Shown here one piece after another: positions 1-64,000 of a DNA stretch of 64,000 bases; position 1 is the first letter of the stretch; each line of letters begins with the position of its first letter. The position numbers were made by a program, and so were the translations under genes. This stretch comes from Lachnospiraceae bacterium (GTDB taxonomy: Bacteria; Bacillota; Clostridia; Lachnospirales; Lachnospiraceae). The notes beneath the pieces were generated by a model, which saw only the letters and a program-made list of their open reading frames with translations, was not told the origin of the DNA and ran no database searches. The stretch covers positions 2,477-66,476 of the forward strand of contig JAFRSH010000027.1 in NCBI GenBank assembly GCA_017427685.1, in the 5' to 3' direction.

Positions 1-260
1 CAGTAACTTCGAAAACGTGTGAGAACTGCAAGCCAATTAAGAATGTTGAATCCGGAGTCATTGAGTTTGAGGACCTTTAAACCTGTCATGTCAAATTCGT
101 AGATATTGGCGATCCCGTCCGTGTTGTTGCCGCAAGCCCACTCTTTGGCCAGTTCGATACTTTCTGTGGTGTAAAAACCATATCCATAATCATTAGTTTT
201 TTTACTTCCGTTATATACAGGCTTCTCGATGATGTGATCTGAACCATGATATATGAGCAT
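1..260 (-). CDS. DUF3990-family protein, N-terminal part (3' end leaves the window)
   Basis: Hand translation of the minus strand from ATG at 258-260 gives MLIYHGSDHIIEKPVYNGSKKTNDYGYGFYTTESIELAKEWA..., with no stop before position 1. GGAGG lies 10 nt upstream (271-275 on the complement). Family recognised from the YHGS / YGFYTT pattern. Confidence 0.6.
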   Translation of the reverse strand, partial: MLIYHGSDHIIEKPVYNGSKKTNDYGYGFYTTESIELAKEWACGNNTDGIANIYEFDMTGLKVLKLNDSGFNILNWLAVLTRFRSY

Positions 261-426
261 AAGCGTTAACCCTCCTTTGCGAATATTGTATCGCTACAGC
301 GATACAATGTCAATGACTCTTTGAGGTTGATGATCAATCATGGATAGTTTTTATGTCACTTTACAAAAGGAGTGGGGTGTGTGAAAATCAATATAACTGT
401 ATGATGTGATAACAGGGGGTGCGGAA

Positions 427-3162
427 TTGAAAAGGATTGATCGTAATCAGAACTGGAAAATGCGGATTTTAGGGACTCCGAAAGAGCTTGATTGCCTGAC
501 TGAGAAGGGCAGGGCTCTCCTGGCGGACGGCGGCTTCCTGCCTGCCGAGGTTCCGGGCTCCGTTATAAACGATCTGTTAAACGCCGGTGCCATGGACGAA
601 CCCTACTACAGGGACAACGAGCTTAAGGCTCTGACGCTTATGAAGAACGATTTCGAGTATCACGGCACATTCGACGTTGATGCGGACGAGCTTCTCGACG
701 CGGACGATGTGATACTTCGCTTCAACGGACTTGATACGATCGCCGATATCACTCTCAATGGGCATAATCTCGGTTCCGTCAACAATATGCACCGAACATG
801 GGAGTACCATGTAAAGGATCTTTTGAAAACCGATGCTTTTGGAGCAGCATCTTCTCGAAATGAGTTGTTGATTTCTTTCAAGTCACCCGTAAATTATATT
901 GCGGAGCAGTACAAAGCCGATCCCGGAATCCTCGGAACGGAAGACGCGATGAGAGGCTTCCCCAAGATTAGAAAAGCACATTACATGTTCGGATGGGACT
1001 GGGGCCCCAGGATCCCGGATGCAGGTATCTGGAAGAGTGTTGAACTCCTGAAGGTTAAAAAGGCACGTCTTACAAGAGTCTACGTGCATCAGGATCTCAC
1101 GGATGACTACTCCGAAGCGACGTTACGGATCGAAGCCCTTGTGGAGGGCGCCGGATCCGAAAAGACGAAGGGTTCAAATAGCACAGCCACAGCCGGATCG
1201 TTTGGGACTGCGAGCTTTGGGGAAGGTGGCATACAGGTACTTGTTACCGTGACAGATCCCGATGGAAAGGTTATCTTCGACAGAGCAGATATCTACGCCG
1301 GAGATGATATATCCGCACATAATTCAAATAAGTCTTCTTCGGAAGAGCATGAAAGCAAGAGCGGAACAGTTAAGATCACGGGTAAGACTCTCGTGATAAA
1401 GAATCCCCGCCTCTGGTGGCCGAACGGACTCGGAGAACAGCCTCTTTACACGATTAATACTGAGCTTGTAGACGGAGATATGATCCTTGACAAAGACACC
1501 AAGCGTATCGGACTCCGCCGGCTCGAAGTGAGCACAGCGAAAGACGAGTACGGCTCGGAGTTTGCGCAGGTCATCAACGGCGTGAAGTTCTTCGCGATGG
1601 GTGCGGATTACATCCCCGAGGACAATATCCTCCCGAGAACAGGACGGGCACGCACCTTCGAGCTCCTGAAGCAGTGCGCCGATGCGAACTTCAACAGCAT
1701 CCGTGTCTGGGGCGGAGGACTCTATCCGACAGACGATTTCTACGACGCATGTGACGAACTCGGGCTTGTGGTATGGCAGGATTTCATGTTCGCATGCGCG
1801 AATTACAGACTTACTCCTGAATTTGAGGAAAACATAAAAGCGGAACTTGTGTGCCAGATCAGAAGACTTGCACATCACGCGAGCCTCGGACTCTGGTGCG
1901 GCAACAATGAGATGGAGCAGTTCGCGGGACAGGGCAGCTGGGGCGCGGACGATGCGATCAGAGCCGATTACCTCAGGATGTACGAAGACATCTTCCCTGC
2001 GATAGTGAAAGCTGAGGATCCCGACAGATTCTACTGGCCCGCTTCGCCCTCGAGCGGAGGAGGCTTTGACGATCCGAACTGTCCGGATCGCGGCGACACG
2101 CACTACTGGGATGTATGGCACGGAAACAAGCCTTTTACGGAGTACCGAAAGTTCTTCTTCAGATACCTTTCCGAATTCGGCTTCCAGTCCTTCCCTTCGA
2201 TCAGGACGGTTGAGAGCTTTACGCTTCCCGCGGACAGAAACGTTTTCTCGTATGTCATGGAGAAGCATCAAAGGAACGCGGCTGCAAACGGCAAGATCAT
2301 GAACTACATGGAGCAGACCTTCCTTTACCCCTGCGATCTTGACTTGTTCATATATGCGTCGCAGCTCATGCAGGCCGAAGCAATCCGCTACGGAGTCGAG
2401 CACTTCAGACGCAACCGCGGAAGGTGCATGGGAACCGTGTACTGGCAGCTCAACGATTGCTGGCCGGTGGCTTCCTGGTCGTCGATCGATTACTACGGCA
2501 GATGGAAGGCGCTGCATTATTACGCGAGAAGGTTCTTCACGCCGCTTATGATCTCGTGCGAAGAGGAAGGACTCTTAAGTCAGAGCCTCAATGTCAACGA
2601 GGAGCCTTTCGAAGTCAAAAAGTCGATCCGCCTGAACGTGGCGAACGAATCCATGACCGAGAGAGTGTGCGAGATCAGATGGCAGCTCAGAAATGCGCAA
2701 GCGGAAGTACTCAGGGAAGAAAGCACGTCGGTCAAGGTAGAACCCATGTCGGCGCTGTGGCTTGAGAAGGTCGAACTCCCGGAGGCAAGGATCTACGAGG
2801 ACTACGTGAGCTACCAACTCCTTGAGAACGGTGAGATCGTTTCGGAGGGTACGGTTCTATTCTGCGCTCCGAAGCACTTCGGGTTTGATGATCCGGGACT
2901 CGCGGTTAAGATTGAGAAAACAGATAAACCCGCTGCTTTAACCGGAGCGGATGAAACGGAGCGATCCGGCGAATCAGACAGCGGGTATGAGATCGTGGTA
3001 TCCAGCGAACATTACGCGAAAGGCGTCGAGATCAGAAACGAGAGCGACGATCTCGTGCTTTCGGACAATTTCTTTGACTTGAACGGCGGCGAGAAGCGCG
3101 TCAAAGTTTTAAAGGGTGACCCGACAGGGGTGAGCGTCAGAAGCGTGTGGTCGATAAGGTGA
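427..3162 (+). CDS. Beta-mannosidase, glycoside hydrolase family 2
   Basis: 918-aa ORF 406..3162 with GH2 beta-mannosidase-like blocks (FNGLDTIADITLNGHNLG, HYMFGWDWGP, WQDFMFACA, WCGNNE, YWQLNDCWP). Start set at TTG 427 (MKRIDRNQNWK...), preceded by GGGGG; the start is uncertain. Confidence 0.85.
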   Translation: MKRIDRNQNWKMRILGTPKELDCLTEKGRALLADGGFLPAEVPGSVINDLLNAGAMDEPYYRDNELKALTLMKNDFEYHGTFDVDADELLDADDVILRFNGLDTIADITLNGHNLGSVNNMHRTWEYHVKDLLKTDAFGAASSRNELLISFKSPVNYIAEQYKADPGILGTEDAMRGFPKIRKAHYMFGWDWGPRIPDAGIWKSVELLKVKKARLTRVYVHQDLTDDYSEATLRIEALVEGAGSEKTKGSNSTATAGSFGTASFGEGGIQVLVTVTDPDGKVIFDRADIYAGDDISAHNSNKSSSEEHESKSGTVKITGKTLVIKNPRLWWPNGLGEQPLYTINTELVDGDMILDKDTKRIGLRRLEVSTAKDEYGSEFAQVINGVKFFAMGADYIPEDNILPRTGRARTFELLKQCADANFNSIRVWGGGLYPTDDFYDACDELGLVVWQDFMFACANYRLTPEFEENIKAELVCQIRRLAHHASLGLWCGNNEMEQFAGQGSWGADDAIRADYLRMYEDIFPAIVKAEDPDRFYWPASPSSGGGFDDPNCPDRGDTHYWDVWHGNKPFTEYRKFFFRYLSEFGFQSFPSIRTVESFTLPADRNVFSYVMEKHQRNAAANGKIMNYMEQTFLYPCDLDLFIYASQLMQAEAIRYGVEHFRRNRGRCMGTVYWQLNDCWPVASWSSIDYYGRWKALHYYARRFFTPLMISCEEEGLLSQSLNVNEEPFEVKKSIRLNVANESMTERVCEIRWQLRNAQAEVLREESTSVKVEPMSALWLEKVELPEARIYEDYVSYQLLENGEIVSEGTVLFCAPKHFGFDDPGLAVKIEKTDKPAALTGADETERSGESDSGYEIVVSSEHYAKGVEIRNESDDLVLSDNFFDLNGGEKRVKVLKGDPTGVSVRSVWSIR

Positions 3163-3894
3163 TCACTTTACGATAGTGACCTTACCGAACTGTACGGTAT
3201 CGAGAAGATCCTGGTTTGCCACGATCTGATACTGACGCTTCAATTCTTCATAAACGAGATCGATGCCTTTCCTAAGGTAGCTGGCCTTGTCCTCTTCGGT
3301 CTCGATAGCGATGAACTCTTCCTTCTGGGAGAGTTTTTCTCTTATGGAATCCTCATACTTGAGCGCAAGCTCCTGAGTCCTGAGTGCGGCGTCGATCCCG
3401 TCAACCGTGATCCCACTCTGCTTGACCTGCTCCTCCGTGAAAGAGTCGAAGGTGAGCTGTGCGGTAACGCGGCACTCCTCGAGTTCGTCGCTGCTGAGTG
3501 TCATGCCGGCATCGAGAGCTGCGTTCTTGGCGATCTCGTAGTAAACGACCGTCTCTTCAACGAGCGACTTGTAGTGGTCGGCCTCGGTCTGTGTATCGTC
3601 GTACTTCTGAGCGAGGTAGTCGCCGGTGAAACCGAGCTCCTGCTCGTAGCTCTGCATCATCGCCTGAGCGACAAGCTCGTAATAAGCAACGAAGTAAAGG
3701 TACTTGCCGTAGGAGATCGATGATCTTCCGAGGTCGTAGACGATCTCTGTGTTGTCGCTGTAGGGATCGGTCGACTTTTCGAAGGGCTTGCGGCTGTCAC
3801 CCGAGCATCCCGTAAGGAAGACCGAAACACTCATAACGCAGACGAGCAGTAAAGCAATGATCCTTTTCTGTATGTTCTGTGCTGAAGTTTTCAT
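3163..3894 (-). CDS. Putative lipoprotein of unknown function (helical, chaperone-like)
   Basis: Signal peptide with lipobox: LLVCVMSVSVFLTGC. ATG at 3894 follows GGGGAA. No catalytic motif recognised. Confidence 0.6.
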   Translation of the reverse strand: MKTSAQNIQKRIIALLLVCVMSVSVFLTGCSGDSRKPFEKSTDPYSDNTEIVYDLGRSSISYGKYLYFVAYYELVAQAMMQSYEQELGFTGDYLAQKYDDTQTEADHYKSLVEETVVYYEIAKNAALDAGMTLSSDELEECRVTAQLTFDSFTEEQVKQSGITVDGIDAALRTQELALKYEDSIREKLSQKEEFIAIETEEDKASYLRKGIDLVYEELKRQYQIVANQDLLDTVQFGKVTIVK

Positions 3895-4056
3895 GTGAAA
3901 TTCCCCATTCAATGATTTAATGCTTATGTGTGCTGCCGGAATTCACGGCCGGCACGATTCCGGTGCCTGAAACCGACATGCAACATTATATGTCATGATC
4001 TCTTTCAAGGCAAGGATAACCTACAGTATTTCACGCTCTTTTCACGATTTCCATCT

Positions 4057-4084
4057 TTGCCGGGGACGGGATTTGTGGTACAAT
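4057..4084 (+). promoter_or_regulatory. Candidate sigma-A promoter upstream of cysK
   Basis: TTGCCG, 16-nt spacer, TGgTACAAT (extended -10). Leaves a leader of about 150 nt before cysK. Confidence 0.4.
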
Positions 4085-4240
4085 ATAAGTTGTGACTTCA
4101 TGCAAACCTGTCGGGCAGACGCTTATGTGATAAGCCTTGCATCACCCACAGACACGGCGAAGCGGAAGTTACGCACAAAAGTTGAAGAGGAGTATGGCTT
4201 TCCGTAGTGACAGTTGACGCGGAAGACCGGCAACAAAGAG

Positions 4241-5143
4241 ATGTACTACACAAACGTTTTGGATCTGATAGGAAACACACCGCTCGTCAGCCTTGAGCAG
4301 ACGACAGGACTTCAGATCTTTGCAAAAGCTGAATTCTTAAATCCCGGAGGAAGTATTAAGGACAGGATCGCCCTTAACATGATAAATCAGGCAGAGAAGG
4401 ACGGGAAGCTGAAGCCCGGCATGACGATCATCGAGCCCACATCGGGCAACACAGGCATCGGACTTGCTCTGTGCGGAGTCAGGAAAGGTTACCGCGTCAT
4501 CATCGTAATGCCGGAGAACATGAGCGAGGAACGCAAGAAGATCATCAAGGCACTCGGTGCCGAACTCGTGCTCACCGACCCCAAGCTCAGTATCGGCGGT
4601 TCGGTAGACAAGGCTCTTGAGATCGCGGCATCGTCGGACGAGTACTTCGTTCCCCAGCAGTTCCAGAACCCCGCGAACCCCGAGATGCACTACAGGACGA
4701 CCGCAGTCGAGCTCACGGAGCAGCTCGGGCGTAAGATCGATATCTACGTTTCGGGTATCGGCAGCGGCGGAACGCTTCAGGGCGTTGCCAAGTACCTGCT
4801 CGAGAAGAACCCGGAGTGCAAGATTGTGGCAGTTGAGCCCAAGAACGTTTCGGCACTTCTCGGAGACGAGCCCGGACTTCATCAGATCCAGGGTATCGGT
4901 GACGGATTCATCCCCGACATCCTCGACACCAAGATCATCACGGACATCGTCGAAGTTAGCGACGAGGACGCCATCAATACAGCACGTGAGCTTGCCAGAG
5001 TTCAGGGACTTCTCGTCGGAACATCGTCGGGAGCGAACGTTTGGGCAGCCAAGCTCATGGCACAGAAGTACGGCAAGGACAAGGTTATCGCCACAATCCT
5101 CGCCGACCGCGCAGAGAGGTATTTCAGCACGGCTCTCATCTGA
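4241..5143 (+). CDS. cysK: Cysteine synthase A (O-acetylserine sulfhydrylase)
   Basis: PLP-enzyme motifs NPGGSIKDRIA and PTSGNTGIGLA, with a GSGGT loop. ATG 4241 gives MYYTNVLDLIGNTPLV. Confidence 0.9.
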   Translation: MYYTNVLDLIGNTPLVSLEQTTGLQIFAKAEFLNPGGSIKDRIALNMINQAEKDGKLKPGMTIIEPTSGNTGIGLALCGVRKGYRVIIVMPENMSEERKKIIKALGAELVLTDPKLSIGGSVDKALEIAASSDEYFVPQQFQNPANPEMHYRTTAVELTEQLGRKIDIYVSGIGSGGTLQGVAKYLLEKNPECKIVAVEPKNVSALLGDEPGLHQIQGIGDGFIPDILDTKIITDIVEVSDEDAINTARELARVQGLLVGTSSGANVWAAKLMAQKYGKDKVIATILADRAERYFSTALI

Positions 5144-5204
5144 GACAGAGAGTATTTCGTAAGGGATCGGAAGCCGGACATAACGCTTCCGGGAGGAGGA
5201 CTGA

Positions 5205-5534
5205 ATGGATTGCACGAAGTGTCAGTCGCTCATCGAGAGTTTCCTGAAACAGTCGCTTACTCCCGTTGAGAACGAGGAATTCATCAGACACGTGAAGGGC
5301 TGTTCGGATTGCTACGGCGAGCTCGAGGTCTACCACATGGTCAACACCGTCGTCACGCAGCTCGACAGCGGCAGTGAGGAAGAGGACATCGACTACAAGG
5401 AGACCCTCGCACGCATGCTCAGCCGCGCCGACACCCAGAAGCGCAGGAGACGCTTCGCGCGTTACGTGTTCATCACGGTGGTCGTGACACTTCTGATAAT
5501 TATTTACTTCCTGATCCGCGGGATAGTTTTTTAA
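5205..5534 (+). CDS. Putative zf-HC2 anti-sigma factor, single-pass membrane protein
   Basis: N-terminal C-x2-C ... H-x3-C-x2-C pattern (MDCTKCQ...RHVKGCSDCYGELEV). Basic stretch, then a C-terminal TM helix (YVFITVVVTLLIIIYFLI). Confidence 0.55.
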   Translation: MDCTKCQSLIESFLKQSLTPVENEEFIRHVKGCSDCYGELEVYHMVNTVVTQLDSGSEEEDIDYKETLARMLSRADTQKRRRRFARYVFITVVVTLLIIIYFLIRGIVF

Positions 5535-5543
5535 GGATTGATT

Positions 5544-8357
5544 ATGGGACAGAGAAACGATAAAGACACGCTTTTGATCATAGACGGTTCGAGCCTGCTC
5601 ACCACCATGTTCTTCGGGAACCTCCCTAGGGAGATCCTCTTTGCGAAGACTGATGAGGAGAAGGAGAAGTACTTCTACAAGATCATGCAGAACTCGAGGG
5701 GAGTGTACACGAACGCGATCTTCGGATTCTTCAGGACGCTCTTCAAGATCCTTTCGGGCGGAGCACGTCCGAAGTACCTTGCGATCGCCTGGGATATGGG
5801 TCGCGACACCTTCCGCAGGAAGATCGACAGCTCCTACAAAGCAAACCGCAAATCAACCATGAAGCCGCTCTCACAGCAGTTTGAGAGGATCGAGGCAATG
5901 CTCGACGCAGCCGGCTTCAGGCAGTTCATGAGCGAGGACTATGAGGCGGACGACTTCGCCGGGACACTTGCGTCCCGCTTCGAAGACGAAGTCAACGTCA
6001 GGATAATGACCAAGGACAACGACTATCTTCAGCTCGTCAGCGAGAACACGCACCTCTTCCTGATGCACTCTACACAGGAGAAGACGGACGAGCTCTACAA
6101 GAAGTACGGTATCGAGAAGAAGAGCACCGTGCCCGATCGTTGTTTTGAGTACGACCCCGAGCTCGTTGAGAAGGAATTCATGATCAAGCCCGCTTCGGTG
6201 CCCGATCTCAAGGGCCTCATGGGCGATACATCGGACAACATCAAAGGTATAAAGGGCGTCGGCGGTGAGACCGCAGCCAAAATGATCGCACACTACGGTA
6301 CGATCGAGGCGATGTACGAGGAGATCGGTCCCCTGCCCATCACACCGGCACGCCAGAAGGAACTCACGGAGCTCTTTAAGAGCTTCGGCATCAACAGACC
6401 GCCCATCAAGCTCCTCACCAAACAGGACGAAGAGGGCTGCGCGCGTGACGACGCCATGAAGAGCAAGCAGCTCGCGACCATCAAGCGCGACATCGACCTC
6501 GGAGACCTGCAGCTCGCAGACCTTGAGATCGCCTCGAAGTTCTCGAGGATGGATCTCATCAGAGAGTTCGAAGACCTCGAGATCAAGGCTCTTAAGGTAC
6601 CTACGCTTATGGGCACCGAGGGCGAGTATGACAGGGCTGTTGCGGAAGAAGAATTACAGTTTACATACATTGAAGATAAGAAAGCACTCGAAAAGGTGCT
6701 TGAAGAGATAAAAAGCGACGAAGGAACTTCTGACAAAGTTGTCGGTCTGGAAGCCATCCCCGACGGGGACGGATCCTTTAAGGCACTCGCGGTCTGGACG
6801 GGTAAGGACGGCTTCGTGGTAAGTCGCGACACTCTCGAAGAACCCGGTACGGACAGCGTGATAGCCGGGATAGCAAAGAGCGTGCTCATAAGCGTTAAGG
6901 GCCTCAAGAGCTTTTACAGGATGACAGGGATCAGCGAGCTCACGAACGTTCACGACACGGAGCTTGCCGACTACCTCCTGAACCCCGAGGGAGCGGACTC
7001 CGGTGAGGACGATGACGCACCCGGACAGAAGCCCTCGAGATCGAAGACCAAGGAGCTTCAGGACAAGGACTACGTGGCATCGGCCAAGATGAATGCCGAA
7101 AACGCGCTCCCGCAGCGCAAAGCGATCGAAGACACGGGCATGACCTACGTGCTCGAGGAGATCGAGAAGCCGCTTGCTTACGTGCTCGCGTGCATGGAGA
7201 AGGAGGGCGTGCTCCTCGACACCGGGGCACTCGCGGAATTCGCGGCATCCCTCGAGAAGGATATCGCAGAGACACAGCGTAAGATCTACGAGCGTGCGGG
7301 CGAAGAGTTTAACATCAACTCACCGAAGGCACTCGGCACGATCCTCTTCGAGAAGATGAGGCTGCCGAGCGGCAAGAAGACGAAGACAGGTTACTCGACA
7401 TCGGCACAGGTGCTCGAGAAGATCAGACTTGAGGATCCGATCATTGAGATGATCCTCACATACAGACAGCTCTTTAAGCTGAACTCGACCTACGCAACCG
7501 CGCTTCCGGGCTACATGGGCGCGGACGGCAGGATCAGGACGAGCTTCAACCAGACAGCGACGGCGACGGGCAGACTCAGCAGCAGCGACCCGAACCTTCA
7601 GAACATCCCGATCCGCTCGGACAAGGGAAAGCTCATCAGGAGGGCTTTCGTTGCGGACAAGGGCAAGGTGCTCGTGGACGCCGACTACTCACAGATAGAA
7701 CTGAGGATCCTCTCGTCCATGTCGGGTGACGAGAAGCTGATCGCGTCATACAGGAACCATGTGGACATCCACGCCGCGACCGCGGCCGAGGTATTCCATG
7801 TGCCCCTCGACCAAGTTACAGACAAAGAAAGAAGCCGTGCGAAGGCAGTCAACTTCGGTATCGTATACGGCATCAGTTCCTTCGGACTCGGTACGGGACT
7901 CGATATCTCGAGGGCGGAGGCGCAGAGCTACATCGATGCTTACTTCCTCACTTACCCGACGGTCCGCAGTTACCTCGACGGACTTATCGCTTCGGCGAGG
8001 GACAAGGGCTACTCCGTGACACTGTTCGGAAGACGCAGGCCGATCGCGGACATCTCGTCGCCGAACTTCGTGAAGCGCAGCTTCAGCGAGAGGATCGCGA
8101 TGAACGCACCGATCCAGGGTACGGCGGCCGACATCATGAAGATCGCGATGATCAGAGTGTTCAGGCGACTCGCAAAAGAACTCCCGGATGCCAAGCTCAT
8201 CCTTCAGGTTCACGACGAACTGCTTGTCGAAGTCGATGAGAAGGACGCGCAGAAAGCTGCCAAGATCCTTGAGGAAGAGATGAAAGCTTCCGCTGATCTT
8301 GCGGTAGAGCTCGAGGTTGGTATCGGAACAGGAACCAACTGGGGGGATGCGCACTAA
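5544..8357 (+). CDS. polA: DNA polymerase I
   Basis: 5' nuclease N-terminus (LLIIDGSSLL, GVGGETAAKMI). Family-A polymerase motifs DYSQIELRIL, KAVNFGIVYG and QVHDELLVE. Confidence 0.95.
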   Translation: MGQRNDKDTLLIIDGSSLLTTMFFGNLPREILFAKTDEEKEKYFYKIMQNSRGVYTNAIFGFFRTLFKILSGGARPKYLAIAWDMGRDTFRRKIDSSYKANRKSTMKPLSQQFERIEAMLDAAGFRQFMSEDYEADDFAGTLASRFEDEVNVRIMTKDNDYLQLVSENTHLFLMHSTQEKTDELYKKYGIEKKSTVPDRCFEYDPELVEKEFMIKPASVPDLKGLMGDTSDNIKGIKGVGGETAAKMIAHYGTIEAMYEEIGPLPITPARQKELTELFKSFGINRPPIKLLTKQDEEGCARDDAMKSKQLATIKRDIDLGDLQLADLEIASKFSRMDLIREFEDLEIKALKVPTLMGTEGEYDRAVAEEELQFTYIEDKKALEKVLEEIKSDEGTSDKVVGLEAIPDGDGSFKALAVWTGKDGFVVSRDTLEEPGTDSVIAGIAKSVLISVKGLKSFYRMTGISELTNVHDTELADYLLNPEGADSGEDDDAPGQKPSRSKTKELQDKDYVASAKMNAENALPQRKAIEDTGMTYVLEEIEKPLAYVLACMEKEGVLLDTGALAEFAASLEKDIAETQRKIYERAGEEFNINSPKALGTILFEKMRLPSGKKTKTGYSTSAQVLEKIRLEDPIIEMILTYRQLFKLNSTYATALPGYMGADGRIRTSFNQTATATGRLSSSDPNLQNIPIRSDKGKLIRRAFVADKGKVLVDADYSQIELRILSSMSGDEKLIASYRNHVDIHAATAAEVFHVPLDQVTDKERSRAKAVNFGIVYGISSFGLGTGLDISRAEAQSYIDAYFLTYPTVRSYLDGLIASARDKGYSVTLFGRRRPIADISSPNFVKRSFSERIAMNAPIQGTAADIMKIAMIRVFRRLAKELPDAKLILQVHDELLVEVDEKDAQKAAKILEEEMKASADLAVELEVGIGTGTNWGDAH

Positions 8358-8440
8358 GCCCGGAAGAGAAACAGAGAGTTACCCCGGCGACAAAGATCGG
8401 CTGTTTATAATCATAATAATCAGAATTCAGGTGTACGTTT

Positions 8441-9088
8441 ATGGCTGTGATCGGAATAACAGGCGGAGCGGGCTCGGGCAAGTCCTTTGTGGCGGCGCTC
8501 GCGGCAGAGAACTTTGACATGCTCCACATTGATACGGACAGGCTTGCACGGACGCAGATGATGCCGGGCGGAGCTTCCTACGCGGGAGTTGCGGAGGCAT
8601 TTCCGGACTGCCTGTGTGAATGTAAAGATAATACGGATCTTCCCGAGATAGACCGTGCAGCGCTTGCTAAGAAGGTGTTCGGGAACAAGGAGCTTCTCGG
8701 GAAGCTGAACGGACTCACGCATCCCCATGTCAGGGAGACTGTCGAGTCGCTCATAGAGGGCTCGAAAGGACTGTTTACTCATGTTCTCATCGAAACGGCG
8801 ATACTCGCCGACGCAGGGTACTGTCCGATCTGCGACGCGGTCTGGCTTGTGACCGCACCCGAAGAGGACAGGAAGAAGAGACTCACCGAGCGCGGATACG
8901 ACGAAGCGAGGATCGAGAGCGTGTTCGGATCGCAACCGTCGGACGACGAGTACAGAAAGACCTCCACACACGAGATCCGGAACGGTTCGGACGCCGACGA
9001 GGAGAACATCATCGCACAGATAAAAGAGATACTCAAGAGCATGGGTGCGGACGAGATCTTGTCAGACGATGACGACGAGGACGAGTAA
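8441..9088 (+). CDS. coaE: Dephospho-CoA kinase
   Basis: P-loop MAVIGITGGAGSGKS, the right length and the usual position after polA. Acidic C-terminal tail. Confidence 0.85.
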   Translation: MAVIGITGGAGSGKSFVAALAAENFDMLHIDTDRLARTQMMPGGASYAGVAEAFPDCLCECKDNTDLPEIDRAALAKKVFGNKELLGKLNGLTHPHVRETVESLIEGSKGLFTHVLIETAILADAGYCPICDAVWLVTAPEEDRKKRLTERGYDEARIESVFGSQPSDDEYRKTSTHEIRNGSDADEENIIAQIKEILKSMGADEILSDDDDEDE

Positions 9089-9124
9089 GAAGATACAGAT
9101 TGTTCATAATTTGAGGAGGGTTTT

Positions 9125-11287
9125 ATGGATACGGGTAAAGAAAACTTGATCTTTGGCTTGGACATCGGAACACGTAGTGTTGTCGGAACAGTCGGATACA
9201 GAACATCCGCTCGTGAATTCGTGGCGGTCGCTCAGTCCGTGAGATTCCATGAGACCCGTGCGATGCTTGACGGTCAGATCCACGATATCGGTGCGGTAGC
9301 CGCAACGATCGGTGAAGTAAAGCGTGAGCTCGAGAACAAGACTCACACCAGACTTACCGGTGTCTGCATCGCAGCCGCAGGTCGTGTGCTCAAGACCAGA
9401 CAGGTCAGGATCGACTACGACCTTGAGGGCGAGGCTGTCATCGACAACGGCATGATCCATACCATGGAGCTCATGGGTGTCGAGAAGGCGAGCGATGTAC
9501 TCCGTCGTGAGGAAAAGGGCGGCGGTAACTATTTTTGTGTCGGCTATTCCGTGACGAAGTACTACCTCGGCGATGTTGCGATCATGAACCTCGAGGGTCA
9601 CAAGGGTACGGCGATCGGTGCAGATCTCCTCGCAACCTTCCTTCCGCGCGATGTCACCGACGGACTTTACGCCGCAACAGACAGAGCGGGACTCGAAGTC
9701 ATCAACCTTACACTCGAGCCTATCGCGGCCATCAACATCGCGATCCCTCAGAAGTTCAGACTCCTCAATCTCGCTCTTGTCGATGTCGGAGCGGGAACAA
9801 GCGATATCTGTATCACGAGCGAGGGCTCGGTTACAGCCTACGGAATGATCCCGAAAGCGGGAGATTTCCTCACCGAATCAGTCATGCAGAAATACCTCGT
9901 GGAATTCAAGACCGCGGAAGACATGAAGATCGGTATATCCGGTAAGAAAAAGAAGATATCATACAAAGACATCATCGGTTCAAAGGTCAGCGTGCCTGTG
10001 GAAGACCTTAAGGCAACCCTGAGCGATCCGATGAAAGAGCTCGCGAAGATGATCGCGGACAAGATCAAGGAGCTTAACGGCGGCAAGTCGCCCAGCGCAG
10101 TCTTCCTTGTAGGAGGCGGCGGCAAGACACCCGGTTTCACCGACATGATCGCCGCAGCACTCAAGATCCCTTCGGAGCGTGTGGCTCTGCGCGGAGCCGA
10201 GGTACTCGGCGAGGTTCGTTTCCTCGAAGAGAACATCAAGAAGGATCCGATGCTCGTTACACCGATCGGTATCTGCCTCAACTACTACGAGCAGAACAAC
10301 AACTTCATCTTCGCACGTGTTAACGGTGAGCTGCTGAGACTTTATGACAACGGTCATCTGACTGTTATGGATGCGGCCATGGGTATCGGTATCGATACGA
10401 GCTCGCTCTTCCCGAGACGCGGAGACGGCGTTTCCTTCACCTTCAACGGCAAGAGTCGTGTTGTGCGCGGTGAAGCGGGCGAGGGTGCGGTCATCAAAGT
10501 TAACGGTCAGCTTGGATCGATCGCTTCGCCGATCGTCAGGGGCGACGAGGTCATCATCACTCCTTCGACGAAGGGTACACCGGCTGAGGTCAGTGTTGAA
10601 AGCCTTGCAGAGGGCGCGAGAAGCATCTGCTTCATTGTCAACGGTCGCAAGGTTGCGGCTCCGAGACTCTTGCTTGTCAATGGCAAGGAAGCCGAGCCCG
10701 GTATGATGGTAAGCAACGGTGACTCGATCGAGGAAGCAGACTACTACACCGCGGGAAGACTGCTCGAATACATGGATGTCACCGCCGTCGGGACCATAAG
10801 CATTAATAACGTACCTGCCCTTCCGCAGGACATGGTCTACGAGAACTTCTCGATAGATTTCGAGCTTGCGGGCGAAGACAGTTCGCTTGACAATCAGGGT
10901 GAAATGATGCAAGATGTATCAGGTGTCGAGGCGGACGAAGAGCAGGAAGAAACCGCTCAAACCGTTGTAAACACTGAAGTTCCGGGCACCAAAGAGGAGC
11001 CCGCGGTACAGAAACCCGAAGATAAAAAGCCCGATGAAGACAAGCCTGCAGTCGCGGAAGCGGCTCCCGCCACAGGACCTCACAACATCACCGTTGTGGT
11101 CAACGGGCTGCCTGTTTCACTGACGGGCAAGGACCTCTACAGACTTGTGGACGTGCTCGATGTTTACCCTTCGTTCGATACCAAGAACCCGCAGGGTGAC
11201 AGAGCGGTCATCAGGATAAACGGCACAGACACCGACTTTATCCACGAGCTGTACGGCGGAGAACGTATCGATCTTTATTGGGAATGA
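9125..11287 (+). CDS. FtsA-like actin-fold ATPase with a long C-terminal extension
   Basis: Phosphate-1 motif LIFGLDIGTRSVVG and DVGAGTSDI. The C-terminal ~320 aa contain three xVNG-type segments resembling ThiS/MoaD beta-grasp units. Confidence 0.7.
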   Translation: MDTGKENLIFGLDIGTRSVVGTVGYRTSAREFVAVAQSVRFHETRAMLDGQIHDIGAVAATIGEVKRELENKTHTRLTGVCIAAAGRVLKTRQVRIDYDLEGEAVIDNGMIHTMELMGVEKASDVLRREEKGGGNYFCVGYSVTKYYLGDVAIMNLEGHKGTAIGADLLATFLPRDVTDGLYAATDRAGLEVINLTLEPIAAINIAIPQKFRLLNLALVDVGAGTSDICITSEGSVTAYGMIPKAGDFLTESVMQKYLVEFKTAEDMKIGISGKKKKISYKDIIGSKVSVPVEDLKATLSDPMKELAKMIADKIKELNGGKSPSAVFLVGGGGKTPGFTDMIAAALKIPSERVALRGAEVLGEVRFLEENIKKDPMLVTPIGICLNYYEQNNNFIFARVNGELLRLYDNGHLTVMDAAMGIGIDTSSLFPRRGDGVSFTFNGKSRVVRGEAGEGAVIKVNGQLGSIASPIVRGDEVIITPSTKGTPAEVSVESLAEGARSICFIVNGRKVAAPRLLLVNGKEAEPGMMVSNGDSIEEADYYTAGRLLEYMDVTAVGTISINNVPALPQDMVYENFSIDFELAGEDSSLDNQGEMMQDVSGVEADEEQEETAQTVVNTEVPGTKEEPAVQKPEDKKPDEDKPAVAEAAPATGPHNITVVVNGLPVSLTGKDLYRLVDVLDVYPSFDTKNPQGDRAVIRINGTDTDFIHELYGGERIDLYWE

Positions 11288-12093
11288 AAGGATCAGTTTT
11301 GAAGTTTTGTTCACTTGCCAGTGGCAGCAGCGGCAACTGTCTCTACCTTAAGGCGGGAGACACGGCCATCCTTGTTGACGCGGGGCTAAGCTGCAAGAAG
11401 GTTTGCGAGGGCCTCGAAGAGATAGGAGAGAGCCCCTGTAAGATAAAAGCGTGCTTCGTCACGCATGACCACAGCGATCACATCAAAGGCGTTCCGACGC
11501 TTATGCGGAAGTTCGGGATACCCGTCTATGCCACGAGGGGAACCCTCACGTCGATCGCGCTCAGTGATAAGCGAGAGCTTCCGCGGGAACTGATGTACGA
11601 GCTTGTTCCCGACATGGAGGTGACGCTCGGAGATCTGAACGTTATGCCGTTCAGGATCTCGCACGATGCGGCCGACCCCGTGTGCTACACGATCCGCCAC
11701 GGAGACAGGAAGCTCGGGATGGCGACGGATCTCGGAGAGTTCACGGATTACACGCTCGGTCATCTCGCCGGGTCGAACGCACTTTATGTGGAAGCCAACC
11801 ATAACAAGAACATGCTTATGATGGGACCCTATCCTTATCAGCTCAAACTCAGGATAGACTCGCCGCTCGGGCATCTTTCGAACGAGGCGTGCGGTGACAT
11901 GGTCTCGAGGGTAATGACCGGAGAGCTGAGCACTGTCATGCTCGCTCACATAAGCGTTGATAACAATTTTGAAGAACTTGCTTACCAAACGGTCAGTCAG
12001 ATCGTTAAGGAAGCGGCACGGGAGCGCGGGATCGACGCTCCGACGGTAGTGGTGGCGGACCGTTTTAAACCGACCGCCGTATTTGAGATCTAG
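11284..12093 (+). CDS. MBL-fold metallo-hydrolase (YycJ/WalJ-like)
   Basis: LASGSSGNC and the HxHxDH motif (THDHSDHIKG). ATGA overlap with the upstream stop codon. Confidence 0.8.
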   Translation: MKGSVLKFCSLASGSSGNCLYLKAGDTAILVDAGLSCKKVCEGLEEIGESPCKIKACFVTHDHSDHIKGVPTLMRKFGIPVYATRGTLTSIALSDKRELPRELMYELVPDMEVTLGDLNVMPFRISHDAADPVCYTIRHGDRKLGMATDLGEFTDYTLGHLAGSNALYVEANHNKNMLMMGPYPYQLKLRIDSPLGHLSNEACGDMVSRVMTGELSTVMLAHISVDNNFEELAYQTVSQIVKEAARERGIDAPTVVVADRFKPTAVFEI

Positions 12094-12182
12094 GTTCGAG
12101 ATTAATGGGGAAAATTTGGAACCGAGTGGGGAAAAAGAACGTCTGATATATTGGGATCATTTATCAAAGAAATGGAGTTATT

Positions 12183-12455
12183 ATGCAGAAAGTAATTATC
12201 ACCGTAGTCGGAAAAGACTGTGTAGGCATCATGGCAAAGGTTTGTACATACCTTGCCGAAAAGCAGATCAACATCCTCGATATTTCGCAGACGATCGTTT
12301 CGGGATATTTTAACATGATGATGGTTGCCGACAGGCAGCTCGACAAGGGTCATTTTGAGGATACAGCGAAGGAGCTTGAGGAACTCGGCAGCTCGATCGG
12401 AGTTGTTATCCGCATGCAGCGCGAAGAGATCTTCAATATGATGCACAGGATTTGA
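12183..12455 (+). CDS. ACT-domain protein (UPF0237 family)
   Basis: [20 protein letters not shown]...ILDISQTI, the ACT pattern. Conserved pairing with the downstream UPF0210 gene. Confidence 0.8.
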
Positions 12456-12477
12456 GCCGAGAGCAGAGGTAGAAGTC

Positions 12478-13842
12478 ATGATAAATATAACGGAAGTTTC
12501 CGAGACCAATGAGATGATCAACAAGGAAAACCTTGATGTCAGAACGATCACCATGGGTATCAGCCTGTATGATTGCGCGGGGGAAGACCTGTCGCGCGTG
12601 CAGGATAAGATCTTAGAGAAAATTGTGAGAAAGGCCGGTCGTCTTGTTGAGGTCGGCGAGCACATTTCGAAGAGCTACGGGATCCCCGTAGTCAATAAAA
12701 GAATTGCCGTAACACCCATTTCGAGCATCGGATCCTCATGCTGCAAGAGCGAGGAGGATTTCGTCAAGCTTGCGCTCACGCTCGAAAAGGCCGCACAGGA
12801 GACGGGCGTCAACCTGATCGGCGGCTACGGCGCAGTCATCTCGAAGGGGATGACGGATCACGAGAAGATCTTCCTTCGCTCGATCCCCGAGGCACTCAAG
12901 GTTACAAGGAGTGTGTGCAGCTCCGTCAATGTCGGTTCTACCAGAACAGGCATCAACATGGACGCTGTAAGGATGATGGGCGAGATCATCGTAGATACGG
13001 CCAAGCGTTCCTACGGTACGGATTCGCTGGGCTGTGCAAAGCTTGTTGTTTTCTGTAACGCACCCGATGACAATCCCTTCATGGCAGGCGCTTTCCACGG
13101 CGTGAGCGAAGGCGAGGCGATCATCAATGTCGGCATCAGCGGACCCGGTGTTGTTAAGAAGGCACTCGAGAGCCTGCACGGAGCGAGCTTTGAAGTGCTC
13201 TGCGAGGCTATCAAGAAGACGGCGTTCAAGATCACGCGTGTCGGTCAGCTCGTTGCGACCGAAGCAGCGCGCAGGCTTGACGTTCCGTTCGGGATCGTGG
13301 ATCTTTCGCTGGCTCCCACACCCGCTGTGGGCGACAGTGTTGCTGATATACTTAAGGAGATCGGACTTGAGCATCCCGGTGCACCCGGAACGACTGCGGC
13401 TCTCGCTCTTCTCAACGATCAGGTGAAGAAGGGCGGCGTTATGGCCAGCTCGTACGTCGGCGGACTTTCGGGCGCGTTCATCCCCGTATCGGAGGATAAG
13501 GGTATGATCGAAGCTGTCGAAGCCGGAGCTCTTTCACTTGAGAAGCTTGAAGCAATGACATGTGTATGTTCGGTAGGTCTCGATATGATCGCGATCCCCG
13601 GCGACACACCTGCATCGACCATTTCCGGCATTATCGCCGACGAGATGGCCATAGGCATGATCAATCAGAAGACAACGGCAGTACGACTTATCCCCGCGAT
13701 AGGTAAGAAGGTCGGGGAAAGCCTTGATTTTGGCGGACTTTTTGGGTACTCACCCGTAATGCCTGTCAACACCTTCTCATGCAGCGACTTTATCGCCAGG
13801 GAAGGCAGGATTCCCGCACCGATTCACAGCTTTAAGAATTGA
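12478..13842 (+). CDS. UPF0210 / DUF711 (PFL-like) family protein
   Basis: 454 aa. N-terminus [13 protein letters not shown] and overall resemblance to the UPF0210 family. Confidence 0.8.
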
Positions 13843-13882
13843 TACGGTTTTTTGTTAGGTTTATTAGGAGGCACCGGCACTG

Positions 13883-15730
13883 ATGGCAGGTAAAGATTTT
13901 AATGACGGGTACGACGATCCCGGATACGATGAACCCGAATTCGACGAAACTGAGTTTGACGAGTCGGATTATGAGGATTCGGATTACGAGGATTCAGAGT
14001 ACGATGAGCTCCTTCTTGATGCGGAGGAGGACGGCGAACTGATCCCCGCCGAAGACGGGGAAGAGCTTGCGTATGAGGAGTATGATGAAGGACTCTTGCC
14101 GGAAGACGGCGACGAGGAGTTCATGTACGACGAAGAAGGAAACAGCGAGCTTAAGCCCAAGGTTTATTACTACAAGGATGAAGAAAACTACGAAGAAGAT
14201 ATGCTCTACGAAGAGCCGGAGGATGATGGTGAAGTGACTAAAGGAAAGAAGAAGATGTCATTGCTCAAGAAGATCCTCCTCGGAGTGGGTATTTTCTTCG
14301 GCGTGGTGATAATCTTTGCTGTGTTCACGATCTTCACTCCCGCCGGAAGAAACTTCTGGTACTGGATCGCCGGAGGAATTGTGGATGACGGCTTGATCAC
14401 TATTTCAGAAGAAGAGGAAGCGAAGGCAACCAAGATCCTTGCCGATAACGATATTCTTTTGGAAAGCGGGGTCGGTATAGTTGATCCGAGCGGCAACCCG
14501 CTCAGACCGGATGGCCCGAGAAGCGAAGATTATGTCAAGACATACCTGATCTTCGGTATCGAGGAGATCGGCGGAGCGGCCAATACGGACGCGATCATGC
14601 TCGTCTCGATCAATAAGCAGGATAACACCATAAAGCTCACGTCCATAATGCGTGATACTTACGTCAACATCCCGGGCAACAACCCCAACAAGATCAATTC
14701 GGTCTACTCGAGGGGTGCCAAGATGACAGACGATCCCAAGCTCAAGAAAGCTACGGGAGCACTGCTTCTCAAGAACGTTATCGAGAACACCTTTGATGTT
14801 GCAATCTCGGGATACGCGTGCGTTAACTTCCAAAGCTTTGAGAAGATCGTCGATATACTCGGCGGTATCGATATCGAGCTCGGTGAGAAGGAAGCGGCAT
14901 ATCTGCGCAAGACCAACTACATCAGCAACCCCGCAAACCGTACCGTTCAGAAGGGCTGGAACCACATGAACGGCAACCAGGTGCTCGGTTACTGTCGTGT
15001 CAGAAAGGTTGTCACACTCGGCGGAGCGAACAATGACTACGGACGTACCGTAAGACACAGACGTGTCATAAACGCCATTATTTCGAAGTTCAAGTCACTC
15101 AGCTACCTTGACATGCTGCCCATCATGAAGGAAGTGCTCGGCGAGATCACCACGAACATCAGAGAGGATCAGATCACCGATACACTCAGAGATGTTGTCG
15201 AGAACAGTATCTTCACGACCAACTCCATGAGACTTCCGGCTGACGAGTTCTTCACGGACAGCGGCAGGAAAGGCATTTACAACGGAAGCAGCAACATCAC
15301 ATACACACTTGTAATGGGAGACCAGCTCGGTAAGAATATCGAGAGGCTCCACCAGTTCATTTTCCTTGATAAGGAAGGAGAGACCGATACAACAGGAATG
15401 GTAGGAGCAGGTGCGGGAGCACAGAGCGGATCCGGCAGTTCGTCAAGCTCGGGTTCGTCCTCGTCAAAGACGTCGCCCACACCCACTGCAACTCCCCAGA
15501 CATCAATGATAGACGAGGCGATCCCGTCCTCACAGCAGCTCGGAGCCGAGGCACCGACCGGTCCCACGGGAATCCCCGGACTCGTGCCCGAGGACTCACT
15601 TGTAAGCACGGAGGGCGCGATCGAACTTACACCTTCGGATACGACACCCGCCGAGCCGGTGATCACTGATCCCGTGACTACGGTGACAGAGCCGGTGACG
15701 ATAATTGATGACACTTATCCTGACGAGTAA
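13883..15730 (+). CDS. LCP (LytR-CpsA-Psr) family protein
   Basis: Acidic cytoplasmic N-terminus, one TM helix, then the LCP core (NTDAIMLVSINKQDNTIKLTSIMRDTYVNIPG, GYCRVRK). Ser/Thr/Pro-rich tail. Confidence 0.8.
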   Translation: MAGKDFNDGYDDPGYDEPEFDETEFDESDYEDSDYEDSEYDELLLDAEEDGELIPAEDGEELAYEEYDEGLLPEDGDEEFMYDEEGNSELKPKVYYYKDEENYEEDMLYEEPEDDGEVTKGKKKMSLLKKILLGVGIFFGVVIIFAVFTIFTPAGRNFWYWIAGGIVDDGLITISEEEEAKATKILADNDILLESGVGIVDPSGNPLRPDGPRSEDYVKTYLIFGIEEIGGAANTDAIMLVSINKQDNTIKLTSIMRDTYVNIPGNNPNKINSVYSRGAKMTDDPKLKKATGALLLKNVIENTFDVAISGYACVNFQSFEKIVDILGGIDIELGEKEAAYLRKTNYISNPANRTVQKGWNHMNGNQVLGYCRVRKVVTLGGANNDYGRTVRHRRVINAIISKFKSLSYLDMLPIMKEVLGEITTNIREDQITDTLRDVVENSIFTTNSMRLPADEFFTDSGRKGIYNGSSNITYTLVMGDQLGKNIERLHQFIFLDKEGETDTTGMVGAGAGAQSGSGSSSSSGSSSSKTSPTPTATPQTSMIDEAIPSSQQLGAEAPTGPTGIPGLVPEDSLVSTEGAIELTPSDTTPAEPVITDPVTTVTEPVTIIDDTYPDE

Positions 15731-15747
15731 TCATAAGGAGTTCCCCG

Positions 15748-17313
15748 ATGACAGATGATCCCGTAATCGATGAGATGATCGAAATCCTGCCGGACGAAGT
15801 TCCCGCAGACCCCGAAGAGGTCACGACTGAGACTGCGTCCGATGACAGTGATATGACCATTGTTCCCGAAAGGGAGCCTGAGCCCGAGATCCCGGACGAT
15901 GAGGATTCGGACATGAAGATCGTTCCCGAGCGTGTGTCAATCGAGGATTTCAACAGATCGGTCAGTGAGGAACAACAGGCAGCACCTCCCGAAGAACTCG
16001 ACGAGGATGCCGACATGAAGATCATCCCCGAGGGCGGTTCCTACGAGGACGATTACAGCAAGGAAATATACGAGCTGGAGCATGAGGATGATGATCGTGA
16101 GCTTATCGAAGCGATCGGAGCGTCACTTCAGGAAGAGAACATGAACTCGATCGTCGGTGAGGTTCCTCTCACGGACATCGTGATAGAGACCGAGACTACG
16201 CCCTGGTACAAGAGGCTGTGGAAGCGGATCAAAAAGCTTCCTGTGTGGGTTTACCCCGCCGCGGGAGCATGTACACTTCTCATAGTTGCGGTGATCCTGA
16301 TCTTCGCAACCAACATCGGAAGGGATATCGTCATTGACGAGGGCGCAAGCTACGCCAGCGGCATGATGAACTACAGCCCGGTTGTTCCCGAGAAGATCAT
16401 CGAGATTCCGGACGACCTTGATTTCGACATGATGCCGGGTGTTGAGGTTGTAGACGAGACACAGAAGCTCGACCTCCCCGAGAACGAGAAGAAGCCGGCG
16501 AACACGGGCACGGAACCGGAAGAGAAGAAGGTCCACAACATCCTTCTGCTCGGTGAAGAGAATCTTGAATCCGGCGGGGGACGCGGGCGTTCGGACCTTA
16601 TAATGATCGCCACCATTAACGAAGAGGACGGAAGCATCAAGCTCACCTCGATCATGCGTGATATACTTGTCGCGATCCCCGGATACAGCGACAACAGGCT
16701 TAATGCCGCATATGCGATGGGAGGGGTATCGCTCGTCTACCAGACACTCGCCAACAATCTCGGACTTGATATCGACAACTACGCACTCGTGAACTTTGAA
16801 TCGTTTGAGAAGATCATCGATGCGATCGGCGGAGTCGATATCGAGCTCACCGAAGAAGAGGCTTCGTACCTCAACAGGACCAATTACATAAGCAAAGAGA
16901 AATACCGTAATGTGAGGGTCGGCAAGAACCACCTCAACGGTAATCAGGCACTCGGGTACTGCCGCATCAGAAAGGTCGGAACCTCGGGCCGTGAGTACAG
17001 CGATTTCGGACGTACATCACGTCAGAGGATGTTGCTCGAGTCGATAGTCGCATCACTTAAGGGCATGAGCATCAAGCAGCTCAAGAAGTTCTGTGACAAG
17101 TGCCTGCCGTATGTTACGACGGACATAGATGAGGAGACTCTCGAGAAGTATATCAAGGCAGTCTTCGACATCGGGCTCGACAAGAAGATCCGCGATTACA
17201 GGATCCCTATCGACGGGACCTACAGCGATGCCAACCTGCGAGGGATGCTCGTGACGAAGGTGGATCTGAGGAAGAACGCACTCGAGCTGCAGGAGTTTAT
17301 TTACGGTAAGTGA
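15748..17313 (+). CDS. LCP (LytR-CpsA-Psr) family protein, paralog
   Basis: Acidic N-terminus with three D[SA]DM[TK]I[VI]PE repeats, a TM helix, then the LCP core (RSDLIMIATINEEDGSIKLTSIMRD, GYCRIRK). Confidence 0.8.
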   Translation: MTDDPVIDEMIEILPDEVPADPEEVTTETASDDSDMTIVPEREPEPEIPDDEDSDMKIVPERVSIEDFNRSVSEEQQAAPPEELDEDADMKIIPEGGSYEDDYSKEIYELEHEDDDRELIEAIGASLQEENMNSIVGEVPLTDIVIETETTPWYKRLWKRIKKLPVWVYPAAGACTLLIVAVILIFATNIGRDIVIDEGASYASGMMNYSPVVPEKIIEIPDDLDFDMMPGVEVVDETQKLDLPENEKKPANTGTEPEEKKVHNILLLGEENLESGGGRGRSDLIMIATINEEDGSIKLTSIMRDILVAIPGYSDNRLNAAYAMGGVSLVYQTLANNLGLDIDNYALVNFESFEKIIDAIGGVDIELTEEEASYLNRTNYISKEKYRNVRVGKNHLNGNQALGYCRIRKVGTSGREYSDFGRTSRQRMLLESIVASLKGMSIKQLKKFCDKCLPYVTTDIDEETLEKYIKAVFDIGLDKKIRDYRIPIDGTYSDANLRGMLVTKVDLRKNALELQEFIYGK

Positions 17314-17473
17314 GCAAAGGAATAACATACGGCATTTAATGCCGGAAGTGCCGACCGTTCCGGGACTGTTAAGGGGTTACAAAAGGACTGACAAAGGAAT
17401 TTGGAGAGTCCACAGGGGACGGTTATAAATGTGAGAAAGTATTAAGTTATGGAAAACTGAAAGGAGCGGGTGT

Positions 17474-18277
17474 ATGGAAATACAGATGTGGAGAGAGATC
17501 CTTGAGCCTTATTCACTTGCGGTGGATGAACTCAAGGAAAAATTCGAGCACATGAGATCGGCTTACAGGGCTGCGGGCCTTTATTCACCCATCGAGCAGG
17601 TCGATGTACGAGTAAAATCCATCTCGAGCCTTCTGGAGAAGGTTCAGCGCAAGCATATCTCGCTTGACGACATCGAAACGCACATCGACGATATCGCGGG
17701 TGTTCGTATCATCTGCCAGTTCATAGAGGACATCTACAAGGTCGCACAGATCATCAAGAAGCGTACCGACATGCAGGTGGTTGAAGAGCAGGACTATGTG
17801 AAGGATCAGAAGCCTTCGGGCTACAGAAGCTACCACATGGTCATCAAATACAGGGTTGAGTCGCTCAAAGGACCCAAGGACATCTTCTGCGAGATCCAGA
17901 TCAGAACGCTCGCGATGAACTTCTGGGCTACGATCGAGCACTCCCTTCAGTACAAGTACAAGCAGAACATGCCCGAGAACCTGCGTGTCAGACTTTTAAA
18001 GGCGGCAGAGGCTATCGTCGTTCTCGACAGGGAGATGTCCCTTGTACGAGGCGAGATCATGGACGCTCAGAACACGTTCACCCTTAAGTCGAACCTCGTG
18101 GCCGACATCCTGACCAACATCCAGAACCTCTACAAGGTAGCGAACAAGCGCGAGATCGTGAAGATTCAGGATGAGTTCTTTAAGATCTATAACTCGGAGG
18201 ATCTGGCGCATCTCGAACTCTTCGCGAAGGAGCTGGATATAATCTCTGAAGGTTATAGGGCGCAAAGCCTTAAATAA
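17474..18277 (+). CDS. Small alarmone synthetase (RelQ/RelP-type GTP pyrophosphokinase)
   Basis: RelA/SpoT synthetase motifs DIAGVRIIC, GYRSYHMVI and EIQIRTLAMNFWATIEHSLQYKY. No hydrolase domain. Confidence 0.8.
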   Translation: MEIQMWREILEPYSLAVDELKEKFEHMRSAYRAAGLYSPIEQVDVRVKSISSLLEKVQRKHISLDDIETHIDDIAGVRIICQFIEDIYKVAQIIKKRTDMQVVEEQDYVKDQKPSGYRSYHMVIKYRVESLKGPKDIFCEIQIRTLAMNFWATIEHSLQYKYKQNMPENLRVRLLKAAEAIVVLDREMSLVRGEIMDAQNTFTLKSNLVADILTNIQNLYKVANKREIVKIQDEFFKIYNSEDLAHLELFAKELDIISEGYRAQSLK

Positions 18278-18288
18278 AATGCCAAGAG

Positions 18289-18331
18289 GCCTGCGCCGGC
18301 AAACACCTTGTCCGCGCAGGCTGTTTACGTT
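18289..18331 (+). terminator. Possible intrinsic terminator after the alarmone synthetase gene
   Basis: GCCTGCGC ... GCGCAGGC stem with a 17-nt loop, followed by TGTTTACGTTT. Confidence 0.4.
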
Positions 18332-18391
18332 TGGGAAAGTTTAATAAATCAGTTTAAGAAGATTAAGGATTGAAAACAGGGGATTGCGTCT

Positions 18392-19876
18392 ATGTACAGA
18401 GATTATCTTCCTGAAAAATTCATAGATAACATGCAGGAACTCCTCGGAGATGAATTTGAGGAGTTTTTGGCGTCGTATGACGTGGAACCTGCGTCGGGGC
18501 TTCGTGTTAATACCATGAAGGTTTCACCCGGGAGGTTCGGGGAGATTTACAGGAAGCTCGAGAGAGTGCCTTGGGCTGAGGGCGGCTTCTACGTTCAGAC
18601 AGAAGAGGGCGAGTCCGCTCCCTCGAAGCATCCTTACTATCATGCAGGCCTTTATTATCTTCAGGAGCCGAGTGCCATGGCTCCGGGGGCGCTCCTGCCG
18701 CTTACTGAGGGTTGCAGGGTCCTCGATCTTTGCGCGGCTCCCGGCGGGAAGAGTACCCAGATTGGGGCAAGGCTAGCAGGAAAAGGAATCCTTGTTTCAA
18801 ATGACATAAGCGCTTCACGCGCAAGGGCGCTCCTCAAGAATATAGAACTTTTCGGGATCGGAAATGTGCTCATCACCTCCGAATCACCCGACAGACTCGC
18901 GGGAGTATTCTCCGGATATTTCGACAGGATCGTTATCGACGCGCCCTGTTCGGGTGAGGGCATGTTCAGAAAGGTGCATGCGGTCGCGAAGAACTGGGAA
19001 CAGTACGGCAGCGGCTACTACGCCGACCTTCAGAAGCAGATCATCCCCCACGCGATCGAGATGCTTGCACCCGGCGGCGTCATGATCTACTCGACATGCA
19101 CGTTCTCGCCCCTTGAGGACGAGGCATCACTCGCGCTTATCCTGCGTGAGCATCCCGACATGCACGTGATACCCTTCCCCGAGGCCGAGCGTCTGTTCGG
19201 CGAGATCGGGTTCGTGAGGGCAAACGGCACCGATTACCCCGCCGAGATCTCAAACGCAGCCAGACTTTATCCCCACAAGATCAAGGGCGAGGGCCATTTC
19301 GTGGCGCTCCTTCGCAAGGACGGCCCCGGTGAGCTTGGGGTCGAGGCCATCTCTAAGGATCAGACAGACACACTCCCGACCGGGGGAGCTACAAGGGCCT
19401 TTAATCAGTGTAACGCCTATGCTGCATCCGTTCGCAAACGCCACCGTGACGTACCTGACAGTGCGTTTGACTTCTTTGAGAAGATCGGATTCGAGATCCC
19501 TGCCGAAAGGCTTTATGTCAAGGGCGGATTCGTTTCGCTCGATCCCGAACCGCAGATCCCGTTCGGAGCCGAGAAGCTTAGAACCCTGCGTCGCGGACTC
19601 CTGCTCGGCGAGATCAAGAAAGACAGATTCGAGCCCTCGCAGGCACTCGCTTGCGCGATGCCCGCAGGAGCTTTTGAGAACGTCATCGACTTCCCTTCGG
19701 ATTCGCAGGACGTGATCAGATACCTGAAGTGCGAGACTATAAGCGTCAGCGGAGAGAACGCTGAGGCTGAGGACGGGTACGTCCTTGTGTGCACGGATGG
19801 GTTCCCCCTCGGGTGGGGACGCAAGAAGGGGGACACCATCAAGAATCGGTATCTGCCGGGGTGGAGGATGATGTGA
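18392..19876 (+). CDS. RsmF/RsmB-like rRNA (cytosine-C5) methyltransferase
   Basis: NOL1/NOP2/Sun motifs LDLCAAPGGKSTQ, DAPCSGEGMFRK and YSTCT. C-terminal PUA-like region. Confidence 0.85.
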   Translation: MYRDYLPEKFIDNMQELLGDEFEEFLASYDVEPASGLRVNTMKVSPGRFGEIYRKLERVPWAEGGFYVQTEEGESAPSKHPYYHAGLYYLQEPSAMAPGALLPLTEGCRVLDLCAAPGGKSTQIGARLAGKGILVSNDISASRARALLKNIELFGIGNVLITSESPDRLAGVFSGYFDRIVIDAPCSGEGMFRKVHAVAKNWEQYGSGYYADLQKQIIPHAIEMLAPGGVMIYSTCTFSPLEDEASLALILREHPDMHVIPFPEAERLFGEIGFVRANGTDYPAEISNAARLYPHKIKGEGHFVALLRKDGPGELGVEAISKDQTDTLPTGGATRAFNQCNAYAASVRKRHRDVPDSAFDFFEKIGFEIPAERLYVKGGFVSLDPEPQIPFGAEKLRTLRRGLLLGEIKKDRFEPSQALACAMPAGAFENVIDFPSDSQDVIRYLKCETISVSGENAEAEDGYVLVCTDGFPLGWGRKKGDTIKNRYLPGWRMM

Positions 19877-19896
19877 GTATCTAGCACAATTTGGTA

Positions 19897-20048
19897 CATA
19901 CGGTTTCTCCTGCCGCGAACCATCTTTCGAGGATACGCTCGCGCTCAGGTCCTCGCGCAGCGGTTCTAACCTCTGACCTACGGTCATCGCTAAGAACCGG
20001 CGTTGCGGATGCTCCCCGAAAGACGCTTCGGGCGCGGAGAAACCTATG
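19897..20048 (+). repeat. Interspersed palindromic repeat, family A, long form (copy A1)
   Basis: About 150 nt. Outer arms CATAcGGTTTCTCCTGCCGCGAA ... TTCGGGCGCGGAGAAACCTATG. The inner module is shared with copies at 21521 and 22737. Confidence 0.85.
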
Positions 20049-20106
20049 CACACTGGGAATAAAACTATTTACAGAGCTAGAATGATTTTGAAAGATTATC
20101 AGAAGT

Positions 20107-20796
20107 ATGAATAATAATGATATAGCGGAAGTAAAGATACCGTCAGAAGAGCTGTTAAACGGAATTAACGCAGTGATATTTGATTTAGATGGCACACTCA
20201 TCGACTCCATGTGGATGTGGAAGCAGATCGATATAGATTATCTGGCCTCAAAGGGAAAGCCTTTCCCACCGAATCTGCAGGACACGATCTCGGGGATGAG
20301 CTTTTCGGAGACGGCGGTGTACTTTAAGGAGACTTTCGGGATCGAGGATGATCTCGATACGATCAAGAAATGTTGGAACGACATGGCGTGGGAGATGTAC
20401 AGCACGCGCGTTACTCTTAAGGAGGGAGCGCTTGAGTTCCTTAAGTACCTCAAGGAGCGCGGGATCAAGACCGGCATCGCGACAAGCAACTCGAATGAGC
20501 TCGCCTTCATGGTTACGAAGCGACTCGGCATCGACGCCTATATCGACGAGATCCACACTGCCTGCGAAGTCGAGAAAGGCAAACCGAGCCCCGATATCTA
20601 CCTCTTTGTAGCCGAGACGCTCGGAGTCGACCCTTCGGAGTGCCTGGTGTTCGAGGATGTGCTCCGCGGAGTCATCGCAGGACTCAGAGCCGGGATGCGT
20701 GTGTGCGCGTTCTATGATCCTGCGAGCGCATATGAGGACGAGGAGAAGAGGGAAGCTGCGAACTGCTACCTTCATTCTTTTAAAGAATTGATATAA
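20107..20796 (+). CDS. HAD-superfamily hydrolase (beta-phosphoglucomutase-like subfamily IA)
   Basis: Motif I FDLDGTLIDS, motif II GIATSN, and a motif III/IV region KGKPSPDIY...FEDVLRG. Confidence 0.8.
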   Translation: MNNNDIAEVKIPSEELLNGINAVIFDLDGTLIDSMWMWKQIDIDYLASKGKPFPPNLQDTISGMSFSETAVYFKETFGIEDDLDTIKKCWNDMAWEMYSTRVTLKEGALEFLKYLKERGIKTGIATSNSNELAFMVTKRLGIDAYIDEIHTACEVEKGKPSPDIYLFVAETLGVDPSECLVFEDVLRGVIAGLRAGMRVCAFYDPASAYEDEEKREAANCYLHSFKELI

Positions 20797-20798
20797 CA

Positions 20799-20860
20799 CA
20801 TACGTTTTCTCCTGCCACGAATCATCTTTCCGGGAGACGCTTCGGGCGCGGAGAAACCTT
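20799..20860 (+). repeat. Family A repeat, short form (copy A2; arms only, inner module absent)
   Basis: CATACGTTTTCTCCTGCCACGAA...CTTCGGGCGCGGAGAAACC matches both ends of A1 but lacks the central ~90 nt. Confidence 0.8.
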
Positions 20861-20886
20861 AATACCTCTTCAAAAAGGAGAATCAC

Positions 20887-21480
20887 ATGGAAAAGAAACA
20901 GAAACTCGTCCCTGCAAAGGGATCACGCGGATATATCGACAGAACAAAGAAACTCGCGATACTTGTTGCAGCGGGCTCATTTATGCTCGCAGCTGCCATG
21001 TTCATCGCGGGCCTGTTCCTGTTTGACAGCAAGTTTAACGTGCTTTCGATATTCGCGGCGCTTATCGTCATCCCGTTCGCGGGTGCGATCACGAGGTTTG
21101 TACTTTTCGCAAAGTACAAGTCTGTGAGCGAAGAGGACGAGAAGAAGGTCTTTGATGCGTCTCCCGCAGGAAGTACGACACTTTCTGATGTGGTATTGAC
21201 ATCGACTGAACGTGCGATGGGACTTGCGTTCGTGGTAATCACGGACAACGAGGTTGCAGCGCTTAAAGCGACCGGAGAGAAACTTCCCGCAGTCAAGCTC
21301 TACGAGTACCTGAAGGACCTTGTGAAGCGCAAGGGCTTCGCTAACTCTGTTGAAGTGGTTGAAGATATGGATAAATTCCTTAAACACCTCGGAACGCTTT
21401 CGGAATCTCCCGCACGTGCCGAAGATGAGGAAGATCCTCAGCAGGAAGTTGTTGAGATGCTGCGAGTTTATATGGCATGA
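20887..21480 (+). CDS. Hypothetical membrane protein (two N-terminal TM helices)
   Basis: Strong RBS (AAGGAG). TM helices LAILVAAGSFMLAAAMFIAGLFLF and VLSIFAALIVIPFAGAI. No recognised domain. Confidence 0.55.
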   Translation: MEKKQKLVPAKGSRGYIDRTKKLAILVAAGSFMLAAAMFIAGLFLFDSKFNVLSIFAALIVIPFAGAITRFVLFAKYKSVSEEDEKKVFDASPAGSTTLSDVVLTSTERAMGLAFVVITDNEVAALKATGEKLPAVKLYEYLKDLVKRKGFANSVEVVEDMDKFLKHLGTLSESPARAEDEEDPQQEVVEMLRVYMA

Positions 21481-21520
21481 TTTGCTACCCGCACGATCAA
21501 CTTTTGAATGATCATTTGTT

Positions 21521-21669
21521 TAAAGGATTATCTGCGCAGAAGCGTTTTCAGAGAGCATCCGCAACGCCGGTTCTTAACGACGACTGAAGGAAGGAGTATA
21601 GAACCGCTGCGTGAGGACCTGAGCGCGAGCGTATCTCTGAAAATGCTTCGTGGCAGGATAATCCGTAAG
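21521..21669 (-). repeat. Family A repeat, long form, inverted orientation (copy A3)
   Basis: Reverse complement aligns with A1 and A4 over the inner module (GCATCCGCAACGCCGGTTCTTA...GAACCGCTGCG). Outer arms changed to GGATTATC / GATAATCC. Confidence 0.85.
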
Positions 21670-21681
21670 AGGACAACACGG

Positions 21682-22704
21682 ATGAAAGCTATTGCTATCG
21701 GTGCTAACGAACACGGTCAGCGTGTCGACAGGCTTGTCGGCAAGCTTATTCCGCGCGCCGAGAAGGGGCTTGTCTATAAAGCGATCAGGAAGAAGATAGT
21801 TACTCTTAACGGCAAGAAGACCCAACCGGACGCAAGAGTTTGTGAGGGTGACGAGCTCAAGCTTTTCTTCAGTGACGACACTCTGCGTGAGCTCGGAGGG
21901 ACAGTCGGCAATGCCGGGGACAAGAGTATTTCGGGACAGACGGCCGGGACTGTTTCGAAAAAGAGCTCAAGCATAAAGGGCTACGAATTTGCCGAAAATA
22001 TCATCTACGAGGACACGGATGTGATCCTTGTCTATAAGCCTGCAGGGATCCTTTCGCAGGGGTCGGACAGCAACGAGGTCTCTCTCAACGATCTTTTGAT
22101 CGATCATCTCAGTCACAGCGGAAAGCTCTCGGGAACCGGGGAAACGTTCAAACCATCGGTATGCAACAGGCTTGACCGCAACACCGCAGGGATAGTTGTC
22201 TGCGGGTGTTCTCTGAAGGGACTCAGGATCATGTCATCCCTGATCCATGACAGAAAGCTTGAAAAGTATTATATGTGCGCGGTCAAAGGGATCATCACCG
22301 AACCCGGTGATCTTAAGGGGTGGCTCCTTAAGGATGAGAAGACCAACAAAGTAAAGATCTTTTCGGATGCGTCCGTACCGGGAGCTTTGAACATCGAAAC
22401 TAGGTACAGGCCGATCGCAAGTGCACATGGCATGACGCTCCTGGAGGTTGAACTGGTTACAGGGCGACCCCACCAGATCAGAGCGCATATGGCGAGTATA
22501 GGGCATCCTGTTGTCGGGGATCCGAAGTACGGGGATGTTGCGTTTAACCGCATGGCGGCGAAAGAGTATGGGATTAAACATCAGATGCTTGTCGCATGGA
22601 AGCTCAGGTTTCCCGAACTCGAAGAACTCAGTGGACTATCAAGTAAAGAATTCACGTGCAACACGCCTGAGTTCGTGAAAAAGATATTTGATCTAAATCT
22701 TTAG
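21682..22704 (+). CDS. RluA-family pseudouridine synthase
   Basis: S4-like N-terminus, catalytic region NRLDRNTAGIVV and HQIRAH. Start moved to ATG 21682 after AAGAGGA, because the first 58 codons of the track ORF translate repeat A3. Confidence 0.85.
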   Translation: MKAIAIGANEHGQRVDRLVGKLIPRAEKGLVYKAIRKKIVTLNGKKTQPDARVCEGDELKLFFSDDTLRELGGTVGNAGDKSISGQTAGTVSKKSSSIKGYEFAENIIYEDTDVILVYKPAGILSQGSDSNEVSLNDLLIDHLSHSGKLSGTGETFKPSVCNRLDRNTAGIVVCGCSLKGLRIMSSLIHDRKLEKYYMCAVKGIITEPGDLKGWLLKDEKTNKVKIFSDASVPGALNIETRYRPIASAHGMTLLEVELVTGRPHQIRAHMASIGHPVVGDPKYGDVAFNRMAAKEYGIKHQMLVAWKLRFPELEELSGLSSKEFTCNTPEFVKKIFDLNL

Positions 22705-22736
22705 TGGAATAATCATATGGAATAGGCATATTGCTG

Positions 22737-22886
22737 CGTACGGCTTCTCCTGCCACGAAACAACTTTCCGGGAGACGCTCTCGCTCTGTCCTCACGCAAC
22801 GGTTCTAAGCTCTGACCTACGGTCATCGCTAAGAACCGGCGTTGCGGATGCTCCCGAAAGTTATTTCGGGCGCGGATAAGCCTATG
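22737..22886 (+). repeat. Family A repeat, long form (copy A4)
   Basis: Same architecture and inner module as A1. Arms GGCTTCTCCTGCCACGAAA / ATTTCGGGCGCGGATAAGCC. Confidence 0.85.
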
Positions 22887-22946
22887 AGGATTTTTGAAAA
22901 AAAAAATTATTGTGGAATTGGATGGTCTATAGGACCGATCGTCAAG

Positions 22947-22975
22947 TTGTAAAAGATATATCGTTTTGATAAAAT
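22947..22975 (+). promoter_or_regulatory. Candidate promoter of the large surface-protein gene
   Basis: TTGTAA, 17-nt spacer, TAAAAT. Located 50 nt upstream of ATG 23025. Confidence 0.4.
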
Positions 22976-23024
22976 AATACAGATAGGGTTTTAGCAGATT
23001 ATTATGACTAAGGAGATACAGAAC

Positions 23025-26000
23025 ATGAGTTTTTTGCAACACTACGGTAAGAAAAACAGTACAGGGAATCGCTTTATAAGGATGATCGCTGCATTGTTTG
23101 CAGTGGTCTTTGCGTTCACATCGCTTCCTTCGGCGGATGCCTTTGCCGATACGACGTCGAAGGTTATGAATCCCAGATACATTTTCAGGGATGAAACTTC
23201 GGATGCGACAGGAATTCCCGCGTATTATCATAAAGGTGCAAAGTATACAGAGAACAGAACATACATGACCAACACTTTGGGAAATGTTTATATTTTGAAT
23301 GACTACGAAAAGAAGTTATATGATCAGGTCGTTCTTCTGCACATGTATCTCACTGATGCAAACAGAAATCAAAACAGCTTTTTAAGTCAGTTCAATAATG
23401 CATTTAATTCGGGTGATTTTGCGTTTGTGCAGGCCTATCAGGACCGTCATTTTTTCTCGATTGATTCTTCAAGAATGCCCGATGCATATAAGATCCCTTC
23501 TGTAGAGATCATGGTTGAAAAGCCGGGAACTGCAAGTGGGGGTGCAGTGTCGTATTATACAGAAAGTGAACTGAGAAGTCTTGAGGGCTCGTCCACTGTT
23601 CTTAGTGATGCTATAAGCAGTCAGTTTATTAATTTCGGAAGAGTAATGGAGGCTCTCTTTGTTGACCTTCCCGATCTTTTCTGGTGGGATAAAACCTGTG
23701 TGGCTTGGAATTACAGTTATAACAATGGCTCGAACGGAGGCATTGTTATAAGTGGCATTAATGTCTATCTTGCAAGTCAGCTTCTTAATTCAGGGGGATG
23801 CTATACGAAAGATACGATCCCTCAGACAATGAATTCAATAAACGCTTTTGCTGACAGAGTTATCTCTGAAGTAGCATCGAAAGGTTTCTGGGAAACTGTT
23901 AAGGGCGGTGAAGAAGCTGTTGTGACAGAAGTACCCGGTGTATTGTCGGATTATGACAAGTTGGTGGGCACAGCACTCATGCTTGAAAAACTGATCAAGT
24001 ATGATACCGCTTGCCTGGCTGCAGGAGGGGATGTTAACAGAGCAAAGCATTCGTCTCTCGGAATTGACTGTGTCGCACAGTATAGCGGATGGGGAACTCA
24101 TCTCTATGATTCGTCAGATGTGCTCGAGGCAGTTTGTGAAGGCTACGCCGAAATATATAAGTATATCTGTGACAGAACCCGATTCTACAACGATGTAAAG
24201 ATGGGAATTGAGATCGGTTACGTTGAAAACAAAAACTTAGAAACCGGTGTAACAACGTACGGAAGACATGAATGGAACATTGCAACAATAGAAGATGCTT
24301 CTTATGTGATCGATCTTACAAATGACGATTTCAATTGGTTACGCACTGATTTGAATTCATCTGTCAGCGATGCTGAAAGATATAAGTATAAGAATGCGCT
24401 CTTACTGAAAGGCAAAAAATCTTTTGATGCTTTTGATCAGAATACACAACCTGAAGAGGGAAAAGGTTATTACATTCAGTATAGCTATAAAGATTCAGAT
24501 GGCGTTACACACAAAATAACTCCGATACCGTTCTATTTGTTTGAGGGAACGACTATTAATATTAGTAATGACTTGCTTCCGCTCGTTACCGAAGCAGTGG
24601 GCTACGAACCTTCGTATAGCGGAGATTTTATAAAATGTCTTTCCGGGAAATATTACCCGATATTGCAAATAAAGGACAGCAATAACTATTGGGATAACGA
24701 TTCTTTGTTTGACAACATAAACAGCGTCCCTCAGATCATATATAAGGATGGGGAGTCTATAAACAGGGGGCTTTATATTGGTATTCAGACCGGATATGGA
24801 TCCACTTATGAAACCTGTTATGAATACGAACTGATCAAAGTGGATGAGTTTGCAGACGGAGTTATTCCGCCTCAGAATGGGACTGTTGTAAAAAGCGGAA
24901 CCTTTACAGATGTTGGGTATCACCCCATGGATGTGAACTTTGGTGATCCTCATGATCTGGCTCCCGGAAACTATACAATTTACGTTGTTGTAAATACTTG
25001 GTCTGGCTACAGTTATCCATTGAAAGGACAGAGCTTTACTGTCCTTCCTGCAACTCTGACTCCTTCTGTTGTTATTAAGAACGGAGCAAATAAGGTTACC
25101 ATAGCGCCGAGTGAGATCACATCTGACCTGAAGGATCGTTTTGAGATCAAGCTTGCAGGAGTTGCTTCGGGAGATACGGTGACTGCAGAGATCACCAATC
25201 TGGAGCTCACAAATGTGGTTGATCCGACAACCACAGCCGAGGGTTCGGCAGGTGTCAAGGCGACATTCAGACTGACAGGTACACACGCACAGAACTACGT
25301 GCTTGCGAACAATAATACAACCACTGTTACGCTTGATAATGCCATAACTATTTCTAAGAAACAGCAGGCTACCAATCCCGAGCAGGGCGGAACCACAGAA
25401 GGTGGCGGAACCTCAGGTGGTGGAACTGTAGGAGGAGGCACCGTAGGCGGTGAAACCACAGGAGGTGAAACTGTAGGTGGTGGAACCGAAGGTGGTGGAA
25501 CCGTAGGCGGAGGAACCTCAGGCGGTGGAACTGTAGGAGGCGGAACCGTAGGTGGAGGAACCTCAGGCGGTGGAACTGTAGGAGGCGGAACCGTAGGTGG
25601 AGGAACCTCAGACGGTGGAACTGTAGGAGGCGGATCTGTAGGAGGTGGAACCTCAGGAGGCGGAGGAGTCTCAGGAGGTGGAGCAGTCTCAGGCGGAGGT
25701 GGAGCAATCTCCGGTGGTGGAGGAGCAATCTCCGGAGGAGGAGCAACTTCAGGTGGCACCGACTCGACCAAGAAGGATGATGAAACTGCCGACGAGAAGA
25801 AAGAAGATAAAGCATCGGACGACAAAAAGGACGATAAGGCGTCGGACGATAAAAAAGACGACAAAAAAGAAGATGACGGAACCGTGGTGGTTGAAAACGA
25901 GGACGGATCGGTCACAACCACAAATATAAGCGTTAACAAGAAGGGCTCGGTGATCGTTGAGTCGGTTACCGAAAACACCGACGGCTCAACAGTCGAAACG

Positions 26001-26486
26001 AAGGTTAAAACAACAAAGTCGGGTAAGGTTACAGAGACAAACGTTGAAAAGGATGCGGACGGTAATGTTATTTCGACAGTCGAGAGCACATATTCGGTTT
26101 CAAGCAAGGGAACGGTCAAGATGACCGCGATCGAGACTGATGAAAAAGAAGTAGAGATCCCTAAGACTGTGGAAGTTGCCGGAGAAGAGCGCACTGTAAC
26201 ACAGATAGCCAAGTATGCTCTTAAAAACAACAAGACCATGACAAGCGCCCGAATCGGTGAGAACATCACATCGATCGGATCGGGAGCATTTAAGAACAAC
26301 AAGAAGCTCAAGACCATCGAACTGACGGATTCCGTAAAAAAGGTTTATAAGAATGCTTTCAAGGGAATCGCAAAGAATGCGGTCTTCAAGATCAAGGCTT
26401 CTTCGAAGAAGAAGTTCGATAAGATCGTAGCCCTTCTCAAAGCATCCGGTGTGAGTGACACCGTGACCTTTGAAATGGTAGAGTAA
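23025..26486 (+). CDS. Large secreted/cell-surface protein: transglutaminase-like core, Gly-rich repeat spacer, BspA-type leucine-rich repeats
   Basis: Signal peptide FIRMIAALFAVVFAFTSLPSADAFA. Cys...His...Asp arrangement (VCEGYAEIYKYIC ... GRHEWNIA ... VIDLTND). The GGGT[SV] repeats, a Lys/Asp-rich spacer, and C-terminal LRRs (VTQIAKYALKNNKTMTSARIGENITSIGSGAFKNNKKLKTIEL). An alternative ATG exists at 23004. Confidence 0.75.
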   Translation: MSFLQHYGKKNSTGNRFIRMIAALFAVVFAFTSLPSADAFADTTSKVMNPRYIFRDETSDATGIPAYYHKGAKYTENRTYMTNTLGNVYILNDYEKKLYDQVVLLHMYLTDANRNQNSFLSQFNNAFNSGDFAFVQAYQDRHFFSIDSSRMPDAYKIPSVEIMVEKPGTASGGAVSYYTESELRSLEGSSTVLSDAISSQFINFGRVMEALFVDLPDLFWWDKTCVAWNYSYNNGSNGGIVISGINVYLASQLLNSGGCYTKDTIPQTMNSINAFADRVISEVASKGFWETVKGGEEAVVTEVPGVLSDYDKLVGTALMLEKLIKYDTACLAAGGDVNRAKHSSLGIDCVAQYSGWGTHLYDSSDVLEAVCEGYAEIYKYICDRTRFYNDVKMGIEIGYVENKNLETGVTTYGRHEWNIATIEDASYVIDLTNDDFNWLRTDLNSSVSDAERYKYKNALLLKGKKSFDAFDQNTQPEEGKGYYIQYSYKDSDGVTHKITPIPFYLFEGTTINISNDLLPLVTEAVGYEPSYSGDFIKCLSGKYYPILQIKDSNNYWDNDSLFDNINSVPQIIYKDGESINRGLYIGIQTGYGSTYETCYEYELIKVDEFADGVIPPQNGTVVKSGTFTDVGYHPMDVNFGDPHDLAPGNYTIYVVVNTWSGYSYPLKGQSFTVLPATLTPSVVIKNGANKVTIAPSEITSDLKDRFEIKLAGVASGDTVTAEITNLELTNVVDPTTTAEGSAGVKATFRLTGTHAQNYVLANNNTTTVTLDNAITISKKQQATNPEQGGTTEGGGTSGGGTVGGGTVGGETTGGETVGGGTEGGGTVGGGTSGGGTVGGGTVGGGTSGGGTVGGGTVGGGTSDGGTVGGGSVGGGTSGGGGVSGGGAVSGGGGAISGGGGAISGGGATSGGTDSTKKDDETADEKKEDKASDDKKDDKASDDKKDDKKEDDGTVVVENEDGSVTTTNISVNKKGSVIVESVTENTDGSTVETKVKTTKSGKVTETNVEKDADGNVISTVESTYSVSSKGTVKMTAIETDEKEVEIPKTVEVAGEERTVTQIAKYALKNNKTMTSARIGENITSIGSGAFKNNKKLKTIELTDSVKKVYKNAFKGIAKNAVFKIKASSKKKFDKIVALLKASGVSDTVTFEMVE
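25384..25757 (+). repeat. In-frame tandem repeat (45-nt unit and variants) encoding GGGTSGGGTVGGGTV
   Basis: Near-identical adjacent 45-nt units are visible, e.g. 25507-25551 versus 25552-25596. The repeats degenerate at both ends. Confidence 0.85.
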
Positions 26487-26554
26487 AAATGACCCACAAA
26501 GAGGAAGCGCTTGCGCTTCCCCCGTCCCCATGGGACCATCGAGAGGAAACAGAC

Positions 26555-27088
26555 ATGCCGGCATGGAATTCACGAGGCCTCAGGGGCTCGGCGTTTGAGG
26601 AAAGGATCAACCTTACAAACGAGAAGCTGCGGGACCGCGGGCTTGCGCTTGTACAGAAGATCCCCACACCCATTACACCCATTGAGATGGATAAGGAACA
26701 CGGCCACATTACGCTCGCGTACTTTGACAAGAAGAGTACCGTCGATTATGTGGGAGTAGTTCAGGGTGTGCCGGTATGCTTTGATGCCAAAGAATCGGCA
26801 ACCGATACATTCGCTCTGAGCAATGTCCATGAGCATCAGGTAAAGTTTATGGAGGACTTTGAGAAGCAGGACGGCGTTGCGTTCCTGCTCATAAGCTTTA
26901 CGGGCAGCGGGCGGCTCTACTATATGCGTAGTAGAGAACTAAAGGTTTTCTGGGACAGAGCGCAAAGCGGTGGACGAAAGAGTGTGAGAGCTGATGAACT
27001 AGACGAGGAGTACTTCTTTGGACAGGGCGACGGGCTTGTGATCCCGTACCTTGAGATGCTTCAGAAGGATCTCGAAGAGAGAGAATAA
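26555..27088 (+). CDS. recU: Holliday-junction resolvase RecU
   Basis: NSRGLRGSAFEERIN, VDYVGVVQGVPVCFDAKES and HQVKFM blocks are typical of RecU. ATG 26555 follows GAGAGGAAA. Confidence 0.85.
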   Translation: MPAWNSRGLRGSAFEERINLTNEKLRDRGLALVQKIPTPITPIEMDKEHGHITLAYFDKKSTVDYVGVVQGVPVCFDAKESATDTFALSNVHEHQVKFMEDFEKQDGVAFLLISFTGSGRLYYMRSRELKVFWDRAQSGGRKSVRADELDEEYFFGQGDGLVIPYLEMLQKDLEERE

Positions 27089-27186
27089 TACAGTGTTATA
27101 AGGAAATACAGGGTTGATAAAACTCTAAAAAATCATATGAGAGACCGATACTTTGTGTTGAGTGTTGGACTGAGAGGAGAAATCTT

Positions 27187-27627
27187 ATGAGAGTCGAAAG
27201 ATTAAAGGAATACACACCGGAGGCTGCTAATCGCATCCGCGAGCTTTTGATCCAGCTTTCGCGCAGCAAGAAAGACCGTGGAGAGATCCCGCGCGAGTGG
27301 TTTGAGGAGGTCATCAATTCTCCGCACAACGACATGCTTCTTGCTGTAAATGATGAAGGGAAGATCGTCGGAATCGCTACACTTTCGATCATCATGGGAC
27401 CGATCTGCAGAAAGAATGCGTACCTTGAAGATTTCGTTACGGACGAGTCTGTCCGCGGACAGGGTGTCGGTGGTATGCTTTTTGCAGCTATGCTCGAGTG
27501 GGCAGCCGAAAAGGGCTGCGGTGAGCTCAACTTCACTTCCGGAAAGGGACGCGAAGAAGCCTGGAGATTCTACCAGAACAAAGGCGCCGAAATTTACGAT
27601 ACAAACTTTTTTAAGAAGAAGATATAA
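27187..27627 (+). CDS. GNAT-family N-acetyltransferase
   Basis: Acetyl-CoA motif VDESVRGQGVGGMLFAAMLEWAAEKG. Confidence 0.8.
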   Translation: MRVERLKEYTPEAANRIRELLIQLSRSKKDRGEIPREWFEEVINSPHNDMLLAVNDEGKIVGIATLSIIMGPICRKNAYLEDFVTDESVRGQGVGGMLFAAMLEWAAEKGCGELNFTSGKGREEAWRFYQNKGAEIYDTNFFKKKI

Positions 27628-27672
27628 ATCATCATCGACGACAAAAATACTATAAAATTTGGCACAAAGGCA

Positions 27673-27981
27673 TTAATCATATTCGAACATACCTTGAATG
27701 GCATCTGAGATGTTCATTATGTCTTGATACTTCAAGGAATCTGTTTTGTTGACAGCTCTGACAGCAGGATCAATCATTTTTAATTGTTCGCATATTACTG
27801 TGCCTTTAGTGCCATTTTTGCCGATCACAGGAATATGGAGAGGACCATCGGTGTATTCCAAAAGAAGGGGACTTACGTGAAATACACCCAAGGCTTGTAT
27901 GAATGCATTCTTGCTGGTTATAACAAAATGGTGTTTTCCTAATCCATCTATCTTTACTATATCGCCTTGACAGTAAGTCAT
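27673..27981 (-). CDS. PemK/MazF-family toxin (mRNA interferase-like)
   Basis: 102 aa. GDIVKID...HHFVITS...VICEQLKMID pattern. 4-nt overlap with the upstream antitoxin gene, in an AT-rich island. Confidence 0.7.
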   Translation of the reverse strand: MTYCQGDIVKIDGLGKHHFVITSKNAFIQALGVFHVSPLLLEYTDGPLHIPVIGKNGTKGTVICEQLKMIDPAVRAVNKTDSLKYQDIMNISDAIQGMFEYD

Positions 27982-28220
27982 AACAGTTCCCTCCCGACAG
28001 GTTCACCCCAATCAAAATCACAAGCAGATATTTTATTATGGTATTCCAGCATTCTCTCTTCAAAAGTCTTATGACGGAAAGCTTTTCGAAGAATTATTTC
28101 ATCATGGTAAACCTCAATATCAAGAGTGTCAGATATTTTAAGCCCCATTATATCCATGATTTCTTTGCTAAGACGTATTCCTTGGCTGTTACCCCAAGAT
28201 CTGATAGCCACCTGAGACAT
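27978..28220 (-). CDS. AbrB/MazE-family antitoxin
   Basis: SpoVT-AbrB pattern VAIRSWGNSQGIRLSKEIMDIMGL. ATG 28220 follows GGAGG; the track ORF is extended upstream by 17 codons. Confidence 0.7.
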   Translation of the reverse strand: MSQVAIRSWGNSQGIRLSKEIMDIMGLKISDTLDIEVYHDEIILRKAFRHKTFEERMLEYHNKISACDFDWGEPVGRELL

Positions 28221-28327
28221 ATAGAAGACCTCCTTTAGTATATACGTATATACAGGATAACGTATATACATGGATAAGTCAAGAGGGGATTATGAATTAC
28301 AATTTGCTTAAAAGACATAAAAAACAC

Positions 28328-28357
28328 TTGACGGGATAACCGGCTGACCATTATAAT
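28328..28357 (+). promoter_or_regulatory. Candidate his-operon promoter
   Basis: TTGACG, 18-nt spacer, TATAAT. Confidence 0.55.
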
Positions 28358-28371
28358 CGTTTTAATTTACT

Positions 28372-28395
28372 ACCTTGCTACTATAGTAGCAAGGT
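28372..28395. promoter_or_regulatory. Perfect palindrome just downstream of the -10 box; candidate operator or leader hairpin
   Basis: CCTTGCTACTA|TAGTAGCAAGG (22 nt perfect, 24 with the flanking A/T pair), 15 nt after TATAAT and 34 nt before the hisZ ATG. Confidence 0.45.
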
Positions 28396-28428
28396 GACGC
28401 GTTAATGTGATAAAGCGAGGATTTGCGA

Positions 28429-29541
28429 ATGAAAGACAGACTATTACACACACCCGAGGGTGTCAGAGACATATACGGCAGTGAGTGCGTACTTAAGAAG
28501 GGTCTTGAGGACAGGCTTTCCGAGAAGATGCGTCTTAACGGGTACGACATGATCGAGACTCCTGTCTTCGAGTATTTCGAAGTGTTCGGAGAGAAGAGAG
28601 GTACCGCCCGCCCGAAGGATATGTACAGATTCTTCGACAGAGAGGGCAACACGCTTGTGCTCCGTCCCGACATGACTCCTTCAGTTGCGCGTTGCGCGGC
28701 CCGTTACTACAAGGACAGCAAGGAGCCTGTGAGGATCGCATATTGCGGTAGCACTTTCATCAACAGCAGCGAGTATCAGGGCAAACCCCGCCAGAGCACA
28801 CAGCTCGGCGCCGAGCTTATCGGTGACGGAAGCGCATACGGTGATGCCGAGATGATCGCACTTACGATCGATTGCCTCCTTGAAGCGGGACTCACACAGT
28901 TCCAGGTTGAGATCGGTGACACGGCGTTCTTCACCGCGATAGCGGACGAAGCAGGGATCAAGGGCGATGAGTATGACGAGCTCGTAAGGCTCATCATTGA
29001 CAAGAACATCTTTGGTATTGAAGATCTCATTAAGAGAGAAGGCCTTGATGAAAAGTACAGGAAACTGTTCCTCGCACTTCCCTCGCTGTTCGGCTCTGTC
29101 GACAGACTTGAGGACTTCAAAAAGCTTACAGACAACAAGGCTGCAATCGAAGCGATCGAGCGACTTGAGAAGATCTACGAGATCATGAAGATCTACGGCT
29201 ACGATGATTATATCGGGTTCGACCTCGGTATGCTCAGCAGCTACAGATACTACACAGGCATCATCTTCAGCGCCTTTACGTACGGACTCGGCGAAGCGCT
29301 TGTTGCGGGCGGCCGCTATGACAAGCTCGCAGGCCAGTTCGGTATCGACAGACCCGCAGTCGGTATGGCTGTTTATGTGGAGCGCATGATGGAAGCTCTC
29401 GTGAGAAACGGTTGCGTCAGAGGCGAGCACGAGCCGCAGAAGACAGCCGTTGAAGCGGATGAGAACTCTTATGCAAAGGCCCTTAAAGAGGCAAGAGAAC
29501 TCAGAAAAGCCGGGAAGCCTGCATATATTAAAGTGAAATGA
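28429..29541 (+). CDS. hisZ: ATP phosphoribosyltransferase regulatory subunit
   Basis: HisRS-like catalytic-core paralog (LHTPEGVRDIYG, LRPDMTPSVAR, GGRYD) without an anticodon-binding domain. Sits directly upstream of a short-form hisG. Confidence 0.85.
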   Translation: MKDRLLHTPEGVRDIYGSECVLKKGLEDRLSEKMRLNGYDMIETPVFEYFEVFGEKRGTARPKDMYRFFDREGNTLVLRPDMTPSVARCAARYYKDSKEPVRIAYCGSTFINSSEYQGKPRQSTQLGAELIGDGSAYGDAEMIALTIDCLLEAGLTQFQVEIGDTAFFTAIADEAGIKGDEYDELVRLIIDKNIFGIEDLIKREGLDEKYRKLFLALPSLFGSVDRLEDFKKLTDNKAAIEAIERLEKIYEIMKIYGYDDYIGFDLGMLSSYRYYTGIIFSAFTYGLGEALVAGGRYDKLAGQFGIDRPAVGMAVYVERMMEALVRNGCVRGEHEPQKTAVEADENSYAKALKEARELRKAGKPAYIKVK

Positions 29542-29687
29542 TTTGCCGGAATGACAAATCTCCGGGATCACGGCATAAGGCGGCATCATCCGAAACAAGC
29601 CCTATGAGAAGGTAATACAGATCCGGCGCATGTTAATTACAGACAGCGATCATTTTCGGATAAAGAGAAACAATAGAGAGGTAACAC

Positions 29688-30338
29688 ATGAGATACATTA
29701 CTATAGCACTTGCGAAAGGACGTCTCGCCAAGCAGACGATGGAGATCCTCAAAAAGCTCGGGATCACATGTCCCGAGATGGAGGACAAGGATTCCAGGAA
29801 GCTCATTTTCACAAATGAGGAGCTCGGACTCAGGTTCTTCCTTGCGAAGGCGAACGACGTGCCCACATATGTTGAATACGGCGCAGCCGACATCGGGATC
29901 GTCGGAAAGGATACGATCGTTGAGGAGGCCAGATCGCTCTACGAGGTACTCGACCTCAACCTCGGCAAATGCAGGATGTGCGTAGCGGGTCCCGAATCCG
30001 CAAGGTCGCTTCTTGATTCCTCACTCCCGCTGAGGGTTGCGACCAAGTACCCCAGGATCGCCAAGGATTACTTCTACAACGAGCGACACCAGTCGGTGGA
30101 GATCATCAAGCTCAACGGTTCGATCGAGCTTGCACCGATCGTCGGACTTTCGGACGTGATCGTGGATATCGTTGAGACTGGTTCGACACTTCGCGAGAAC
30201 GGCCTCAAGGTACTCTGCGAGATCATGCCGCTGTCCGCAAGAATGGTAGTCAACCGCGTGAGCCTCAAGATGGAGCAGGAGCGTATCAGGAAGCTGATCG
30301 CAGACATGCGCGAAGTTATCGAGCAGAAGGAAGAGTAA
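29688..30338 (+). CDS. hisG: ATP phosphoribosyltransferase, short form
   Basis: IALAKGRL, GIVGKD and VDIVETGSTLRENGL. 216 aa. Confidence 0.9.
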   Translation: MRYITIALAKGRLAKQTMEILKKLGITCPEMEDKDSRKLIFTNEELGLRFFLAKANDVPTYVEYGAADIGIVGKDTIVEEARSLYEVLDLNLGKCRMCVAGPESARSLLDSSLPLRVATKYPRIAKDYFYNERHQSVEIIKLNGSIELAPIVGLSDVIVDIVETGSTLRENGLKVLCEIMPLSARMVVNRVSLKMEQERIRKLIADMREVIEQKEE

Positions 30339-30350
30339 GGAGAAACTAAT

Positions 30351-31640
30351 ATGAAGATTATTAAGCTGGATGAATCATCAAAGAAAGAGATATTAAGTAA
30401 TCTTATAAAGAGGAGCCCCGGTCAGTACAGAGAGTACGAGGACAAGGTTGCGGCGATCGTCGGTGACGTCAGAGCGCGCGGCGACGAGGCTGTTGCCCAG
30501 TACACAAAGAAGTTCGACGGATTTGACCTTACGCCCGAGAACATCCTCGTGACTCAGGCTGAGATCGATGACGCTTATGCTAAAGCAGGCGAGAAGCTCG
30601 TCTCAGTCATCAGAAAAGCAGCTGCCAACATTCGTGATTTCCACGAGCGTCAGAAGGAGCTCTCCTGGTTCGAGAACCCTTCGGAGGGCATCTTCCTCGG
30701 ACAGAAGGTCGTTCCCCTAAAACGCGCCGGCGTTTATGTGCCCGGAGGCAAGGCTGCTTACCCCTCGTCGGTACTTATGAACGTTATCCCCGCGAGAGTT
30801 GCCGGTGTTGACGAAGTCATCATGTGCACACCTCCCGGAAAAGACGGCGTGATCTACGAGGGAACTCTCGTGGCAGCCAAGGAAGCCGGAGTTGACAAGA
30901 TATACAAGGTCGGCGGCGCACAGGCGATCGCTGCAATGGCATTCGGAACCGAATGCGTCCCGAGGGTGGACAAGATAACCGGACCGGGTAACATATACGT
31001 TGCTCTCGCAAAGAAAGCCGTTTACGGCAATGTGAGCATAGATTCGATCGCAGGCCCCAGTGAGATACTTGTGCTTGCGGACGAGACAGCCAATCCTTCG
31101 TTCGTTGCGGCCGATCTTCTTTCACAGGCAGAGCATGACGAGCTCGCGTGCGCGATCCTTATCACCACGAGCCCCGAGCTTGCCGAGAAGGTTAACAAGG
31201 AAACGGAGCGCATGACGAAGGAGATGCCCCGTGAGAAGATCATCAGTGCTTCTCTCGGCAGCTACGGCTACATACTCATCGCGGACAACATGCGTGACGC
31301 GATCGATGCGGTTGACGAGATCGCTCCCGAGCACCTTGAGATCCAGACCAGGGATGCATACGGCGACATGCTGAAGGTCAGAAATGCCGGTGCGATCTTC
31401 CTCGGACCTTACTCGAGTGAACCGCTCGGCGACTACTGGGCAGGCCCGAACCACATCCTTCCCACGAACGGAACAGCAAGATTTTTCTCCGCAGTCGGAG
31501 TATATGATTTCATTAAGAAGTCAAGTGTGATATCATATTCGAAGGAAGCACTTGAAGCCGCACACGAAGATATCGAGTTCTTCGCGCGTGCAGAGGGACT
31601 TTTCGCACATGCTGCTTCTGTTGCTGAGAGATTTAAGTAA
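30351..31640 (+). CDS. hisD: Histidinol dehydrogenase
   Basis: GGAQAIAAMAFGT, GPGNIYVALAK, SQAEHD and HLE motifs. Confidence 0.9.
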   Translation: MKIIKLDESSKKEILSNLIKRSPGQYREYEDKVAAIVGDVRARGDEAVAQYTKKFDGFDLTPENILVTQAEIDDAYAKAGEKLVSVIRKAAANIRDFHERQKELSWFENPSEGIFLGQKVVPLKRAGVYVPGGKAAYPSSVLMNVIPARVAGVDEVIMCTPPGKDGVIYEGTLVAAKEAGVDKIYKVGGAQAIAAMAFGTECVPRVDKITGPGNIYVALAKKAVYGNVSIDSIAGPSEILVLADETANPSFVAADLLSQAEHDELACAILITTSPELAEKVNKETERMTKEMPREKIISASLGSYGYILIADNMRDAIDAVDEIAPEHLEIQTRDAYGDMLKVRNAGAIFLGPYSSEPLGDYWAGPNHILPTNGTARFFSAVGVYDFIKKSSVISYSKEALEAAHEDIEFFARAEGLFAHAASVAERFK

Positions 31641-31741
31641 TAAACGCATTTTAGGAATGCGAGAGGACCCTGGGTACTTTTAGGGGTTGACCATGAGAAA
31701 TGCATTTGGTAATAACGAAATGCTGAGATGAAGGGAGAATT

Positions 31742-32329
31742 ATGGGTAGAAAAGCTACGGTTGAGAGGAATACAAACGAGACAAAGATCGTTGTGAGCGT
31801 TGATCTTGACGGAACAGGCGCATCACAGATCTACACGGGCATCGGGTTCTTTGATCACATGCTCACGCTTTTTGCTAAGCACGCATGCATCGATCTGTCG
31901 GTTAAGACAGAGGGAGACCTGTTTGTTGACGGACATCACAGTGTTGAGGACACCGGTATCGTGATCGGCCAGGCCATCAGGAACGCACTCGGTGACAAGG
32001 CAGGGATCACACGATACGGCAATTTCCTCCTTCCCATGGATGAGACACTTGTGCTGTGTGCTACCGACCTGTGCGGAAGACCTTATCTCGGATTTGATCT
32101 GTCGTTCACGGCACCCGTTATCGGAGGCCTTGATACACAGCTCGTCCGCGAGTTCTTCTACGCGCTTTCATACAGTATCGGAGCAAGCATACACCTCAAG
32201 CAACTGGCCGGTGTTAACGATCACCACATCAGTGAGGCTGCTTTCAAGGGTTTCGGAAGGGCGCTCAGGCAGGCGGTTTCCTACGATCCCAAAGAGAAGG
32301 GAATACCCTCCACTAAAGGAGTAATTTGA
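31742..32329 (+). CDS. hisB: Imidazoleglycerol-phosphate dehydratase
   Basis: ERNTNETKI, DGHHSVEDTGI and NDHHISEAAFKGFGRAL. Confidence 0.9.
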   Translation: MGRKATVERNTNETKIVVSVDLDGTGASQIYTGIGFFDHMLTLFAKHACIDLSVKTEGDLFVDGHHSVEDTGIVIGQAIRNALGDKAGITRYGNFLLPMDETLVLCATDLCGRPYLGFDLSFTAPVIGGLDTQLVREFFYALSYSIGASIHLKQLAGVNDHHISEAAFKGFGRALRQAVSYDPKEKGIPSTKGVI

Positions 32330-32335
32330 ATTGAG

Positions 32336-32423
32336 CATACGGCTCTCCCTGCCACATGTATTGTTCCAAAAACGCTGACGCTTTAATTGTTTTTGGAACA
32401 ACACATGGTCGCGGTCGAGCCTG
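32336..32423 (+). repeat. Interspersed palindromic repeat, family B (copy B1)
   Basis: CATACGGCTCTCCCTGCCACATGT-ATTGTTCCAAAAAC...GTTTTTGGAACAAC-ACATGGTCGCGGTCGAGCC. Near-identical to the copy at 33283. The termini resemble the family A arms. Confidence 0.85.
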
Positions 32424-32438
32424 TTAAAGTGACCTACC

Positions 32439-32510
32439 AGGGTGCCTGGTATTGTTAAAAAGATGTTAGGAACGAAGTTCTTAACAGGTTTTTAACAGTA
32501 CCTGGCTCCC
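32439..32510. repeat. Long imperfect palindrome, family C (copy C1)
   Basis: AGGGTGCCTGGTATTGTTAAAAAGATGTTAGG...CTTAACAGGTTTTTAACAGTACCTGGCTCCC. Homologous to the copies at 43301 and 44439. Confidence 0.8.
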
Positions 32511-32557
32511 GGTAAAAGAAAAATGTAAAAAGAAAAAGAGTAATAAGGAATTAAGCT

Positions 32558-33274
32558 ATGAGAATATACCCCGCAATAGACATCAGAAACGGCAAGGCTG
32601 TCAGGCTCAAGATGGGCAACTATGACGACATGACCGTTTACGGTGACGATCCGGTTAAGATCGCACTTGATTTCAAGACACTCGGTGCTCAGTACATCCA
32701 TGTGGTCGATCTTGATGCCGCACGTGTCGGAGAATCCGAGAATTCCAAGGTGATCGGAAGGATCGCTGTCGAAAGCGGTCTGCCCGTTCAGACCGGAGGC
32801 GGGATCAGGACGCTTGAGAACATTGAGACAAAGCTTGCTGCAGGTGTGACGAGAGTCATCATCGGAACACGTGCCGTTCAGGAGCCCGAGTTCGTCGGCA
32901 AGGCGATCGAACGCTTCGGTGCGGACAGGATAGTGGTCGGACTTGATGCCAAGAACGGCAAGGCTGCTGTTCACGGCTGGGAAGTCGAGAGCGACAAGAC
33001 TGTAATCGACCTTACGGAGCAGTTCCGTGATATGGGCGTTCAGACCATCGTTTACACCGACATCTCACGTGACGGAATGCTCAGCGGACCCGATGTGATC
33101 ACGACCGAGAAGCTTGTGGATATCACGGGTCTCGATATCATCGCTTCGGGAGGAGTCGGGTCGTCGTTCGATCTCGAGAGGCTCGAAGAGATAGGAGTCG
33201 AAGGCGTTATCATCGGGAAGGCCTATTATGAGGGCAAGGTAGACTTAAGGAAAGAAATACCTAAATACATGTAA
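32558..33274 (+). CDS. hisA: ProFAR isomerase (HisA)
   Basis: IYPAIDIRNGKAVRL, VQTGGGIR and IASGGV. 238 aa. Confidence 0.9.
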   Translation: MRIYPAIDIRNGKAVRLKMGNYDDMTVYGDDPVKIALDFKTLGAQYIHVVDLDAARVGESENSKVIGRIAVESGLPVQTGGGIRTLENIETKLAAGVTRVIIGTRAVQEPEFVGKAIERFGADRIVVGLDAKNGKAAVHGWEVESDKTVIDLTEQFRDMGVQTIVYTDISRDGMLSGPDVITTEKLVDITGLDIIASGGVGSSFDLERLEEIGVEGVIIGKAYYEGKVDLRKEIPKYM

Positions 33275-33282
33275 ACCGGTAA

Positions 33283-33369
33283 TTTCGGCTCTCCCTGCCA
33301 CATGTGTTGTTCCAAAAACGCTTACGCTTAAATTGTTTTTGGAACAACACATGGTCGCGGTCGAGCCTG
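33283..33369 (+). repeat. Family B repeat (copy B2)
   Basis: Direct repeat of B1, with only a few mismatches by eye. Confidence 0.85.
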
Positions 33370-33385
33370 ATCACAGTATACAAAA

Positions 33386-33406
33386 GGGTGCCAGTACCTG
33401 GCTCCC
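33386..33406. repeat. Family C remnant (both outer ends, interior deleted)
   Basis: GGGTGCC-AGTACCTGGCTCCC equals the first 7 and last 14 nt of C1. Confidence 0.6.
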
Positions 33407-33433
33407 GATAGAAGGAAAAAAAGGAGTAATTAC

Positions 33434-34729
33434 ATGCAGAAGAGACTGCTTGCATACATTAACGCGGAGAACGGCATCGGGGACAACCTGATCGAGACTG
33501 CCACTCTCTATGAGAATCTGGGTATCGACGGACTGTTCGTCTATAACCACAGTGAGAACGAGACTGAGAGAGAGGAGTTCCTGCTCCTCGTGAAGGACAT
33601 GGCCAGGGTTGTCGACATCCCGATCATCATCGGATGCCGTGTCGGCAGGTTCGAGGATGTGAAGAAGGCGTTCTACACGGGTGCCGTTGCTGTATCGATC
33701 CTTCTCGGCGACATTAAGGACATGGCCCTCCTCAAGGAGAGCATCGATCGTTTCGGTGCCGCTAACATCTACGTCGAAGCAGACATGACACAGGGCAACT
33801 CTGCTCCTGTTCTTGAAGCGTACAAGAGCGGAAGACTCACGCCCTCTTGCAACATAATCGCTAAACACACATCCCAAGACGACGGCCTCAAGGCACTTGT
33901 TTCGCAGTGCGCGGGCGACCTCATCATCCGTGACAGCCTCGTTCGTAACGATATCGGAACGCTTATGTCCATCGAAAAGGTCAGCGCCGTTGCTACCAAC
34001 TTCTATGAGAACACACTTCGCGCGGACGAGGACGGTGCCGATAAGCAGGGCAGCATCATGAAGGTCAAGAGATCCCTCGAGAGCGACGGGATTGACATTA
34101 ACACCTTCAAAAGCGCGATCAGCTTCGACGACCTTAAGACTGTCGACGGACTCATCCCCTGTGTTACACAGGACTACAGGACCGGTCAGGTGCTCATGGT
34201 CGCATACATGGACAAGGAAGCGTTTGAGAAGACGGTTGAGACCGGTATCATGACTTACCATTCGAGAAGCCGCAACGAGCTTTGGGTCAAGGGACTTACT
34301 TCGGGACACTTCCAGTATGTTAAGGAGATCAGTGCTGACTGCGACAAGGACACGCTCCTGGCTAAGGTACGCCAGATCGGCGCAGCCTGCCACACAGGCG
34401 AGTACTCCTGCTTCTTTAACACCATGGTCCATCACGATTTCGACGAGAAGAATCCTTACGCGGTACTGGGGAGACTTTACGACGTAGTTATCGACAGAAA
34501 GAAGAACCCTAAGGAGGGCTCATACACCAATTACCTCTTTGACAAGGGAATAGACAAGATCCTCAAGAAGTGCGGAGAGGAGGCTACCGAGATGGTCATC
34601 GCGGCCAAGAATCCCGGTGCCGAGGAGCTCAAGTACGAGATCGCGGATCTTATGTATCATATGACGGTGCTTATGGCAGAGTGTGGCATCGACTGGGACG
34701 ATGTTATGGGTGAACTCGCCAACAGATAA
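33434..34729 (+). CDS. hisIE: Fusion protein: degenerate HisF/HisA-like barrel domain + PR-AMP cyclohydrolase (HisI) + PR-ATP pyrophosphatase (HisE)
   Basis: C-terminal half: HisI ([49 protein letters not shown]) and HisE ([37 protein letters not shown]). The N-terminal ~230 aa align by eye to HisF ([30 protein letters not shown]) but lack the Gly-rich phosphate-binding loops. Confidence 0.8.
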
Positions 34730-34753
34730 CAGAAGAGCAGAGAGGAGTTTACA

Positions 34754-35308
34754 ATGCGTATAACAACAGAGAAAAACGACATCGAGTATGTACTTTTTTC
34801 GGAGGAAACGATCAGGGCGAGAGTTGCGGAGCTCGGCAAACAGCTCACCGAGATGTACAAGGACAGTGAGCCGATCATGGTCTGCATCCTTAAGGGTGCT
34901 TCGATCTTCTACACAGACCTGTGCAGACAGATGAAGACACAGATCCACATGGATTTCATGGTTGTTTCAAGCTACGGTAATGCTACACAGTCGTCAGGTG
35001 CCGTACGCCTTATCAAGGATCTTGACAACACGATCCTTAACAGGGATGTTGTTATCGTGGAGGATATCATCGACTCGGGCCTCACGCTCAAGTACCTCAA
35101 GGAGATCCTTCTCTCACGTAAGCCCCGTTCTGTCAAGACGGTCTGCCTGCTTGACAAGTTCGAGTGCCACCCCGCAGAGATCGGATGCGATATCAGCGGA
35201 TTCTCGATCAACAACAGCTTTGTTGTGGGTTACGGACTCGATTACGCCGACTACTACAGAAATCTTCCGTACATCGGTGTCCTGAAGAAGGAAGTTTACT
35301 CAGACTGA
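34754..35308 (+). CDS. hpt: Hypoxanthine phosphoribosyltransferase
   Basis: PRPP motif VVIVEDIIDSGLTL. 184 aa. Confidence 0.9.
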   Translation: MRITTEKNDIEYVLFSEETIRARVAELGKQLTEMYKDSEPIMVCILKGASIFYTDLCRQMKTQIHMDFMVVSSYGNATQSSGAVRLIKDLDNTILNRDVVIVEDIIDSGLTLKYLKEILLSRKPRSVKTVCLLDKFECHPAEIGCDISGFSINNSFVVGYGLDYADYYRNLPYIGVLKKEVYSD

Positions 35309-35331
35309 GACGAAATAATCACAAATAGTGC

Positions 35332-35360
35332 TTGCATTTTGCTTTTTGTGGTGTTATTAT
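35332..35360 (+). promoter_or_regulatory. Candidate promoter of the rimP-nusA-infB operon
   Basis: TTGCAT, 17-nt spacer, TATTAT. Confidence 0.5.
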
Positions 35361-35383
35361 CACATATGGTAATGTTGTTATGG

Positions 35384-35414
35384 AGAGTGGACCGAGCGGT
35401 CCACTCTTTCATGT
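35384..35414 (+). promoter_or_regulatory. Leader hairpin (possible attenuator/terminator) upstream of rimP
   Basis: AGAGTGGACC-gagc-GGTCCACTCT, a perfect 10-bp stem, followed by TTCATGTTGT. Lies about 25 nt after the putative -10 box. Confidence 0.4.
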
Positions 35415-35503
35415 TGTAAGTGAAGATTTACAAAGCAGCGGTTACAGCATAATTCCCGGGACGGTTTTTGAACGGTTCGGGATGACTCTTACGGGGTATC
35501 ATA

Positions 35504-35968
35504 ATGGCAAAAAAAGAAACATACGAGCAGGTGGCCACAGAGCTTGCCTTAAAGGTGACCGAACCTCTCGGGCTTGAACTTGTGGATGTCGAGTTCGTCA
35601 AAGAAGGCGGAGAGTACTACCTGCGGGTTTACATCGACAAGGAAGGCGGAGTCGGTATCAACGACTGCGAGGCCGCAAGCAGGAAGATCAGTGATCTCCT
35701 CGATGAGAAGGATCCGATCAGCGAGGCCTACATCCTCGAGGTTAGTTCGCCCGGACTCTTCAGAGTCCTAAAAAAGGACAAGGATCTTGAACGCAGCATC
35801 GGCAAGACGGTACTTGTCAAATTCTTCAAGGCGATCGACGGCGAGAAGCAACTGCGAGGTGAGCTTGAGAGCTTCGACTCTTCCGGCATAAGCGTTAAGG
35901 TAGACGGAACAAGCAGAACCGTGAACAGAGAAAACGTTGCGAAGATCTCGCTCGACCCGGATCTTTAA
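35504..35968 (+). CDS. rimP: Ribosome maturation factor RimP
   Basis: LELVDVEFVKEGGEYYLRVYID and EVSSPG motifs. Positioned upstream of nusA. Confidence 0.9.
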   Translation: MAKKETYEQVATELALKVTEPLGLELVDVEFVKEGGEYYLRVYIDKEGGVGINDCEAASRKISDLLDEKDPISEAYILEVSSPGLFRVLKKDKDLERSIGKTVLVKFFKAIDGEKQLRGELESFDSSGISVKVDGTSRTVNRENVAKISLDPDL

Positions 35969-36062
35969 GACAGGGTACCAAGGAACCATTTGGAAGCAAA
36001 CCGGATTCATCGGACAGACTGAACCGGAAGAATAAAACAATAACACATAAAGGGAAAACGAC

Positions 36063-37160
36063 ATGAAAAAGAACGCACAAGAAAGGAAAACAAAGGAAAA
36101 CATTGACGCGAACAAGGAACTGATCATGGCACTCGACATGCTCGAGAAGGAGAAGGAGATCAGCAAGGAAGTTATGCTCGAAGCTATCGAGACATCACTT
36201 CTTGCCGCATGCAAGAACCAGTTCGGCAAAGCTGACAACATCAAGGTAACCATCAGCCGTACAACAGGTGCGGTGAGCGTTATCGCACAGAAGACGGCAG
36301 TTGCGGAAGTAACTGACCCTTCACTTGAGATCTCGATTGACGAAGCAGCCGCTCTTTATCCTACTGAGGAGATCAAGGAGGGTGATGTTGTCAACGTTGA
36401 GGTTACACCCAAGAACTTCTACAGGATCTCGGCTCAGAAGGCCAAGCAGACAGTCGTTCAGAAGATCCGCGAGGAAGAGAGAAGGATCCTCTATATGCAG
36501 TACATCGGTATCGAACACGAAGTTGTTACGGGTACCGTTCAGAGATATGTCGGCAACAATGTAAGTATCAACCTCGGTAAGGTTGACGCGCTCCTCACCG
36601 AGAACGAGCAGATCTTCGGCGAGCGCTTTGTTTCGGGCGAGAGGATCAAGGTTTATGTCACAAAGGTTGAGGATAACTCCCGCGGACCCAGGATCACTGT
36701 TTCAAGAGCACACAGGGATCTTGTAAAGCGTCTCTTTGAAGAGGAAGTTACAGAGGTTCGTGAGGGTATCGTCGAGATCAAGAGCATCTCTCGTGAGGCC
36801 GGTCAGAGAACCAAGATGGCAGTTTGGTCGAACGACCCTAACATCGACCCCGTAGGCGCATGCGTTGGTCTCAACGGTCAGAGAGTTAACGCTATCGTTG
36901 ACGAACTCAAGGGCGAGAAGATCGATATCATCGTTTGGGACGAGGATCCCGCAAGACTTATCGAGAACGCTTTGAGCCCCGCTAAGGTTGTTTCAGTGGA
37001 CGTTGATATCTACGAGAAGAGCGCCAAGGTCGTTGTTCCCGATTACCAGCTTTCTCTTGCTATCGGCAAGGAAGGCCAGAACGCACGCCTTGCAGCAAGA
37101 CTTACAGGCTACAAGATCGACATCAAGAGCGAAACTCAGAACGCAGAAGGATACTATTAA
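36063..37160 (+). CDS. nusA: Transcription termination/antitermination factor NusA
   Basis: N-terminal domain, S1 and two KH domains (RAHRDLVKRLFE, GACVGLNGQRV, AIGKEGQNARLAARLTGYKIDI). Confidence 0.95.
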   Translation: MKKNAQERKTKENIDANKELIMALDMLEKEKEISKEVMLEAIETSLLAACKNQFGKADNIKVTISRTTGAVSVIAQKTAVAEVTDPSLEISIDEAAALYPTEEIKEGDVVNVEVTPKNFYRISAQKAKQTVVQKIREEERRILYMQYIGIEHEVVTGTVQRYVGNNVSINLGKVDALLTENEQIFGERFVSGERIKVYVTKVEDNSRGPRITVSRAHRDLVKRLFEEEVTEVREGIVEIKSISREAGQRTKMAVWSNDPNIDPVGACVGLNGQRVNAIVDELKGEKIDIIVWDEDPARLIENALSPAKVVSVDVDIYEKSAKVVVPDYQLSLAIGKEGQNARLAARLTGYKIDIKSETQNAEGYY

Positions 37161-37417
37161 TGGCTAAAGGTAAGATACCGGTTCGTAAATGTACGGGTTG
37201 CGGCGAGATGATGCCCAAGAAGGAGATGGTCAGGGTGATCCTGACACCCGAGGGCAGTATCGAGCTTGATCTCACGGGCAAGAAGAACGGCCGCGGCGCA
37301 TATATCTGTCGCAGTCGCGAATGCCTCGAAAAGGCGCTTAAGACACACGGCCTCGAGAGATCTTTGAAAGCCGCGATCCCTGAAGAGATAGCAAAACAGC
37401 TCATGGCAGAGATCTAG
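37160..37417 (+). CDS. ylxR: YlxR/RnpM-family (DUF448) RNA-binding protein
   Basis: RKCTGCGEM...GRGAYIC motif. TAATG overlap with nusA. Confidence 0.85.
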   Translation: MAKGKIPVRKCTGCGEMMPKKEMVRVILTPEGSIELDLTGKKNGRGAYICRSRECLEKALKTHGLERSLKAAIPEEIAKQLMAEI

Positions 37418-37430
37418 CGGGGAGGACAAC

Positions 37431-37754
37431 ATGAAGCAGGACAAAGTTTACATGCTCCTCGGACTTGCCAAGAGGGCGGGCAGGATCGCTGCCGGAGAAT
37501 TCCTGACCGAGAAGTCGATTAAAGGCTTCAAGTCGTTTCTTTGTATCGTGGCGTGTGACGCCTCGGACAACACCAAGAAGAACTTCAGGGACATGTGCAA
37601 TTACTACGAGGTCGAGTACGCCGAGTACGGTGACAAGGAAGGCCTCGGACATGCGACCGGAACGCAGATGCGAGCCAGTCTTTCGGTTAACGACGAAGGC
37701 TTCGCGAAGAAGCTTAAGGACCTGATCGCTCTGCAAAACAGCACAGAACAATGA
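37431..37754 (+). CDS. ylxQ: L7Ae-family ribosomal-protein-like YlxQ
   Basis: LLGLAKRAGRIAAGE pattern. Conserved position between ylxR and infB. Confidence 0.8.
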   Translation: MKQDKVYMLLGLAKRAGRIAAGEFLTEKSIKGFKSFLCIVACDASDNTKKNFRDMCNYYEVEYAEYGDKEGLGHATGTQMRASLSVNDEGFAKKLKDLIALQNSTEQ

Positions 37755-37798
37755 ACAAAGCATTTAGGAAATAAAAAGGAACAGGAGAACTAAAAGGA

Positions 37799-40639
37799 AT
37801 GCCTAGTAATCAAACTATCACAATTCGCAGAAAGGACGGAACGGCTACCAAGTACATCGTCGGCGAAGACAACATGCTTGTCAATGCTCAGACCGGTGTA
37901 AAGTCTGACTTGAGGATGACACCGGAAGGGCTCTTCAATGTTAAGGAAGGAAAGCTGCTCCCGAAAAAGAGCGCACCCGCCGGTGACGGCTCACGTCGTC
38001 CGGCTGCCGGAGAGAAGTCTCAGGCGGGTCGTGGACAGTCGAAGCCCCAGTCACAGGTTTTTGACGGGCGCTCCGAGAGGGATAAGAGAGCCATCGCATC
38101 CGCGTCGACTCCCGCAGCCGGCAGAGGAAGCAGAAAGGCGCTTACCGAGACCCTTGGCGATAAGATAAAGGGCTTTGAGTTTGACCCTTCGGCTGAAACT
38201 ATCGATTATTCTCAGGTTCCCAAGAAAAAGAAGAAGGAGATCGAGCTTCCTCCCAACCCTCTTAAGGCAGCTAAGGCAGCTGAGGCTCCCGCAGCAGGTG
38301 AGACTGTCGAGGAGGCAAGACCCGCTCGTCCCGCAACACCCGCGCGCAGGGAAGCACGTCCCGAGAGAGAGGGCGGCAGAGAGCAGAGACCCGCAAGAGA
38401 CGGTGAGCGTCCCGCAAGAGGACCCCGTCCCGAAGGCGGCAGATCTTCGGATCGTCCCGCTTCGGGCAGAGACAGAGGCGGCGCACCCGCAGGCGGTCGT
38501 CCCGGATACGGAAGAGACGGCGGCAGACCTCAGGGCGGAAGACCCTTCGCAGGCGGTGAAGGCAGAGACCGCGGCGGCCGTCAGGGCGGATTCGGCGGAC
38601 AGGGCGGATTCGGCGGCAAGGATGAAGAGCCCGCACGTCGTACCTTCAGCAAGAAGAACGACTCTCGTTCTTCCGGCATGAGAGACCTTCCCGGCGATAT
38701 GGGAAGAAGCAGCTCGCGTGCCGATAACCTTAAAGACAGAAGCCGTGATAAGAATCGTAAGGATCGTAACACATCCTTTGACGAGGACGGCATGAGAAAC
38801 GGCAAGCAGAAGAAAGATCCCAACCGTAAGGGAGCTTTCCAGAAGCCTGTTGCTAAGCCCAAGGAAGAAGTGGTTGACGATATCAAGACGATCACCGTTC
38901 CCGAGGTCATCACCATCAAGGATCTTGCTGACAAGATGAAGCAGACTCCTTCGGTGATCATCAAGAAGCTCTTCATGGGCGGCAAGATGGTTAACCTCAA
39001 CTCCGAGATCTCCTACGAGGAAGCGGAAGAGATCGCCATGGAATACGAGATCCTCTGCGAGAAAGAAGTTAAGGTCAACATCGTTGAGGAACTCCTTAAG
39101 GATACAGAGGAAGAGGATCCCGAGAAGCTCATCAAACGTCCTCCCGTTGTCTGCGTTATGGGTCACGTTGACCATGGTAAGACATCACTCCTCGATGCGA
39201 TCAGAAAGACAAACGTTACCGCTCGCGAAGCAGGCGGTATCACACAGCACATCGGTGCATATATGGTCGAGATCGGCGGTCGCAAAATCACGTTCCTCGA
39301 CACACCCGGTCACGAAGCATTCACATCAATGCGTATGCGTGGTGCGAAGTCGACCGATATCGCGATCCTCGTGGTCGCAGCTGACGACGGCGTTATGCCC
39401 CAGACGGTTGAGGCTATCAACCATGCGAAGGCAGCCGGAGTACAGATCATCGTTGCAGTCAACAAGATCGATAAGCCCGGTGCAAATATCGAACGTGTTA
39501 AGCAGGAGCTCACAGAGCACGGCCTCGTAGCAGAGGATTGGGGCGGCGACGTTGTGTTCGCACCCGTTTCGGCCAAGACAGGCGAGGGTATCGAGAACCT
39601 CCTCGAGATGGTTCTTCTTACTGCAGATGTGCTCGAACTGAAGGCCAACCCCGACCGCAAGGCACGTGGTATTGTTATCGAGGCACAGCTTGACAAGGGA
39701 CGCGGTCCCGTTGCTACGGTACTCATCCAGAAGGGTACTCTTAATGTCGGCGAGAACGTCGCTATCGGCGCAGCACACGGCAAGGTTCGTGCGATGATCG
39801 ACGACAACGGACAGAAAGTTAAATCAGCTACTCCTTCAACACCTGTTGAGATCCTCGGTCTCAATGCGGTTCCCGAGGCCGGCGAGGTTATGCTCGCCGT
39901 TGCGGATGAGAAGGAAGCAAGGAACATCGCTTCGGCATTCATCTCACAGAACAAGGAGAAGCTTATTGCGGAGACTAAGGCCCGCATGAGTCTTGACGGA
40001 CTCTTCTCACAGATCCAGGCCGGTGAAGTCAAGGAACTTAACCTCATCGTCAAGGCCGACGTTATGGGTTCTGTTGAGGCCGTTAAGCAGAGTCTTGAGA
40101 AGCTCAGCAACGAAGAAGTCGTGGTTCATGTTATCCACGGCGGTGTTGGTAATATCAACGAATCCGACGTTACTCTCGCAAGTGCAAGTAACGCGATCAT
40201 CATCGGTTTCAATGTCAAGCCGGACAACACGGCCAAGGATATCGCGGAGCGCGAGAACGTGGATGTCAAGCTCTACAAGGTCATCTACGACGCTATCAAC
40301 GATATCGAAGCAGCCATGAAGGGTATGCTCAAGCCCGTATACGAGGAGCGCATCATCGCACATGCGGAGATCCGTCAGCTCTTCAAGGCTTCGGGACTCG
40401 GTGTTATCGCAGGTTCTTATGTGCTTGACGGTAAGGTTGAGAGAGGCTGCTCGGCACGTATCAGCCGTGGTGGCGAGCAGATCTACGACGGACCTCTTGC
40501 TTCGCTCAAGAGATTCAAGGATGACGTTAAGGAAGTTGCGGCAGGTTACGAGTGCGGTTTCGTATTCGAGAAGTTCAACGACATCGCAGAGCTCGACCAG
40601 GTAGAATTCTACAAGATGGTAGAGGTACCCAGAACCTGA
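37799..40639 (+). CDS. infB: Translation initiation factor IF-2
   Basis: G-domain motifs [19 protein letters not shown] and NKID. Low-complexity Arg/Gly/Pro-rich N-terminal region. Confidence 0.95.
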
Positions 40640-40747
40640 TCATAAGCGTATCGACATGACCGATGTTTGAGATCCGTTATAGCGGCAGGCGCCCGGCAGC
40701 GCATGTCGAACATAGGGATTAGGAAACAGAACAGGAGGACAGTCTCC

Positions 40748-41128
40748 ATGAGAAAGAACAGTATCAAAAACAACAGGATAAACCGTGAGTTCCAGAGAGA
40801 GCTTTCGGAGCTTATCAATAACGAGATCAAAGACCCCCGCATCGCACCGATGGTTTCGGTCGTAGCGGTTGAGGTCGCTCCCGATCTCAAGACATCGAAG
40901 ATCTACATCTCGGTACTCGGTGACCTTGAGGCACAGGAGAACACACTTAAGGGCTTAAAGAGCGCGGCTCCGTTCCTTCGCAGCCAGCTCGCCCACAACC
41001 TGAACATGAGAAACACGCCCGAACTGACGTTTATAGTGGACCAGTCCATCGAGTACGGCGTGAACATGTCACACCTCATCGACGAGGTGATCGAGGCTGA
41101 CGAGGCCTCCAAAGGGGAAGAAGATTAA
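40748..41128 (+). CDS. rbfA: Ribosome-binding factor A
   Basis: RINREFQRELSELI...VSVVAVEVAPDLKTSKIYIS. ATG 40748 follows AGGAGG. Confidence 0.9.
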   Translation: MRKNSIKNNRINREFQRELSELINNEIKDPRIAPMVSVVAVEVAPDLKTSKIYISVLGDLEAQENTLKGLKSAAPFLRSQLAHNLNMRNTPELTFIVDQSIEYGVNMSHLIDEVIEADEASKGEED

Positions 41129-42099
41129 TGGCATTTGAGAAACAAACTTTTTGGGATGATGTGAGCAATGCCGGAAGTATCGGCATTGCCGGACACATCA
41201 GGCCCGACGGCGACTGTGTCGGAAGTGCTTTGGGACTTGCAAGCTACATCCGCGACAACTTCGGCAAAGAGCCCACGGTCTACCTCGAGGAATTACCGAA
41301 GGCTTTTGATTTCCTCACGGGAGGAGACAAAGTCGTTACGGGATATCCCTACAGGGAAGAACCGTTCGACCTCTTTATCTCGGTTGACTGCGGCGACGAT
41401 GGCAGGCTCGGCAAGGCAATGGAGTACGTCAAGAAAGCTAAGAAGACGTACTGCATCGACCATCATGCGACAAGCAACGGTTTCCTCGAGAACAATCTCG
41501 TGAAGCCCGAAGCGGCCGCTACGGCACAGATCATCTACACACTCCTCGACGACAGCAAGGTAACTCTCGGCACGGCCGAGGCGCTCTACCTCGGGATCGT
41601 TCATGACACGGGAGTGTTCAAGCATTCATGCACCACGCGTGAGACGATGGAGATCGCGGGAGCGCTGCTTGACCACGGTGTTTCATCATCGAGGATCATC
41701 GACGGAACATTTTTTGAGAAGACATACCTTCAGAATCAGATACTCGGACGCTGCCTGATGGAGAGCATCCTGTGTCTTGACGGAAGAGTCATCTTCTCAT
41801 CCATAGACAGGAAGACTATCAATCTCTACGGACTCGCACCCGCGGACACGGAAGGCATCATCGACCAGCTTCGTGTCACCAAGGGAGTCGAGGTTGCGAT
41901 CCTCATCAGAGAACTCACTCCGCGCTCGTGGCGCGTGAGCATGAGGTCGTGTGAGATCGTGGACGTCTCCAAGATCTGCGCCATGTTCGGAGGCGGCGGT
42001 CACGTGAGGGCCGCAGGTGCCACCATGAGCGGTTCGAGACGCGACGTTATCAATAACCTTACCGCGGAAATCGAAAAGCAGCTCATAAACAGAGAATAA
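41128..42099 (+). CDS. nrnA: DHH-family phosphoesterase (NrnA-like oligoribonuclease / pAp phosphatase)
   Basis: GHIRPDGDCVGS, DCGD, IDHH and GGGGH motifs. Confidence 0.85.
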   Translation: MAFEKQTFWDDVSNAGSIGIAGHIRPDGDCVGSALGLASYIRDNFGKEPTVYLEELPKAFDFLTGGDKVVTGYPYREEPFDLFISVDCGDDGRLGKAMEYVKKAKKTYCIDHHATSNGFLENNLVKPEAAATAQIIYTLLDDSKVTLGTAEALYLGIVHDTGVFKHSCTTRETMEIAGALLDHGVSSSRIIDGTFFEKTYLQNQILGRCLMESILCLDGRVIFSSIDRKTINLYGLAPADTEGIIDQLRVTKGVEVAILIRELTPRSWRVSMRSCEIVDVSKICAMFGGGGHVRAAGATMSGSRRDVINNLTAEIEKQLINRE

Positions 42100-42192
42100 A
42101 GTTTAAGATCCGATAACAGAAGGATCCAAAAGATATGGAAGATGGAGCTGCTATGTAGTGAAAAGCATAACAGTGAAGAAAAGAAAGACTAC

Positions 42193-43287
42193 ATGGACGG
42201 AATCATAAATATATATAAAGAGCAGGGCTACACCTCTCATGACGTTATCGCACGCATGCGCGGTATCTCGGGTCAGAGAAGGGCAGGTCACACCGGGACT
42301 CTCGATCCCGATGCTGAGGGAGTGCTTCCCGTCTGCCTCGGAACCGCTACCCGTGTTGTCGAGATGCTCACAGACACCGACAAGTCATACGAAGCGGTCG
42401 TACTGCTCGGTATCGCGACGGACACCGAGGACATCTCGGGTGAGATCACAGCTTTCGGTCAGGACAGGCTTTCAGAGATCCCGGACGACAGCATAAGCGT
42501 TGCGGTACAAAGCTTTAAAGGTGAATACATGCAGATCCCGCCCGTCTACTCAGCCATCAAGAAGGACGGCAAGAAGCTCTGCGAGCTCACGCGAGAGGGC
42601 AAGGAGCTCACTCCGGAGGCGAGGAGCGTGACGATCAAAGAGATCGAGATCATGTCGAACATCGCGGACGGAGTACTCGGTGAGAAGCCGGAGCTCGTAC
42701 GGGGCGGAGACGGTTCGGAGGGCAGTGGGACGCTCGTTTTACAGGAAGGCTCATACATGGACCGCTTCGGCGCGAACGGTGAGCCCGAAGACGACCGTTT
42801 CAAGCGTAACAACGACCCCGAATGGATGAAGGACGAAGCAGTGCTCACGCTTCCCGTGAAGAGGTTCGTGATCAGAGTCGAGTGTGCAAAGGGGACGTAC
42901 ATCAGATCGCTCTGCCGAGACATCGGTGAGAAACTCGGGGTCCACGCGACCATGGAGAAGCTCATCAGGACAAGGGTCGGAAGCCTCGGGATCGAGAGCA
43001 GCCTGACACTCGCGCAGGCACAGGAGCTTGCCGGGGAAGGGAGGCTTTCGGAAGCGCTGATAGCGACAGACGAATGCTTCAAGGATCTGCCCGCGCTTCA
43101 CACAAAGGAGAAGTACGATCAGGTGTTGGAGAACGGTAACATCATGTTCTTCAGGCATTTCAAGGAATACATCAAAGAACCGGTATCACCGGTGAGGGTT
43201 TACACCTCGAAGGGCGAATTCCTTGCGGTCTACCAGTTCGAGGAGCGCCGCAAGCTTTACAAACCGCTCAAGATGTTCACACAGTAG
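42193..43287 (+). CDS. truB: tRNA pseudouridine(55) synthase TruB (with an internal insertion)
   Basis: GHTGTLDPDAEGVLPVCLG, YSAIK and CAKGTYIRSLCRDIG. An extra segment of about 60 aa lies before the CAKGTYIR block. Confidence 0.9.
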   Translation: MDGIINIYKEQGYTSHDVIARMRGISGQRRAGHTGTLDPDAEGVLPVCLGTATRVVEMLTDTDKSYEAVVLLGIATDTEDISGEITAFGQDRLSEIPDDSISVAVQSFKGEYMQIPPVYSAIKKDGKKLCELTREGKELTPEARSVTIKEIEIMSNIADGVLGEKPELVRGGDGSEGSGTLVLQEGSYMDRFGANGEPEDDRFKRNNDPEWMKDEAVLTLPVKRFVIRVECAKGTYIRSLCRDIGEKLGVHATMEKLIRTRVGSLGIESSLTLAQAQELAGEGRLSEALIATDECFKDLPALHTKEKYDQVLENGNIMFFRHFKEYIKEPVSPVRVYTSKGEFLAVYQFEERRKLYKPLKMFTQ

Positions 43288-43300
43288 TATTGTTTTAGAT

Positions 43301-43398
43301 GGGAACCAGGTACTGTTACAGTTACGAGGGTACCAGGTATTGTTACAAAGATGTTAGGGTCGAAGACCTTAACAGGTTTGTAACAGTACCTGGTTCCC
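43301..43398. repeat. Family C palindromic repeat (copy C3, with an extra duplicated left arm)
   Basis: GGGAACCAGGTACTGTTACA-gttacga-GGGTACCAGGTATTGTTACAAAGATGTTAGGGTCGAAGACCTTAACAGGTTTGTAACAGTACCTGGTTCCC. Confidence 0.85.
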
Positions 43399-43422
43399 GT
43401 ATTAAGTAAGGAGGGGTCAGAT

Positions 43423-43995
43423 TTGGAGATTTATACATATCCGGATGTGAATCTTAAGGACACGGCCGTTACGATCGGCAAATTCGACGGAGTTCATCAC
43501 GGACATCGATACCTTATAGATATCCTTAAAGAGAAGGCCGCTGAGAAGAAGCTCAAGACCGTTGTGTTCGTGGTCGACATGGAGGACGACACGAGCGGCA
43601 GGCTTGACATCGAGGTCCTCAAGAAGTCGATGAAGAAAGCTTCACTGCTCACCACATGGGACGAGAAGGTGAAGAAGCTTGAACAGATGGGTGTCGACGT
43701 GGTTGTGCGTTGCCCCTTCACCCGCAAGATCTCGATGCTCAGACCCATGATGTTCGCGAAGGACGTGCTTGCGAAAAAGCTCGGATGCAAGCTTATGGTC
43801 TGCGGTGACGATTTCCACTACGGCAGACTCGCTTCCGGCGATATCGCGAAGCTTGAGACCTACGGTGAGCGCTACGGTTACGAGACCTATACTGTTGAGC
43901 GTCTCAAGGAAGGCGGAGAGGTTGTCAGCTCCACAAGGATCAGAGACCTGATCGAGAACGGCAAGACAGACGAAGCCAAGAAATTGATGTCTTGA
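43423..43995 (+). CDS. ribF: FAD synthetase (FMN adenylyltransferase) domain protein; RibF lacking the riboflavin-kinase domain
   Basis: [16 protein letters not shown] and [12 protein letters not shown]. 190 aa, stopping where bifunctional RibF proteins continue into the kinase domain. TTG start after AAGGAGGGG. Confidence 0.75.
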
Positions 43996-44020
43996 CACCC
44001 GGCCCCGCGCGTTGTATTAT
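43992..44020 (+). promoter_or_regulatory. Candidate rpsO promoter
   Basis: TTGACA, 17-nt spacer, TATTAT. Overlaps the ribF stop codon and leaves a leader of about 90 nt. Confidence 0.5.
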
Positions 44021-44113
44021 ATCAGAGCACACGGACCATGCTCAGGTGAGCGGCTTCTCCCGCCGCCATTCCGGGTTTTGGTTTTCAGCTACAATAAAAA
44101 GGAGGAATTTAAC

Positions 44114-44380
44114 ATGACAAGCAAGGAAAGAAAAGCAGAGATCGTTGCTAAGTACGGCAAGAACGCTCAGGACACAGGTTCTACAGAGGTTCAGGTAGCT
44201 CTTCTTACAGAGAGGATCAACGACCTTACAGCACACCTTAAGAACAACCAGAACGATCATCACTCAAGACGTGGTCTTTTAAAGATGGTTGGTCAGAGAC
44301 GTGGACTTCTCGAGTACCTTAAGAAGTCAGACATCACAGCTTATCGTGAGCTTATCGAGAAGCTTGGTCTTCGTAAGTAA
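44114..44380 (+). CDS. rpsO: 30S ribosomal protein S15
   Basis: [51 protein letters not shown] 44114 follows AGGAGG. Confidence 0.95.
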
Positions 44381-44401
44381 TAAGTTAACATCAAACACTT
44401 G

Positions 44402-44430
44402 GGCTCCGCGAGTTTCGCGGGGCCTTTTTT
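44402..44430 (+). terminator. Intrinsic terminator of rpsO
   Basis: GGCTCCGCG-agttt-CGCGGGGCC followed by TTTTTT. Confidence 0.8.
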
Positions 44431-44438
44431 CACTTTAT

Positions 44439-44509
44439 GGGAACCAGGTACTGTTACAAACCTGTTAAGGTCTTTGACCCTAACATCTTTGTAACAATAC
44501 CTGGTACCC
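44439..44509. repeat. Family C palindromic repeat (copy C4, inverted relative to C3)
   Basis: Equals the reverse complement of 43328-43398 with one mismatch by eye. Confidence 0.85.
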
Positions 44510-44600
44510 TGTTGGTGACTTCATCATGCACTTGTAAAAACCCTGAAAGTTTAATAAAATGAAAAGAAGGGGTTAAAGAACTTATGTAAGAGGTGGTTTT

Positions 44601-44966
44601 ATGCGAGAATCAGGCGAAATGTATCTTGAAACGATACTTGTGCTTTCAAAAGAGAAGGCGACAGTCAGGTCTATCGACGTGGCTGATCATATGAATTTCT
44701 CTAAACCCTCGGTGAGCAGGGCTGTCAACCGACTCAAGGACGACGGCTACCTTAACATGTCACCCGAAGGATTCCTTACACTTACAGACAAGGGACTTGA
44801 CGTTGCGAAGACTATCTACGAGCGTCATGTCGTTCTTACCAAGATCCTGGTAAAGCTCGGAGTCGATGAGCAGATCGCTGCGGAAGACGCATGCAAGATC
44901 GAGCACGACATCAGCCCCGAGACATTTGCGGCGTTGAAGAAGACAGCAGCCGGTTATATCGATTGA
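44601..44966 (+). CDS. DtxR/MntR-family metal-dependent transcriptional regulator (short form)
   Basis: MYLETILVL...VRSIDVADHMNFSKPSVSRAVNRLKDDGYL. Winged HTH plus dimerisation helix. Confidence 0.8.
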   Translation: MRESGEMYLETILVLSKEKATVRSIDVADHMNFSKPSVSRAVNRLKDDGYLNMSPEGFLTLTDKGLDVAKTIYERHVVLTKILVKLGVDEQIAAEDACKIEHDISPETFAALKKTAAGYID

Positions 44967-44985
44967 TCCCGAAAGGAAGCTTGCT

Positions 44986-45864
44986 TTGAAGTCCACAGGT
45001 TTGAACGTATTCTGTTCGTGCTCTTCGGATGCGCAACCATCTAAGAGCAGCAGAGAACTTATCACAGCAGCCGGTCACATGCCGGTTGAGGGCGATGCCC
45101 GCACCCTGCTCGGTGCGGACGCTCTTTTTATCTGTGTCTGCGGCAAGGAGAACAGGCGTGTCAAGGAAGACCTCAATCTCGCGCTCGACAAGGGTCTCCC
45201 GGTCGCGTACATCCTCGAAGAGGGCGGTACGCTTGACTCCGGTCTGAGTATCCAGCTCGCGATCGCGGCGAAGGTGGACGGGGCGAACCCGGCGAACGAC
45301 CTGACCGCATGGCTTAAGGGCGTGAGCGAGAGCGTATCGGCCGGACAAAAGAAGAGCAGGATCAAGCTGGCAGTGATCCTAACCGCAGTGTTACTGCTTG
45401 TTGCAGGCGGAGTGATAGCGGCTCTGACGCTTATGAACCAAGATACGGGTACCGCAGCAGAGTCGGCACTTTCGGAAGTCGAAAGACTCGGGATAGATGT
45501 GGAAGCACTCAAAAAGAGCGAGAAGATAGATCTCGCGGGACTCGGACTCACGGATATCTCGTTCCTCGCGGATTGCACCGCGTGCAAGGAGCTTGATATC
45601 AGCGACAATTCCATAAGCGACATCGGCGTGCTCATGGGACTTAAGGAGCTGAGCGTCCTGAAGGCGGATAACAACAGGATCGTTGACATAAGCGTTCTGA
45701 GCAGCACCACGGGGCTCTTGGTACTGAGCGTTCGGGGCAACAGGGTCAAGGACATCAACGTCCTGCTCGCGCTCACGCAGCTGAGGGAAGCGGACATCCG
45801 CGACAACCCGATAGAGGATTACACGGCAATGAATTTCCTGACCGGAGTGAACATACAGAGTTAA
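44986..45864 (+). CDS. Single-pass membrane protein: TIR-like cytoplasmic N-domain, TM helix, extracytoplasmic internalin-type LRRs
   Basis: TTG start after GAAAGGAAG. N-domain strands NVFCSCSS / ALFICVCGK / PVAYILEE parallel the clear TIR in the next gene. QKKSR, then TM IKLAVILTAVLLLVAGGVIAALTLM. About four 22-aa repeats follow (LTDISFLADCTACKELDISDNSISDIGVLMGLKELSVLKADNNRIVDISVL...). The LRR call is solid; the TIR-like call is tentative. Confidence 0.6.
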   Translation: MKSTGLNVFCSCSSDAQPSKSSRELITAAGHMPVEGDARTLLGADALFICVCGKENRRVKEDLNLALDKGLPVAYILEEGGTLDSGLSIQLAIAAKVDGANPANDLTAWLKGVSESVSAGQKKSRIKLAVILTAVLLLVAGGVIAALTLMNQDTGTAAESALSEVERLGIDVEALKKSEKIDLAGLGLTDISFLADCTACKELDISDNSISDIGVLMGLKELSVLKADNNRIVDISVLSSTTGLLVLSVRGNRVKDINVLLALTQLREADIRDNPIEDYTAMNFLTGVNIQS

Positions 45865-45878
45865 AGAAAGGAAGGATT

Positions 45879-48104
45879 ATGAGCGAGAAGCCTACCGCGT
45901 ACAAAGGAGACGAAAAGTACATTTTTGTAAGCTACGCCCACAAGGACAGCGCTGACGTGATGCCTCTCATCGAGGCTCTGCAGAGCGCTTCATACCGCGT
46001 GTGGTATGACGAGGGGATCGAACCCGGCAACGACTGGGCAGGCGTGATCGGTAACAACCTTGAGAAGGCTGCAATCGTGCTTTTCTGCGCGTCCAAGACA
46101 TCGGTCAAGCGTGACAACGTGCTGCGCGAGATCGCATTTGCCGGAGAACATGATGTGCCCGTCCTCACGGTGACGATCGGAAACGTTGCGTTCCCGGCCG
46201 AGCTCGAGAGGATGCTCATGGTCAATCAGACCGTTTCGCTCAGGACTTTTAAGACATACGGCGATTTCGTGAATGCGATCTCAGGCGTGCTGAAGAAGGC
46301 CGGGACCTACGCAGGAGCAGCAGAGGGCAGCTCCGTAACGGAAGTTAAGGAAGCTTCCGCTGTGGCTACGGGCGGGGCACTCGATAAGAAGATCATGCTT
46401 GGAAGCAGGATGAAGCGTAACAAGCTGATCCTCAGACTGCTCATCGTACTCGCTGTTCTGGCGGCACTTGCGGCAGCGACCTTCTTCGTGGCTTTCAAGG
46501 ATGTACCCGACGTTATCGACATGGATGCGGACGAGGCGCGCGCACTGATCGAAGAAGCCGGTTTTGATTGTGATATCAGTAACGATTACTCTGATACATA
46601 TCCGTTCGGAAAGGTATTCGCGCAGAGCAGGAGCGGTATGAACTTCCGCTTTGTGCCCGTCCTTATCAGGCAGAGCCTCGGACCCGAGGAGAACCTGACG
46701 GATGTTCCGGACACTGTAACGCACCATATAAGCGAAGCGGCGTCGATGCTGATCACCGCCGGCATGAAGAAGTTTGAGATCTCACCCGTGCTCGGTACGG
46801 GCAGAGAGAACGCGCATGTCGATGCGCAGAGCATCCCTGCGGGACTCAGGGTTTCGAGAAACAACGTGATAGACCTTGATGTGGCAACGGACGGCGGCGA
46901 AATCATCTTTGAGATCGCGGGCAAGTACTACGTGATCCGCGGTACGCAGCCTGTAGTTGTCGATGCGGACGATACGAGCAATCTTGAGGAAGTGAAGCCC
47001 GCGGAGGATCCGAACCCGGCTCCCGACAGGAGCACGACCCCTGATGATACCACAGGCTCAATTTCGGGCGGTGATGTCGCAGCGGTCACAGAGGATGAAG
47101 GCGCGGCAGAAGAAGATACGGCCGATACAGAAGATACAGCAGACGCAGGCGATGAAACACCCGAGGGACGGGACGTTGCAGGCGTGACAGATGCTGAAGC
47201 GGAAGAACCTGAAGTCGAAGAAGTACCCGAGCCTACACCTGTTCCGGCACCTACGGCTACGCCTGTTCCCGAACCCACACCGGTACCTACACCGACGCCG
47301 GCACCCACAGCGACACCCGTTCCCACGGCGACGCCTGTTCCCACGGCAACACCTTCGCCCACACCCACACCGAAGCCTACAGCGACACCCACTCCGACTC
47401 CGGAAACGGCGAAGTACAACAGCCTCGGCGGGAACAAGTGGGAGGTTTATAATCAGGCGGCCATGCAGGAGATCCATGATATGCCCATGACTGCAGAGGA
47501 AGCCCGGTCGTACGGTGACGAATGGTTCGAAGGAGAGCACGCCAACGACACATACAGCACTAACATGAAGATCATGGATGACTTTACGATCAACACGGAT
47601 CTGGGAGGGCTTTGGACTGTCGAAGTTCCTTCGGGAAGGACGCTCACCATTGGTAAGGGCGGAAGGCTTCAGGCATGTGTGACGGTACAGAAGGGCGCCA
47701 AGATCGTGGTTGAATCGGGTGGCAAGCTCTGGTGTACGCAGGGCGGCGAGGAGTGCATCATGAACTACGGCACCGTCGATGTCAAATCGGGCGGCCAGAT
47801 CCAGAGTATGTTCGGAGGAACCTTCAACAACCTTTCGGGCGCGACACTCAACCTGAACGGAACCTTTAACTGCGGATCCGTTATGCATAACGTGACTCCC
47901 GACGGCTCGATGGCCCGTGCTGTATGGTTCGTGAACAAGGGAACCGTTAAGGGCAGTGGAAAAGCAACTATCTTCGGAGCTTTCCTCGGAAATTATACCG
48001 ATGAGGAGATAGATGAATTCTTTAACTGGGCTGAGGAACAGCTCGCTGAAAGGCTCGGAAACAGCAGTATCACGACGAGTCAGAACAGGGATTATGATCC
48101 GTAA
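45879..48104 (+). CDS. TIR-domain membrane protein with PASTA-like repeats, Pro/Thr linker and a C-terminal beta-rich module
   Basis: TIR_2-type N-terminus KYIFVSYAHKDSADVMPLIEALQSASYRVWYDE...IVLFCASKTSVKRDNVLREIAFA. KRNK, then TM LILRLLIVLAVLAALAAATFFVAF. Two PASTA-like units (VPDVIDMDADEARALIEEAGF..., VPDTVTHHISEAASMLITAGM...). A (T/P)-rich linker. The C-terminal ~200 aa resemble the end of ORF 52184..56305. Confidence 0.8.
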   Translation: MSEKPTAYKGDEKYIFVSYAHKDSADVMPLIEALQSASYRVWYDEGIEPGNDWAGVIGNNLEKAAIVLFCASKTSVKRDNVLREIAFAGEHDVPVLTVTIGNVAFPAELERMLMVNQTVSLRTFKTYGDFVNAISGVLKKAGTYAGAAEGSSVTEVKEASAVATGGALDKKIMLGSRMKRNKLILRLLIVLAVLAALAAATFFVAFKDVPDVIDMDADEARALIEEAGFDCDISNDYSDTYPFGKVFAQSRSGMNFRFVPVLIRQSLGPEENLTDVPDTVTHHISEAASMLITAGMKKFEISPVLGTGRENAHVDAQSIPAGLRVSRNNVIDLDVATDGGEIIFEIAGKYYVIRGTQPVVVDADDTSNLEEVKPAEDPNPAPDRSTTPDDTTGSISGGDVAAVTEDEGAAEEDTADTEDTADAGDETPEGRDVAGVTDAEAEEPEVEEVPEPTPVPAPTATPVPEPTPVPTPTPAPTATPVPTATPVPTATPSPTPTPKPTATPTPTPETAKYNSLGGNKWEVYNQAAMQEIHDMPMTAEEARSYGDEWFEGEHANDTYSTNMKIMDDFTINTDLGGLWTVEVPSGRTLTIGKGGRLQACVTVQKGAKIVVESGGKLWCTQGGEECIMNYGTVDVKSGGQIQSMFGGTFNNLSGATLNLNGTFNCGSVMHNVTPDGSMARAVWFVNKGTVKGSGKATIFGAFLGNYTDEEIDEFFNWAEEQLAERLGNSSITTSQNRDYDP

Positions 48105-48136
48105 TATAATACGATGTTTATAAAGAAAGGGTACAA

Positions 48137-49030
48137 ATGATGAGAAGAAGAACAATCGTTTTTTCGATTTTGGTTGGTATAATGGCTGCATGCCTGCTTA
48201 TGGGATGCAAATCAGGGACAAAGCTTGAAAACATAGCCTTTGATAAAGAAAAGAACAGTTACACATGTGAGTATGATGGCTTAAAACGAGAGTTTATCGT
48301 AAGTCTGCCCGAGACGGCGAAGAATGCTCCGCTTGTTGTCATGCTTCACGGGTCCGGGGATGCCGCAGACAACTTCAGACAAACCTCTGAGTTCGACAAA
48401 GATGCGAATGAAAAGGGCTATGCTGTCTGCTTTATCAACGGAACGGTCAATGTTAAGGCCGGAAGAAACTCATGCAGTTGGAACTACGGAAGGATCGAAC
48501 CCGATAATGATGACGTATCGTTTATAAAAGAAGTGGTAAAGTACGTCTGCGATGAGTACTCGCTCGACGATGATGATGTTTACTGCGCGGGATTCTCGAA
48601 CGGAGGCTACATGAACTTCAGACTTGCACTCGAGGCCCAGGACGTCTTCAAGGGCTGTGTCAGTGTCGGAGGAGATCTCTGCAAGACCCTTTGGAACAAA
48701 AAGCCCGAAAAGAATGATGTGAGTCTCATGGCTGTATACGGCGAAAAGGACGAGATAGTTCCGAAGAACCTTGACGGATCGGCAAAGAGCGCACTCGATC
48801 CGGCGATAGAAGATGTGCTTGAGTATCTCGCATCGTCAAACGGACTCGCCAAGCAATCGGAGGGCGAGATCGGAAGCGGTTCGACCATATATAAATACGG
48901 TGCGGACGGAGACAGCGATGCCATTTGGGGTGTGCTTGTAAAGGACGGCAAGCACGGATGGCCGACGCAGGAGTCTAATGGTTTCAGTGTGAATCAGTTG
49001 ATACTTGAGTTCTTTTCAAGCATCAAGTGA
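48137..49030 (+). CDS. Lipoprotein esterase, PHB-depolymerase/feruloyl-esterase (COG3509-like) family
   Basis: Lipobox LLMGC, VVMLHGSGD, nucleophile elbow GFSNGG. Confidence 0.75.
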   Translation: MMRRRTIVFSILVGIMAACLLMGCKSGTKLENIAFDKEKNSYTCEYDGLKREFIVSLPETAKNAPLVVMLHGSGDAADNFRQTSEFDKDANEKGYAVCFINGTVNVKAGRNSCSWNYGRIEPDNDDVSFIKEVVKYVCDEYSLDDDDVYCAGFSNGGYMNFRLALEAQDVFKGCVSVGGDLCKTLWNKKPEKNDVSLMAVYGEKDEIVPKNLDGSAKSALDPAIEDVLEYLASSNGLAKQSEGEIGSGSTIYKYGADGDSDAIWGVLVKDGKHGWPTQESNGFSVNQLILEFFSSIK

Positions 49031-49085
49031 TCCCAAAACGCTGTCGTCTAATTGTTTTTTGGAAAACACACGGGCGCGGAAAAGC
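49031..49085 (+). repeat. Family B repeat, partial (copy B3; the left outer arm overlaps or is replaced by the esterase 3' end)
   Basis: TCCCAAAACGCTGTCGTCTAATTGTTTTTTGGAAAACACACGGGCGCGGAAAAGC matches the inner stem and right arm of B1 and B4. Confidence 0.65.
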
Positions 49086-49124
49086 TTGTGAACGTTTAGG
49101 AAGAGTAGAGAAAAGCAGAGGATT

Positions 49125-50765
49125 ATGGTTAAGGATGCGATAAAAACACAATATATTCCTCTTGTTCTGGGAGTTACGGGACACAGGGACATCACTCCTG
49201 ATGACGCCAGACTCGCCCGGGATGTCGTTAGATACGAGATCAAGAGGCTCGCAGCACTTGCTCCCGACACTCCCTTGGAGTTGCTCTCGAGCCTTGCGGC
49301 GGGAGCGGACAGGATCGTAGCTGAGGTGGCTCTTGAAGAAGGGATCCCTCTCACTGTCATCCTCCCAATGAAGTCGGAGCTTTATGAGGAAGACTTTACC
49401 CCCGAAGAGGTTACAGAGTACAGGGAGCTTCTCTCGGGCGCATCAAACGTCTTCGTTGCGCCCGAGATCGAGGATCACAAAGAAGGTCGCGACTTCCTCT
49501 ACCGTCAGGCCGGGATTTACGTAGCGACACATTCACATGTGCTCATAGCGCTCTGGGACGGTTCGGAGCCGAAACGCGGGGGATGCGGAACCGCTGAGAC
49601 GGTGGACATCAAGCTTAAGGGAAGCCTCGAACTCAGCAAGGCACCGGGCTTTTCGCCCGAGAAGGGGTTCGTGATACATATCCCCGTAAGAAGAGGTGGA
49701 GTGGAACCTTTCCCCGAAAGGACCATCACACCGAACTATCTCGGCGATGAGAAGACTTTTAACAGAGTTATCGAACGAACTGAAGAGTTTAACAGGAGCG
49801 CCCTGAAGCTCGCCGCGAAGGGAGAAATCGCATCGCAGGCTTCACTCGCCGGGTCGGAGCATGAGACCGGGAACGAACGCGCTTTCGAGCGTATGTCGAG
49901 GGTCGGATGCGCAGCGGATCTCAGCAGTGTGAAGGGAGCCAAGAGACACAGGATCACAGTCGGACTGATCGCCGTGATGGCGACGCTCCTTACGATGTCG
50001 TTCCTTCTTTATGACGAAGCAAACATTCATTACCTGATCGTCGGCTGTGGCGTGATGATCGTGGGTATATACGTTCTGAACCTGCTTGCCCGGAAGCGTG
50101 ACTTCCATCGCAAGTATCTTGAGTACAGACTGCTTGCGGAGGCGCTTCGTGTTCAGAGTGCACTGATCGAGGCAGGTGTTTATGCCGAGACCTTCGAGAT
50201 GCTCTCGTGGGCACAGAAGCTCGAGACACCGTGGATCAGCCGTGCACTGGCGGCTATCTGCATCTACGATCCCGATTCGCTCACGCTGACCGGTGCGACC
50301 GACAACTGGATCAACGGACAGCTCTCGTATCAGAGGAGAGCCGTGGAACGCGCCAAGGCTCAGTCGAAAGCGAACGACAGGATAGTGCACGTCGCTGTCG
50401 CGATCACTGTAGCGGTGTACATGGCGGCACTCGTGTTCGAGATCTTCTGGGCAGGAACTTTCGGAGGAAGCGCGAAGCTGGGTGAAGTCGATGCCGAGTT
50501 CGTGAGGACCATCTTCAAACTCGCCACCGGATCGCTTTCAGCGATCTCGCTCTTCGCAGGAAGCTACTACGGCAAGCTCTCGCTTGATCAGTGGGCACAC
50601 GATTCCGAGAGAATGGTGCTGCTTTATGAGGAAGCGAACGCAGCCAAGGAGAACTGCCGTGACCTCGGAAAGCTCTGTGTGAGCCTCGCGAGGGAGGAGC
50701 TGTCGGAGAATATGCGGTGGTACGCGTACCAGAGCGTAAACAGTCCCGACGCGCCTATCAGTTGA
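49125..50765 (+). CDS. SLOG-like (LOG/DprA-type Rossmann) domain fused to two SLATT-like 2TM modules
   Basis: LVLGVTGHRD, LAAGADRIVAEVALEEGIP and RGGCGTAETV. Two TM hairpins, each followed by an amphipathic helix (HRKYLEYRLLAEALRVQ; LDQWAHDSERMVLLYEEA). Confidence 0.6.
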   Translation: MVKDAIKTQYIPLVLGVTGHRDITPDDARLARDVVRYEIKRLAALAPDTPLELLSSLAAGADRIVAEVALEEGIPLTVILPMKSELYEEDFTPEEVTEYRELLSGASNVFVAPEIEDHKEGRDFLYRQAGIYVATHSHVLIALWDGSEPKRGGCGTAETVDIKLKGSLELSKAPGFSPEKGFVIHIPVRRGGVEPFPERTITPNYLGDEKTFNRVIERTEEFNRSALKLAAKGEIASQASLAGSEHETGNERAFERMSRVGCAADLSSVKGAKRHRITVGLIAVMATLLTMSFLLYDEANIHYLIVGCGVMIVGIYVLNLLARKRDFHRKYLEYRLLAEALRVQSALIEAGVYAETFEMLSWAQKLETPWISRALAAICIYDPDSLTLTGATDNWINGQLSYQRRAVERAKAQSKANDRIVHVAVAITVAVYMAALVFEIFWAGTFGGSAKLGEVDAEFVRTIFKLATGSLSAISLFAGSYYGKLSLDQWAHDSERMVLLYEEANAAKENCRDLGKLCVSLAREELSENMRWYAYQSVNSPDAPIS

Positions 50766-50850
50766 AGGGCGCTAAAGAATTGGTTGGATTTTTATAAAAA
50801 TATAGTTATATTTATTGCTTTTCGAACCCCAAATAGAATCAATTGACACA

Positions 50851-50892
50851 CGCGCCTCAATACAACAGTACGTTGAGGCGCGATCCTTTTTT
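50851..50892 (+). terminator. Intrinsic terminator after the SLOG-SLATT-like gene
   Basis: CGCGCCTCAA-12 nt-TTGAGGCGCG followed by ATCCTTTTTT. Confidence 0.75.
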
Positions 50893-50985
50893 CTACTTTA
50901 TTTTTACTTGTAGAAAGCAAATTCAACTGATAGAATCAAGGCAGATACGCAGCCCGGGGAGAGACTCGGGGAAAGGGGAAAAGGA

Positions 50986-51876
50986 ATGAAGAAAATAATT
51001 TATTTAACGCTTATGCTGATCGGGCTTATGGCTGCCTGCATTCTTACGGGATGTTCGTCGTCGGGGCCCAAGCTTGAGAATGTTGAGCTTGATAAGGGTA
51101 ACAAGTACAATTGCACGTTTGAGGATGTTAAGCATGATTTCGTAATCAGCCTTCCCGAGCAGACCAAGAACGCACCTCTCATCGTGATGCTTCACGGAGC
51201 TTCGGATTCTGCTGAGAACTTCAGACTCACGAGCCGTTTTGATGAAGATGCGCTTCCTAAGGGTTACGCAGTTTGCTACGCAACCGGAACCGTTAATGTG
51301 AAGGCCGGAAGAAGTGAGAAGAGCTGGAACTACGGAAGAATGGATCCTGATTACAATGATGTAGGATTTATCAAGGCGCTCGTTAACTACCTTGTTGATG
51401 AGTACTCACTCGACGAAGACCGCGTGTTCTGCGCAGGCTTCTCGAATGGAGGATTCATGAACTTCAGACTCGCGCTTGAGGCACAGGATACATTCCAGGC
51501 ATGCGTGAGCGTCGGTGGAGATCTTTGCAAGACACTTTGGAACAAGAAACCTGAAAAGAACGATGTCGGAATGCTTGCTATCATCGGAGAGATCGATGAG
51601 TCCGTTCCGAAGAACTTCGACGGAACAGCAAAGACTGCTCTTGATCCCGCTATTGAGGATGTACTTGATTACATGGCTTCATCAAACGGCCTTGAGCTTC
51701 AGTCCGAAGCTGAGATCGGAGAAGGTTCGACGATCCGCAAGTATGGTGCTGACGGCGATGAGGACATGGTTTGGGGCGTAGTAGTAAAGGGAGCTAAGCA
51801 TGGATGGCCGACGGAGGAGCTTAACAAGATCAGTGCGAATAAACTCATCCTTGATTTCTTCGAGAATTGGAAATAG
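50986..51876 (+). CDS. Lipoprotein esterase, paralog of 48137..49030
   Basis: Lipobox ILTGC, IVMLHGASD, GFSNGG. Collinear with the first esterase; most positions are identical by eye. Confidence 0.75.
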   Translation: MKKIIYLTLMLIGLMAACILTGCSSSGPKLENVELDKGNKYNCTFEDVKHDFVISLPEQTKNAPLIVMLHGASDSAENFRLTSRFDEDALPKGYAVCYATGTVNVKAGRSEKSWNYGRMDPDYNDVGFIKALVNYLVDEYSLDEDRVFCAGFSNGGFMNFRLALEAQDTFQACVSVGGDLCKTLWNKKPEKNDVGMLAIIGEIDESVPKNFDGTAKTALDPAIEDVLDYMASSNGLELQSEAEIGEGSTIRKYGADGDEDMVWGVVVKGAKHGWPTEELNKISANKLILDFFENWK

Positions 51877-52018
51877 AGTTTCTGAATAATTGAATAGTCA
51901 ACGATCAATTCATCTGCTCGTTCAATCCTCACTCCGGTGATCAATATGTCTATGCATATGCATATGCAAAAAGCGTTTCTTGTTTGGATCACATACAAAG
52001 TGCTCTTTACGTTTAGCA

Positions 52019-52047
52019 TTGCATTTCTTTCGAAATATGGGTAAAAT
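52019..52047 (+). promoter_or_regulatory. Candidate promoter of the 1373-aa secreted-protein gene
   Basis: TTGCAT, 17-nt spacer, TAAAAT. Leaves a leader of about 130 nt containing three short hairpins. Confidence 0.45.
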
Positions 52048-52183
52048 ACATACCATGTATGCGTATAAGAGCCTACTACTTCGTTGAAGTGTATGGCCTA
52101 ACGGCCCTGATCATTCCCTTCGGGAATTGAAGGGGCGAGGAAACGCAGTCGGTAGAAAACCGACGGCAAAGAGGAGGTTTTAA

Positions 52184-55100
52184 ATGAAAAGGATTGCTAC
52201 CAGGTTAGTCGTGTTGTTTGCGATCGTTGCTCTGGTGTTCGGAACACTTCCCGCCGGCAGTGCGGAAGCAGCTTCGAAGAAGAGCAAGAAGAAGACGATC
52301 GTCGTTACGACACAGGAAGAACTTGTTGCTGCTCTCAAGAAGTACGGTTCTTCAAATTCAAAGGTTAAGATCAAGATCGAGACTACCGAGGCAAGTACCT
52401 TCACACTCAGTGCGAAGTACAGCTCGGACAGTATTCAGATCGTTGTTGACGCGCCCAATGCCACCATCAAGAGTAAGGCTAAGGTGTCGAGTATTACTAT
52501 TAATGAGGCGAAGTCTGTTAAGGAGTACGCTTCGGGCAACAAGATCACCGTTAATGATGAGAAGCTGACATTCACAGCTATGGAGAATGCGTCGGTTGAG
52601 AAGCTGACGATCGCTTCCGAGACGGGTACCGTCAAGGTCGTTAACAACGGTGGTATCGAGAAGGTTTCCGTTAAGACCGAAGTTAAGGTTGACCTGACAC
52701 AGAACGGTGAAATGGGACGTGTTTACGTCGCTGCGGCTGCTGATATCAGCGTCAGCGGAACTTCTGAAGAGAGTCTTAAAGTTACGGTTCAGAAGGAAGC
52801 TGTCGGAGCGTCGGTTAAGGCTGAAGTTCCGGTTAGCGTTAACGCTTATGCAGACGTTGATCTGACCCTCGAAAAAGGTGCCGAGAACTCCAAGGTCACA
52901 ATGAAGGAAGAGACGGCAGGCGTTAAGCTTGAGAACAATACGGAAGAAACCGTTTCCGTAAAGGATACCGAAGGAAATACCCAGAAGGTTGAGACAGGTG
53001 AGGACCTCACAACAGACAACTTCGTCGGCAAGCCTGATGAGCCCGAAACAACCGAAGGCACAGTAACAGAGCAGCCTAAGGAAGAGGAGCAGAAGGAAGA
53101 AGAAAAGAAAGACGACACAACCAATACCGGCTCGGACAATAACGAAACGGACAATAATCAGGGGAATACAGATCCCGGTAACAACCAGGGCAACACAGAT
53201 CCCGGCTATACAAGCGTGCCCGGTCCTACCGCTACGGAATTGTTTATAAAAGAACTCACGACTGCAGCTGAGACGGCTGCACAGAACGGCTACAGTCAGC
53301 TTGTGCCTGTAAAGAGAACAACCGATCTTACACTTACCGAGGATATCGTCATTCCTACAGGTGTACAGTTGTTTATCGGATACGAAAACAGTAGTGCAAC
53401 ACTTGACGCAGATTCATATGGAATCAAGCTTTCGGAGAATTCACAGATAATCGTATCGTCCCAGAGTAAGCTTAATGTTGAGGAACAGAAAATAGTCTAC
53501 TCTCCCGAAGATAAGGTTCGCCACACAGAGGCTTGGCTTGTTGTTGAACCGGGTGCAGAGTTTAACTTCGGTGCTTACAGGTTTATCGCTGACGGAGATC
53601 AGGGCGTTACCGATCCTCATTATCATATTTGCGCTATCCGCTATGCGTGCGGTGAGGATTGGCATTGGAGTCAAGACGCAGATCGTAATGTCAGGTTCTT
53701 TAATAATTCCGTTTCTGTTCAGAACAATGGCGGTACCGTAACGATCACCGGTGAAGGCGCAGGCTTAAGCGAGCTTCCCGCTGCTTTCGGTGTTGGCAGC
53801 TATATCCTGAATATTCCAAATACCGATTGGGCTGATTTCGAAAATGCCCGTAACGCAGTACCTGAGGACGGAGTGTTCTCTTATCTTGAGTTCACAAACG
53901 GGGACAACCTCAGTTGCAACAAGTTCGTGACCAAGTTTGGAAATGAAGCGATTTATGAATACGTGAACTCTGACGTTGACTGGCTTAATGCATACCTTGA
54001 TCCGAACAGAGCAAACGAGATATCCGATGCAGAGAAAGCAGGAAAGTACTCGACTATATCTGTTGAGAAATCTGATGTGGGCAGGATCAGGACTGTCACT
54101 ATACCTTCGGGCAACTCAAACGGCGCAGCGATAACGATTACCGGCGAGCTTCGTATTCCTGTGGGTTCAAAGCTTATTGCAAATAAGCCGCTTGACATGA
54201 AAGAGTACGGCGCAGTCCTCAAGATCATGGGAACCTTTGAATCGCAAGCAAATTATTATCATGGTCTTGGCGTTTGCAGCTCGGTGATTGGTAATACAAG
54301 CAAAGAAAGGGCAGGAGTTCCTCATCTTCTCGTAGAGATGTGCGGCCCTCAGGCAAGACTGATTTTAAAAGAAAGCAGTGAGTACAGAGAGTATTTCTTT
54401 AAATACTCATTTGAAGATGGCAGACAGGTTGATCTTACAAAGATCGATCCCGAACAGCAGGGCCTGGCGATCGAAACATGGAGAGACGAGGTAGACGGGA
54501 ACACCTATATAAAATCAATATGGGAATACATCTATATCCCCGAGGATACCACCAAAGGAACACCTCACTGGATGGTTTACAGGAAAACAAAGGGTGCTGC
54601 CGATACAACCGGTGTAGAGGTTGTAAATCATCCTTTCAAAGACAATTTCATATCGCTTGAAGATCTTCGGAAGGGAATAAATATAGGAGTTATAGATAAC
54701 AGGCATGAGCTTGTGAGATTTCTTGACTGGTCAAGCAGTGTTGCATGGTTGTATGTCAACGAGAATTGGAACAACTTGACCGGAATCAGAGAAGTAGCAG
54801 ATGATAATAACAATAAGTATGTCGACTTTAGCGGAATAGCTGCGAATGCTTTTGATGGTATTGAAAACTATGCTAACATCGGGTGGCATAAGTTTTCAAC
54901 AAATACACAACAGTATCTTACATTGCCTGCAAGAAAGTCGTCGGACGGAAACAATATTCCTTGGGAATTGAGCGCCGTTGAGCTTAAGCTAAGCGATTAC
55001 ACTGCAAGCGAACTTTGTTCGATGAGACTCAGGCAGGAAGCTTCTCTTAAAGTGAGCATGGGCGGAACACTTGTGGTTGACTCTGTAATGGCTGCCTCAA

Positions 55101-56305
55101 AGGATAACAATTATTTATATACGAAGGCACTTGTGCTCGATTATGATGAGAATGCAACGCAACAGCAAAACAAGGGTGCCCGTATCGATGTATGTCTCGG
55201 TGGTGCGCTTCAGATTGGTGACATCAAGGTTTCTGTTCCCGACAACTGCACCGGCGATTGGAAAGCAGGCCAACCCGGAATCTCACTCTCTGCTGAATAT
55301 GATAATAACAGGACTACAGATTCCCAGAATGGTGTTTATAAGTATTATTTAAGACTTCAGGTACCCCAGTGCGCTAAGTTCACCAAGGTCGATAATGGAA
55401 CTGAAACCATTCCCACAGCTGCAGAGATCAATGCATGGTTACTCGCGAACAATATCTCGATCGATTTTATCGATCCCAGCAAGCTTAATGGTGAGGAATA
55501 CTTTGTAGTAACAGGCGATCCTGACAGAGCATGGATCCTGAAACGCGCAGCGGGTGGATTGGCAAATAACAGTATTGAGGAATTAATAGCTCCTAAAAAG
55601 GACAGTGATGGATACTATGAAATAAAGGAAAGTGAACATCTCCGCGCTCTTTACATGTGCAAGGGAGACGGATCGGGGTCGGAAAGGATCAAGGTGCGGA
55701 TCAATCCGGATAATGCGGACAATGAGCTTATCCTTAACTCAAAGCTGGAGACCATGTGGGATGTTGAAATCGTTTCCGGCAAGAAGCTCACCGTAAACCC
55801 TGGATCTGTACTCGAGGCAGCGGTTACTGTCGCTTCATGCGCAGCTATTGATATTCAGGTCAGCGGAAGCGAATATGGTGAACTTCGCACCACCCAGGGC
55901 GGAAACATCACCGTAAAAGCCGGCGGAACAATCAATGTATATGACGGTACTCATGGTAATGGAAACAGCGGTGAAGGAAAAGCCAAGCTTGTTTCTCAAA
56001 AGGGTGGAAGAGTAATTGTTGAAGCCGGTGGTACACTTGAAATCTATGGTACCTTTGAGTGTGGCGGATATAAAAGTGCCGATGTAGTAACGCCTGAGGT
56101 TTGGTTTGCAAACAACGGAACAGTTAATAACTACGGAAGCATTATCGTAACGATCTTTATTGCGAAATCGTCAACTAGTCAAAGCCTGACCGTAAACGAA
56201 GTGAATGGTATAGCGTTTGATATAAGAAATAAAGGCACTTACAAAGGTGATGGCGTAATCGATATCAAGTACGTAAGTGAAATAGCGTTGACAAATCATT
56301 CGTAA
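52184..56305 (+). CDS. Very large secreted protein of unknown function (beta-rich repeats; C-terminal module shared with the TIR protein)
   Basis: Strong RBS. Signal peptide LVVLFAIVALVFGTLPAGSAEA. Lys/Glu/Asn-rich linker with a duplicated NNQGNTDPG. C-terminal W.VE..SG..LT / GTFxCG / VWFxNxGTV pattern matches 45879..48104. Confidence 0.7.
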   Translation: MKRIATRLVVLFAIVALVFGTLPAGSAEAASKKSKKKTIVVTTQEELVAALKKYGSSNSKVKIKIETTEASTFTLSAKYSSDSIQIVVDAPNATIKSKAKVSSITINEAKSVKEYASGNKITVNDEKLTFTAMENASVEKLTIASETGTVKVVNNGGIEKVSVKTEVKVDLTQNGEMGRVYVAAAADISVSGTSEESLKVTVQKEAVGASVKAEVPVSVNAYADVDLTLEKGAENSKVTMKEETAGVKLENNTEETVSVKDTEGNTQKVETGEDLTTDNFVGKPDEPETTEGTVTEQPKEEEQKEEEKKDDTTNTGSDNNETDNNQGNTDPGNNQGNTDPGYTSVPGPTATELFIKELTTAAETAAQNGYSQLVPVKRTTDLTLTEDIVIPTGVQLFIGYENSSATLDADSYGIKLSENSQIIVSSQSKLNVEEQKIVYSPEDKVRHTEAWLVVEPGAEFNFGAYRFIADGDQGVTDPHYHICAIRYACGEDWHWSQDADRNVRFFNNSVSVQNNGGTVTITGEGAGLSELPAAFGVGSYILNIPNTDWADFENARNAVPEDGVFSYLEFTNGDNLSCNKFVTKFGNEAIYEYVNSDVDWLNAYLDPNRANEISDAEKAGKYSTISVEKSDVGRIRTVTIPSGNSNGAAITITGELRIPVGSKLIANKPLDMKEYGAVLKIMGTFESQANYYHGLGVCSSVIGNTSKERAGVPHLLVEMCGPQARLILKESSEYREYFFKYSFEDGRQVDLTKIDPEQQGLAIETWRDEVDGNTYIKSIWEYIYIPEDTTKGTPHWMVYRKTKGAADTTGVEVVNHPFKDNFISLEDLRKGINIGVIDNRHELVRFLDWSSSVAWLYVNENWNNLTGIREVADDNNNKYVDFSGIAANAFDGIENYANIGWHKFSTNTQQYLTLPARKSSDGNNIPWELSAVELKLSDYTASELCSMRLRQEASLKVSMGGTLVVDSVMAASKDNNYLYTKALVLDYDENATQQQNKGARIDVCLGGALQIGDIKVSVPDNCTGDWKAGQPGISLSAEYDNNRTTDSQNGVYKYYLRLQVPQCAKFTKVDNGTETIPTAAEINAWLLANNISIDFIDPSKLNGEEYFVVTGDPDRAWILKRAAGGLANNSIEELIAPKKDSDGYYEIKESEHLRALYMCKGDGSGSERIKVRINPDNADNELILNSKLETMWDVEIVSGKKLTVNPGSVLEAAVTVASCAAIDIQVSGSEYGELRTTQGGNITVKAGGTINVYDGTHGNGNSGEGKAKLVSQKGGRVIVEAGGTLEIYGTFECGGYKSADVVTPEVWFANNGTVNNYGSIIVTIFIAKSSTSQSLTVNEVNGIAFDIRNKGTYKGDGVIDIKYVSEIALTNHS

Positions 56306-56345
56306 AGTAGCTGCGACGTGGCAGTCACAGCGATTGCAGTAAACC

Positions 56346-56383
56346 AACAGGAACCCTCCGCGGAGGGTTCCTGTTGTTATTTA
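56346..56383 (+). terminator. Intrinsic terminator
   Basis: AACAGGAACCCTCCG|CGGAGGGTTCCTGTT perfect palindrome followed by GTTATTTAATTT. Confidence 0.8.
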
Positions 56384-56489
56384 ATTTGACATCTCTGACA
56401 ACTTTTTCTTTATTTAACGAACAAGACATGCTATAATAGCAAACGGTAGGGACGATGTTGCGTTTTGAAAAGTGGGAGATGATCAAATC

Positions 56490-58283
56490 ATGAACAATAC
56501 ATCTACTGTTGCAAAATCACGAAGGTATATCGGTCTGATTTCGGTATATCTTGGTTGCATTCTTATAAACATTCTTTTCAGCAGGCTTTGTGGGCTCCTC
56601 GAGATCCCTCTGTTCCTTGACTGCATCGGAACTCTTCTTGCTGCGATCTGCGGAGGCTTCCTGCCGGGTATCATCGTCGGGTACGTGACGAACCTGATCA
56701 ACTCGGTCTTCAATCCGCCCACCGCCTACTACGCAGTGATAAGCGTGCTGATCGCGCTTTCCGCATCGGCCCTGGCTTACAAAGGTTTCTATAAGAAGTT
56801 TTACAAATCGCTTGTTTCAATCCCGGTCTTTACTTTTTTGGGTGGCTTTTTGGGATCGCTTCTTACTTATCTCCTTTACGGCTTCGGAATGGGAGAAGGG
56901 ATCTCGGCGCCCTTTGCGCAGAAGCTGCTTGCAAACGGGACCTTGAGTGTTTTCTCGGCGCAGCTGATCTCTGATGTTGCGATCGACATCATCGACAAGA
57001 CCGTTACGGTTCTTATAGTCTATGCTCTGTTAAAGCTCATACCGGAGAAAATCCGGGATTCGATAGCGCTCACCTCATGGCAGCAGAGACCCCTTGACAG
57101 GGATGAGATCAGAGCTTCCCACAACATGGACGTAGCGCGCAGAAAGCTCAGCAGCAGGATCATCATGATCGTCGGTTCTGTCATGTGCTTTGTGGCGGTA
57201 ACGACGTGCATCATTAGCTACGTGATATATGATCAGTTTGCACAGGATCACTTCGCGGTCATGGGCTCGGTTGCCGACGTGTCTGCCGAAGCGGCGCCCG
57301 TGGACGGAGTGATGTTCATCACGAGGCTGGCCTCGCTCTTTATCGGTTTCTTCATTGTGGTACTTGTGTTCTGCCTGTGGCACATGAAGTACCACATGAC
57401 CTATCCGATCAATTCCATGACCTTCGCTGCAAGGCAATTTGCCTATAACAGCGAGGAAGAGCTTGAGACGGGACTGAGGAGTCTGGCAGACCTTAAGATC
57501 TCAACGGGAGACGAGATAGAGAAGCTCTACGAGGCTGTACTTAAGACCATGGGTGATACTGTCGGCTATCTTGAGGATGTTCGTGTAAAAGGAGAGCAGA
57601 TCTCCAGGATGCAGAACGGTCTGATCTACATCCTCGCCGACCTGGTTGAGAGCCGCGACAAGTGCACGGGCGACCATGTCAAGAAGACAGCGGCCTATGT
57701 GAGGCTGATCCTCGAGCTCCTGCGCGACAGCGGAGAGTATGGCGGCGTGGTTACGGACGAGTACATCGAAGATGTGTGCAACTGTGCGCCTCTTCACGAC
57801 ATCGGCAAGATCAAGGTTTCCGACCTTATCCTCAACAAGCCCGCCCGTCTGAATGACGAGGAGTTCCTTGAGATGCAGAAACACACGACAGCCGGAAAGA
57901 AGATCATCGAGAGCGCCATGGAGCTTACGGGCGGTTCTTCGGGATACCTTAAAGAGGCGCTTAACCTTGCCACCTATCACCATGAGAAGTGGGACGGCTC
58001 GGGTTATCCGGAGGGCCTGAAGGGTGAGGAGATACCTCTTTCCGCAAGGATCATGGCTGTTTCGGATGTATATGACGCGCTTCTTTCGGATCGAAGCTAC
58101 AAGAAGGCTTTCTCACACGAGGAAGCAATGAGGATACTCAAAGAGGGCTCCGGCAAGCATTTCGATCCTGTCATCGTGAGACTGTTCTCGGAAAACGAGG
58201 ACAAGGTCAGGAAGATAGAGGAAGAAAACAGAAAGCTGATCAACAGTGAAAAAACAGAAAACGATTATATGAGAGCGGTGTGA
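56490..58283 (+). CDS. HD-GYP domain c-di-GMP phosphodiesterase with a multi-pass membrane N-terminal region
   Basis: At least six hydrophobic helices, then HDIGKIKV and HHEKWDGSGYPEGL. An upstream in-frame GTG at 56472 is possible. Confidence 0.8.
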   Translation: MNNTSTVAKSRRYIGLISVYLGCILINILFSRLCGLLEIPLFLDCIGTLLAAICGGFLPGIIVGYVTNLINSVFNPPTAYYAVISVLIALSASALAYKGFYKKFYKSLVSIPVFTFLGGFLGSLLTYLLYGFGMGEGISAPFAQKLLANGTLSVFSAQLISDVAIDIIDKTVTVLIVYALLKLIPEKIRDSIALTSWQQRPLDRDEIRASHNMDVARRKLSSRIIMIVGSVMCFVAVTTCIISYVIYDQFAQDHFAVMGSVADVSAEAAPVDGVMFITRLASLFIGFFIVVLVFCLWHMKYHMTYPINSMTFAARQFAYNSEEELETGLRSLADLKISTGDEIEKLYEAVLKTMGDTVGYLEDVRVKGEQISRMQNGLIYILADLVESRDKCTGDHVKKTAAYVRLILELLRDSGEYGGVVTDEYIEDVCNCAPLHDIGKIKVSDLILNKPARLNDEEFLEMQKHTTAGKKIIESAMELTGGSSGYLKEALNLATYHHEKWDGSGYPEGLKGEEIPLSARIMAVSDVYDALLSDRSYKKAFSHEEAMRILKEGSGKHFDPVIVRLFSENEDKVRKIEEENRKLINSEKTENDYMRAV

Positions 58284-58533
58284 GAAGCATTGCTCTTTTT
58301 TTTTTGCGCAGGAGAAAGTCCTGTCGGGTCGTGGATTTAGGTCTGCACATATAATCGAAACAAACGCAAAGGGGAATTTTTAACCTTTAATTCACAAAAC
58401 GCAAAGCCGCCACGGATGTAATTTCGAATCTCAAGATTATGAATAAAATTTCACAAAAACATAGTGACAAAACTCCGAACATATAGTATTATTTTGTTTA
58501 GGGTATTAAAAAGCAATCTTAAGGAGGCTATTC

Positions 58534-60672
58534 ATGAAGAACTTGAAGATGAAAACACTGATCATCGCCATTGTATTTTTATCGACGGCGATCGGCATCA
58601 TCGGTCTTTGTGCGCTTTCGATCCGAAATACGGACAAAGTGCTCGAAGAAAAGACCAGTGATAATATGAAGACGTACCTCGACTCACAGGCAAGGTCGGT
58701 TGAGCAGTTCGTTTCGACCTCTGAGAAGCAGCTCCTTCTCTTTAAGGAAGCCTGCGAGGTTGAGGATCTTATCTATGACGATCTGGCTGATTATAATGCC
58801 AATCCGAACAGAGAACTCCCTATGTTCAATGATCCCGACTATAACACGGTTGCATATTTTAAGGACCACTATCCGCACTTCGAGCATTCGCAGGAGTACG
58901 TTATGGAGTACGCTGCGGGTCTCGGAAACTGGGAAGGACTTTATATCGGCAGCTTCGAGACAAGAGCTCTTGCATACAGTGTGCCTCCCGTTGTCGGTAA
59001 ATGCTTCAGAACCGATCCCGAAAAGATTCAGCAGCTGATGGACGCTATGAAGGCAAATCCCGAGGGTGTTTATAATCTCGGTATCATTGTTTCACCCGGT
59101 ACCGGAAAGCTTTGCCTTTCGATGTACGCTCCCGTATATAAGAACGGAGAGATGATCGGATACGTCGGCGCGGGACGATTCCACACCGAGCTTGAAGAGA
59201 TAATGACGGCTTATCAACTCACGGGTGTTGAGAACAGCCATTTCTACATGATCAATACCGCTAACAGCATGTTGTTTACCGATACCGAGCTTTCGCCGGA
59301 ACAGGAAGAGGAGTTCCTCGCAAAGGAGACGACGAAGCCCCTTCTTCTTGAAGTCATCAAGCGTGTAAATGAAGGCAAAAAGGATTACGATCAGTTTGAA
59401 TTTGAGGACGGCGACAAGACGCTCGTAGCCAGCTACGAGAAGCTTGAAGGACGTGACTGGGCAATCGTTGTTGCTGCCGACAAAAAGGATGTTTACGCAG
59501 CTTCCGCGGGCAGCAAGCAAACCATGATCATCCTCGGTATCGGCGCGTTTGTGCTTATCATGGCACTCGTTATTGTTTCGGTCATCCTCTTTACAAGACC
59601 CCTCAATACCATTACCGAATCGATCAGGAAGCTCGGAAGTCTCAATCTTTCGATCGATGACTCGATAAAGCCTTATGTCGGAAGAAAGAGCGAGGTCGGA
59701 ATGATAGCGACGGAGGTTGATTCGCTTTCGGGAACCTTCCGCGACATTATGGGAACGCTCGGACAATGCTCCGATTCACTCTCGAAGAATTCAGCCGATA
59801 TGACCGGCACCTCAAAGTCACTCCATGAAAGCATGGAAGACAACTCGGCGACCACACAGCAGCTCTCTGCAGGCATCACGAACACGAACGCGGCTCTCGA
59901 GACGGTTTGTGACGAGATGAACAACATGAACGAGATGGTCGGCAGTATCTCCGATGCGGTTAAGGCAGGTACCGACAAGAGCAGCGAGATGATCGTGAAC
60001 TCCAAGGCTATGTCTGAGAAGTCGGAAGAGCAGCTTAACAACAGCATCCAGAAGATCGAAACCACCAAGAAGAACATCAACGAAGCTATCGAAGCGCTTG
60101 CAACACTTTCGCAGATCGATGAGATGGCTTCAAAGATCCTTGATATCACAGAACAGACCAACCTCCTTTCACTCAATGCTTCGATCGAGGCAGCAAGAGC
60201 AGGCGAGATGGGCAGAGGCTTCGCAGTAGTTGCCGGCGAGATCGGAACACTTGCGGAAGATTCGTCACAGACAGCTACCCAGATCCAGAACATCTGTGTT
60301 GCATCCAACAGCAGTATTGAGAGCGTTAAGGCCTGCTTCAAGGATATCATCGAATTCATGGAGAAGGACGTTACCGTTCAGTTCAAGGAATTCTCGGATA
60401 TGGCCAAGGGCTACGGCGAGGATGTTAAGAACATCCGTGAGTCCATGGACAGCATCGCAGAGGTTTCCGGCAAGTTCAGTGAGTCCATGAACAAGATCAA
60501 GCAGCAGGTTGATTACGTCAGCGGCGCATCCTCCGACAATGAGAAGGGCGTTGAGGACATCATCTACAAGAACGAGCTCACCACCGAGATCGCAGAGAAG
60601 ATCATGAAGGTTGCGGAAGAGAACGGACGCAGCGCGAAGGAGATCAACGATATCATCGACAGGTTTGAATGA
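58534..60672 (+). CDS. Methyl-accepting chemotaxis protein (Cache-like sensor, HAMP, MA domain)
   Basis: Two TM helices flank a periplasmic domain of about 290 aa. Signalling hairpin [28 protein letters not shown]. Confidence 0.85.
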
Positions 60673-60708
60673 GCAATTATCTCCGAAATGAATTGATTTA
60701 GGATTGTG

Positions 60709-60795
60709 CTTACGGCTCCTCCTGCCACGTAGTCTTTCCGGAAAACGGCTTCGCCTTTAATTGTTTTCCGAAAAGACCACGGGCGCGGAGGAGCC
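60709..60795 (+). repeat. Family B repeat (copy B4)
   Basis: CTTACGGCTCCTCCTGCCACG-TAGTCTTTCCGGAAAAC...GTTTTCCGAAAAGACCA-CGGGCGCGGAGGAGCC. Confidence 0.8.
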
Positions 60796-60880
60796 TTTTG
60801 TGATAAGAAGAAGTGATTTTTGTTTTGGATACGCAGTGGTATAATGTCTTTGAATACACTTAGAGTAATTTAGAAAAGGG

Positions 60881-61948
60881 ATGATTTCGAATATGTCATA
60901 TAAGGATATCGCTGATAAACTCGCTACGGACAGGAACCTCTCGGATGAGGAGTTCCTTGAAGTGATCTGTGCTCCCTTCGGGGAGATCGATGAGCTGCTG
61001 GCCGAGCGTGCAAGGGAAGTCAGAGAGAAGTATTACGGCAAGGATGTGTACCTGCGAGGACTGGTTGAATTCTCGAACATCTGCAGGAACAACTGCTATT
61101 ACTGCGGGATCCGTCGCGATAATAAGAACTTCGACCGCTACAGGCTCACCAAGGAGCAGATCCTTTCGTGCGCCGACACGGGCTACGAGCTCGGGTTCAG
61201 GACCATCGTTCTCCAGGGCGGTGAGGACAGACACTTTACGGCGGAGATCATGGCCGACATCATAAGCGCTATCAAGGAAAAACACAGCGATTGTGCAGTG
61301 ACCCTGTCGATCGGCGAGATGGAGAGGGAAGAGTACGAGATCATGTTCAGGGCGGGTGCCGACAGGTACCTCCTGCGCCACGAGACAGCCGACAAGGAGC
61401 ATTATGAGAAGCTTCATCCCGCCGGGATGTCGTTCGAGCACAGGATGAATTGCCTGAAGGTCCTCAAGGAGATCGGTTATCAGGTCGGATGCGGGATGAT
61501 GATAGGGTCGCCCTACCAGGAGCCGCGCCACCTTGTGAAGGACCTGCGTTTCCTGATCGATTTCAAGCCGGAGATGGTCGGGATCGGACCCTTCATACCT
61601 CATCACGACACGCGGTTCGCAAACTTCGAGGCCGGGAGCGTGCCGCTTACCCTGAGGCTTCTGTCGGTGATCAGACTCATCCTCCCGGATGTGCTGCTGC
61701 CCGCAACGACGGCACTCGGGACGGTCGACCCCAAGGGTCGCGAGAAGGGACTCCTCGCCGGAGCCAACGTTATCATGCCGAACCTTTCACCCACCGATGT
61801 CCGCAACAAGTACCTGCTCTATGATAATAAGATCTGCACGGGCGAGGAAGCAGCCGAGTGCATCAGATGCATGGAGCGCCGTGTAGAGAGCGTAGGGTAT
61901 AAGGTTGCTATGACCAGAGGAGATCATGTGAAGTATTCGGTAAAGTAA
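60881..61948 (+). CDS. hydE: Radical SAM protein, [FeFe]-hydrogenase maturase HydE-like (BioB/HydE family)
   Basis: CRNNCYYCGIR CxxxCxxC motif. About 350 aa with BioB-like core blocks (VLQGGE, ETADKEHY, GMMIGSP). An alternative ATG exists at 60893. Confidence 0.7.
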   Translation: MISNMSYKDIADKLATDRNLSDEEFLEVICAPFGEIDELLAERAREVREKYYGKDVYLRGLVEFSNICRNNCYYCGIRRDNKNFDRYRLTKEQILSCADTGYELGFRTIVLQGGEDRHFTAEIMADIISAIKEKHSDCAVTLSIGEMEREEYEIMFRAGADRYLLRHETADKEHYEKLHPAGMSFEHRMNCLKVLKEIGYQVGCGMMIGSPYQEPRHLVKDLRFLIDFKPEMVGIGPFIPHHDTRFANFEAGSVPLTLRLLSVIRLILPDVLLPATTALGTVDPKGREKGLLAGANVIMPNLSPTDVRNKYLLYDNKICTGEEAAECIRCMERRVESVGYKVAMTRGDHVKYSVK

Positions 61949-61954
61949 AGAAAA

Positions 61955-61990
61955 GTGCCTGAAAGGTTAATCCTCTCAGGCACTTGTTTT
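61955..61990. terminator. Bidirectional intrinsic terminator between convergent genes
   Basis: GTGCCTGA...TCAGGCAC stem flanked by AAAGAAAAG upstream and TTGTTTT downstream. Confidence 0.65.
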
Positions 61991-62044
61991 ATGGATGATT
62001 GAAAGTCAGTGCTTTTATGTTTATGTGAAAATCGATTGCTTAGT

Positions 62045-63319
62045 TTATGCCCTGTTCTTTTTCTTCAACTTTATCTGCTTCAGTTTAAGATTCGTATTAT
62101 AGAAGTCCTTAGTCGAACATCCGGCACGTCCGCCGCCGGCGCAGGCACATGCACAGGCGCACGCACAGGAGTGAGCGCAGGCGCAGTGGCTGTGGGCGCA
62201 TGAACTGTGAGCACAGGAGCTCCTCGGAGGAGGAGGGGCAGGGATGTGAGTCACATGTACTCTGATAAATGTGTTCGGACTCGAACCGTAGCGGTAAGTT
62301 CCTTCGTTTGAGTAGTTCTCGGGATTGGTGATCTCTTTCTCCTCAACGACTTCTTCACTTTCGATAAAGCTTCGGCCGCAGTACGCACACTTTTCGGCGT
62401 TTTCGGGCCTCGGAGCCGCACAGCCCGGGCACTCGGGATAATACTTGATGAGCGTACGGGTTATCTTCTTTGTGGTCTTGGGCTGCGAGCTGAAACCGGT
62501 TCCTTTAAAGTAGCTTTTTATCTTGGAGACGATCACTCTGATACCTATCCAGAAAAGGAACACAGGTATCAATTCTATGAAAGCCACGCCCACGGAGAAA
62601 TCGTCGTAATCATAGTAATCATCGTAGTCGTAGCTGTAATAATCAAATCCATTGCTGTTCTGGTAGCCGTTGCCGTATGCATCATAAGCGTTGGCCGTCT
62701 TTGAAGTATCAAATGCGAAGGCATCGCTTGGATAGGTCACGCTGATCTCTTCGAACTTCGCGCCTGCCGAAAGAGTGCCCTTCCATACCAGTTTCCCGTC
62801 TTCGGTCGTGGCGCCGTGGCTCCACGCAGTTGCTTTGTCTGCATTCCAGATGATCGTGAGGTTGTCGACCGGGATGTCCTTGAACCAGCCGGGAGTGAAG
62901 TAGTACACCGTCTCGCCTTCCTTGAGGACATTCATCTCGTACATGTAGTCCTGGATCACTCTGAAATCAAAGTTGACGATATCATCCTTGTAGTACTTGT
63001 TCTTAAAGTAGACCTGAGCGAACACTTCAGAGCCGGAAAACTGAACTTTGACATCTTGGATGTTGTCGCTCACTTTCGCGCAGGACTTGTAATTAGAATT
63101 CGGAATTCCGATCTGAACCCAGTCGAGCGCGCCGATGCTGTCGTCGAGGACCTTCCACTCGATGTGGTAGAGCATGTTGAGGGTCGCGTCATCGTTCACA
63201 TCCACAGTGATAGTGAAGTCAAGTATCTCGTCGGTAGGCTGGGCCTTAACGCCTATGCCGGGAAGTGCGACTGCCGCAACAAGGACGAGGGAAGCTAAGA
63301 TAGAAAGTAATTTTTTCAT
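62045..63319 (-). CDS. Membrane-anchored protein: secreted N-domain, Tyr/Asp-rich stalk, TM helix, cytoplasmic zinc ribbon and Cys/His/Ala-rich tail
   Basis: Signal peptide LLSILASLVLVAAVALPGIGVKA. YYSYDYDDYYDYDDF; TM VAFIELIPVFLFWIGIRVIV; CPGC...CAYCG. Tail SSCAHSSCAHSHCACAHSCACACACACAGGG. AGGAGG RBS. Confidence 0.7.
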   Translation of the reverse strand: MKKLLSILASLVLVAAVALPGIGVKAQPTDEILDFTITVDVNDDATLNMLYHIEWKVLDDSIGALDWVQIGIPNSNYKSCAKVSDNIQDVKVQFSGSEVFAQVYFKNKYYKDDIVNFDFRVIQDYMYEMNVLKEGETVYYFTPGWFKDIPVDNLTIIWNADKATAWSHGATTEDGKLVWKGTLSAGAKFEEISVTYPSDAFAFDTSKTANAYDAYGNGYQNSNGFDYYSYDYDDYYDYDDFSVGVAFIELIPVFLFWIGIRVIVSKIKSYFKGTGFSSQPKTTKKITRTLIKYYPECPGCAAPRPENAEKCAYCGRSFIESEEVVEEKEITNPENYSNEGTYRYGSSPNTFIRVHVTHIPAPPPPRSSCAHSSCAHSHCACAHSCACACACACAGGGRAGCSTKDFYNTNLKLKQIKLKKKNRA

Positions 63320-64000
63320 CTTGAGCCTCCTTCCTTTTCGGAATGGTCATTCTTATCCGAAATTATTGAGACTTCAGAGCTGTCGTCTGTATTAGTACTC
63401 TTGTAGCTGCTTATAATGTGATCTGTCTTTTCACCGGATCGTGAAGACAAATCGGCGGGTGAGTTTTTCCGCAGAGGGCACCTGCCCAGCATAAGCGCCG
63501 AGAAATCCCTGCGCTTCTTGCATGCTTCGCTGTTCCAGATGTCTTCCCATTTGTCTGTGAGGAAGTTGCCGAGGGGTGCGCCCGAGAGCCAGCTCTGGCA
63601 GGGCACCACATTGCCGCCGGGGGTGATGGCCATGTTGCTGAGACATGCGCCGCAGTTCGGGGTCGAGAGGGCATGCTCCGCAAAGAACTCACCGTCTATC
63701 CAACCCGGGGAGGTGAAGCTGATCTCCATCCCGTTAGCATAGGCGTAATCGGCCGCGTCCGCGAGGATATCGCTGATCTCACGGGGAGAGAGCTGCAGCG
63801 ACTCCGAAGCATCTTTGAGGGCGTTGCCGGTCGTGATGAGACCGGAGCAGGTGACGTAGGTGACACCTTTCTCCTTAAGGAAGCGGAGAGTTTCGACGTA
63901 GTCCTTGTTAAGAGTGCACAGGGGCGTGTTGACGCTGAGACTCAGTCCCGCTTTGAGGGCGTTCTCGATGCCGGCCACCGTGTCGTCGTAGTGGTTCGCG
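63316..64000 (-). CDS. Radical SAM enzyme, C-terminal part with a SPASM/twitch-type Cys cluster (5' end outside the window)
   Basis: ...NCGACLSNMAITPGGNVVPCQSW...LGNF...IW...C...CP. The frame stays open to position 64000. The stop overlaps the downstream ATG (ATGA). Confidence 0.7.
   Translation of the reverse strand, partial: ANHYDDTVAGIENALKAGLSLSVNTPLCTLNKDYVETLRFLKEKGVTYVTCSGLITTGNALKDASESLQLSPREISDILADAADYAYANGMEISFTSPGWIDGEFFAEHALSTPNCGACLSNMAITPGGNVVPCQSWLSGAPLGNFLTDKWEDIWNSEACKKRRDFSALMLGRCPLRKNSPADLSSRSGEKTDHIISSYKSTNTDDSSEVSIISDKNDHSEKEGGSR

Follow-up and report, generated by a model that had tools for sequence, protein, structure and literature searches.

The locus raises two questions: what a 546-residue protein, encoded between two esterase genes and downstream of TIR-type genes, does in the company of those TIR genes, and whether its gene arrived there as an insertion. 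An earlier reading of the sequence alone took the protein for a SLOG-like sensor fused to two SLATT-like two-transmembrane (2TM) modules. Coordinates refer to the window, that is, the whole analysed stretch of 64,000 nucleotides, in which the following features are relevant.

44601–44966, + strand: DtxR/MntR-family regulator, first in the gene string and 19 nt ahead of the next gene (Fe_dep_repress, E = 1.8e-14)
44986–45864, + strand: degenerate TIR-like domain (aa 1 to ~105), TM segment (128–146) and extracellular LRRs (LRR_4, E = 2.8e-11; hhalign; hydropathy)
45879–48104, + strand: cytoplasmic TIR domain (aa 1 to ~130), TM segment (187–205), two PASTA domains, PT-rich linker and C-terminal ectodomain (Pfam, hydropathy)
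48137–49030, + strand: esterase est1, a lipoprotein of the PHB-depolymerase family and paralog of est2, between the TIR-PASTA and SLOG-SLATT genes
49125–50765, + strand: membrane protein of 546 aa with SLOG domain, SLATT-like 2TM module and second 2TM/helical C-terminal module (ORF, homologs, AlphaFold model)
49125–49814, + strand: predicted cytoplasmic SLOG domain, YpsA/DprA-like, aa 1 to ~230 (Foldseek, Pfam, invariant columns)
49938–50171, + strand: predicted SLATT-like module, aa 272–349, comprising TM1 (277–295), invariant FLLYDE turn, TM2 (304–322) and amphipathic helix HRKYLEYRLLAEALRVQ (Pfam, NCBIfam, hydropathy)
50298–50762, + strand: second 2TM hairpin (TM3, 420–438; amphipathic TM4, ~459–481) and C-terminal cytoplasmic helices 484–538, family-specific (model helices)
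50851–50892, + strand: intrinsic-terminator-like hairpin with a 10-bp GC-rich stem, then T6, closing the transcription unit (direct sequence reading, folding)
50986–51876, + strand: esterase est2, resident downstream of the SLOG-SLATT gene in the window's clade (identity to relatives' esterases)

A large family of SLOG-SLATT membrane proteins

The open reading frame at 49125–50765 is real, and every motif that had been quoted from it is present. At least 400 full-length homologs were found, far beyond chance, and the family comprises 2,085 clusters at 50% identity (E ≤ 1e-30) spread over more than 548 species genomes. The family is thus large and uncharacterised; its members are currently annotated as hypothetical or DUF4231 proteins, and a literature search found no publication on any of them. 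Both the protein and the family profile, used as queries against PDB sequences, returned chance-level matches only (Cas3-HD, E = 1.4; KtrA, E = 0.018 over 39 residues), and no relatives were found on viral contigs. PADLOC gave no match for the window protein alone and called no system at the locus; across the family it gave weak domain-level matches to ShosA (16 of 36 members) and a CBASS 2TM effector (5 of 36), and also to PsyrA and 2TM/4TM effectors.

The AlphaFold model of the protein (pLDDT 87.9, pTM 0.87) consists of an N-terminal alpha/beta domain followed by helices. Hydropathy analysis identifies three strongly hydrophobic segments (aa 277–295, 304–322 and 420–438), to which model and hydropathy together add a fourth, weaker amphipathic segment at ~459–481, giving two hairpins in total. 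The protein is a four-TM protein with its N terminus inside.

The SLOG domain

The N-terminal domain of the model is a three-layer alpha/beta Rossmannoid fold that Foldseek superimposes on YpsA, DprA and LOG. The best match in the PDB is YpsA (2nx2, E = 5.9e-5, TMt 0.60), and the structures matched with a probability of ~0.9 or higher (2nx2, 5mll, 3uqz, 8zva, 7uxs, 1wek, 1rcu and 5wq3) include YpsA, DprA, ShosA, the SLOG domain of ThsA (7uxs) and LOG. Viral structures in BFVD matched with E down to 3e-7 are cpYpsA-related SLOG, DUF2493 and DprA-like proteins. At the level of Pfam profiles, YAcAr matches 25 of 36 family members (best 3.5e-5), DprA 8 and YpsA 2; the window protein reaches 12.6 bits against YAcAr (cut-off 28.2), and its own SLOG and SLATT profile matches all lie below curated cut-offs. 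These results bear out the proposed N-terminal SLOG domain, and the modelled fold places aa 1 to ~230 in the SLOG superfamily, nearest to YpsA and DprA.

Residues G16, G19, H20, D62, E116, R127, Q128, W144, G146, C154 and G155 of this domain are invariant in the family; the polar ones among them (H20, D62, E116, R127 and Q128) could equally mark a catalytic site. A Gly-rich, GGxGT-type nucleotide-binding loop is present as RGGCGTAETV, in which C154 and G155 never vary and T156 reaches a conservation of at least 90%. The catalytic Glu of the LOG signature PGGxGTxxE is not conserved (the family pattern is GCGT[A/S/N/D][E/A/S/T]), the residue after GCGT-x being E, A, S, T or D among 36 members, and LOG structures are weak Foldseek matches (E 0.14–0.5). 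Because the position of the LOG catalytic Glu is variable, a sensor is favoured over a LOG-type enzyme.

The membrane half

The claim of two SLATT-like modules is supported for the first hairpin and not for the second. The segment HRKYLEYRLLAEALRVQ lies right after hairpin 1, as had been stated, and in the model and hydropathy profile this hairpin has the long flanking helices (H249–299 and H327–349) of the SLATT architecture. DUF4231, which we take to be a member of the SLATT clan of Pfam, matches 34 of 36 family members (best 9e-8), and the NCBIfam models SLATT_3, SLATT_1 and SLATT_4 match 28 (best E = 1.4e-6), 19 and 18 of the 36, respectively, all under their 41–45-bit cut-offs. For the window protein itself the values are E = 2.8e-4 for DUF4231 (aa 272–344; 21.7 bits, cut-off 24.7) and E ~0.1 for SLATT_1 and SLATT_3. 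These profile matches suggest that the first hairpin is SLATT/DUF4231-like, consistently across the family though sub-threshold.

A second SLATT module was rejected: hhalign detects no resemblance between aa 388–546 and module 1 (probability 0.45%), and searches with 10 members at E ≤ 10 yielded no SLATT or consistent Pfam family for this region. It nevertheless contains the invariant residues E439, R461, K465, G469, E528, N529 and W532, and elsewhere in the TM half FLLYDE, R335, E339 and R342 are invariant. Foldseek found no meaningful structural match to the membrane half in the PDB or BFVD; ABC-transporter and TRPM matches were discarded for their low probability and rmsd of at least 27.

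The gene string and its TIR proteins

The string follows the rpsO terminator (44401–44425) and begins with the DtxR/MntR-family regulator, whose position is conserved in related loci (L001–L004) and which possibly regulates the operon. The intergenic gaps along the string are 19, 14, 32 and 94 nt, and a terminator follows. Both the AT-rich stretch and the separate terminator that had been noted 3' of the SLOG-SLATT gene are present, the latter as a strong hairpin (50851–50882; fold of −19.2 kcal/mol, z = −5.65) with a T-run. The consensus terminator scan is blind to this hairpin because of its loop size; it was spotted by eye, and folding agreed.

Of the two upstream genes described as TIR-type, 45879–48104 encodes a canonical TIR, whereas 44986–45864 is only divergently TIR-like by profile–profile comparison. 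The 741-aa product of the former matches TIR_2 (E = 3e-15), PASTA (E = 8e-14) and ThsB_TIR (E = 0.009). Its TIR domain is 37–46% identical to TIRs beside distant SLOG-SLATT homologs (E 1e-16 to 1e-23), and at least 90% of 41 TIRs share its putative catalytic Glu, E84. This TIR-TM-PASTA protein is predicted to be both signal generator and surface sensor. The product of 44986–45864 has no Pfam TIR match; its TIR-like domain aligns with the TIR profile (hhalign 96.3%, E = 1.9e-9), is without the conserved TIR motifs, and has Leu aligned to the putative catalytic Glu. The gene is kept in all loci of the window's clade, and the protein is probably a non-catalytic co-receptor.

As the sequence-only reading had noted, no cyclase was found among the scanned genes (44601 to 63978). 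An HMM search of the window likewise gave no match to the HD-like/RyR-repeat partner described below; the downstream HD protein at 56472–58283 was considered as a stand-in and rejected, being of the membrane HD-GYP type (hhalign probability 0.13%).

Synteny of the SLOG-SLATT gene and the esterase pair

The two flanking esterases are paralogous, as had been claimed (66% aa identity between est1 and est2). The further proposal, that the SLOG-SLATT gene is an insertion splitting them, is overturned by orthologous loci. At 97%, 95%, 83% and 47–50% identity the gene lies in synteny, with the TIR-PASTA gene on one side and a single esterase on the other, in every case downstream of an infB-rbfA-truB-ribF-rpsO block. 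The single esterase corresponds to est2, which is 99% identical to that of the same-species contig L093 and 82–84% identical to those of L001, L003 and L014. At the position of est1 no esterase is present in L093 (97% nt), L013, L014, L001, L003 or L004, and the boundaries of an insertion fall at window positions 48108/49032. Since L093 and the other relatives have the SLOG-SLATT gene and lack the upstream esterase, it is est1 that is the insert; it is strain-specific and not part of the system. An est2-type esterase was not seen beside distant homologs, and est2 probably belongs to unrelated metabolism. The repeat fragment reported before the gene was not recovered, the only repeats found being the paralogous esterase segments themselves; around the SLOG-SLATT gene neither mobile-element genes nor flanking repeats were found, and GC content shows no discontinuity specific to it.

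Neighbourhoods of homologs across genomes

Neighbourhoods were sampled at 40 GTDB homolog loci flanked by 8 kb or more on each side, and TIR genes were counted within 10 kb. TIR genes occur near the homologs at 26 of the 40 loci (65%), a gene for an HD-like/RyR-repeat protein at 30 (75%), one or the other at 34 (85%) and both at 22. These partner genes are almost always on the same strand as the SLOG-SLATT gene; among strong-TIR genes 29 of 35, and among RyR genes 44 of 50, lie upstream on that strand, and the RyR gene is at most 200 nt away in 39 of 50 loci. The RyR gene is common in most other lineages and missing from the window's clade, all nine loci of which carry TIR genes. In this clade the SLOG-SLATT gene is thus always accompanied by TIR genes. 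The outcome that the sequence-only reading had named as refuting, a core gene kept regardless of the TIR genes, does not hold.

The outer flanking genes are entirely different between distant homolog loci, indicating unrelated genomic settings, and the conservation of the inner neighbourhood in many such settings argues for the functional link to TIR genes that the sequence-only reading had drawn. In hundreds of gut and rumen Clostridia the SLOG-SLATT gene belongs to conserved operon-like strings with membrane-anchored TIR proteins. The wider surroundings of these loci are housekeeping or metabolic genes rather than a defence island, and about 15% of the well-flanked loci have metabolic surroundings with neither TIR nor RyR close by. 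Such solo copies have PTS, glycoside-hydrolase and MatE genes around them, and a check for alternative signal generators showed metabolic neighbours only. One distant operon includes a CDF transporter. Sequence divergence is much faster in the ectodomain genes than in the SLOG-SLATT gene (46% versus 95% identity to L013).

Proposed function

The conserved operons suggest a system that is related to Thoeris immunity and senses at the cell surface, not a mobile insertion. By analogy with ThsA, ThsH and TRPM2, we propose, with a probability of roughly 0.55, that the SLOG-SLATT protein, embedded in the membrane, is both receiver and effector in a second-messenger pathway based on TIR. The LRR and PASTA ectodomains would sense a cell-surface or cell-wall event, and the cytoplasmic TIR (E84) of the 741-aa protein would be activated, possibly via clustering with its degenerate TIR-like partner. 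The TIR would then convert NAD+ into an ADPR-derived messenger to be bound by the SLOG domain, and binding could make the SLATT-like and second hairpins change their conformation or oligomeric state in a way that opens or perturbs the membrane, with ion flux, depolarisation or growth arrest as the outcome. In most other lineages the soluble HD-like/RyR-repeat protein perhaps degrades or relays the signal. Whether the output is a defence of the abortive-infection type or physiological envelope signalling is roughly an even call.

A wider and more doubtful extension of this proposal is a bacterial "Toll-like" pathway. Here LRR/PASTA-TM-TIR receptors would couple an extracellular or wall cue (candidates are phage adsorption, wall damage or muropeptides, and a host or competitor molecule) through an NAD-derived messenger to a SLOG-regulated channel, with HD-like/RyR-repeat proteins as modulators. 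Such a pathway would be widely distributed among gut and rumen Clostridia and kept there by vertical inheritance. It might be the prokaryotic equivalent of animal TIR/cADPR to TRPM2/RyR signalling, to which it could even be related by descent.

Alternative explanations

The SLOG domain might instead be an enzyme that acts at the membrane to make or process a nucleotide signal, for instance through cleavage of the N-glycosidic bond of an ADPR derivative, with the TM segments merely anchoring it beside the TIR receptors. Its invariant polar residues are unusually dense (H20 in GVTGHR, D62 in GAD, E116, R127, Q128 and D145), SLOG clades include enzymes such as LOG, and SLOG proteins are also predicted signal processors (PMC9503650, PMC6459960). 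However, the position of the LOG catalytic Glu varies in the family, and the nearest structures (YpsA, DprA, ShosA and ThsA SLOG) are binders, not hydrolases. Moreover, the TM half is conserved as strongly as the SLOG half (FLLYDE, R335, E339, R342, E439, R461 and K465), so that a passive anchor would be unexpected. We regard this enzymatic role as quite improbable. The idea of a recently inserted, self-contained mobile defence cassette splitting a tandem esterase pair draws on the window itself, where esterase paralogs stand on both sides and the gene has its own terminator; L093 and all other relatives, which have the gene and not the upstream esterase, together with the lack of any gene-specific GC discontinuity, mobile-element genes, flanking repeats or viral-contig relatives in our searches, leave it with hardly any probability.

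The metabolic settings bear on a further possibility, that of a housekeeping protein of envelope or ion homeostasis, such as a YpsA-like regulator of cell division or stress or a nucleotide-gated cation channel. In that case the TIR would be a scaffold for interactions that makes no messenger, and the protein would have no part in conflict. Stable synteny by infB-rbfA-truB-ribF-rpsO in relatives at 47–50% identity, the solo copies among PTS, glycoside-hydrolase and MatE genes, the DtxR/MntR regulator at the head of the operon, the CDF transporter in one distant operon and our failure to find a viral or defence-island context are all in keeping with it, and YpsA is itself a SLOG protein linked to cell division (PMC6459960). 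Conservation of the putative catalytic Glu in at least 90% of the 41 neighbouring TIRs nevertheless argues for enzymatic TIRs, the trio of TIR, SLOG and SLATT is a hallmark of nucleotide-signal conflict systems, and the divergence of the ectodomain genes (46% against 95% for the SLOG-SLATT gene) is that expected of conflict or recognition interfaces. A housekeeping role is on balance unlikely, and a TIR-coupled receiver and effector is the preferred reading.

Comparison with known systems

TIR-to-SLOG and TIR-to-SLATT signalling is documented (bioRxiv 10.64898/2025.12.03.692087; PMC9503650); in Thoeris, cytosolic TIRs sense phage proteins. What differs here is that the TIR proteins are membrane-anchored and bear extracellular LRR/PASTA domains, that the receiver is a direct fusion of SLOG with a membrane module, and that the genes are chromosomally stable, outside defence islands, in gut and rumen Clostridia of more than 548 species. 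If the proposed receiver-effector role is correct, TIR second-messenger signalling in bacteria would go beyond phage sensing inside the cell and include an outside-in, Toll-like-receptor topology, and the protein would provide a bacterial model for a membrane permeation unit gated by SLOG. A concrete functional hypothesis is now attached to a family of 2,085 clusters.

As in type I Thoeris (ThsB TIR with ThsA SIR2-SLOG), the TIR gene adjoins that of an effector with a SLOG-fold domain, and the operon layout is of the Thoeris type (TIR gene and SLOG effector on the same strand, gaps of 14–94 nt). The ThsA SLOG domain, which binds TIR-made 3'cADPR, is among the structural matches (7uxs). However, the SLOG domain here is nearer to YpsA/DprA than to the ThsA (STALD) type (E = 5.9e-5 versus 0.06), its output is a membrane module instead of SIR2, and the TIRs carry membrane anchors and LRR or PASTA ectodomains instead of being cytosolic. 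Thoeris models gave no PADLOC effector match, the window TIR matches ThsB weakly (E 0.009–0.05), and there is no defence-island context.

According to secondary accounts (van den Berg et al. 2024, via PMC13276650, bioRxiv 10.64898/2025.12.03.692087), type III Thoeris combines several TIR proteins with an SMF/DprA-type SLOG effector, to which the multiple TIR/TIR-like paralogs beside a DprA-like SLOG effector may be likened. Both effector architecture and TIR topology differ here from what those accounts describe; the window TIR matches NCBIfam ThcB4 weakly (E = 1e-5, 24.5 bits, cut-off 220), and type III effector models matched none of 36 family members. Type VII Thoeris pairs a TIR with the SLATT effector ThsH through a cADPR signal (bioRxiv 10.64898/2025.12.03.692087), and TIR-SLATT pairs are known in Firmicute phages (PMC9503650). 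These resemble the present system in coupling a TIR to a 2TM SLATT effector, thought to oligomerise and breach the membrane on signal binding. Here, by contrast, the SLATT-like hairpin is fused to a SLOG sensor and to a second, unrelated 2TM/helical module, its SLATT profile matches are sub-threshold, the TIRs carry ectodomains, and an HD-like/RyR protein is a frequent extra partner of the family.

Bacillus subtilis YpsA (2nx2), with a TMt of 0.60, remains the best structural match, and the cpYpsA-related YAcAr/DUF2493 is the recurrent Pfam match. The YpsA-like clade has been implicated in NAD/ADPR-related sensing (PMC9503650, PMC6459960), although YpsA is small, soluble and linked to cell division, with neither a membrane module nor a TIR partner.

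In animals, a SLOG-fold cytoplasmic domain of TRPM2 binds ADPR and gates the channel. The resemblance is one of analogy only, a SLOG-fold cytoplasmic domain being joined in both cases to a membrane permeation module (a putative one here); homology of the TM regions is unsupported (TRPM Foldseek matches have a probability of ~0.1 or less), and the bacterial RyR-repeat protein is soluble and is absent from the window. On the animal side the TIR protein SARM1 makes cADPR, and RyR-repeat domains occur in the channels of the pathway. The recurrent RyR-repeat partner is an unexpected parallel to animal cADPR biology: the bacterial operons unite a TIR, a SLOG-TM protein and a RyR-repeat protein in an arrangement that parallels the animal cADPR pathway.

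The SLOG-SLATT gene and its protein family

The 546-aa ORF at 49125-50765 (+) is present with all the motifs quoted in the earlier sequence-only reading, and a chance ORF is ruled out. Full-length homologs, about 500-640 aa long, number at least 400 in a word-indexed search, and nearly all come from MAGs of Lachnospiraceae, Oscillospiraceae, and other Clostridia. With E≤1e-3 as threshold, an exhaustive profile search yields 9,965 family representatives, a number that falls to 2,085 when the threshold is E≤1e-30, and a scan of species-representative genomes reveals a relative in >548 species, overwhelmingly ruminant and gut MAGs. In a 36-sequence alignment the family is conserved end to end with a mean column identity of 45%; invariant residues are G16, G19, H20, D62, E116, R127, Q128, W144, G146, C154, and G155 in the N-terminal domain, and F293-L294, Y296-D297-E298, R335, E339, R342, E439, R461, K465, and G469 in the membrane half. 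No description of the family or of its SLOG + SLATT-like + extra 2TM architecture was found; the original SLOG/SLATT paper, which lay outside the search, may mention SLOG-SLATT fusions.

The AlphaFold2 model built from this alignment is confident (pLDDT 87.9, pTM 0.87), with an alpha/beta domain extending from the N-terminus to about residue 230. The only significant Foldseek matches of the model in the PDB are SLOG-superfamily proteins: YpsA (2nx2; E=5.9e-5, TMt 0.60), DprA (5mll, 3uqz, 4ljk), ShosA (8zva), the 3'cADPR-bound SLOG domain of ThsA (7uxs), and LOG proteins (1wek, 1rcu, 5wq3). Matches in a viral structure library are cpYpsA-related SLOG, DUF2493, and DprA-like proteins. The assignment of an N-terminal SLOG domain is thus upheld by structure; sequence profiles concur, although the window protein itself scores poorly (YAcAr, E=0.12). 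Across the 36 family members, SLOG-type Pfam matches are to YAcAr (25), DprA (8), and YpsA (2), and the PADLOC ShosA model matches 16.

Long helices follow the SLOG domain in the model (residues 249-299, 303-325, 327-349, 392-443, 454-481, 484-510, and 514-538). By hydropathy, segments 277-295, 304-322, and 420-438 are strongly transmembrane and a fourth helix at about 459-481 is amphipathic, which implies an N-in, C-in topology with four membrane helices. The proposal that this half comprises two SLATT-like modules holds for the first hairpin but not for the second. The first hairpin and its trailing amphipathic helix match DUF4231 at E=2.8e-4 in the window protein; 34 of 36 members give this match, the best at 9e-8, and NCBIfam models SLATT_3, SLATT_1, and SLATT_4 match the region in 28, 19, and 18 of 36, all scores being under curated cut-offs. 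The second hairpin with its C-terminal helices resembles neither module 1 (hhalign probability 0.45%) nor any Pfam family, and the protein is therefore described as SLOG, one SLATT-like module, and a family-specific 2TM/helical module. At their outer ends, TM1 bears an invariant acidic motif FLLYDE (aa 293-298) and TM3 bears FE (aa 439), and the amphipathic fourth helix holds R461, K465, and G469; all are candidate pore-mouth or selectivity residues.

The inserted element at the locus is an esterase gene

The elements upstream of the SLOG-SLATT gene are, in order:

44401-44425, rpsO terminator
44601-44966, +, DtxR/MntR-type regulator
44986-45864, +, 292-aa TM protein with extracellular LRRs
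45879-48104, +, 741-aa TIR-TM-PASTA protein
48137-49030, +, esterase est1, directly before the SLOG-SLATT gene

Intergenic gaps from the regulator through the SLOG-SLATT gene are 19, 14, 32, and 94 nt, and the terminator proposed 3' of that gene is evident as a strong hairpin (-19.2 kcal/mol, z = -5.65) followed by a T-run.

The SLOG-SLATT gene had been taken for an insertion that splits a pair of esterase paralogs, an interpretation reversed by comparison with orthologous loci at 97% nt (L093, same species), 95% (L013), 83% (L001-L003, L014), and 47-50% (L004, L005, L015) identity. Where contigs reach, the common order is infB-rbfA-DHH-truB-ribF-rpsO-DtxR-LRR-TIR/PASTA-SLOG-SLATT gene-one esterase. 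Because these loci share its position, the SLOG-SLATT gene is resident; orthologous loci down to 47-50% identity carry it. In L093, which lacks est1, 293 nt separate the TIR-PASTA gene from the SLOG-SLATT gene; relative to L093, the window contains an additional ~920 nt (48109-49031) that carry est1, with edges at 48108 and 49032. The downstream esterase est2 (50986-51876) is orthologous to the resident esterase: identity is 99% with the L093 copy and 82-84% with copies in the 83% clade, against only 66% with est1. The inserted element is thus est1, which is strain-specific and lies in the TIR-PASTA/SLOG-SLATT intergenic region. Its nearest relative is the one esterase found downstream in the L013 lineage (78% aa, 82% nt), which suggests that est1 was acquired through recombination between lineages.

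Divergence from L013 is very uneven: identity is 95% aa for the SLOG-SLATT gene, 46% for the LRR protein, 74% and 96.5% for the N-terminal half and C-terminus of TIR-PASTA, respectively, and 53% for the 1373-aa protein (52184-56305). This unevenness indicates that the locus at 44986-56305 is a recombining mosaic in which ectodomain genes evolve fastest.

The 1373-aa protein is secreted and without a Pfam domain; its C-terminus (aa 1180-1325) is homologous to the TIR-PASTA C-terminal ectodomain (aa 567-699; 35.5% identity, E=1.6e-14), and the region common to both may be a surface or cell-wall module. Downstream, 56472-58283 encodes a membrane-anchored HD-GYP-type (HD_5) protein conserved in L001. 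The segment at 60881-63978, containing a radical-SAM gene, a 424-aa protein without a Pfam match, and an opposite-strand radical-SAM/SPASM gene, is syntenic with L004, which has a TetR gene there, and may be a peptide-modification cluster. The metal-dependent DtxR/MntR-family regulator heads the gene string across the window's whole clade, and one distant operon includes a CDF cation-efflux gene (L012 11809-12924); a tie between the system and divalent-metal status is possible.

Conserved TIR, LRR, and RyR partners

Homologs of about 40% identity occupy unrelated settings (spoVA, radC, gidAB, thioredoxin, thyA/DHFR, and ribosomal genes), where they end or follow a conserved gene string:

first, TIR-like TM protein, about 280 aa
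second, TIR-TM-LRR protein, about 390 aa
third, TM-LRR protein, about 1,250 aa
fourth, soluble protein, 575-720 aa

HMMs from the string proteins were scanned against six-frame ORFs of 80 species-representative loci, with percentages calculated on the 40 having ≥8 kb on both sides. The suspected co-occurrence with TIR genes is borne out: a TIR gene is near the homolog in 26/40 (65%) of these fully flanked loci, and over all 80 loci strong TIR genes lie upstream on the same strand in 29/35. The most frequent neighbour is the soluble partner (30/40, 75%); either gene is present in 34/40 (85%) and both in 22/40. Among the 50 of 80 loci carrying it, the soluble-partner gene is within 200 nt in 39; in 44 it shares the homolog's strand and lies upstream, and it often overlaps the homolog's start codon. 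Loci without TIR or RyR genes have metabolic neighbours only.

The soluble partner (L006 6335-8062, L009 5954-7984, L010 6284-8011, L012 9614-11782, and about 45 other loci) carries at its C-terminus a RyR repeat that matches RyR structures at E=4e-23 to 5e-25, and has an HD-like N-terminal region with invariant RDH..H, HD, DH, HN, and CDE and weak Pfam HD matches. An HMM scan did not find it in the window or its clade, and the HD-GYP-type protein at 56472-58283 is ruled out as a relative (hhalign probability 0.13%). No literature was found tying RyR repeats to TIR or SLOG, or describing this partner or the TIR-TM-LRR/PASTA coupling.

TIRs encoded in the distant operons share 37-46% identity with the window TIR domain. 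The consensus of 41 distinct neighbouring TIRs is F-SY-H...WYDEGI-G--W...N---E-..A, and ≥90% of them keep a putatively catalytic Glu, which is E84 in the window. Of the two TIR-type genes expected upstream, that of the 741-aa protein retains this Glu, whereas the 292-aa protein has a TIR-like N-terminal cytoplasmic domain (profile-profile 96.3%, E=1.9e-9) lacking both the consensus motifs and the Glu; the window therefore encodes a probably catalytic TIR alongside a degenerate TIR-like partner. In distant operons the ~280-aa proteins (L006 345-1205; equivalents in L009, L010, and others) are TM proteins of divergent TIR-like type, for which hhalign gives 99.5% against TIR, and some ~1,250-aa LRR proteins (L006 2450-6271 and equivalents) give weak N-terminal TIR matches, so that a full operon may hold genes for as many as three membrane proteins of the TIR family.

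Proposed function and relation to known systems

The SLOG fold, the SLATT-like hairpin, the extra conserved membrane module, and the stable operonic tie to membrane-anchored, ectodomain-bearing TIR proteins are established by these comparisons. The most economical interpretation, by analogy, is that LRR/PASTA ectodomains would sense a cue at the surface, the TIR would catalyse production of an NAD-derived messenger, and the SLOG domain would then switch the membrane module. Alternatively, the SLOG domain might itself be enzymatic; a LOG-type glycosidase is unlikely because, in the 36-sequence alignment, the family does not conserve the Glu that completes the catalytic PGGxGTxxE motif of LOG. 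Another alternative is a housekeeping envelope function with the TIRs as non-enzymatic scaffolds.

Evidence on defence versus physiology is split. Hallmark domains, multiple TIR paralogs, and fast-evolving ectodomains favour a conflict role, whereas core-like synteny, a DtxR-type regulator, and a location outside defence islands and viruses favour a physiological one; PADLOC recognised no system at the window locus, and no relatives of the family were found on viral contigs.

The proposed relay from surface sensing through a TIR messenger to a SLOG-switched membrane module is of interest because the TIR partners have a Toll-like-receptor topology, because the family is broad, and because the hypothesis can be tested directly. 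The system is not categorically new, because its components and the TIR-to-SLOG/SLATT logic are already known. In type I Thoeris the ThsA SLOG domain binds 3'cADPR, and in type VII the SLATT effector ThsH responds to cADPR (bioRxiv 10.64898/2025.12.03.692087); type III, as summarised in PMC13276650 and bioRxiv 10.64898/2025.12.03.692087, pairs multiple TIRs with a SLOG effector of the DprA type, and Firmicute phages encode TIR-SLATT pairs (PMC9503650). These systems are analogies for the TIR-to-SLOG/SLATT logic of the SLOG-SLATT operons.

What the first reader, a model, noticed from the sequence alone, without database searches (positions are those of the whole stretch)
62045..64000. Radical SAM/SPASM enzyme translationally coupled to a membrane protein with a cytoplasmic Cys/His/Ala-repeat tail
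- **Coupling:** The rSAM gene (minus strand, C-terminal Cys cluster NCGACLSNMAITPGGNVVPC...C...CP) ends in ATGA, which overlaps the start of a 424-aa protein.
- **Partner architecture:** That protein has a signal peptide, a beta-rich ectodomain of about 210 aa and a Tyr/Asp-rich stalk (YYSYDYDDYYDYDDF). One TM helix and a cytoplasmic CPGC...CAYCG zinc ribbon follow.
- **Unusual tail:** The C-terminus reads PPPPRSSCAHSSCAHSHCACAHSCACACACACAGGGRAGC. It is encoded by quasi-hexamer GCRCAN DNA at about 62130-62215.
- **Why this matters:** SPASM/twitch rSAM enzymes typically modify Cys-rich peptide substrates encoded next to them (sactipeptides, ranthipeptides, SCIFF) or Cys/Ser in sulfatases. A Cys-repeat tail on a large membrane-anchored protein would be an atypical substrate.
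- **Alternative:** The tail could be a metal-binding or Fe-S-scaffolding segment.
Basis: partly seen in the sequence, partly recalled or inferred. Interest (0 to 1): 0.65.

Follow-up and report, generated by a model that had tools for sequence, protein, structure and literature searches.

The report
Radical SAM enzyme paired with Cys-tailed membrane protein
A radical SAM enzyme built like a peptide-crosslinking maturase is always encoded beside a membrane protein whose cytoplasmic tail carries a near-invariant 19-residue Cys-Ala/Gly motif, so this uncharacterised two-gene module of gut Bacillota probably modifies a membrane protein's tail rather than a secreted peptide.

Summary
**Observation.** It is confirmed. 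The radical SAM (rSAM) gene is cut by the window end and overlaps, through ATGA, a 424-aa gene. That gene encodes a signal peptide, beta ectodomain, Tyr/Asp stalk, TM helix, zinc ribbon and Cys/His/Ala tail.

**The tail is a conserved motif, not drifting low complexity.**
- CACACAGGGRAGC-S-x-K-D-F-Y is at least 97% invariant at most positions across 147 representatives of 50%-identity clusters.
- Synonymous codons vary freely, so selection acts on the peptide.

**The pairing is strict.**
- 78 of 78 testable loci carry the rSAM orthologue directly upstream, usually overlapping.
- No third gene is conserved.
- A shorter (~330 aa) form without the zinc ribbon, found in Bacilli MAGs, is also paired.
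- One locus has three tailed paralogues and one rSAM.

**The rSAM.**
- It reaches no curated family cut-off.
- Its closest solved relatives are RiPP maturases (SkfB, SuiB, CteB).
- Its N-domain has an RRE-like fold, though no sequence search detects one.
- Its SPASM motif is incomplete.

**Best reading.** The rSAM modifies the disordered cytoplasmic tail, probably by thioether crosslinking. This is inferred, not shown. The main rival is a metal or Fe-S-binding tail that serves the enzyme.

**Verdict.** New variant of a known kind; interest about 0.65.

The parts
63316..64000 (-). 3' part (227 codons) of the radical SAM gene, cut by the window end. The full protein is 513 aa in the identical contig L001:8463-10004. 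Layout: RRE-like N-domain (about residues 1-135), CX3CX2C at C179/C183/C186, and a partial SPASM/twitch-like C-domain with conserved C402, C405, C420, C446 and C460.
63316..63465 (-). Low-complexity Ser/Asp/Lys-rich C-terminal extension of about 50 aa on this strain's rSAM. Most orthologues (about 450-460 aa) lack it.
63316..63319 (-). ATGA overlap: the rSAM stop codon (TGA) overlaps the partner's start codon (ATG).
   Evidence: Across loci, the distance from rSAM stop to partner start is mostly -1, -4, -8 or -11 nt.
62045..63319 (-). Partner gene: a 424-aa type I membrane protein (DUF2207-like ectodomain, TM helix, zinc-ribbon domain, Cys tail).
63242..63319 (-). Signal peptide (residues 1-26, ...GVKA/Q).
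   Evidence: Sequence read directly; helix 2-18 in the AF2 model.
62690..63241 (-). Extracytoplasmic beta-sandwich domain (about residues 27-210). It resembles the ribophorin I/OST1 lumenal domain and the N-domain of M1 aminopeptidases, and is a distant relative of the DUF2207 N-domain.
   Evidence: pLDDT above 90; Foldseek E about 1e-6; 9 of 28 homologues weakly hit PF09972.
62597..62641 (-). Tyr/Asp-rich stalk YYSYDYDDYYDYDDF. It is variable between homologues and predicted disordered.
62528..62593 (-). Single transmembrane helix. A Lys/Arg-rich segment follows it, which places the C-terminal part in the cytoplasm.
62240..62470 (-). Cytoplasmic zinc-ribbon beta domain (residues 284-360; CPGC...CAYCG). 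It is present only in the long (~420 aa) branch of the family.
   Evidence: pLDDT 80-90; four invariant Cys; weak Zn_Ribbon_1 hits in 4 of 28 homologues; absent from the short form.
62168..62221 (-). Variable Ser/Cys/Ala/His repeats (SSCAHSSCAHSHCACAHS). Their number and composition differ between homologues.
62099..62167 (-). Invariant tail core CACACACACAGGGRAGCSTKDFY (residues 385-407). This is the proposed modification site or recognition motif. It includes C401-x3-D405.
62048..62098 (-). C-terminal basic amphipathic helix NTNLKLKQIKLKKKNRA. It is a possible 'follower' recognition segment.
   Evidence: Helix 410-423 in the AF2 model; conserved T-x-L...[LI] pattern.

Best explanation
The two genes form an enzyme-substrate module. 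The radical SAM protein has an RRE-like N-domain, a radical SAM core and a partial SPASM/twitch-like auxiliary-cluster domain. It binds the disordered cytoplasmic C-terminal tail of the DUF2207-like membrane protein encoded next to it, and modifies the invariant CACACAGGGRAGC-S-x-K-D-F-Y core after translation.

The favoured chemistry is formation of one or more intramolecular thioether crosslinks (sactionine or ranthionine type). A tail Cys thiol would bind an auxiliary Fe-S cluster, and the 5'-deoxyadenosyl radical would abstract an H atom from an acceptor residue. One candidate pair is C401 and D405, a Cys-X3-Asp arrangement like that used by PapB.

The product stays attached to the membrane protein. 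No protease or exporter is part of the module, so this is protein maturation, not production of a secreted RiPP.

**Shown**
- the strict gene pairing
- peptide-level conservation of the motif
- the maturase-like fold of the enzyme
- the cytoplasmic, disordered location of the tail

**Inferred**
- that the tail is the substrate (about 0.55)
- that the chemistry is thioether formation (about 0.3)
- which residues are involved
For: **1. Pairing.**
- The rSAM orthologue lies directly upstream, on the same strand, in 78 of 80 loci. The other two have no upstream DNA.
- The genes mostly overlap or sit within a few nt of each other.
- The reciprocal check, starting from rSAM homologues, finds the tailed protein downstream.
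- The short, zinc-ribbon-less form in Bacilli MAGs is also paired.
- L091 has three tandem tailed paralogues followed by one rSAM, in reversed gene order.
- No other neighbouring gene is conserved.

**2. Motif.**
- Of the 19 core positions, 16 are at least 97% invariant. The exceptions are S (87%), the free x position and D (91%). This holds over 147 cluster representatives, and includes residues that cannot ligate metal: G, R, A, K, F, Y.
- Synonymous codons vary freely.

**3. Enzyme.**
- The best solved sequence relative is the thioether-forming RiPP maturase SkfB (E = 3.6e-17). PqqE, CteB and SuiB are also hit.
- Top Foldseek matches are SkfB, SuiB, TigE, anSME and CteB. Alignments to the RRE-bearing maturases span 405-470 columns.
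- The AF2 N-domain has four beta strands followed by three helices.

**4. Tail.**
- It is predicted disordered (pLDDT below 50) and lies on the cytoplasmic side, where a radical SAM enzyme works.

**5. Precedent.**
- PapB links Cys to Asp or Glu in Cys-X3-Asp/Glu motifs (PMC9413430).
- NxxcB uses Asn as acceptor and tolerates Ala, Gln and Asp (PMC9389541). This matches the D/N/E variation seen at that position.

**6. Cys pattern.**
- C314, C405 and C446 are lost together in one diverged orthologue. This suggests that the three ligate one auxiliary cluster.
Against: - No modification has been observed. Everything rests on genomic context and fold.
- The N-domain gives no sequence-level RRE/PqqD signal (Pfam; PDB profile). 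The Foldseek alignments have high rmsd (7-16 A), and the domain could not be searched on its own.
- The canonical SPASM CX2CX5CX3C block is absent.
- No NCBIfam sactipeptide, ranthipeptide or SCIFF maturase model comes near its cut-off.
- The proposed Asp acceptor is not strictly invariant: 134 D, 11 N, 1 E, 1 H.
- The candidate substrate is a 300-470 aa membrane protein, without the N-terminal leader usual in RiPP precursors, which is unusual for this enzyme class.
- A run of Cys-X-Cys is also what a metal-thiolate or Fe-S binding site looks like.
Confidence: 0.55

Rival explanations
1. The tail is a metal-thiolate or Fe-S-binding module, not a substrate. It would tether the radical SAM enzyme to the membrane, or supply it with a cluster, sulfur or electrons. 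The enzyme itself would act on something else at the membrane, such as a lipid, a cell-envelope precursor or a small molecule.
For: - Alternating Cys-X-Cys with nearby His/Ser/Gly stretches resembles metal-binding tails.
- The second-best solved sequence relative is the lipid-modifying GDGT-MAS (E = 5.6e-14).
- The module sits among housekeeping genes in Bacilli MAGs, not in a biosynthetic island.
- No RRE is detectable by sequence.
Against: - Residues that cannot ligate metal (G, G, G, R, A, G, K, F, Y) are as invariant as the Cys residues. Metal-binding tails are usually variable in length and sequence.
- The part that looks most like a metal binder (the SCAH repeats) is exactly the part that varies and can be lost.
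- The GDGT-MAS match covers only the generic radical SAM core (query positions 164-266).
- Three tailed paralogues per enzyme in L091 fits several substrates better than several tethers.
Confidence: 0.25
2. The tail is the precursor of a peptide-derived cofactor or small product, by analogy with PqqA/PqqE or MftA/MftC. After modification by the radical SAM enzyme, it would be cut from the membrane protein by a protease encoded elsewhere.
For: - The invariant K-D-F-Y next to Cys recalls the Glu...Tyr and Val-Tyr sites of PQQ and mycofactocin precursors (my recollection of those systems).
- PqqE and MftC models give moderate generic scores of 82 and 72 bits.
Against: - Those scores are far below the family cut-offs (381 and 265 bits) and no better than many unrelated radical SAM models.
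- No protease, further tailoring enzyme or exporter is conserved nearby.
- A 300-470 aa membrane carrier with a conserved ectodomain is unexplained by this reading.
Confidence: 0.07
3. The adjacency has no functional meaning, or the tail is meaningless low-complexity sequence generated by a slippery GC-rich DNA repeat.
For: The DNA shows a weak hexamer periodicity.
Against: - Pairing holds in 78 of 78 testable loci, across two protein architectures and two classes of Bacillota, and in changed gene order.
- The residues are invariant while codons vary freely.
- Close relatives show no repeat-number variation in the core.
Confidence: 0.03

Closest known systems
SkfB-SkfA (sporulation killing factor; thioether-forming radical SAM maturase with an N-terminal RRE and a twitch domain)
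   Same: - It is the best solved relative by sequence (E = 3.6e-17) and by fold (Foldseek E = 2.5e-12, 405 aligned columns).
- The domain order is the same.
- C402 and C420 align with Cys residues of the SkfB C-terminal domain.
- The Cys-containing target is encoded next to the enzyme.
   Different: - Identity is only 18%.
- The SkfB NCBIfam model scores 60 bits against a cut-off of 300.
- SkfA is a short secreted peptide with a leader, and its operon includes export and immunity genes. Here the candidate substrate is the C-terminal tail of a 424-aa membrane protein, and no such genes are present.
PapB-PapA (freyrasin) and NxxcB-NxxcA ranthipeptide systems
   Same: - The tail has Cys-X3-Asp (C401...D405). 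PapB crosslinks Cys-X3-Asp/Glu motifs (PMC9413430).
- The D/N/E variation at the acceptor position matches acceptors known for NxxcB (PMC9389541).
   Different: - The tail has a single such motif plus a CACACA run, not six repeats.
- No close sequence relationship to these maturases was shown.
- The product is not released.
CteB-CteA (SCIFF, six-Cys-in-forty-five peptide maturase)
   Same: - CteB is a Clostridia enzyme with a Cys-rich target encoded next to a SPASM radical SAM protein.
- It is among the sequence and fold matches.
   Different: - SCIFF is a ~45-aa peptide with a different motif.
- CteB has a full SPASM domain with two auxiliary clusters.
- No SCIFF maturase model appears among the 25 best NCBIfam matches.
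anSME (anaerobic sulfatase-maturing enzyme)
   Same: - It is a radical SAM/SPASM enzyme that modifies a Cys in a full-length protein rather than in a RiPP.
- It is a strong fold match (Foldseek E about 4e-10).
   Different: - No C/S-X-P/A-X-R motif occurs in the tail, and there is no sulfatase domain.
- anSME lacks the N-terminal domain: its alignments are only about 345 columns long.
DUF2207 (PF09972) membrane proteins
   Same: - Both have a signal peptide, an N-terminal beta ectodomain, a TM segment and a low-complexity C-terminal tail.
- 9 of 28 homologues weakly hit PF09972 (best E = 3.8e-4).
   Different: - The window protein itself gives no hit.
- From memory, untested here, canonical DUF2207 tails are Gly-rich without the Cys motif and are not known to pair with a radical SAM enzyme.
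- No paper in the searched library mentions both DUF2207 and radical SAM.

Membership tests
Radical SAM superfamily (PF04055) | CX3CX2C motif that binds the SAM-cleaving 4Fe-4S cluster, and a Pfam hit above the gathering score | tested here: met
   - C179-NQC-C183-VH-C186 is invariant in 72 orthologues.
- PF04055 scores 76.2 bits against a cut-off of 29.5.
- The motif lies outside the window; it was read from the identical contig L001.
SPASM domain (PF13186 / TIGR04085) | Profile hit above the cut-off | tested here: met
   - PF13186 scores 36.7 bits (window fragment) and 34 bits (full protein) against a cut-off of 21.5.
- The TIGR04085 domain model scores only 20.6 bits against a cut-off of 27.
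SPASM domain (PF13186 / TIGR04085) | Full seven-Cys motif CX9-15GX4C ... CX2CX5CX3C ... C (two auxiliary clusters) | tested here: not met
   - The first half is present: C405-X9-G-X4-C420.
- No CX2CX5CX3C block follows. Only C446 and C460 remain.
- Other conserved Cys (C258, C314, C337, C402) may compensate. The domain is best called partial SPASM/twitch-like.
RiPP radical SAM maturases with an RRE (SkfB/CteB/SuiB type) | N-terminal RiPP recognition element (PqqD-like winged helix) | tested here: inconclusive
   - The AF2 model has four strands followed by three helices in residues 15-122.
- Whole-chain Foldseek alignments to RRE-bearing maturases cover 405-470 columns.
- There is no PqqD Pfam hit and no PDB profile hit for the N-domain alone.
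RiPP radical SAM maturases with an RRE (SkfB/CteB/SuiB type) | Cognate precursor with a conserved core, encoded adjacent to the enzyme | tested here: met
   78 of 78 testable loci, plus further loci of both architectures.
RiPP radical SAM maturases with an RRE (SkfB/CteB/SuiB type) | Short precursor peptide with a leader, plus a protease and/or exporter in the cluster (released natural product) | tested here: not met
   - The candidate substrate is a 300-470 aa membrane protein.
- No third gene is conserved (best other cluster: 8 of 81 loci).
RiPP radical SAM maturases with an RRE (SkfB/CteB/SuiB type) | Demonstrated covalent modification of the precursor | not testable with these tools
   Needs co-expression or in vitro reconstitution followed by mass spectrometry.
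Ranthipeptide (PapB-type) system | Cys-X3-Asp/Glu crosslinking motif in the substrate | tested here: inconclusive
   - C401-STK-D405 is present.
- The acceptor position is D in 134, N in 11, E in 1 and H in 1 of 147 representatives.
- Only one motif is present per tail.
- The motif definition is taken from PMC9413430.
Curated NCBIfam radical SAM equivalogs (NirJ2, AhbD, MoaA, PqqE, MftC, SkfB, HxsC, ScmE/F and others) | Whole-protein score at or above the curated cut-off | tested here: not met
   - The best is NirJ2, at 96.9 bits against a cut-off of 500.
- All 25 listed models fall far below their cut-offs.
anSME (Cys/Ser-type sulfatase maturase) | Substrate motif C/S-X-P/A-X-R in a sulfatase | tested here: not met
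   The tail sequence was read directly. It has no such motif, and the partner has no sulfatase domain.
DUF2207 (PF09972) | Pfam hit to the N-terminal domain | tested here: inconclusive
   - The window protein gives no hit at E <= 0.1.
- 9 of 28 homologues hit weakly (best E = 3.8e-4).
- The fold resembles ribophorin I and the M1 aminopeptidase N-domain.

The most novel reading that the evidence does not exclude
The module makes a new kind of post-translationally built prosthetic group on a membrane protein. The radical SAM enzyme would convert the invariant CACACAGGGRAGCSxKDFY tail into a crosslinked and/or cluster-bearing redox or sensing centre. That centre would remain tethered at the cytoplasmic face of a DUF2207-like receptor, coupling an extracellular binding domain to an intracellular radical-made cofactor. 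This would be a protein-maturation system with no described counterpart, widespread in gut Clostridia and Bacilli.
Probability: 0.15. Interest if true: 0.85.

Novelty: new variant of a known kind. Interest (0 to 1): 0.65.

Why it matters
- **A departure from the usual pattern.** Maturases of the SkfB/CteB/PapB type are known for acting on short leader-bearing peptides that become secreted natural products. Here the same enzyme architecture is locked to the cytoplasmic tail of a full-length membrane protein. No protease or exporter is present, and in Bacilli MAGs the neighbours are housekeeping genes.
- **What it would extend.** If the tail is modified, peptide-maturase chemistry would extend to maturation of a membrane protein.
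- **A first functional handle.** It would also give a first functional lead for a large, unannotated family. That family comprises thousands of sequences, 209 clusters at 50% identity by the tail alone, and is related to DUF2207.
- **Easy to test.** The 19-residue motif is short, invariant and well suited to mass spectrometry. Two cultured carriers exist.

Tried and rejected
- **Pfam and NCBIfam on the partner.** Nothing useful for the window protein itself.
- **NCBIfam on the full rSAM.** Only generic sub-threshold hits. Membership of the NirJ/AhbD/MoaA/PqqE/MftC/SkfB equivalogs is rejected.
- **RRE by sequence.** The Pfam scan of the N-domain at E <= 10 and the PDB profile search of an N-domain alignment gave only noise.
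- **HydE link.** The convergent neighbour is a genuine HydE. It is not conserved next to the module (1 of 81 loci), so a hydrogenase-maturation link is rejected.
- **DNA-repeat or contingency-locus reading.** Rejected on codon variation and on the identical core length in close relatives.
- **Free-standing small peptides with the tail.** The 59-130 aa hits that were inspected are fragments. L101 is a truncated gene abutting dxr. L102 is a frameshifted short contig.
- **Glycyl-radical motif (R-[IVT]-[CSA]-G-Y) and the sulfatase C-X-P/A-X-R motif.** Compared by eye with GRAGCS; neither fits.
- **Literature.** Searches for the motif string, for DUF2207 plus radical SAM, and for zinc ribbon plus SPASM plus Lachnospiraceae found nothing relevant.
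- **RNA evidence.** This is weak. Only assembled contigs of 90-95% similar orthologues were found, plus one exact 150-nt contig.
Full report
**1. Observation**

The minus strand of 62045-63319 encodes a 424-aa protein. The upstream minus-strand ORF runs off the window at 64000. It ends ...EKEGGSR-TGA, and the TGA overlaps the partner's ATG (CTCAAGATGAAAAAA).

- signal peptide, residues 1-26
- Tyr/Asp stalk, residues 227-241
- TM helix, residues 243-264
- CPGC (297-300) and CAYCG (311-315)
- tail SSCAHSSCAHSHCACAHSCACACACACAGGGRAGC, residues 367-401

The window fragment of the upstream gene hits Pfam SPASM (36.7 bits against a cut-off of 21.5). At DNA level the hexamer periodicity is weak: TRF gives period 6 with 63% matches.

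**2. The full enzyme**

The same protein sequence lies on longer public contigs. L001 supplies the complete upstream gene, which encodes a 513-aa protein.
- It has an N-terminal extension of about 175 aa.
- The CX3CX2C motif is C179/C183/C186.
- Pfam finds Radical_SAM and SPASM.
- No NCBIfam equivalog comes near its cut-off. The best is NirJ2, at 97 bits against 500.
- Orthologues are named only 'radical SAM protein'. Most are 450-460 aa, so the last ~50 low-complexity residues of this strain's enzyme, and hence the exact ATGA overlap, are strain-specific.

Conserved Cys residues beyond the SAM cluster are C258, C314, C337, C402, C405, C420, C446 and C460. C405-X9-G-X4-C420 matches the first half of the SPASM motif, but the CX2CX5CX3C block is missing. 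The domain is therefore partial SPASM/twitch-like. In one diverged orthologue (L088, 48% identity) C314, C405 and C446 are all replaced, which suggests that those three ligate one cluster.

**3. The partner family and its tail**

The homology search returned at least 2,789 proteins. The 120 best are named, where they have a name at all, after Lachnospiraceae and other Clostridia MAGs. All of them except one out-of-frame deletion variant (P0004, section 9), down to 42% identity, end with a nearly identical tail.

A scan of one genome per species gave 80 loci.
- Most are rumen or gut MAGs.
- One is the isolate Sarcina sp. DSM 11001.
- Lachnospiraceae bacterium YSD2013 also carries the protein.
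- Every locus with enough sequence has the tail.

Codon tables over 77 loci show that Cys codons TGT and TGC are used about equally at the CACACA positions. Three or four GCN codons occur at each Ala and several Arg codons are used, while the amino acids stay fixed. Selection therefore acts on the peptide, not on a DNA repeat.

A search with the 59-residue tail alone, against 1.84 billion cluster representatives, found 209 clusters at E <= 1e-3. Two architectures share the tail:
- the long form (~420 aa, with zinc ribbon), as in the window
- a more numerous short form (~330 aa) with the same ectodomain and TM helix but no zinc ribbon

Anchored on the Arg, the consensus over 147 representatives is CACACAGGGRAGC-S-x-K-D-F-Y. 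Most positions are at least 97% invariant. S is 87%. The D position is D in 134, N in 11, E in 1 and H in 1. A T-x-L...[LI] helix follows, and the protein ends 9-32 residues after the core. The upstream His/Ser/Cys repeats vary in number and can be absent.

**4. Pairing**

- tblastn with the rSAM found an orthologue (58-81% identity, covering residues ~4-464) immediately upstream, on the same strand, in 78 of the 80 loci. The two exceptions have no upstream DNA.
- The distance from rSAM stop to partner start is mostly -1, -4, -8 or -11 nt.
- None of the window's other neighbours (HydE, polysaccharide deacetylase, chemoreceptor, HD-domain protein) is conserved.
- Unbiased clustering of all flanking ORFs found no third conserved gene. 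The best other cluster occurs in 8 of 81 loci.
- Starting instead from rSAM homologues P0202 and P0193, a tailed 398-400 aa protein follows with a 4-nt overlap.
- Short-form partners are also directly downstream of a 451-458 aa rSAM (L088, L090, L103-L107). In Bacilli MAGs the neighbours are housekeeping genes such as rimM/trmD/rplS or comEC/holA/rpsT.
- L091 has three tandem tailed paralogues followed by one rSAM.

**5. Structures**

*Partner (AF2).*
- Confident beta-sandwich ectodomain, residues 30-197, pLDDT above 90.
- Disordered stalk, then a TM helix.
- Confident small beta domain around the zinc ribbon, residues 282-360.
- Disordered tail, residues 366-409, pLDDT below 50.
- Terminal helix, residues 410-423.

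Foldseek matches the ectodomain to the lumenal domain of ribophorin I/OST1 and to the N-domain of M1 aminopeptidases (E about 1e-6). Nine of 28 homologues weakly hit the Pfam DUF2207 N-domain. The Lys/Arg-rich segment after the TM helix places the tail in the cytoplasm, where a radical SAM enzyme can reach it.

*rSAM (AF2 on orthologue P0124, pTM 0.79).*
- The N-domain has four strands followed by three helices, an RRE-like topology.
- The best Foldseek matches are SkfB, SuiB, TigE, anSME and CteB. Alignments to the RRE-bearing maturases span 405-470 columns, against about 345 columns for anSME, which lacks that domain.
- By sequence profile the best solved relative is SkfB (E = 3.6e-17), followed by GDGT-MAS, PqqE, BtrN, MoaA, CteB and SuiB.
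- The N-domain alone gives no Pfam or PDB sequence signal.

**6. Mechanism**

The evidence fits an enzyme-substrate pair in which the rSAM modifies the invariant tail core.

Thioether formation is favoured, for three reasons:
- The nearest relatives make thioethers.
- The invariant residues include Cys.
- C401-x3-D405 matches the Cys-X3-Asp/Glu motif used by PapB (PMC9413430). The D/N/E variation matches acceptors known for NxxcB (PMC9389541).

That non-ligand residues (G, R, A, K, F, Y) are as invariant as the Cys residues argues for recognition by an enzyme rather than simple metal binding.

The chemistry is nonetheless inferred. A metal- or Fe-S-binding tail that tethers or serves the enzyme remains a serious rival. 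So, at lower probability, does a peptide-derived cofactor.

**7. Comparison and novelty**

The module works like a radical SAM RiPP maturase-precursor pair. It fails three features of that family:
- It has no short, leader-bearing precursor.
- It has no protease or exporter.
- It has no complete SPASM motif.

The partner has no Pfam or NCBIfam model, and no paper in the searched library describes the motif or the pairing. I rate it a new variant of a known kind.

**8. Expression**

Gut metatranscriptome assemblies contain contigs of 90-95% similar orthologues covering the partner gene. One contig crosses the rSAM-partner junction, and one 150-nt contig is identical to the window. This is weak evidence of transcription, because DNA carry-over cannot be excluded.

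**9. Other points**

- The convergent neighbour at 60881-61948 is a genuine HydE, but it is unrelated to the module.
- Variants of the same strain exist. L006 has a truncated rSAM C-terminal extension and a 55-nt gap instead of the overlap. P0004 has an internal deletion that puts the tail out of frame.

Noticed in passing
window 60881-61948 (+): A genuine [FeFe]-hydrogenase maturase HydE (TIGR03956, 559 bits against a cut-off of 255) lies convergent with the partner gene. It is not conserved next to the module in other genomes.
   Followed up: yes
window 56472-58283 (+): A 603-aa protein fuses an N-terminal membrane domain resembling an ECF-transporter S component (CD3073 family, 79 bits, below cut-off) to an HD-type c-di-GMP phosphodiesterase-like domain. 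This is an unusual sensor-like fusion.
   Followed up: partly
window 63316-63465 (-); L006:46-636: This strain's rSAM has a Ser/Asp/Lys-rich C-terminal extension of about 50 aa that most orthologues lack. In contig L006 the extension is cut short (the protein ends ...SSYRRQL), and a 55-nt gap replaces the ATGA overlap.
   Followed up: partly
P0004 (378 aa, 100% identical over 79% of the partner): This variant has an internal deletion after ...ITNPEN that reads the tail region in another frame (…CPSSSEELLCSQFMRPQPLRL…). It is either a natural loss-of-tail allele or an assembly error.
   Followed up: no
L091:646-4927: Three tandem tailed paralogues (299, 309 and 342 aa) are followed by one rSAM (458 aa), with gene order reversed relative to the window. 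A 157-aa membrane protein lies upstream.
   Followed up: partly
L088:742-2097: This diverged rSAM orthologue (48% identity) lacks three otherwise conserved Cys together (C314V, C405N, C446A), as if one auxiliary cluster had been lost. Its partner still carries the full tail.
   Followed up: partly
L101:1420-1761: A tail-bearing ORF lacks its ectodomain and abuts the dxr gene, with no rSAM on the 2.2-kb contig. It looks like a truncated remnant or a chimeric assembly rather than a free-standing peptide gene.
   Followed up: yes
L001:17015-21136 (-), the same contig as the window, beyond the chemoreceptor and HD-domain genes: A 1,373-aa protein has no Pfam hit on record.
   Followed up: no
window 62055-63448: Gut metatranscriptome contigs of 90-95% similar orthologues cover the partner gene. 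One spans the rSAM-partner junction, which suggests the pair is transcribed in vivo.
   Followed up: partly
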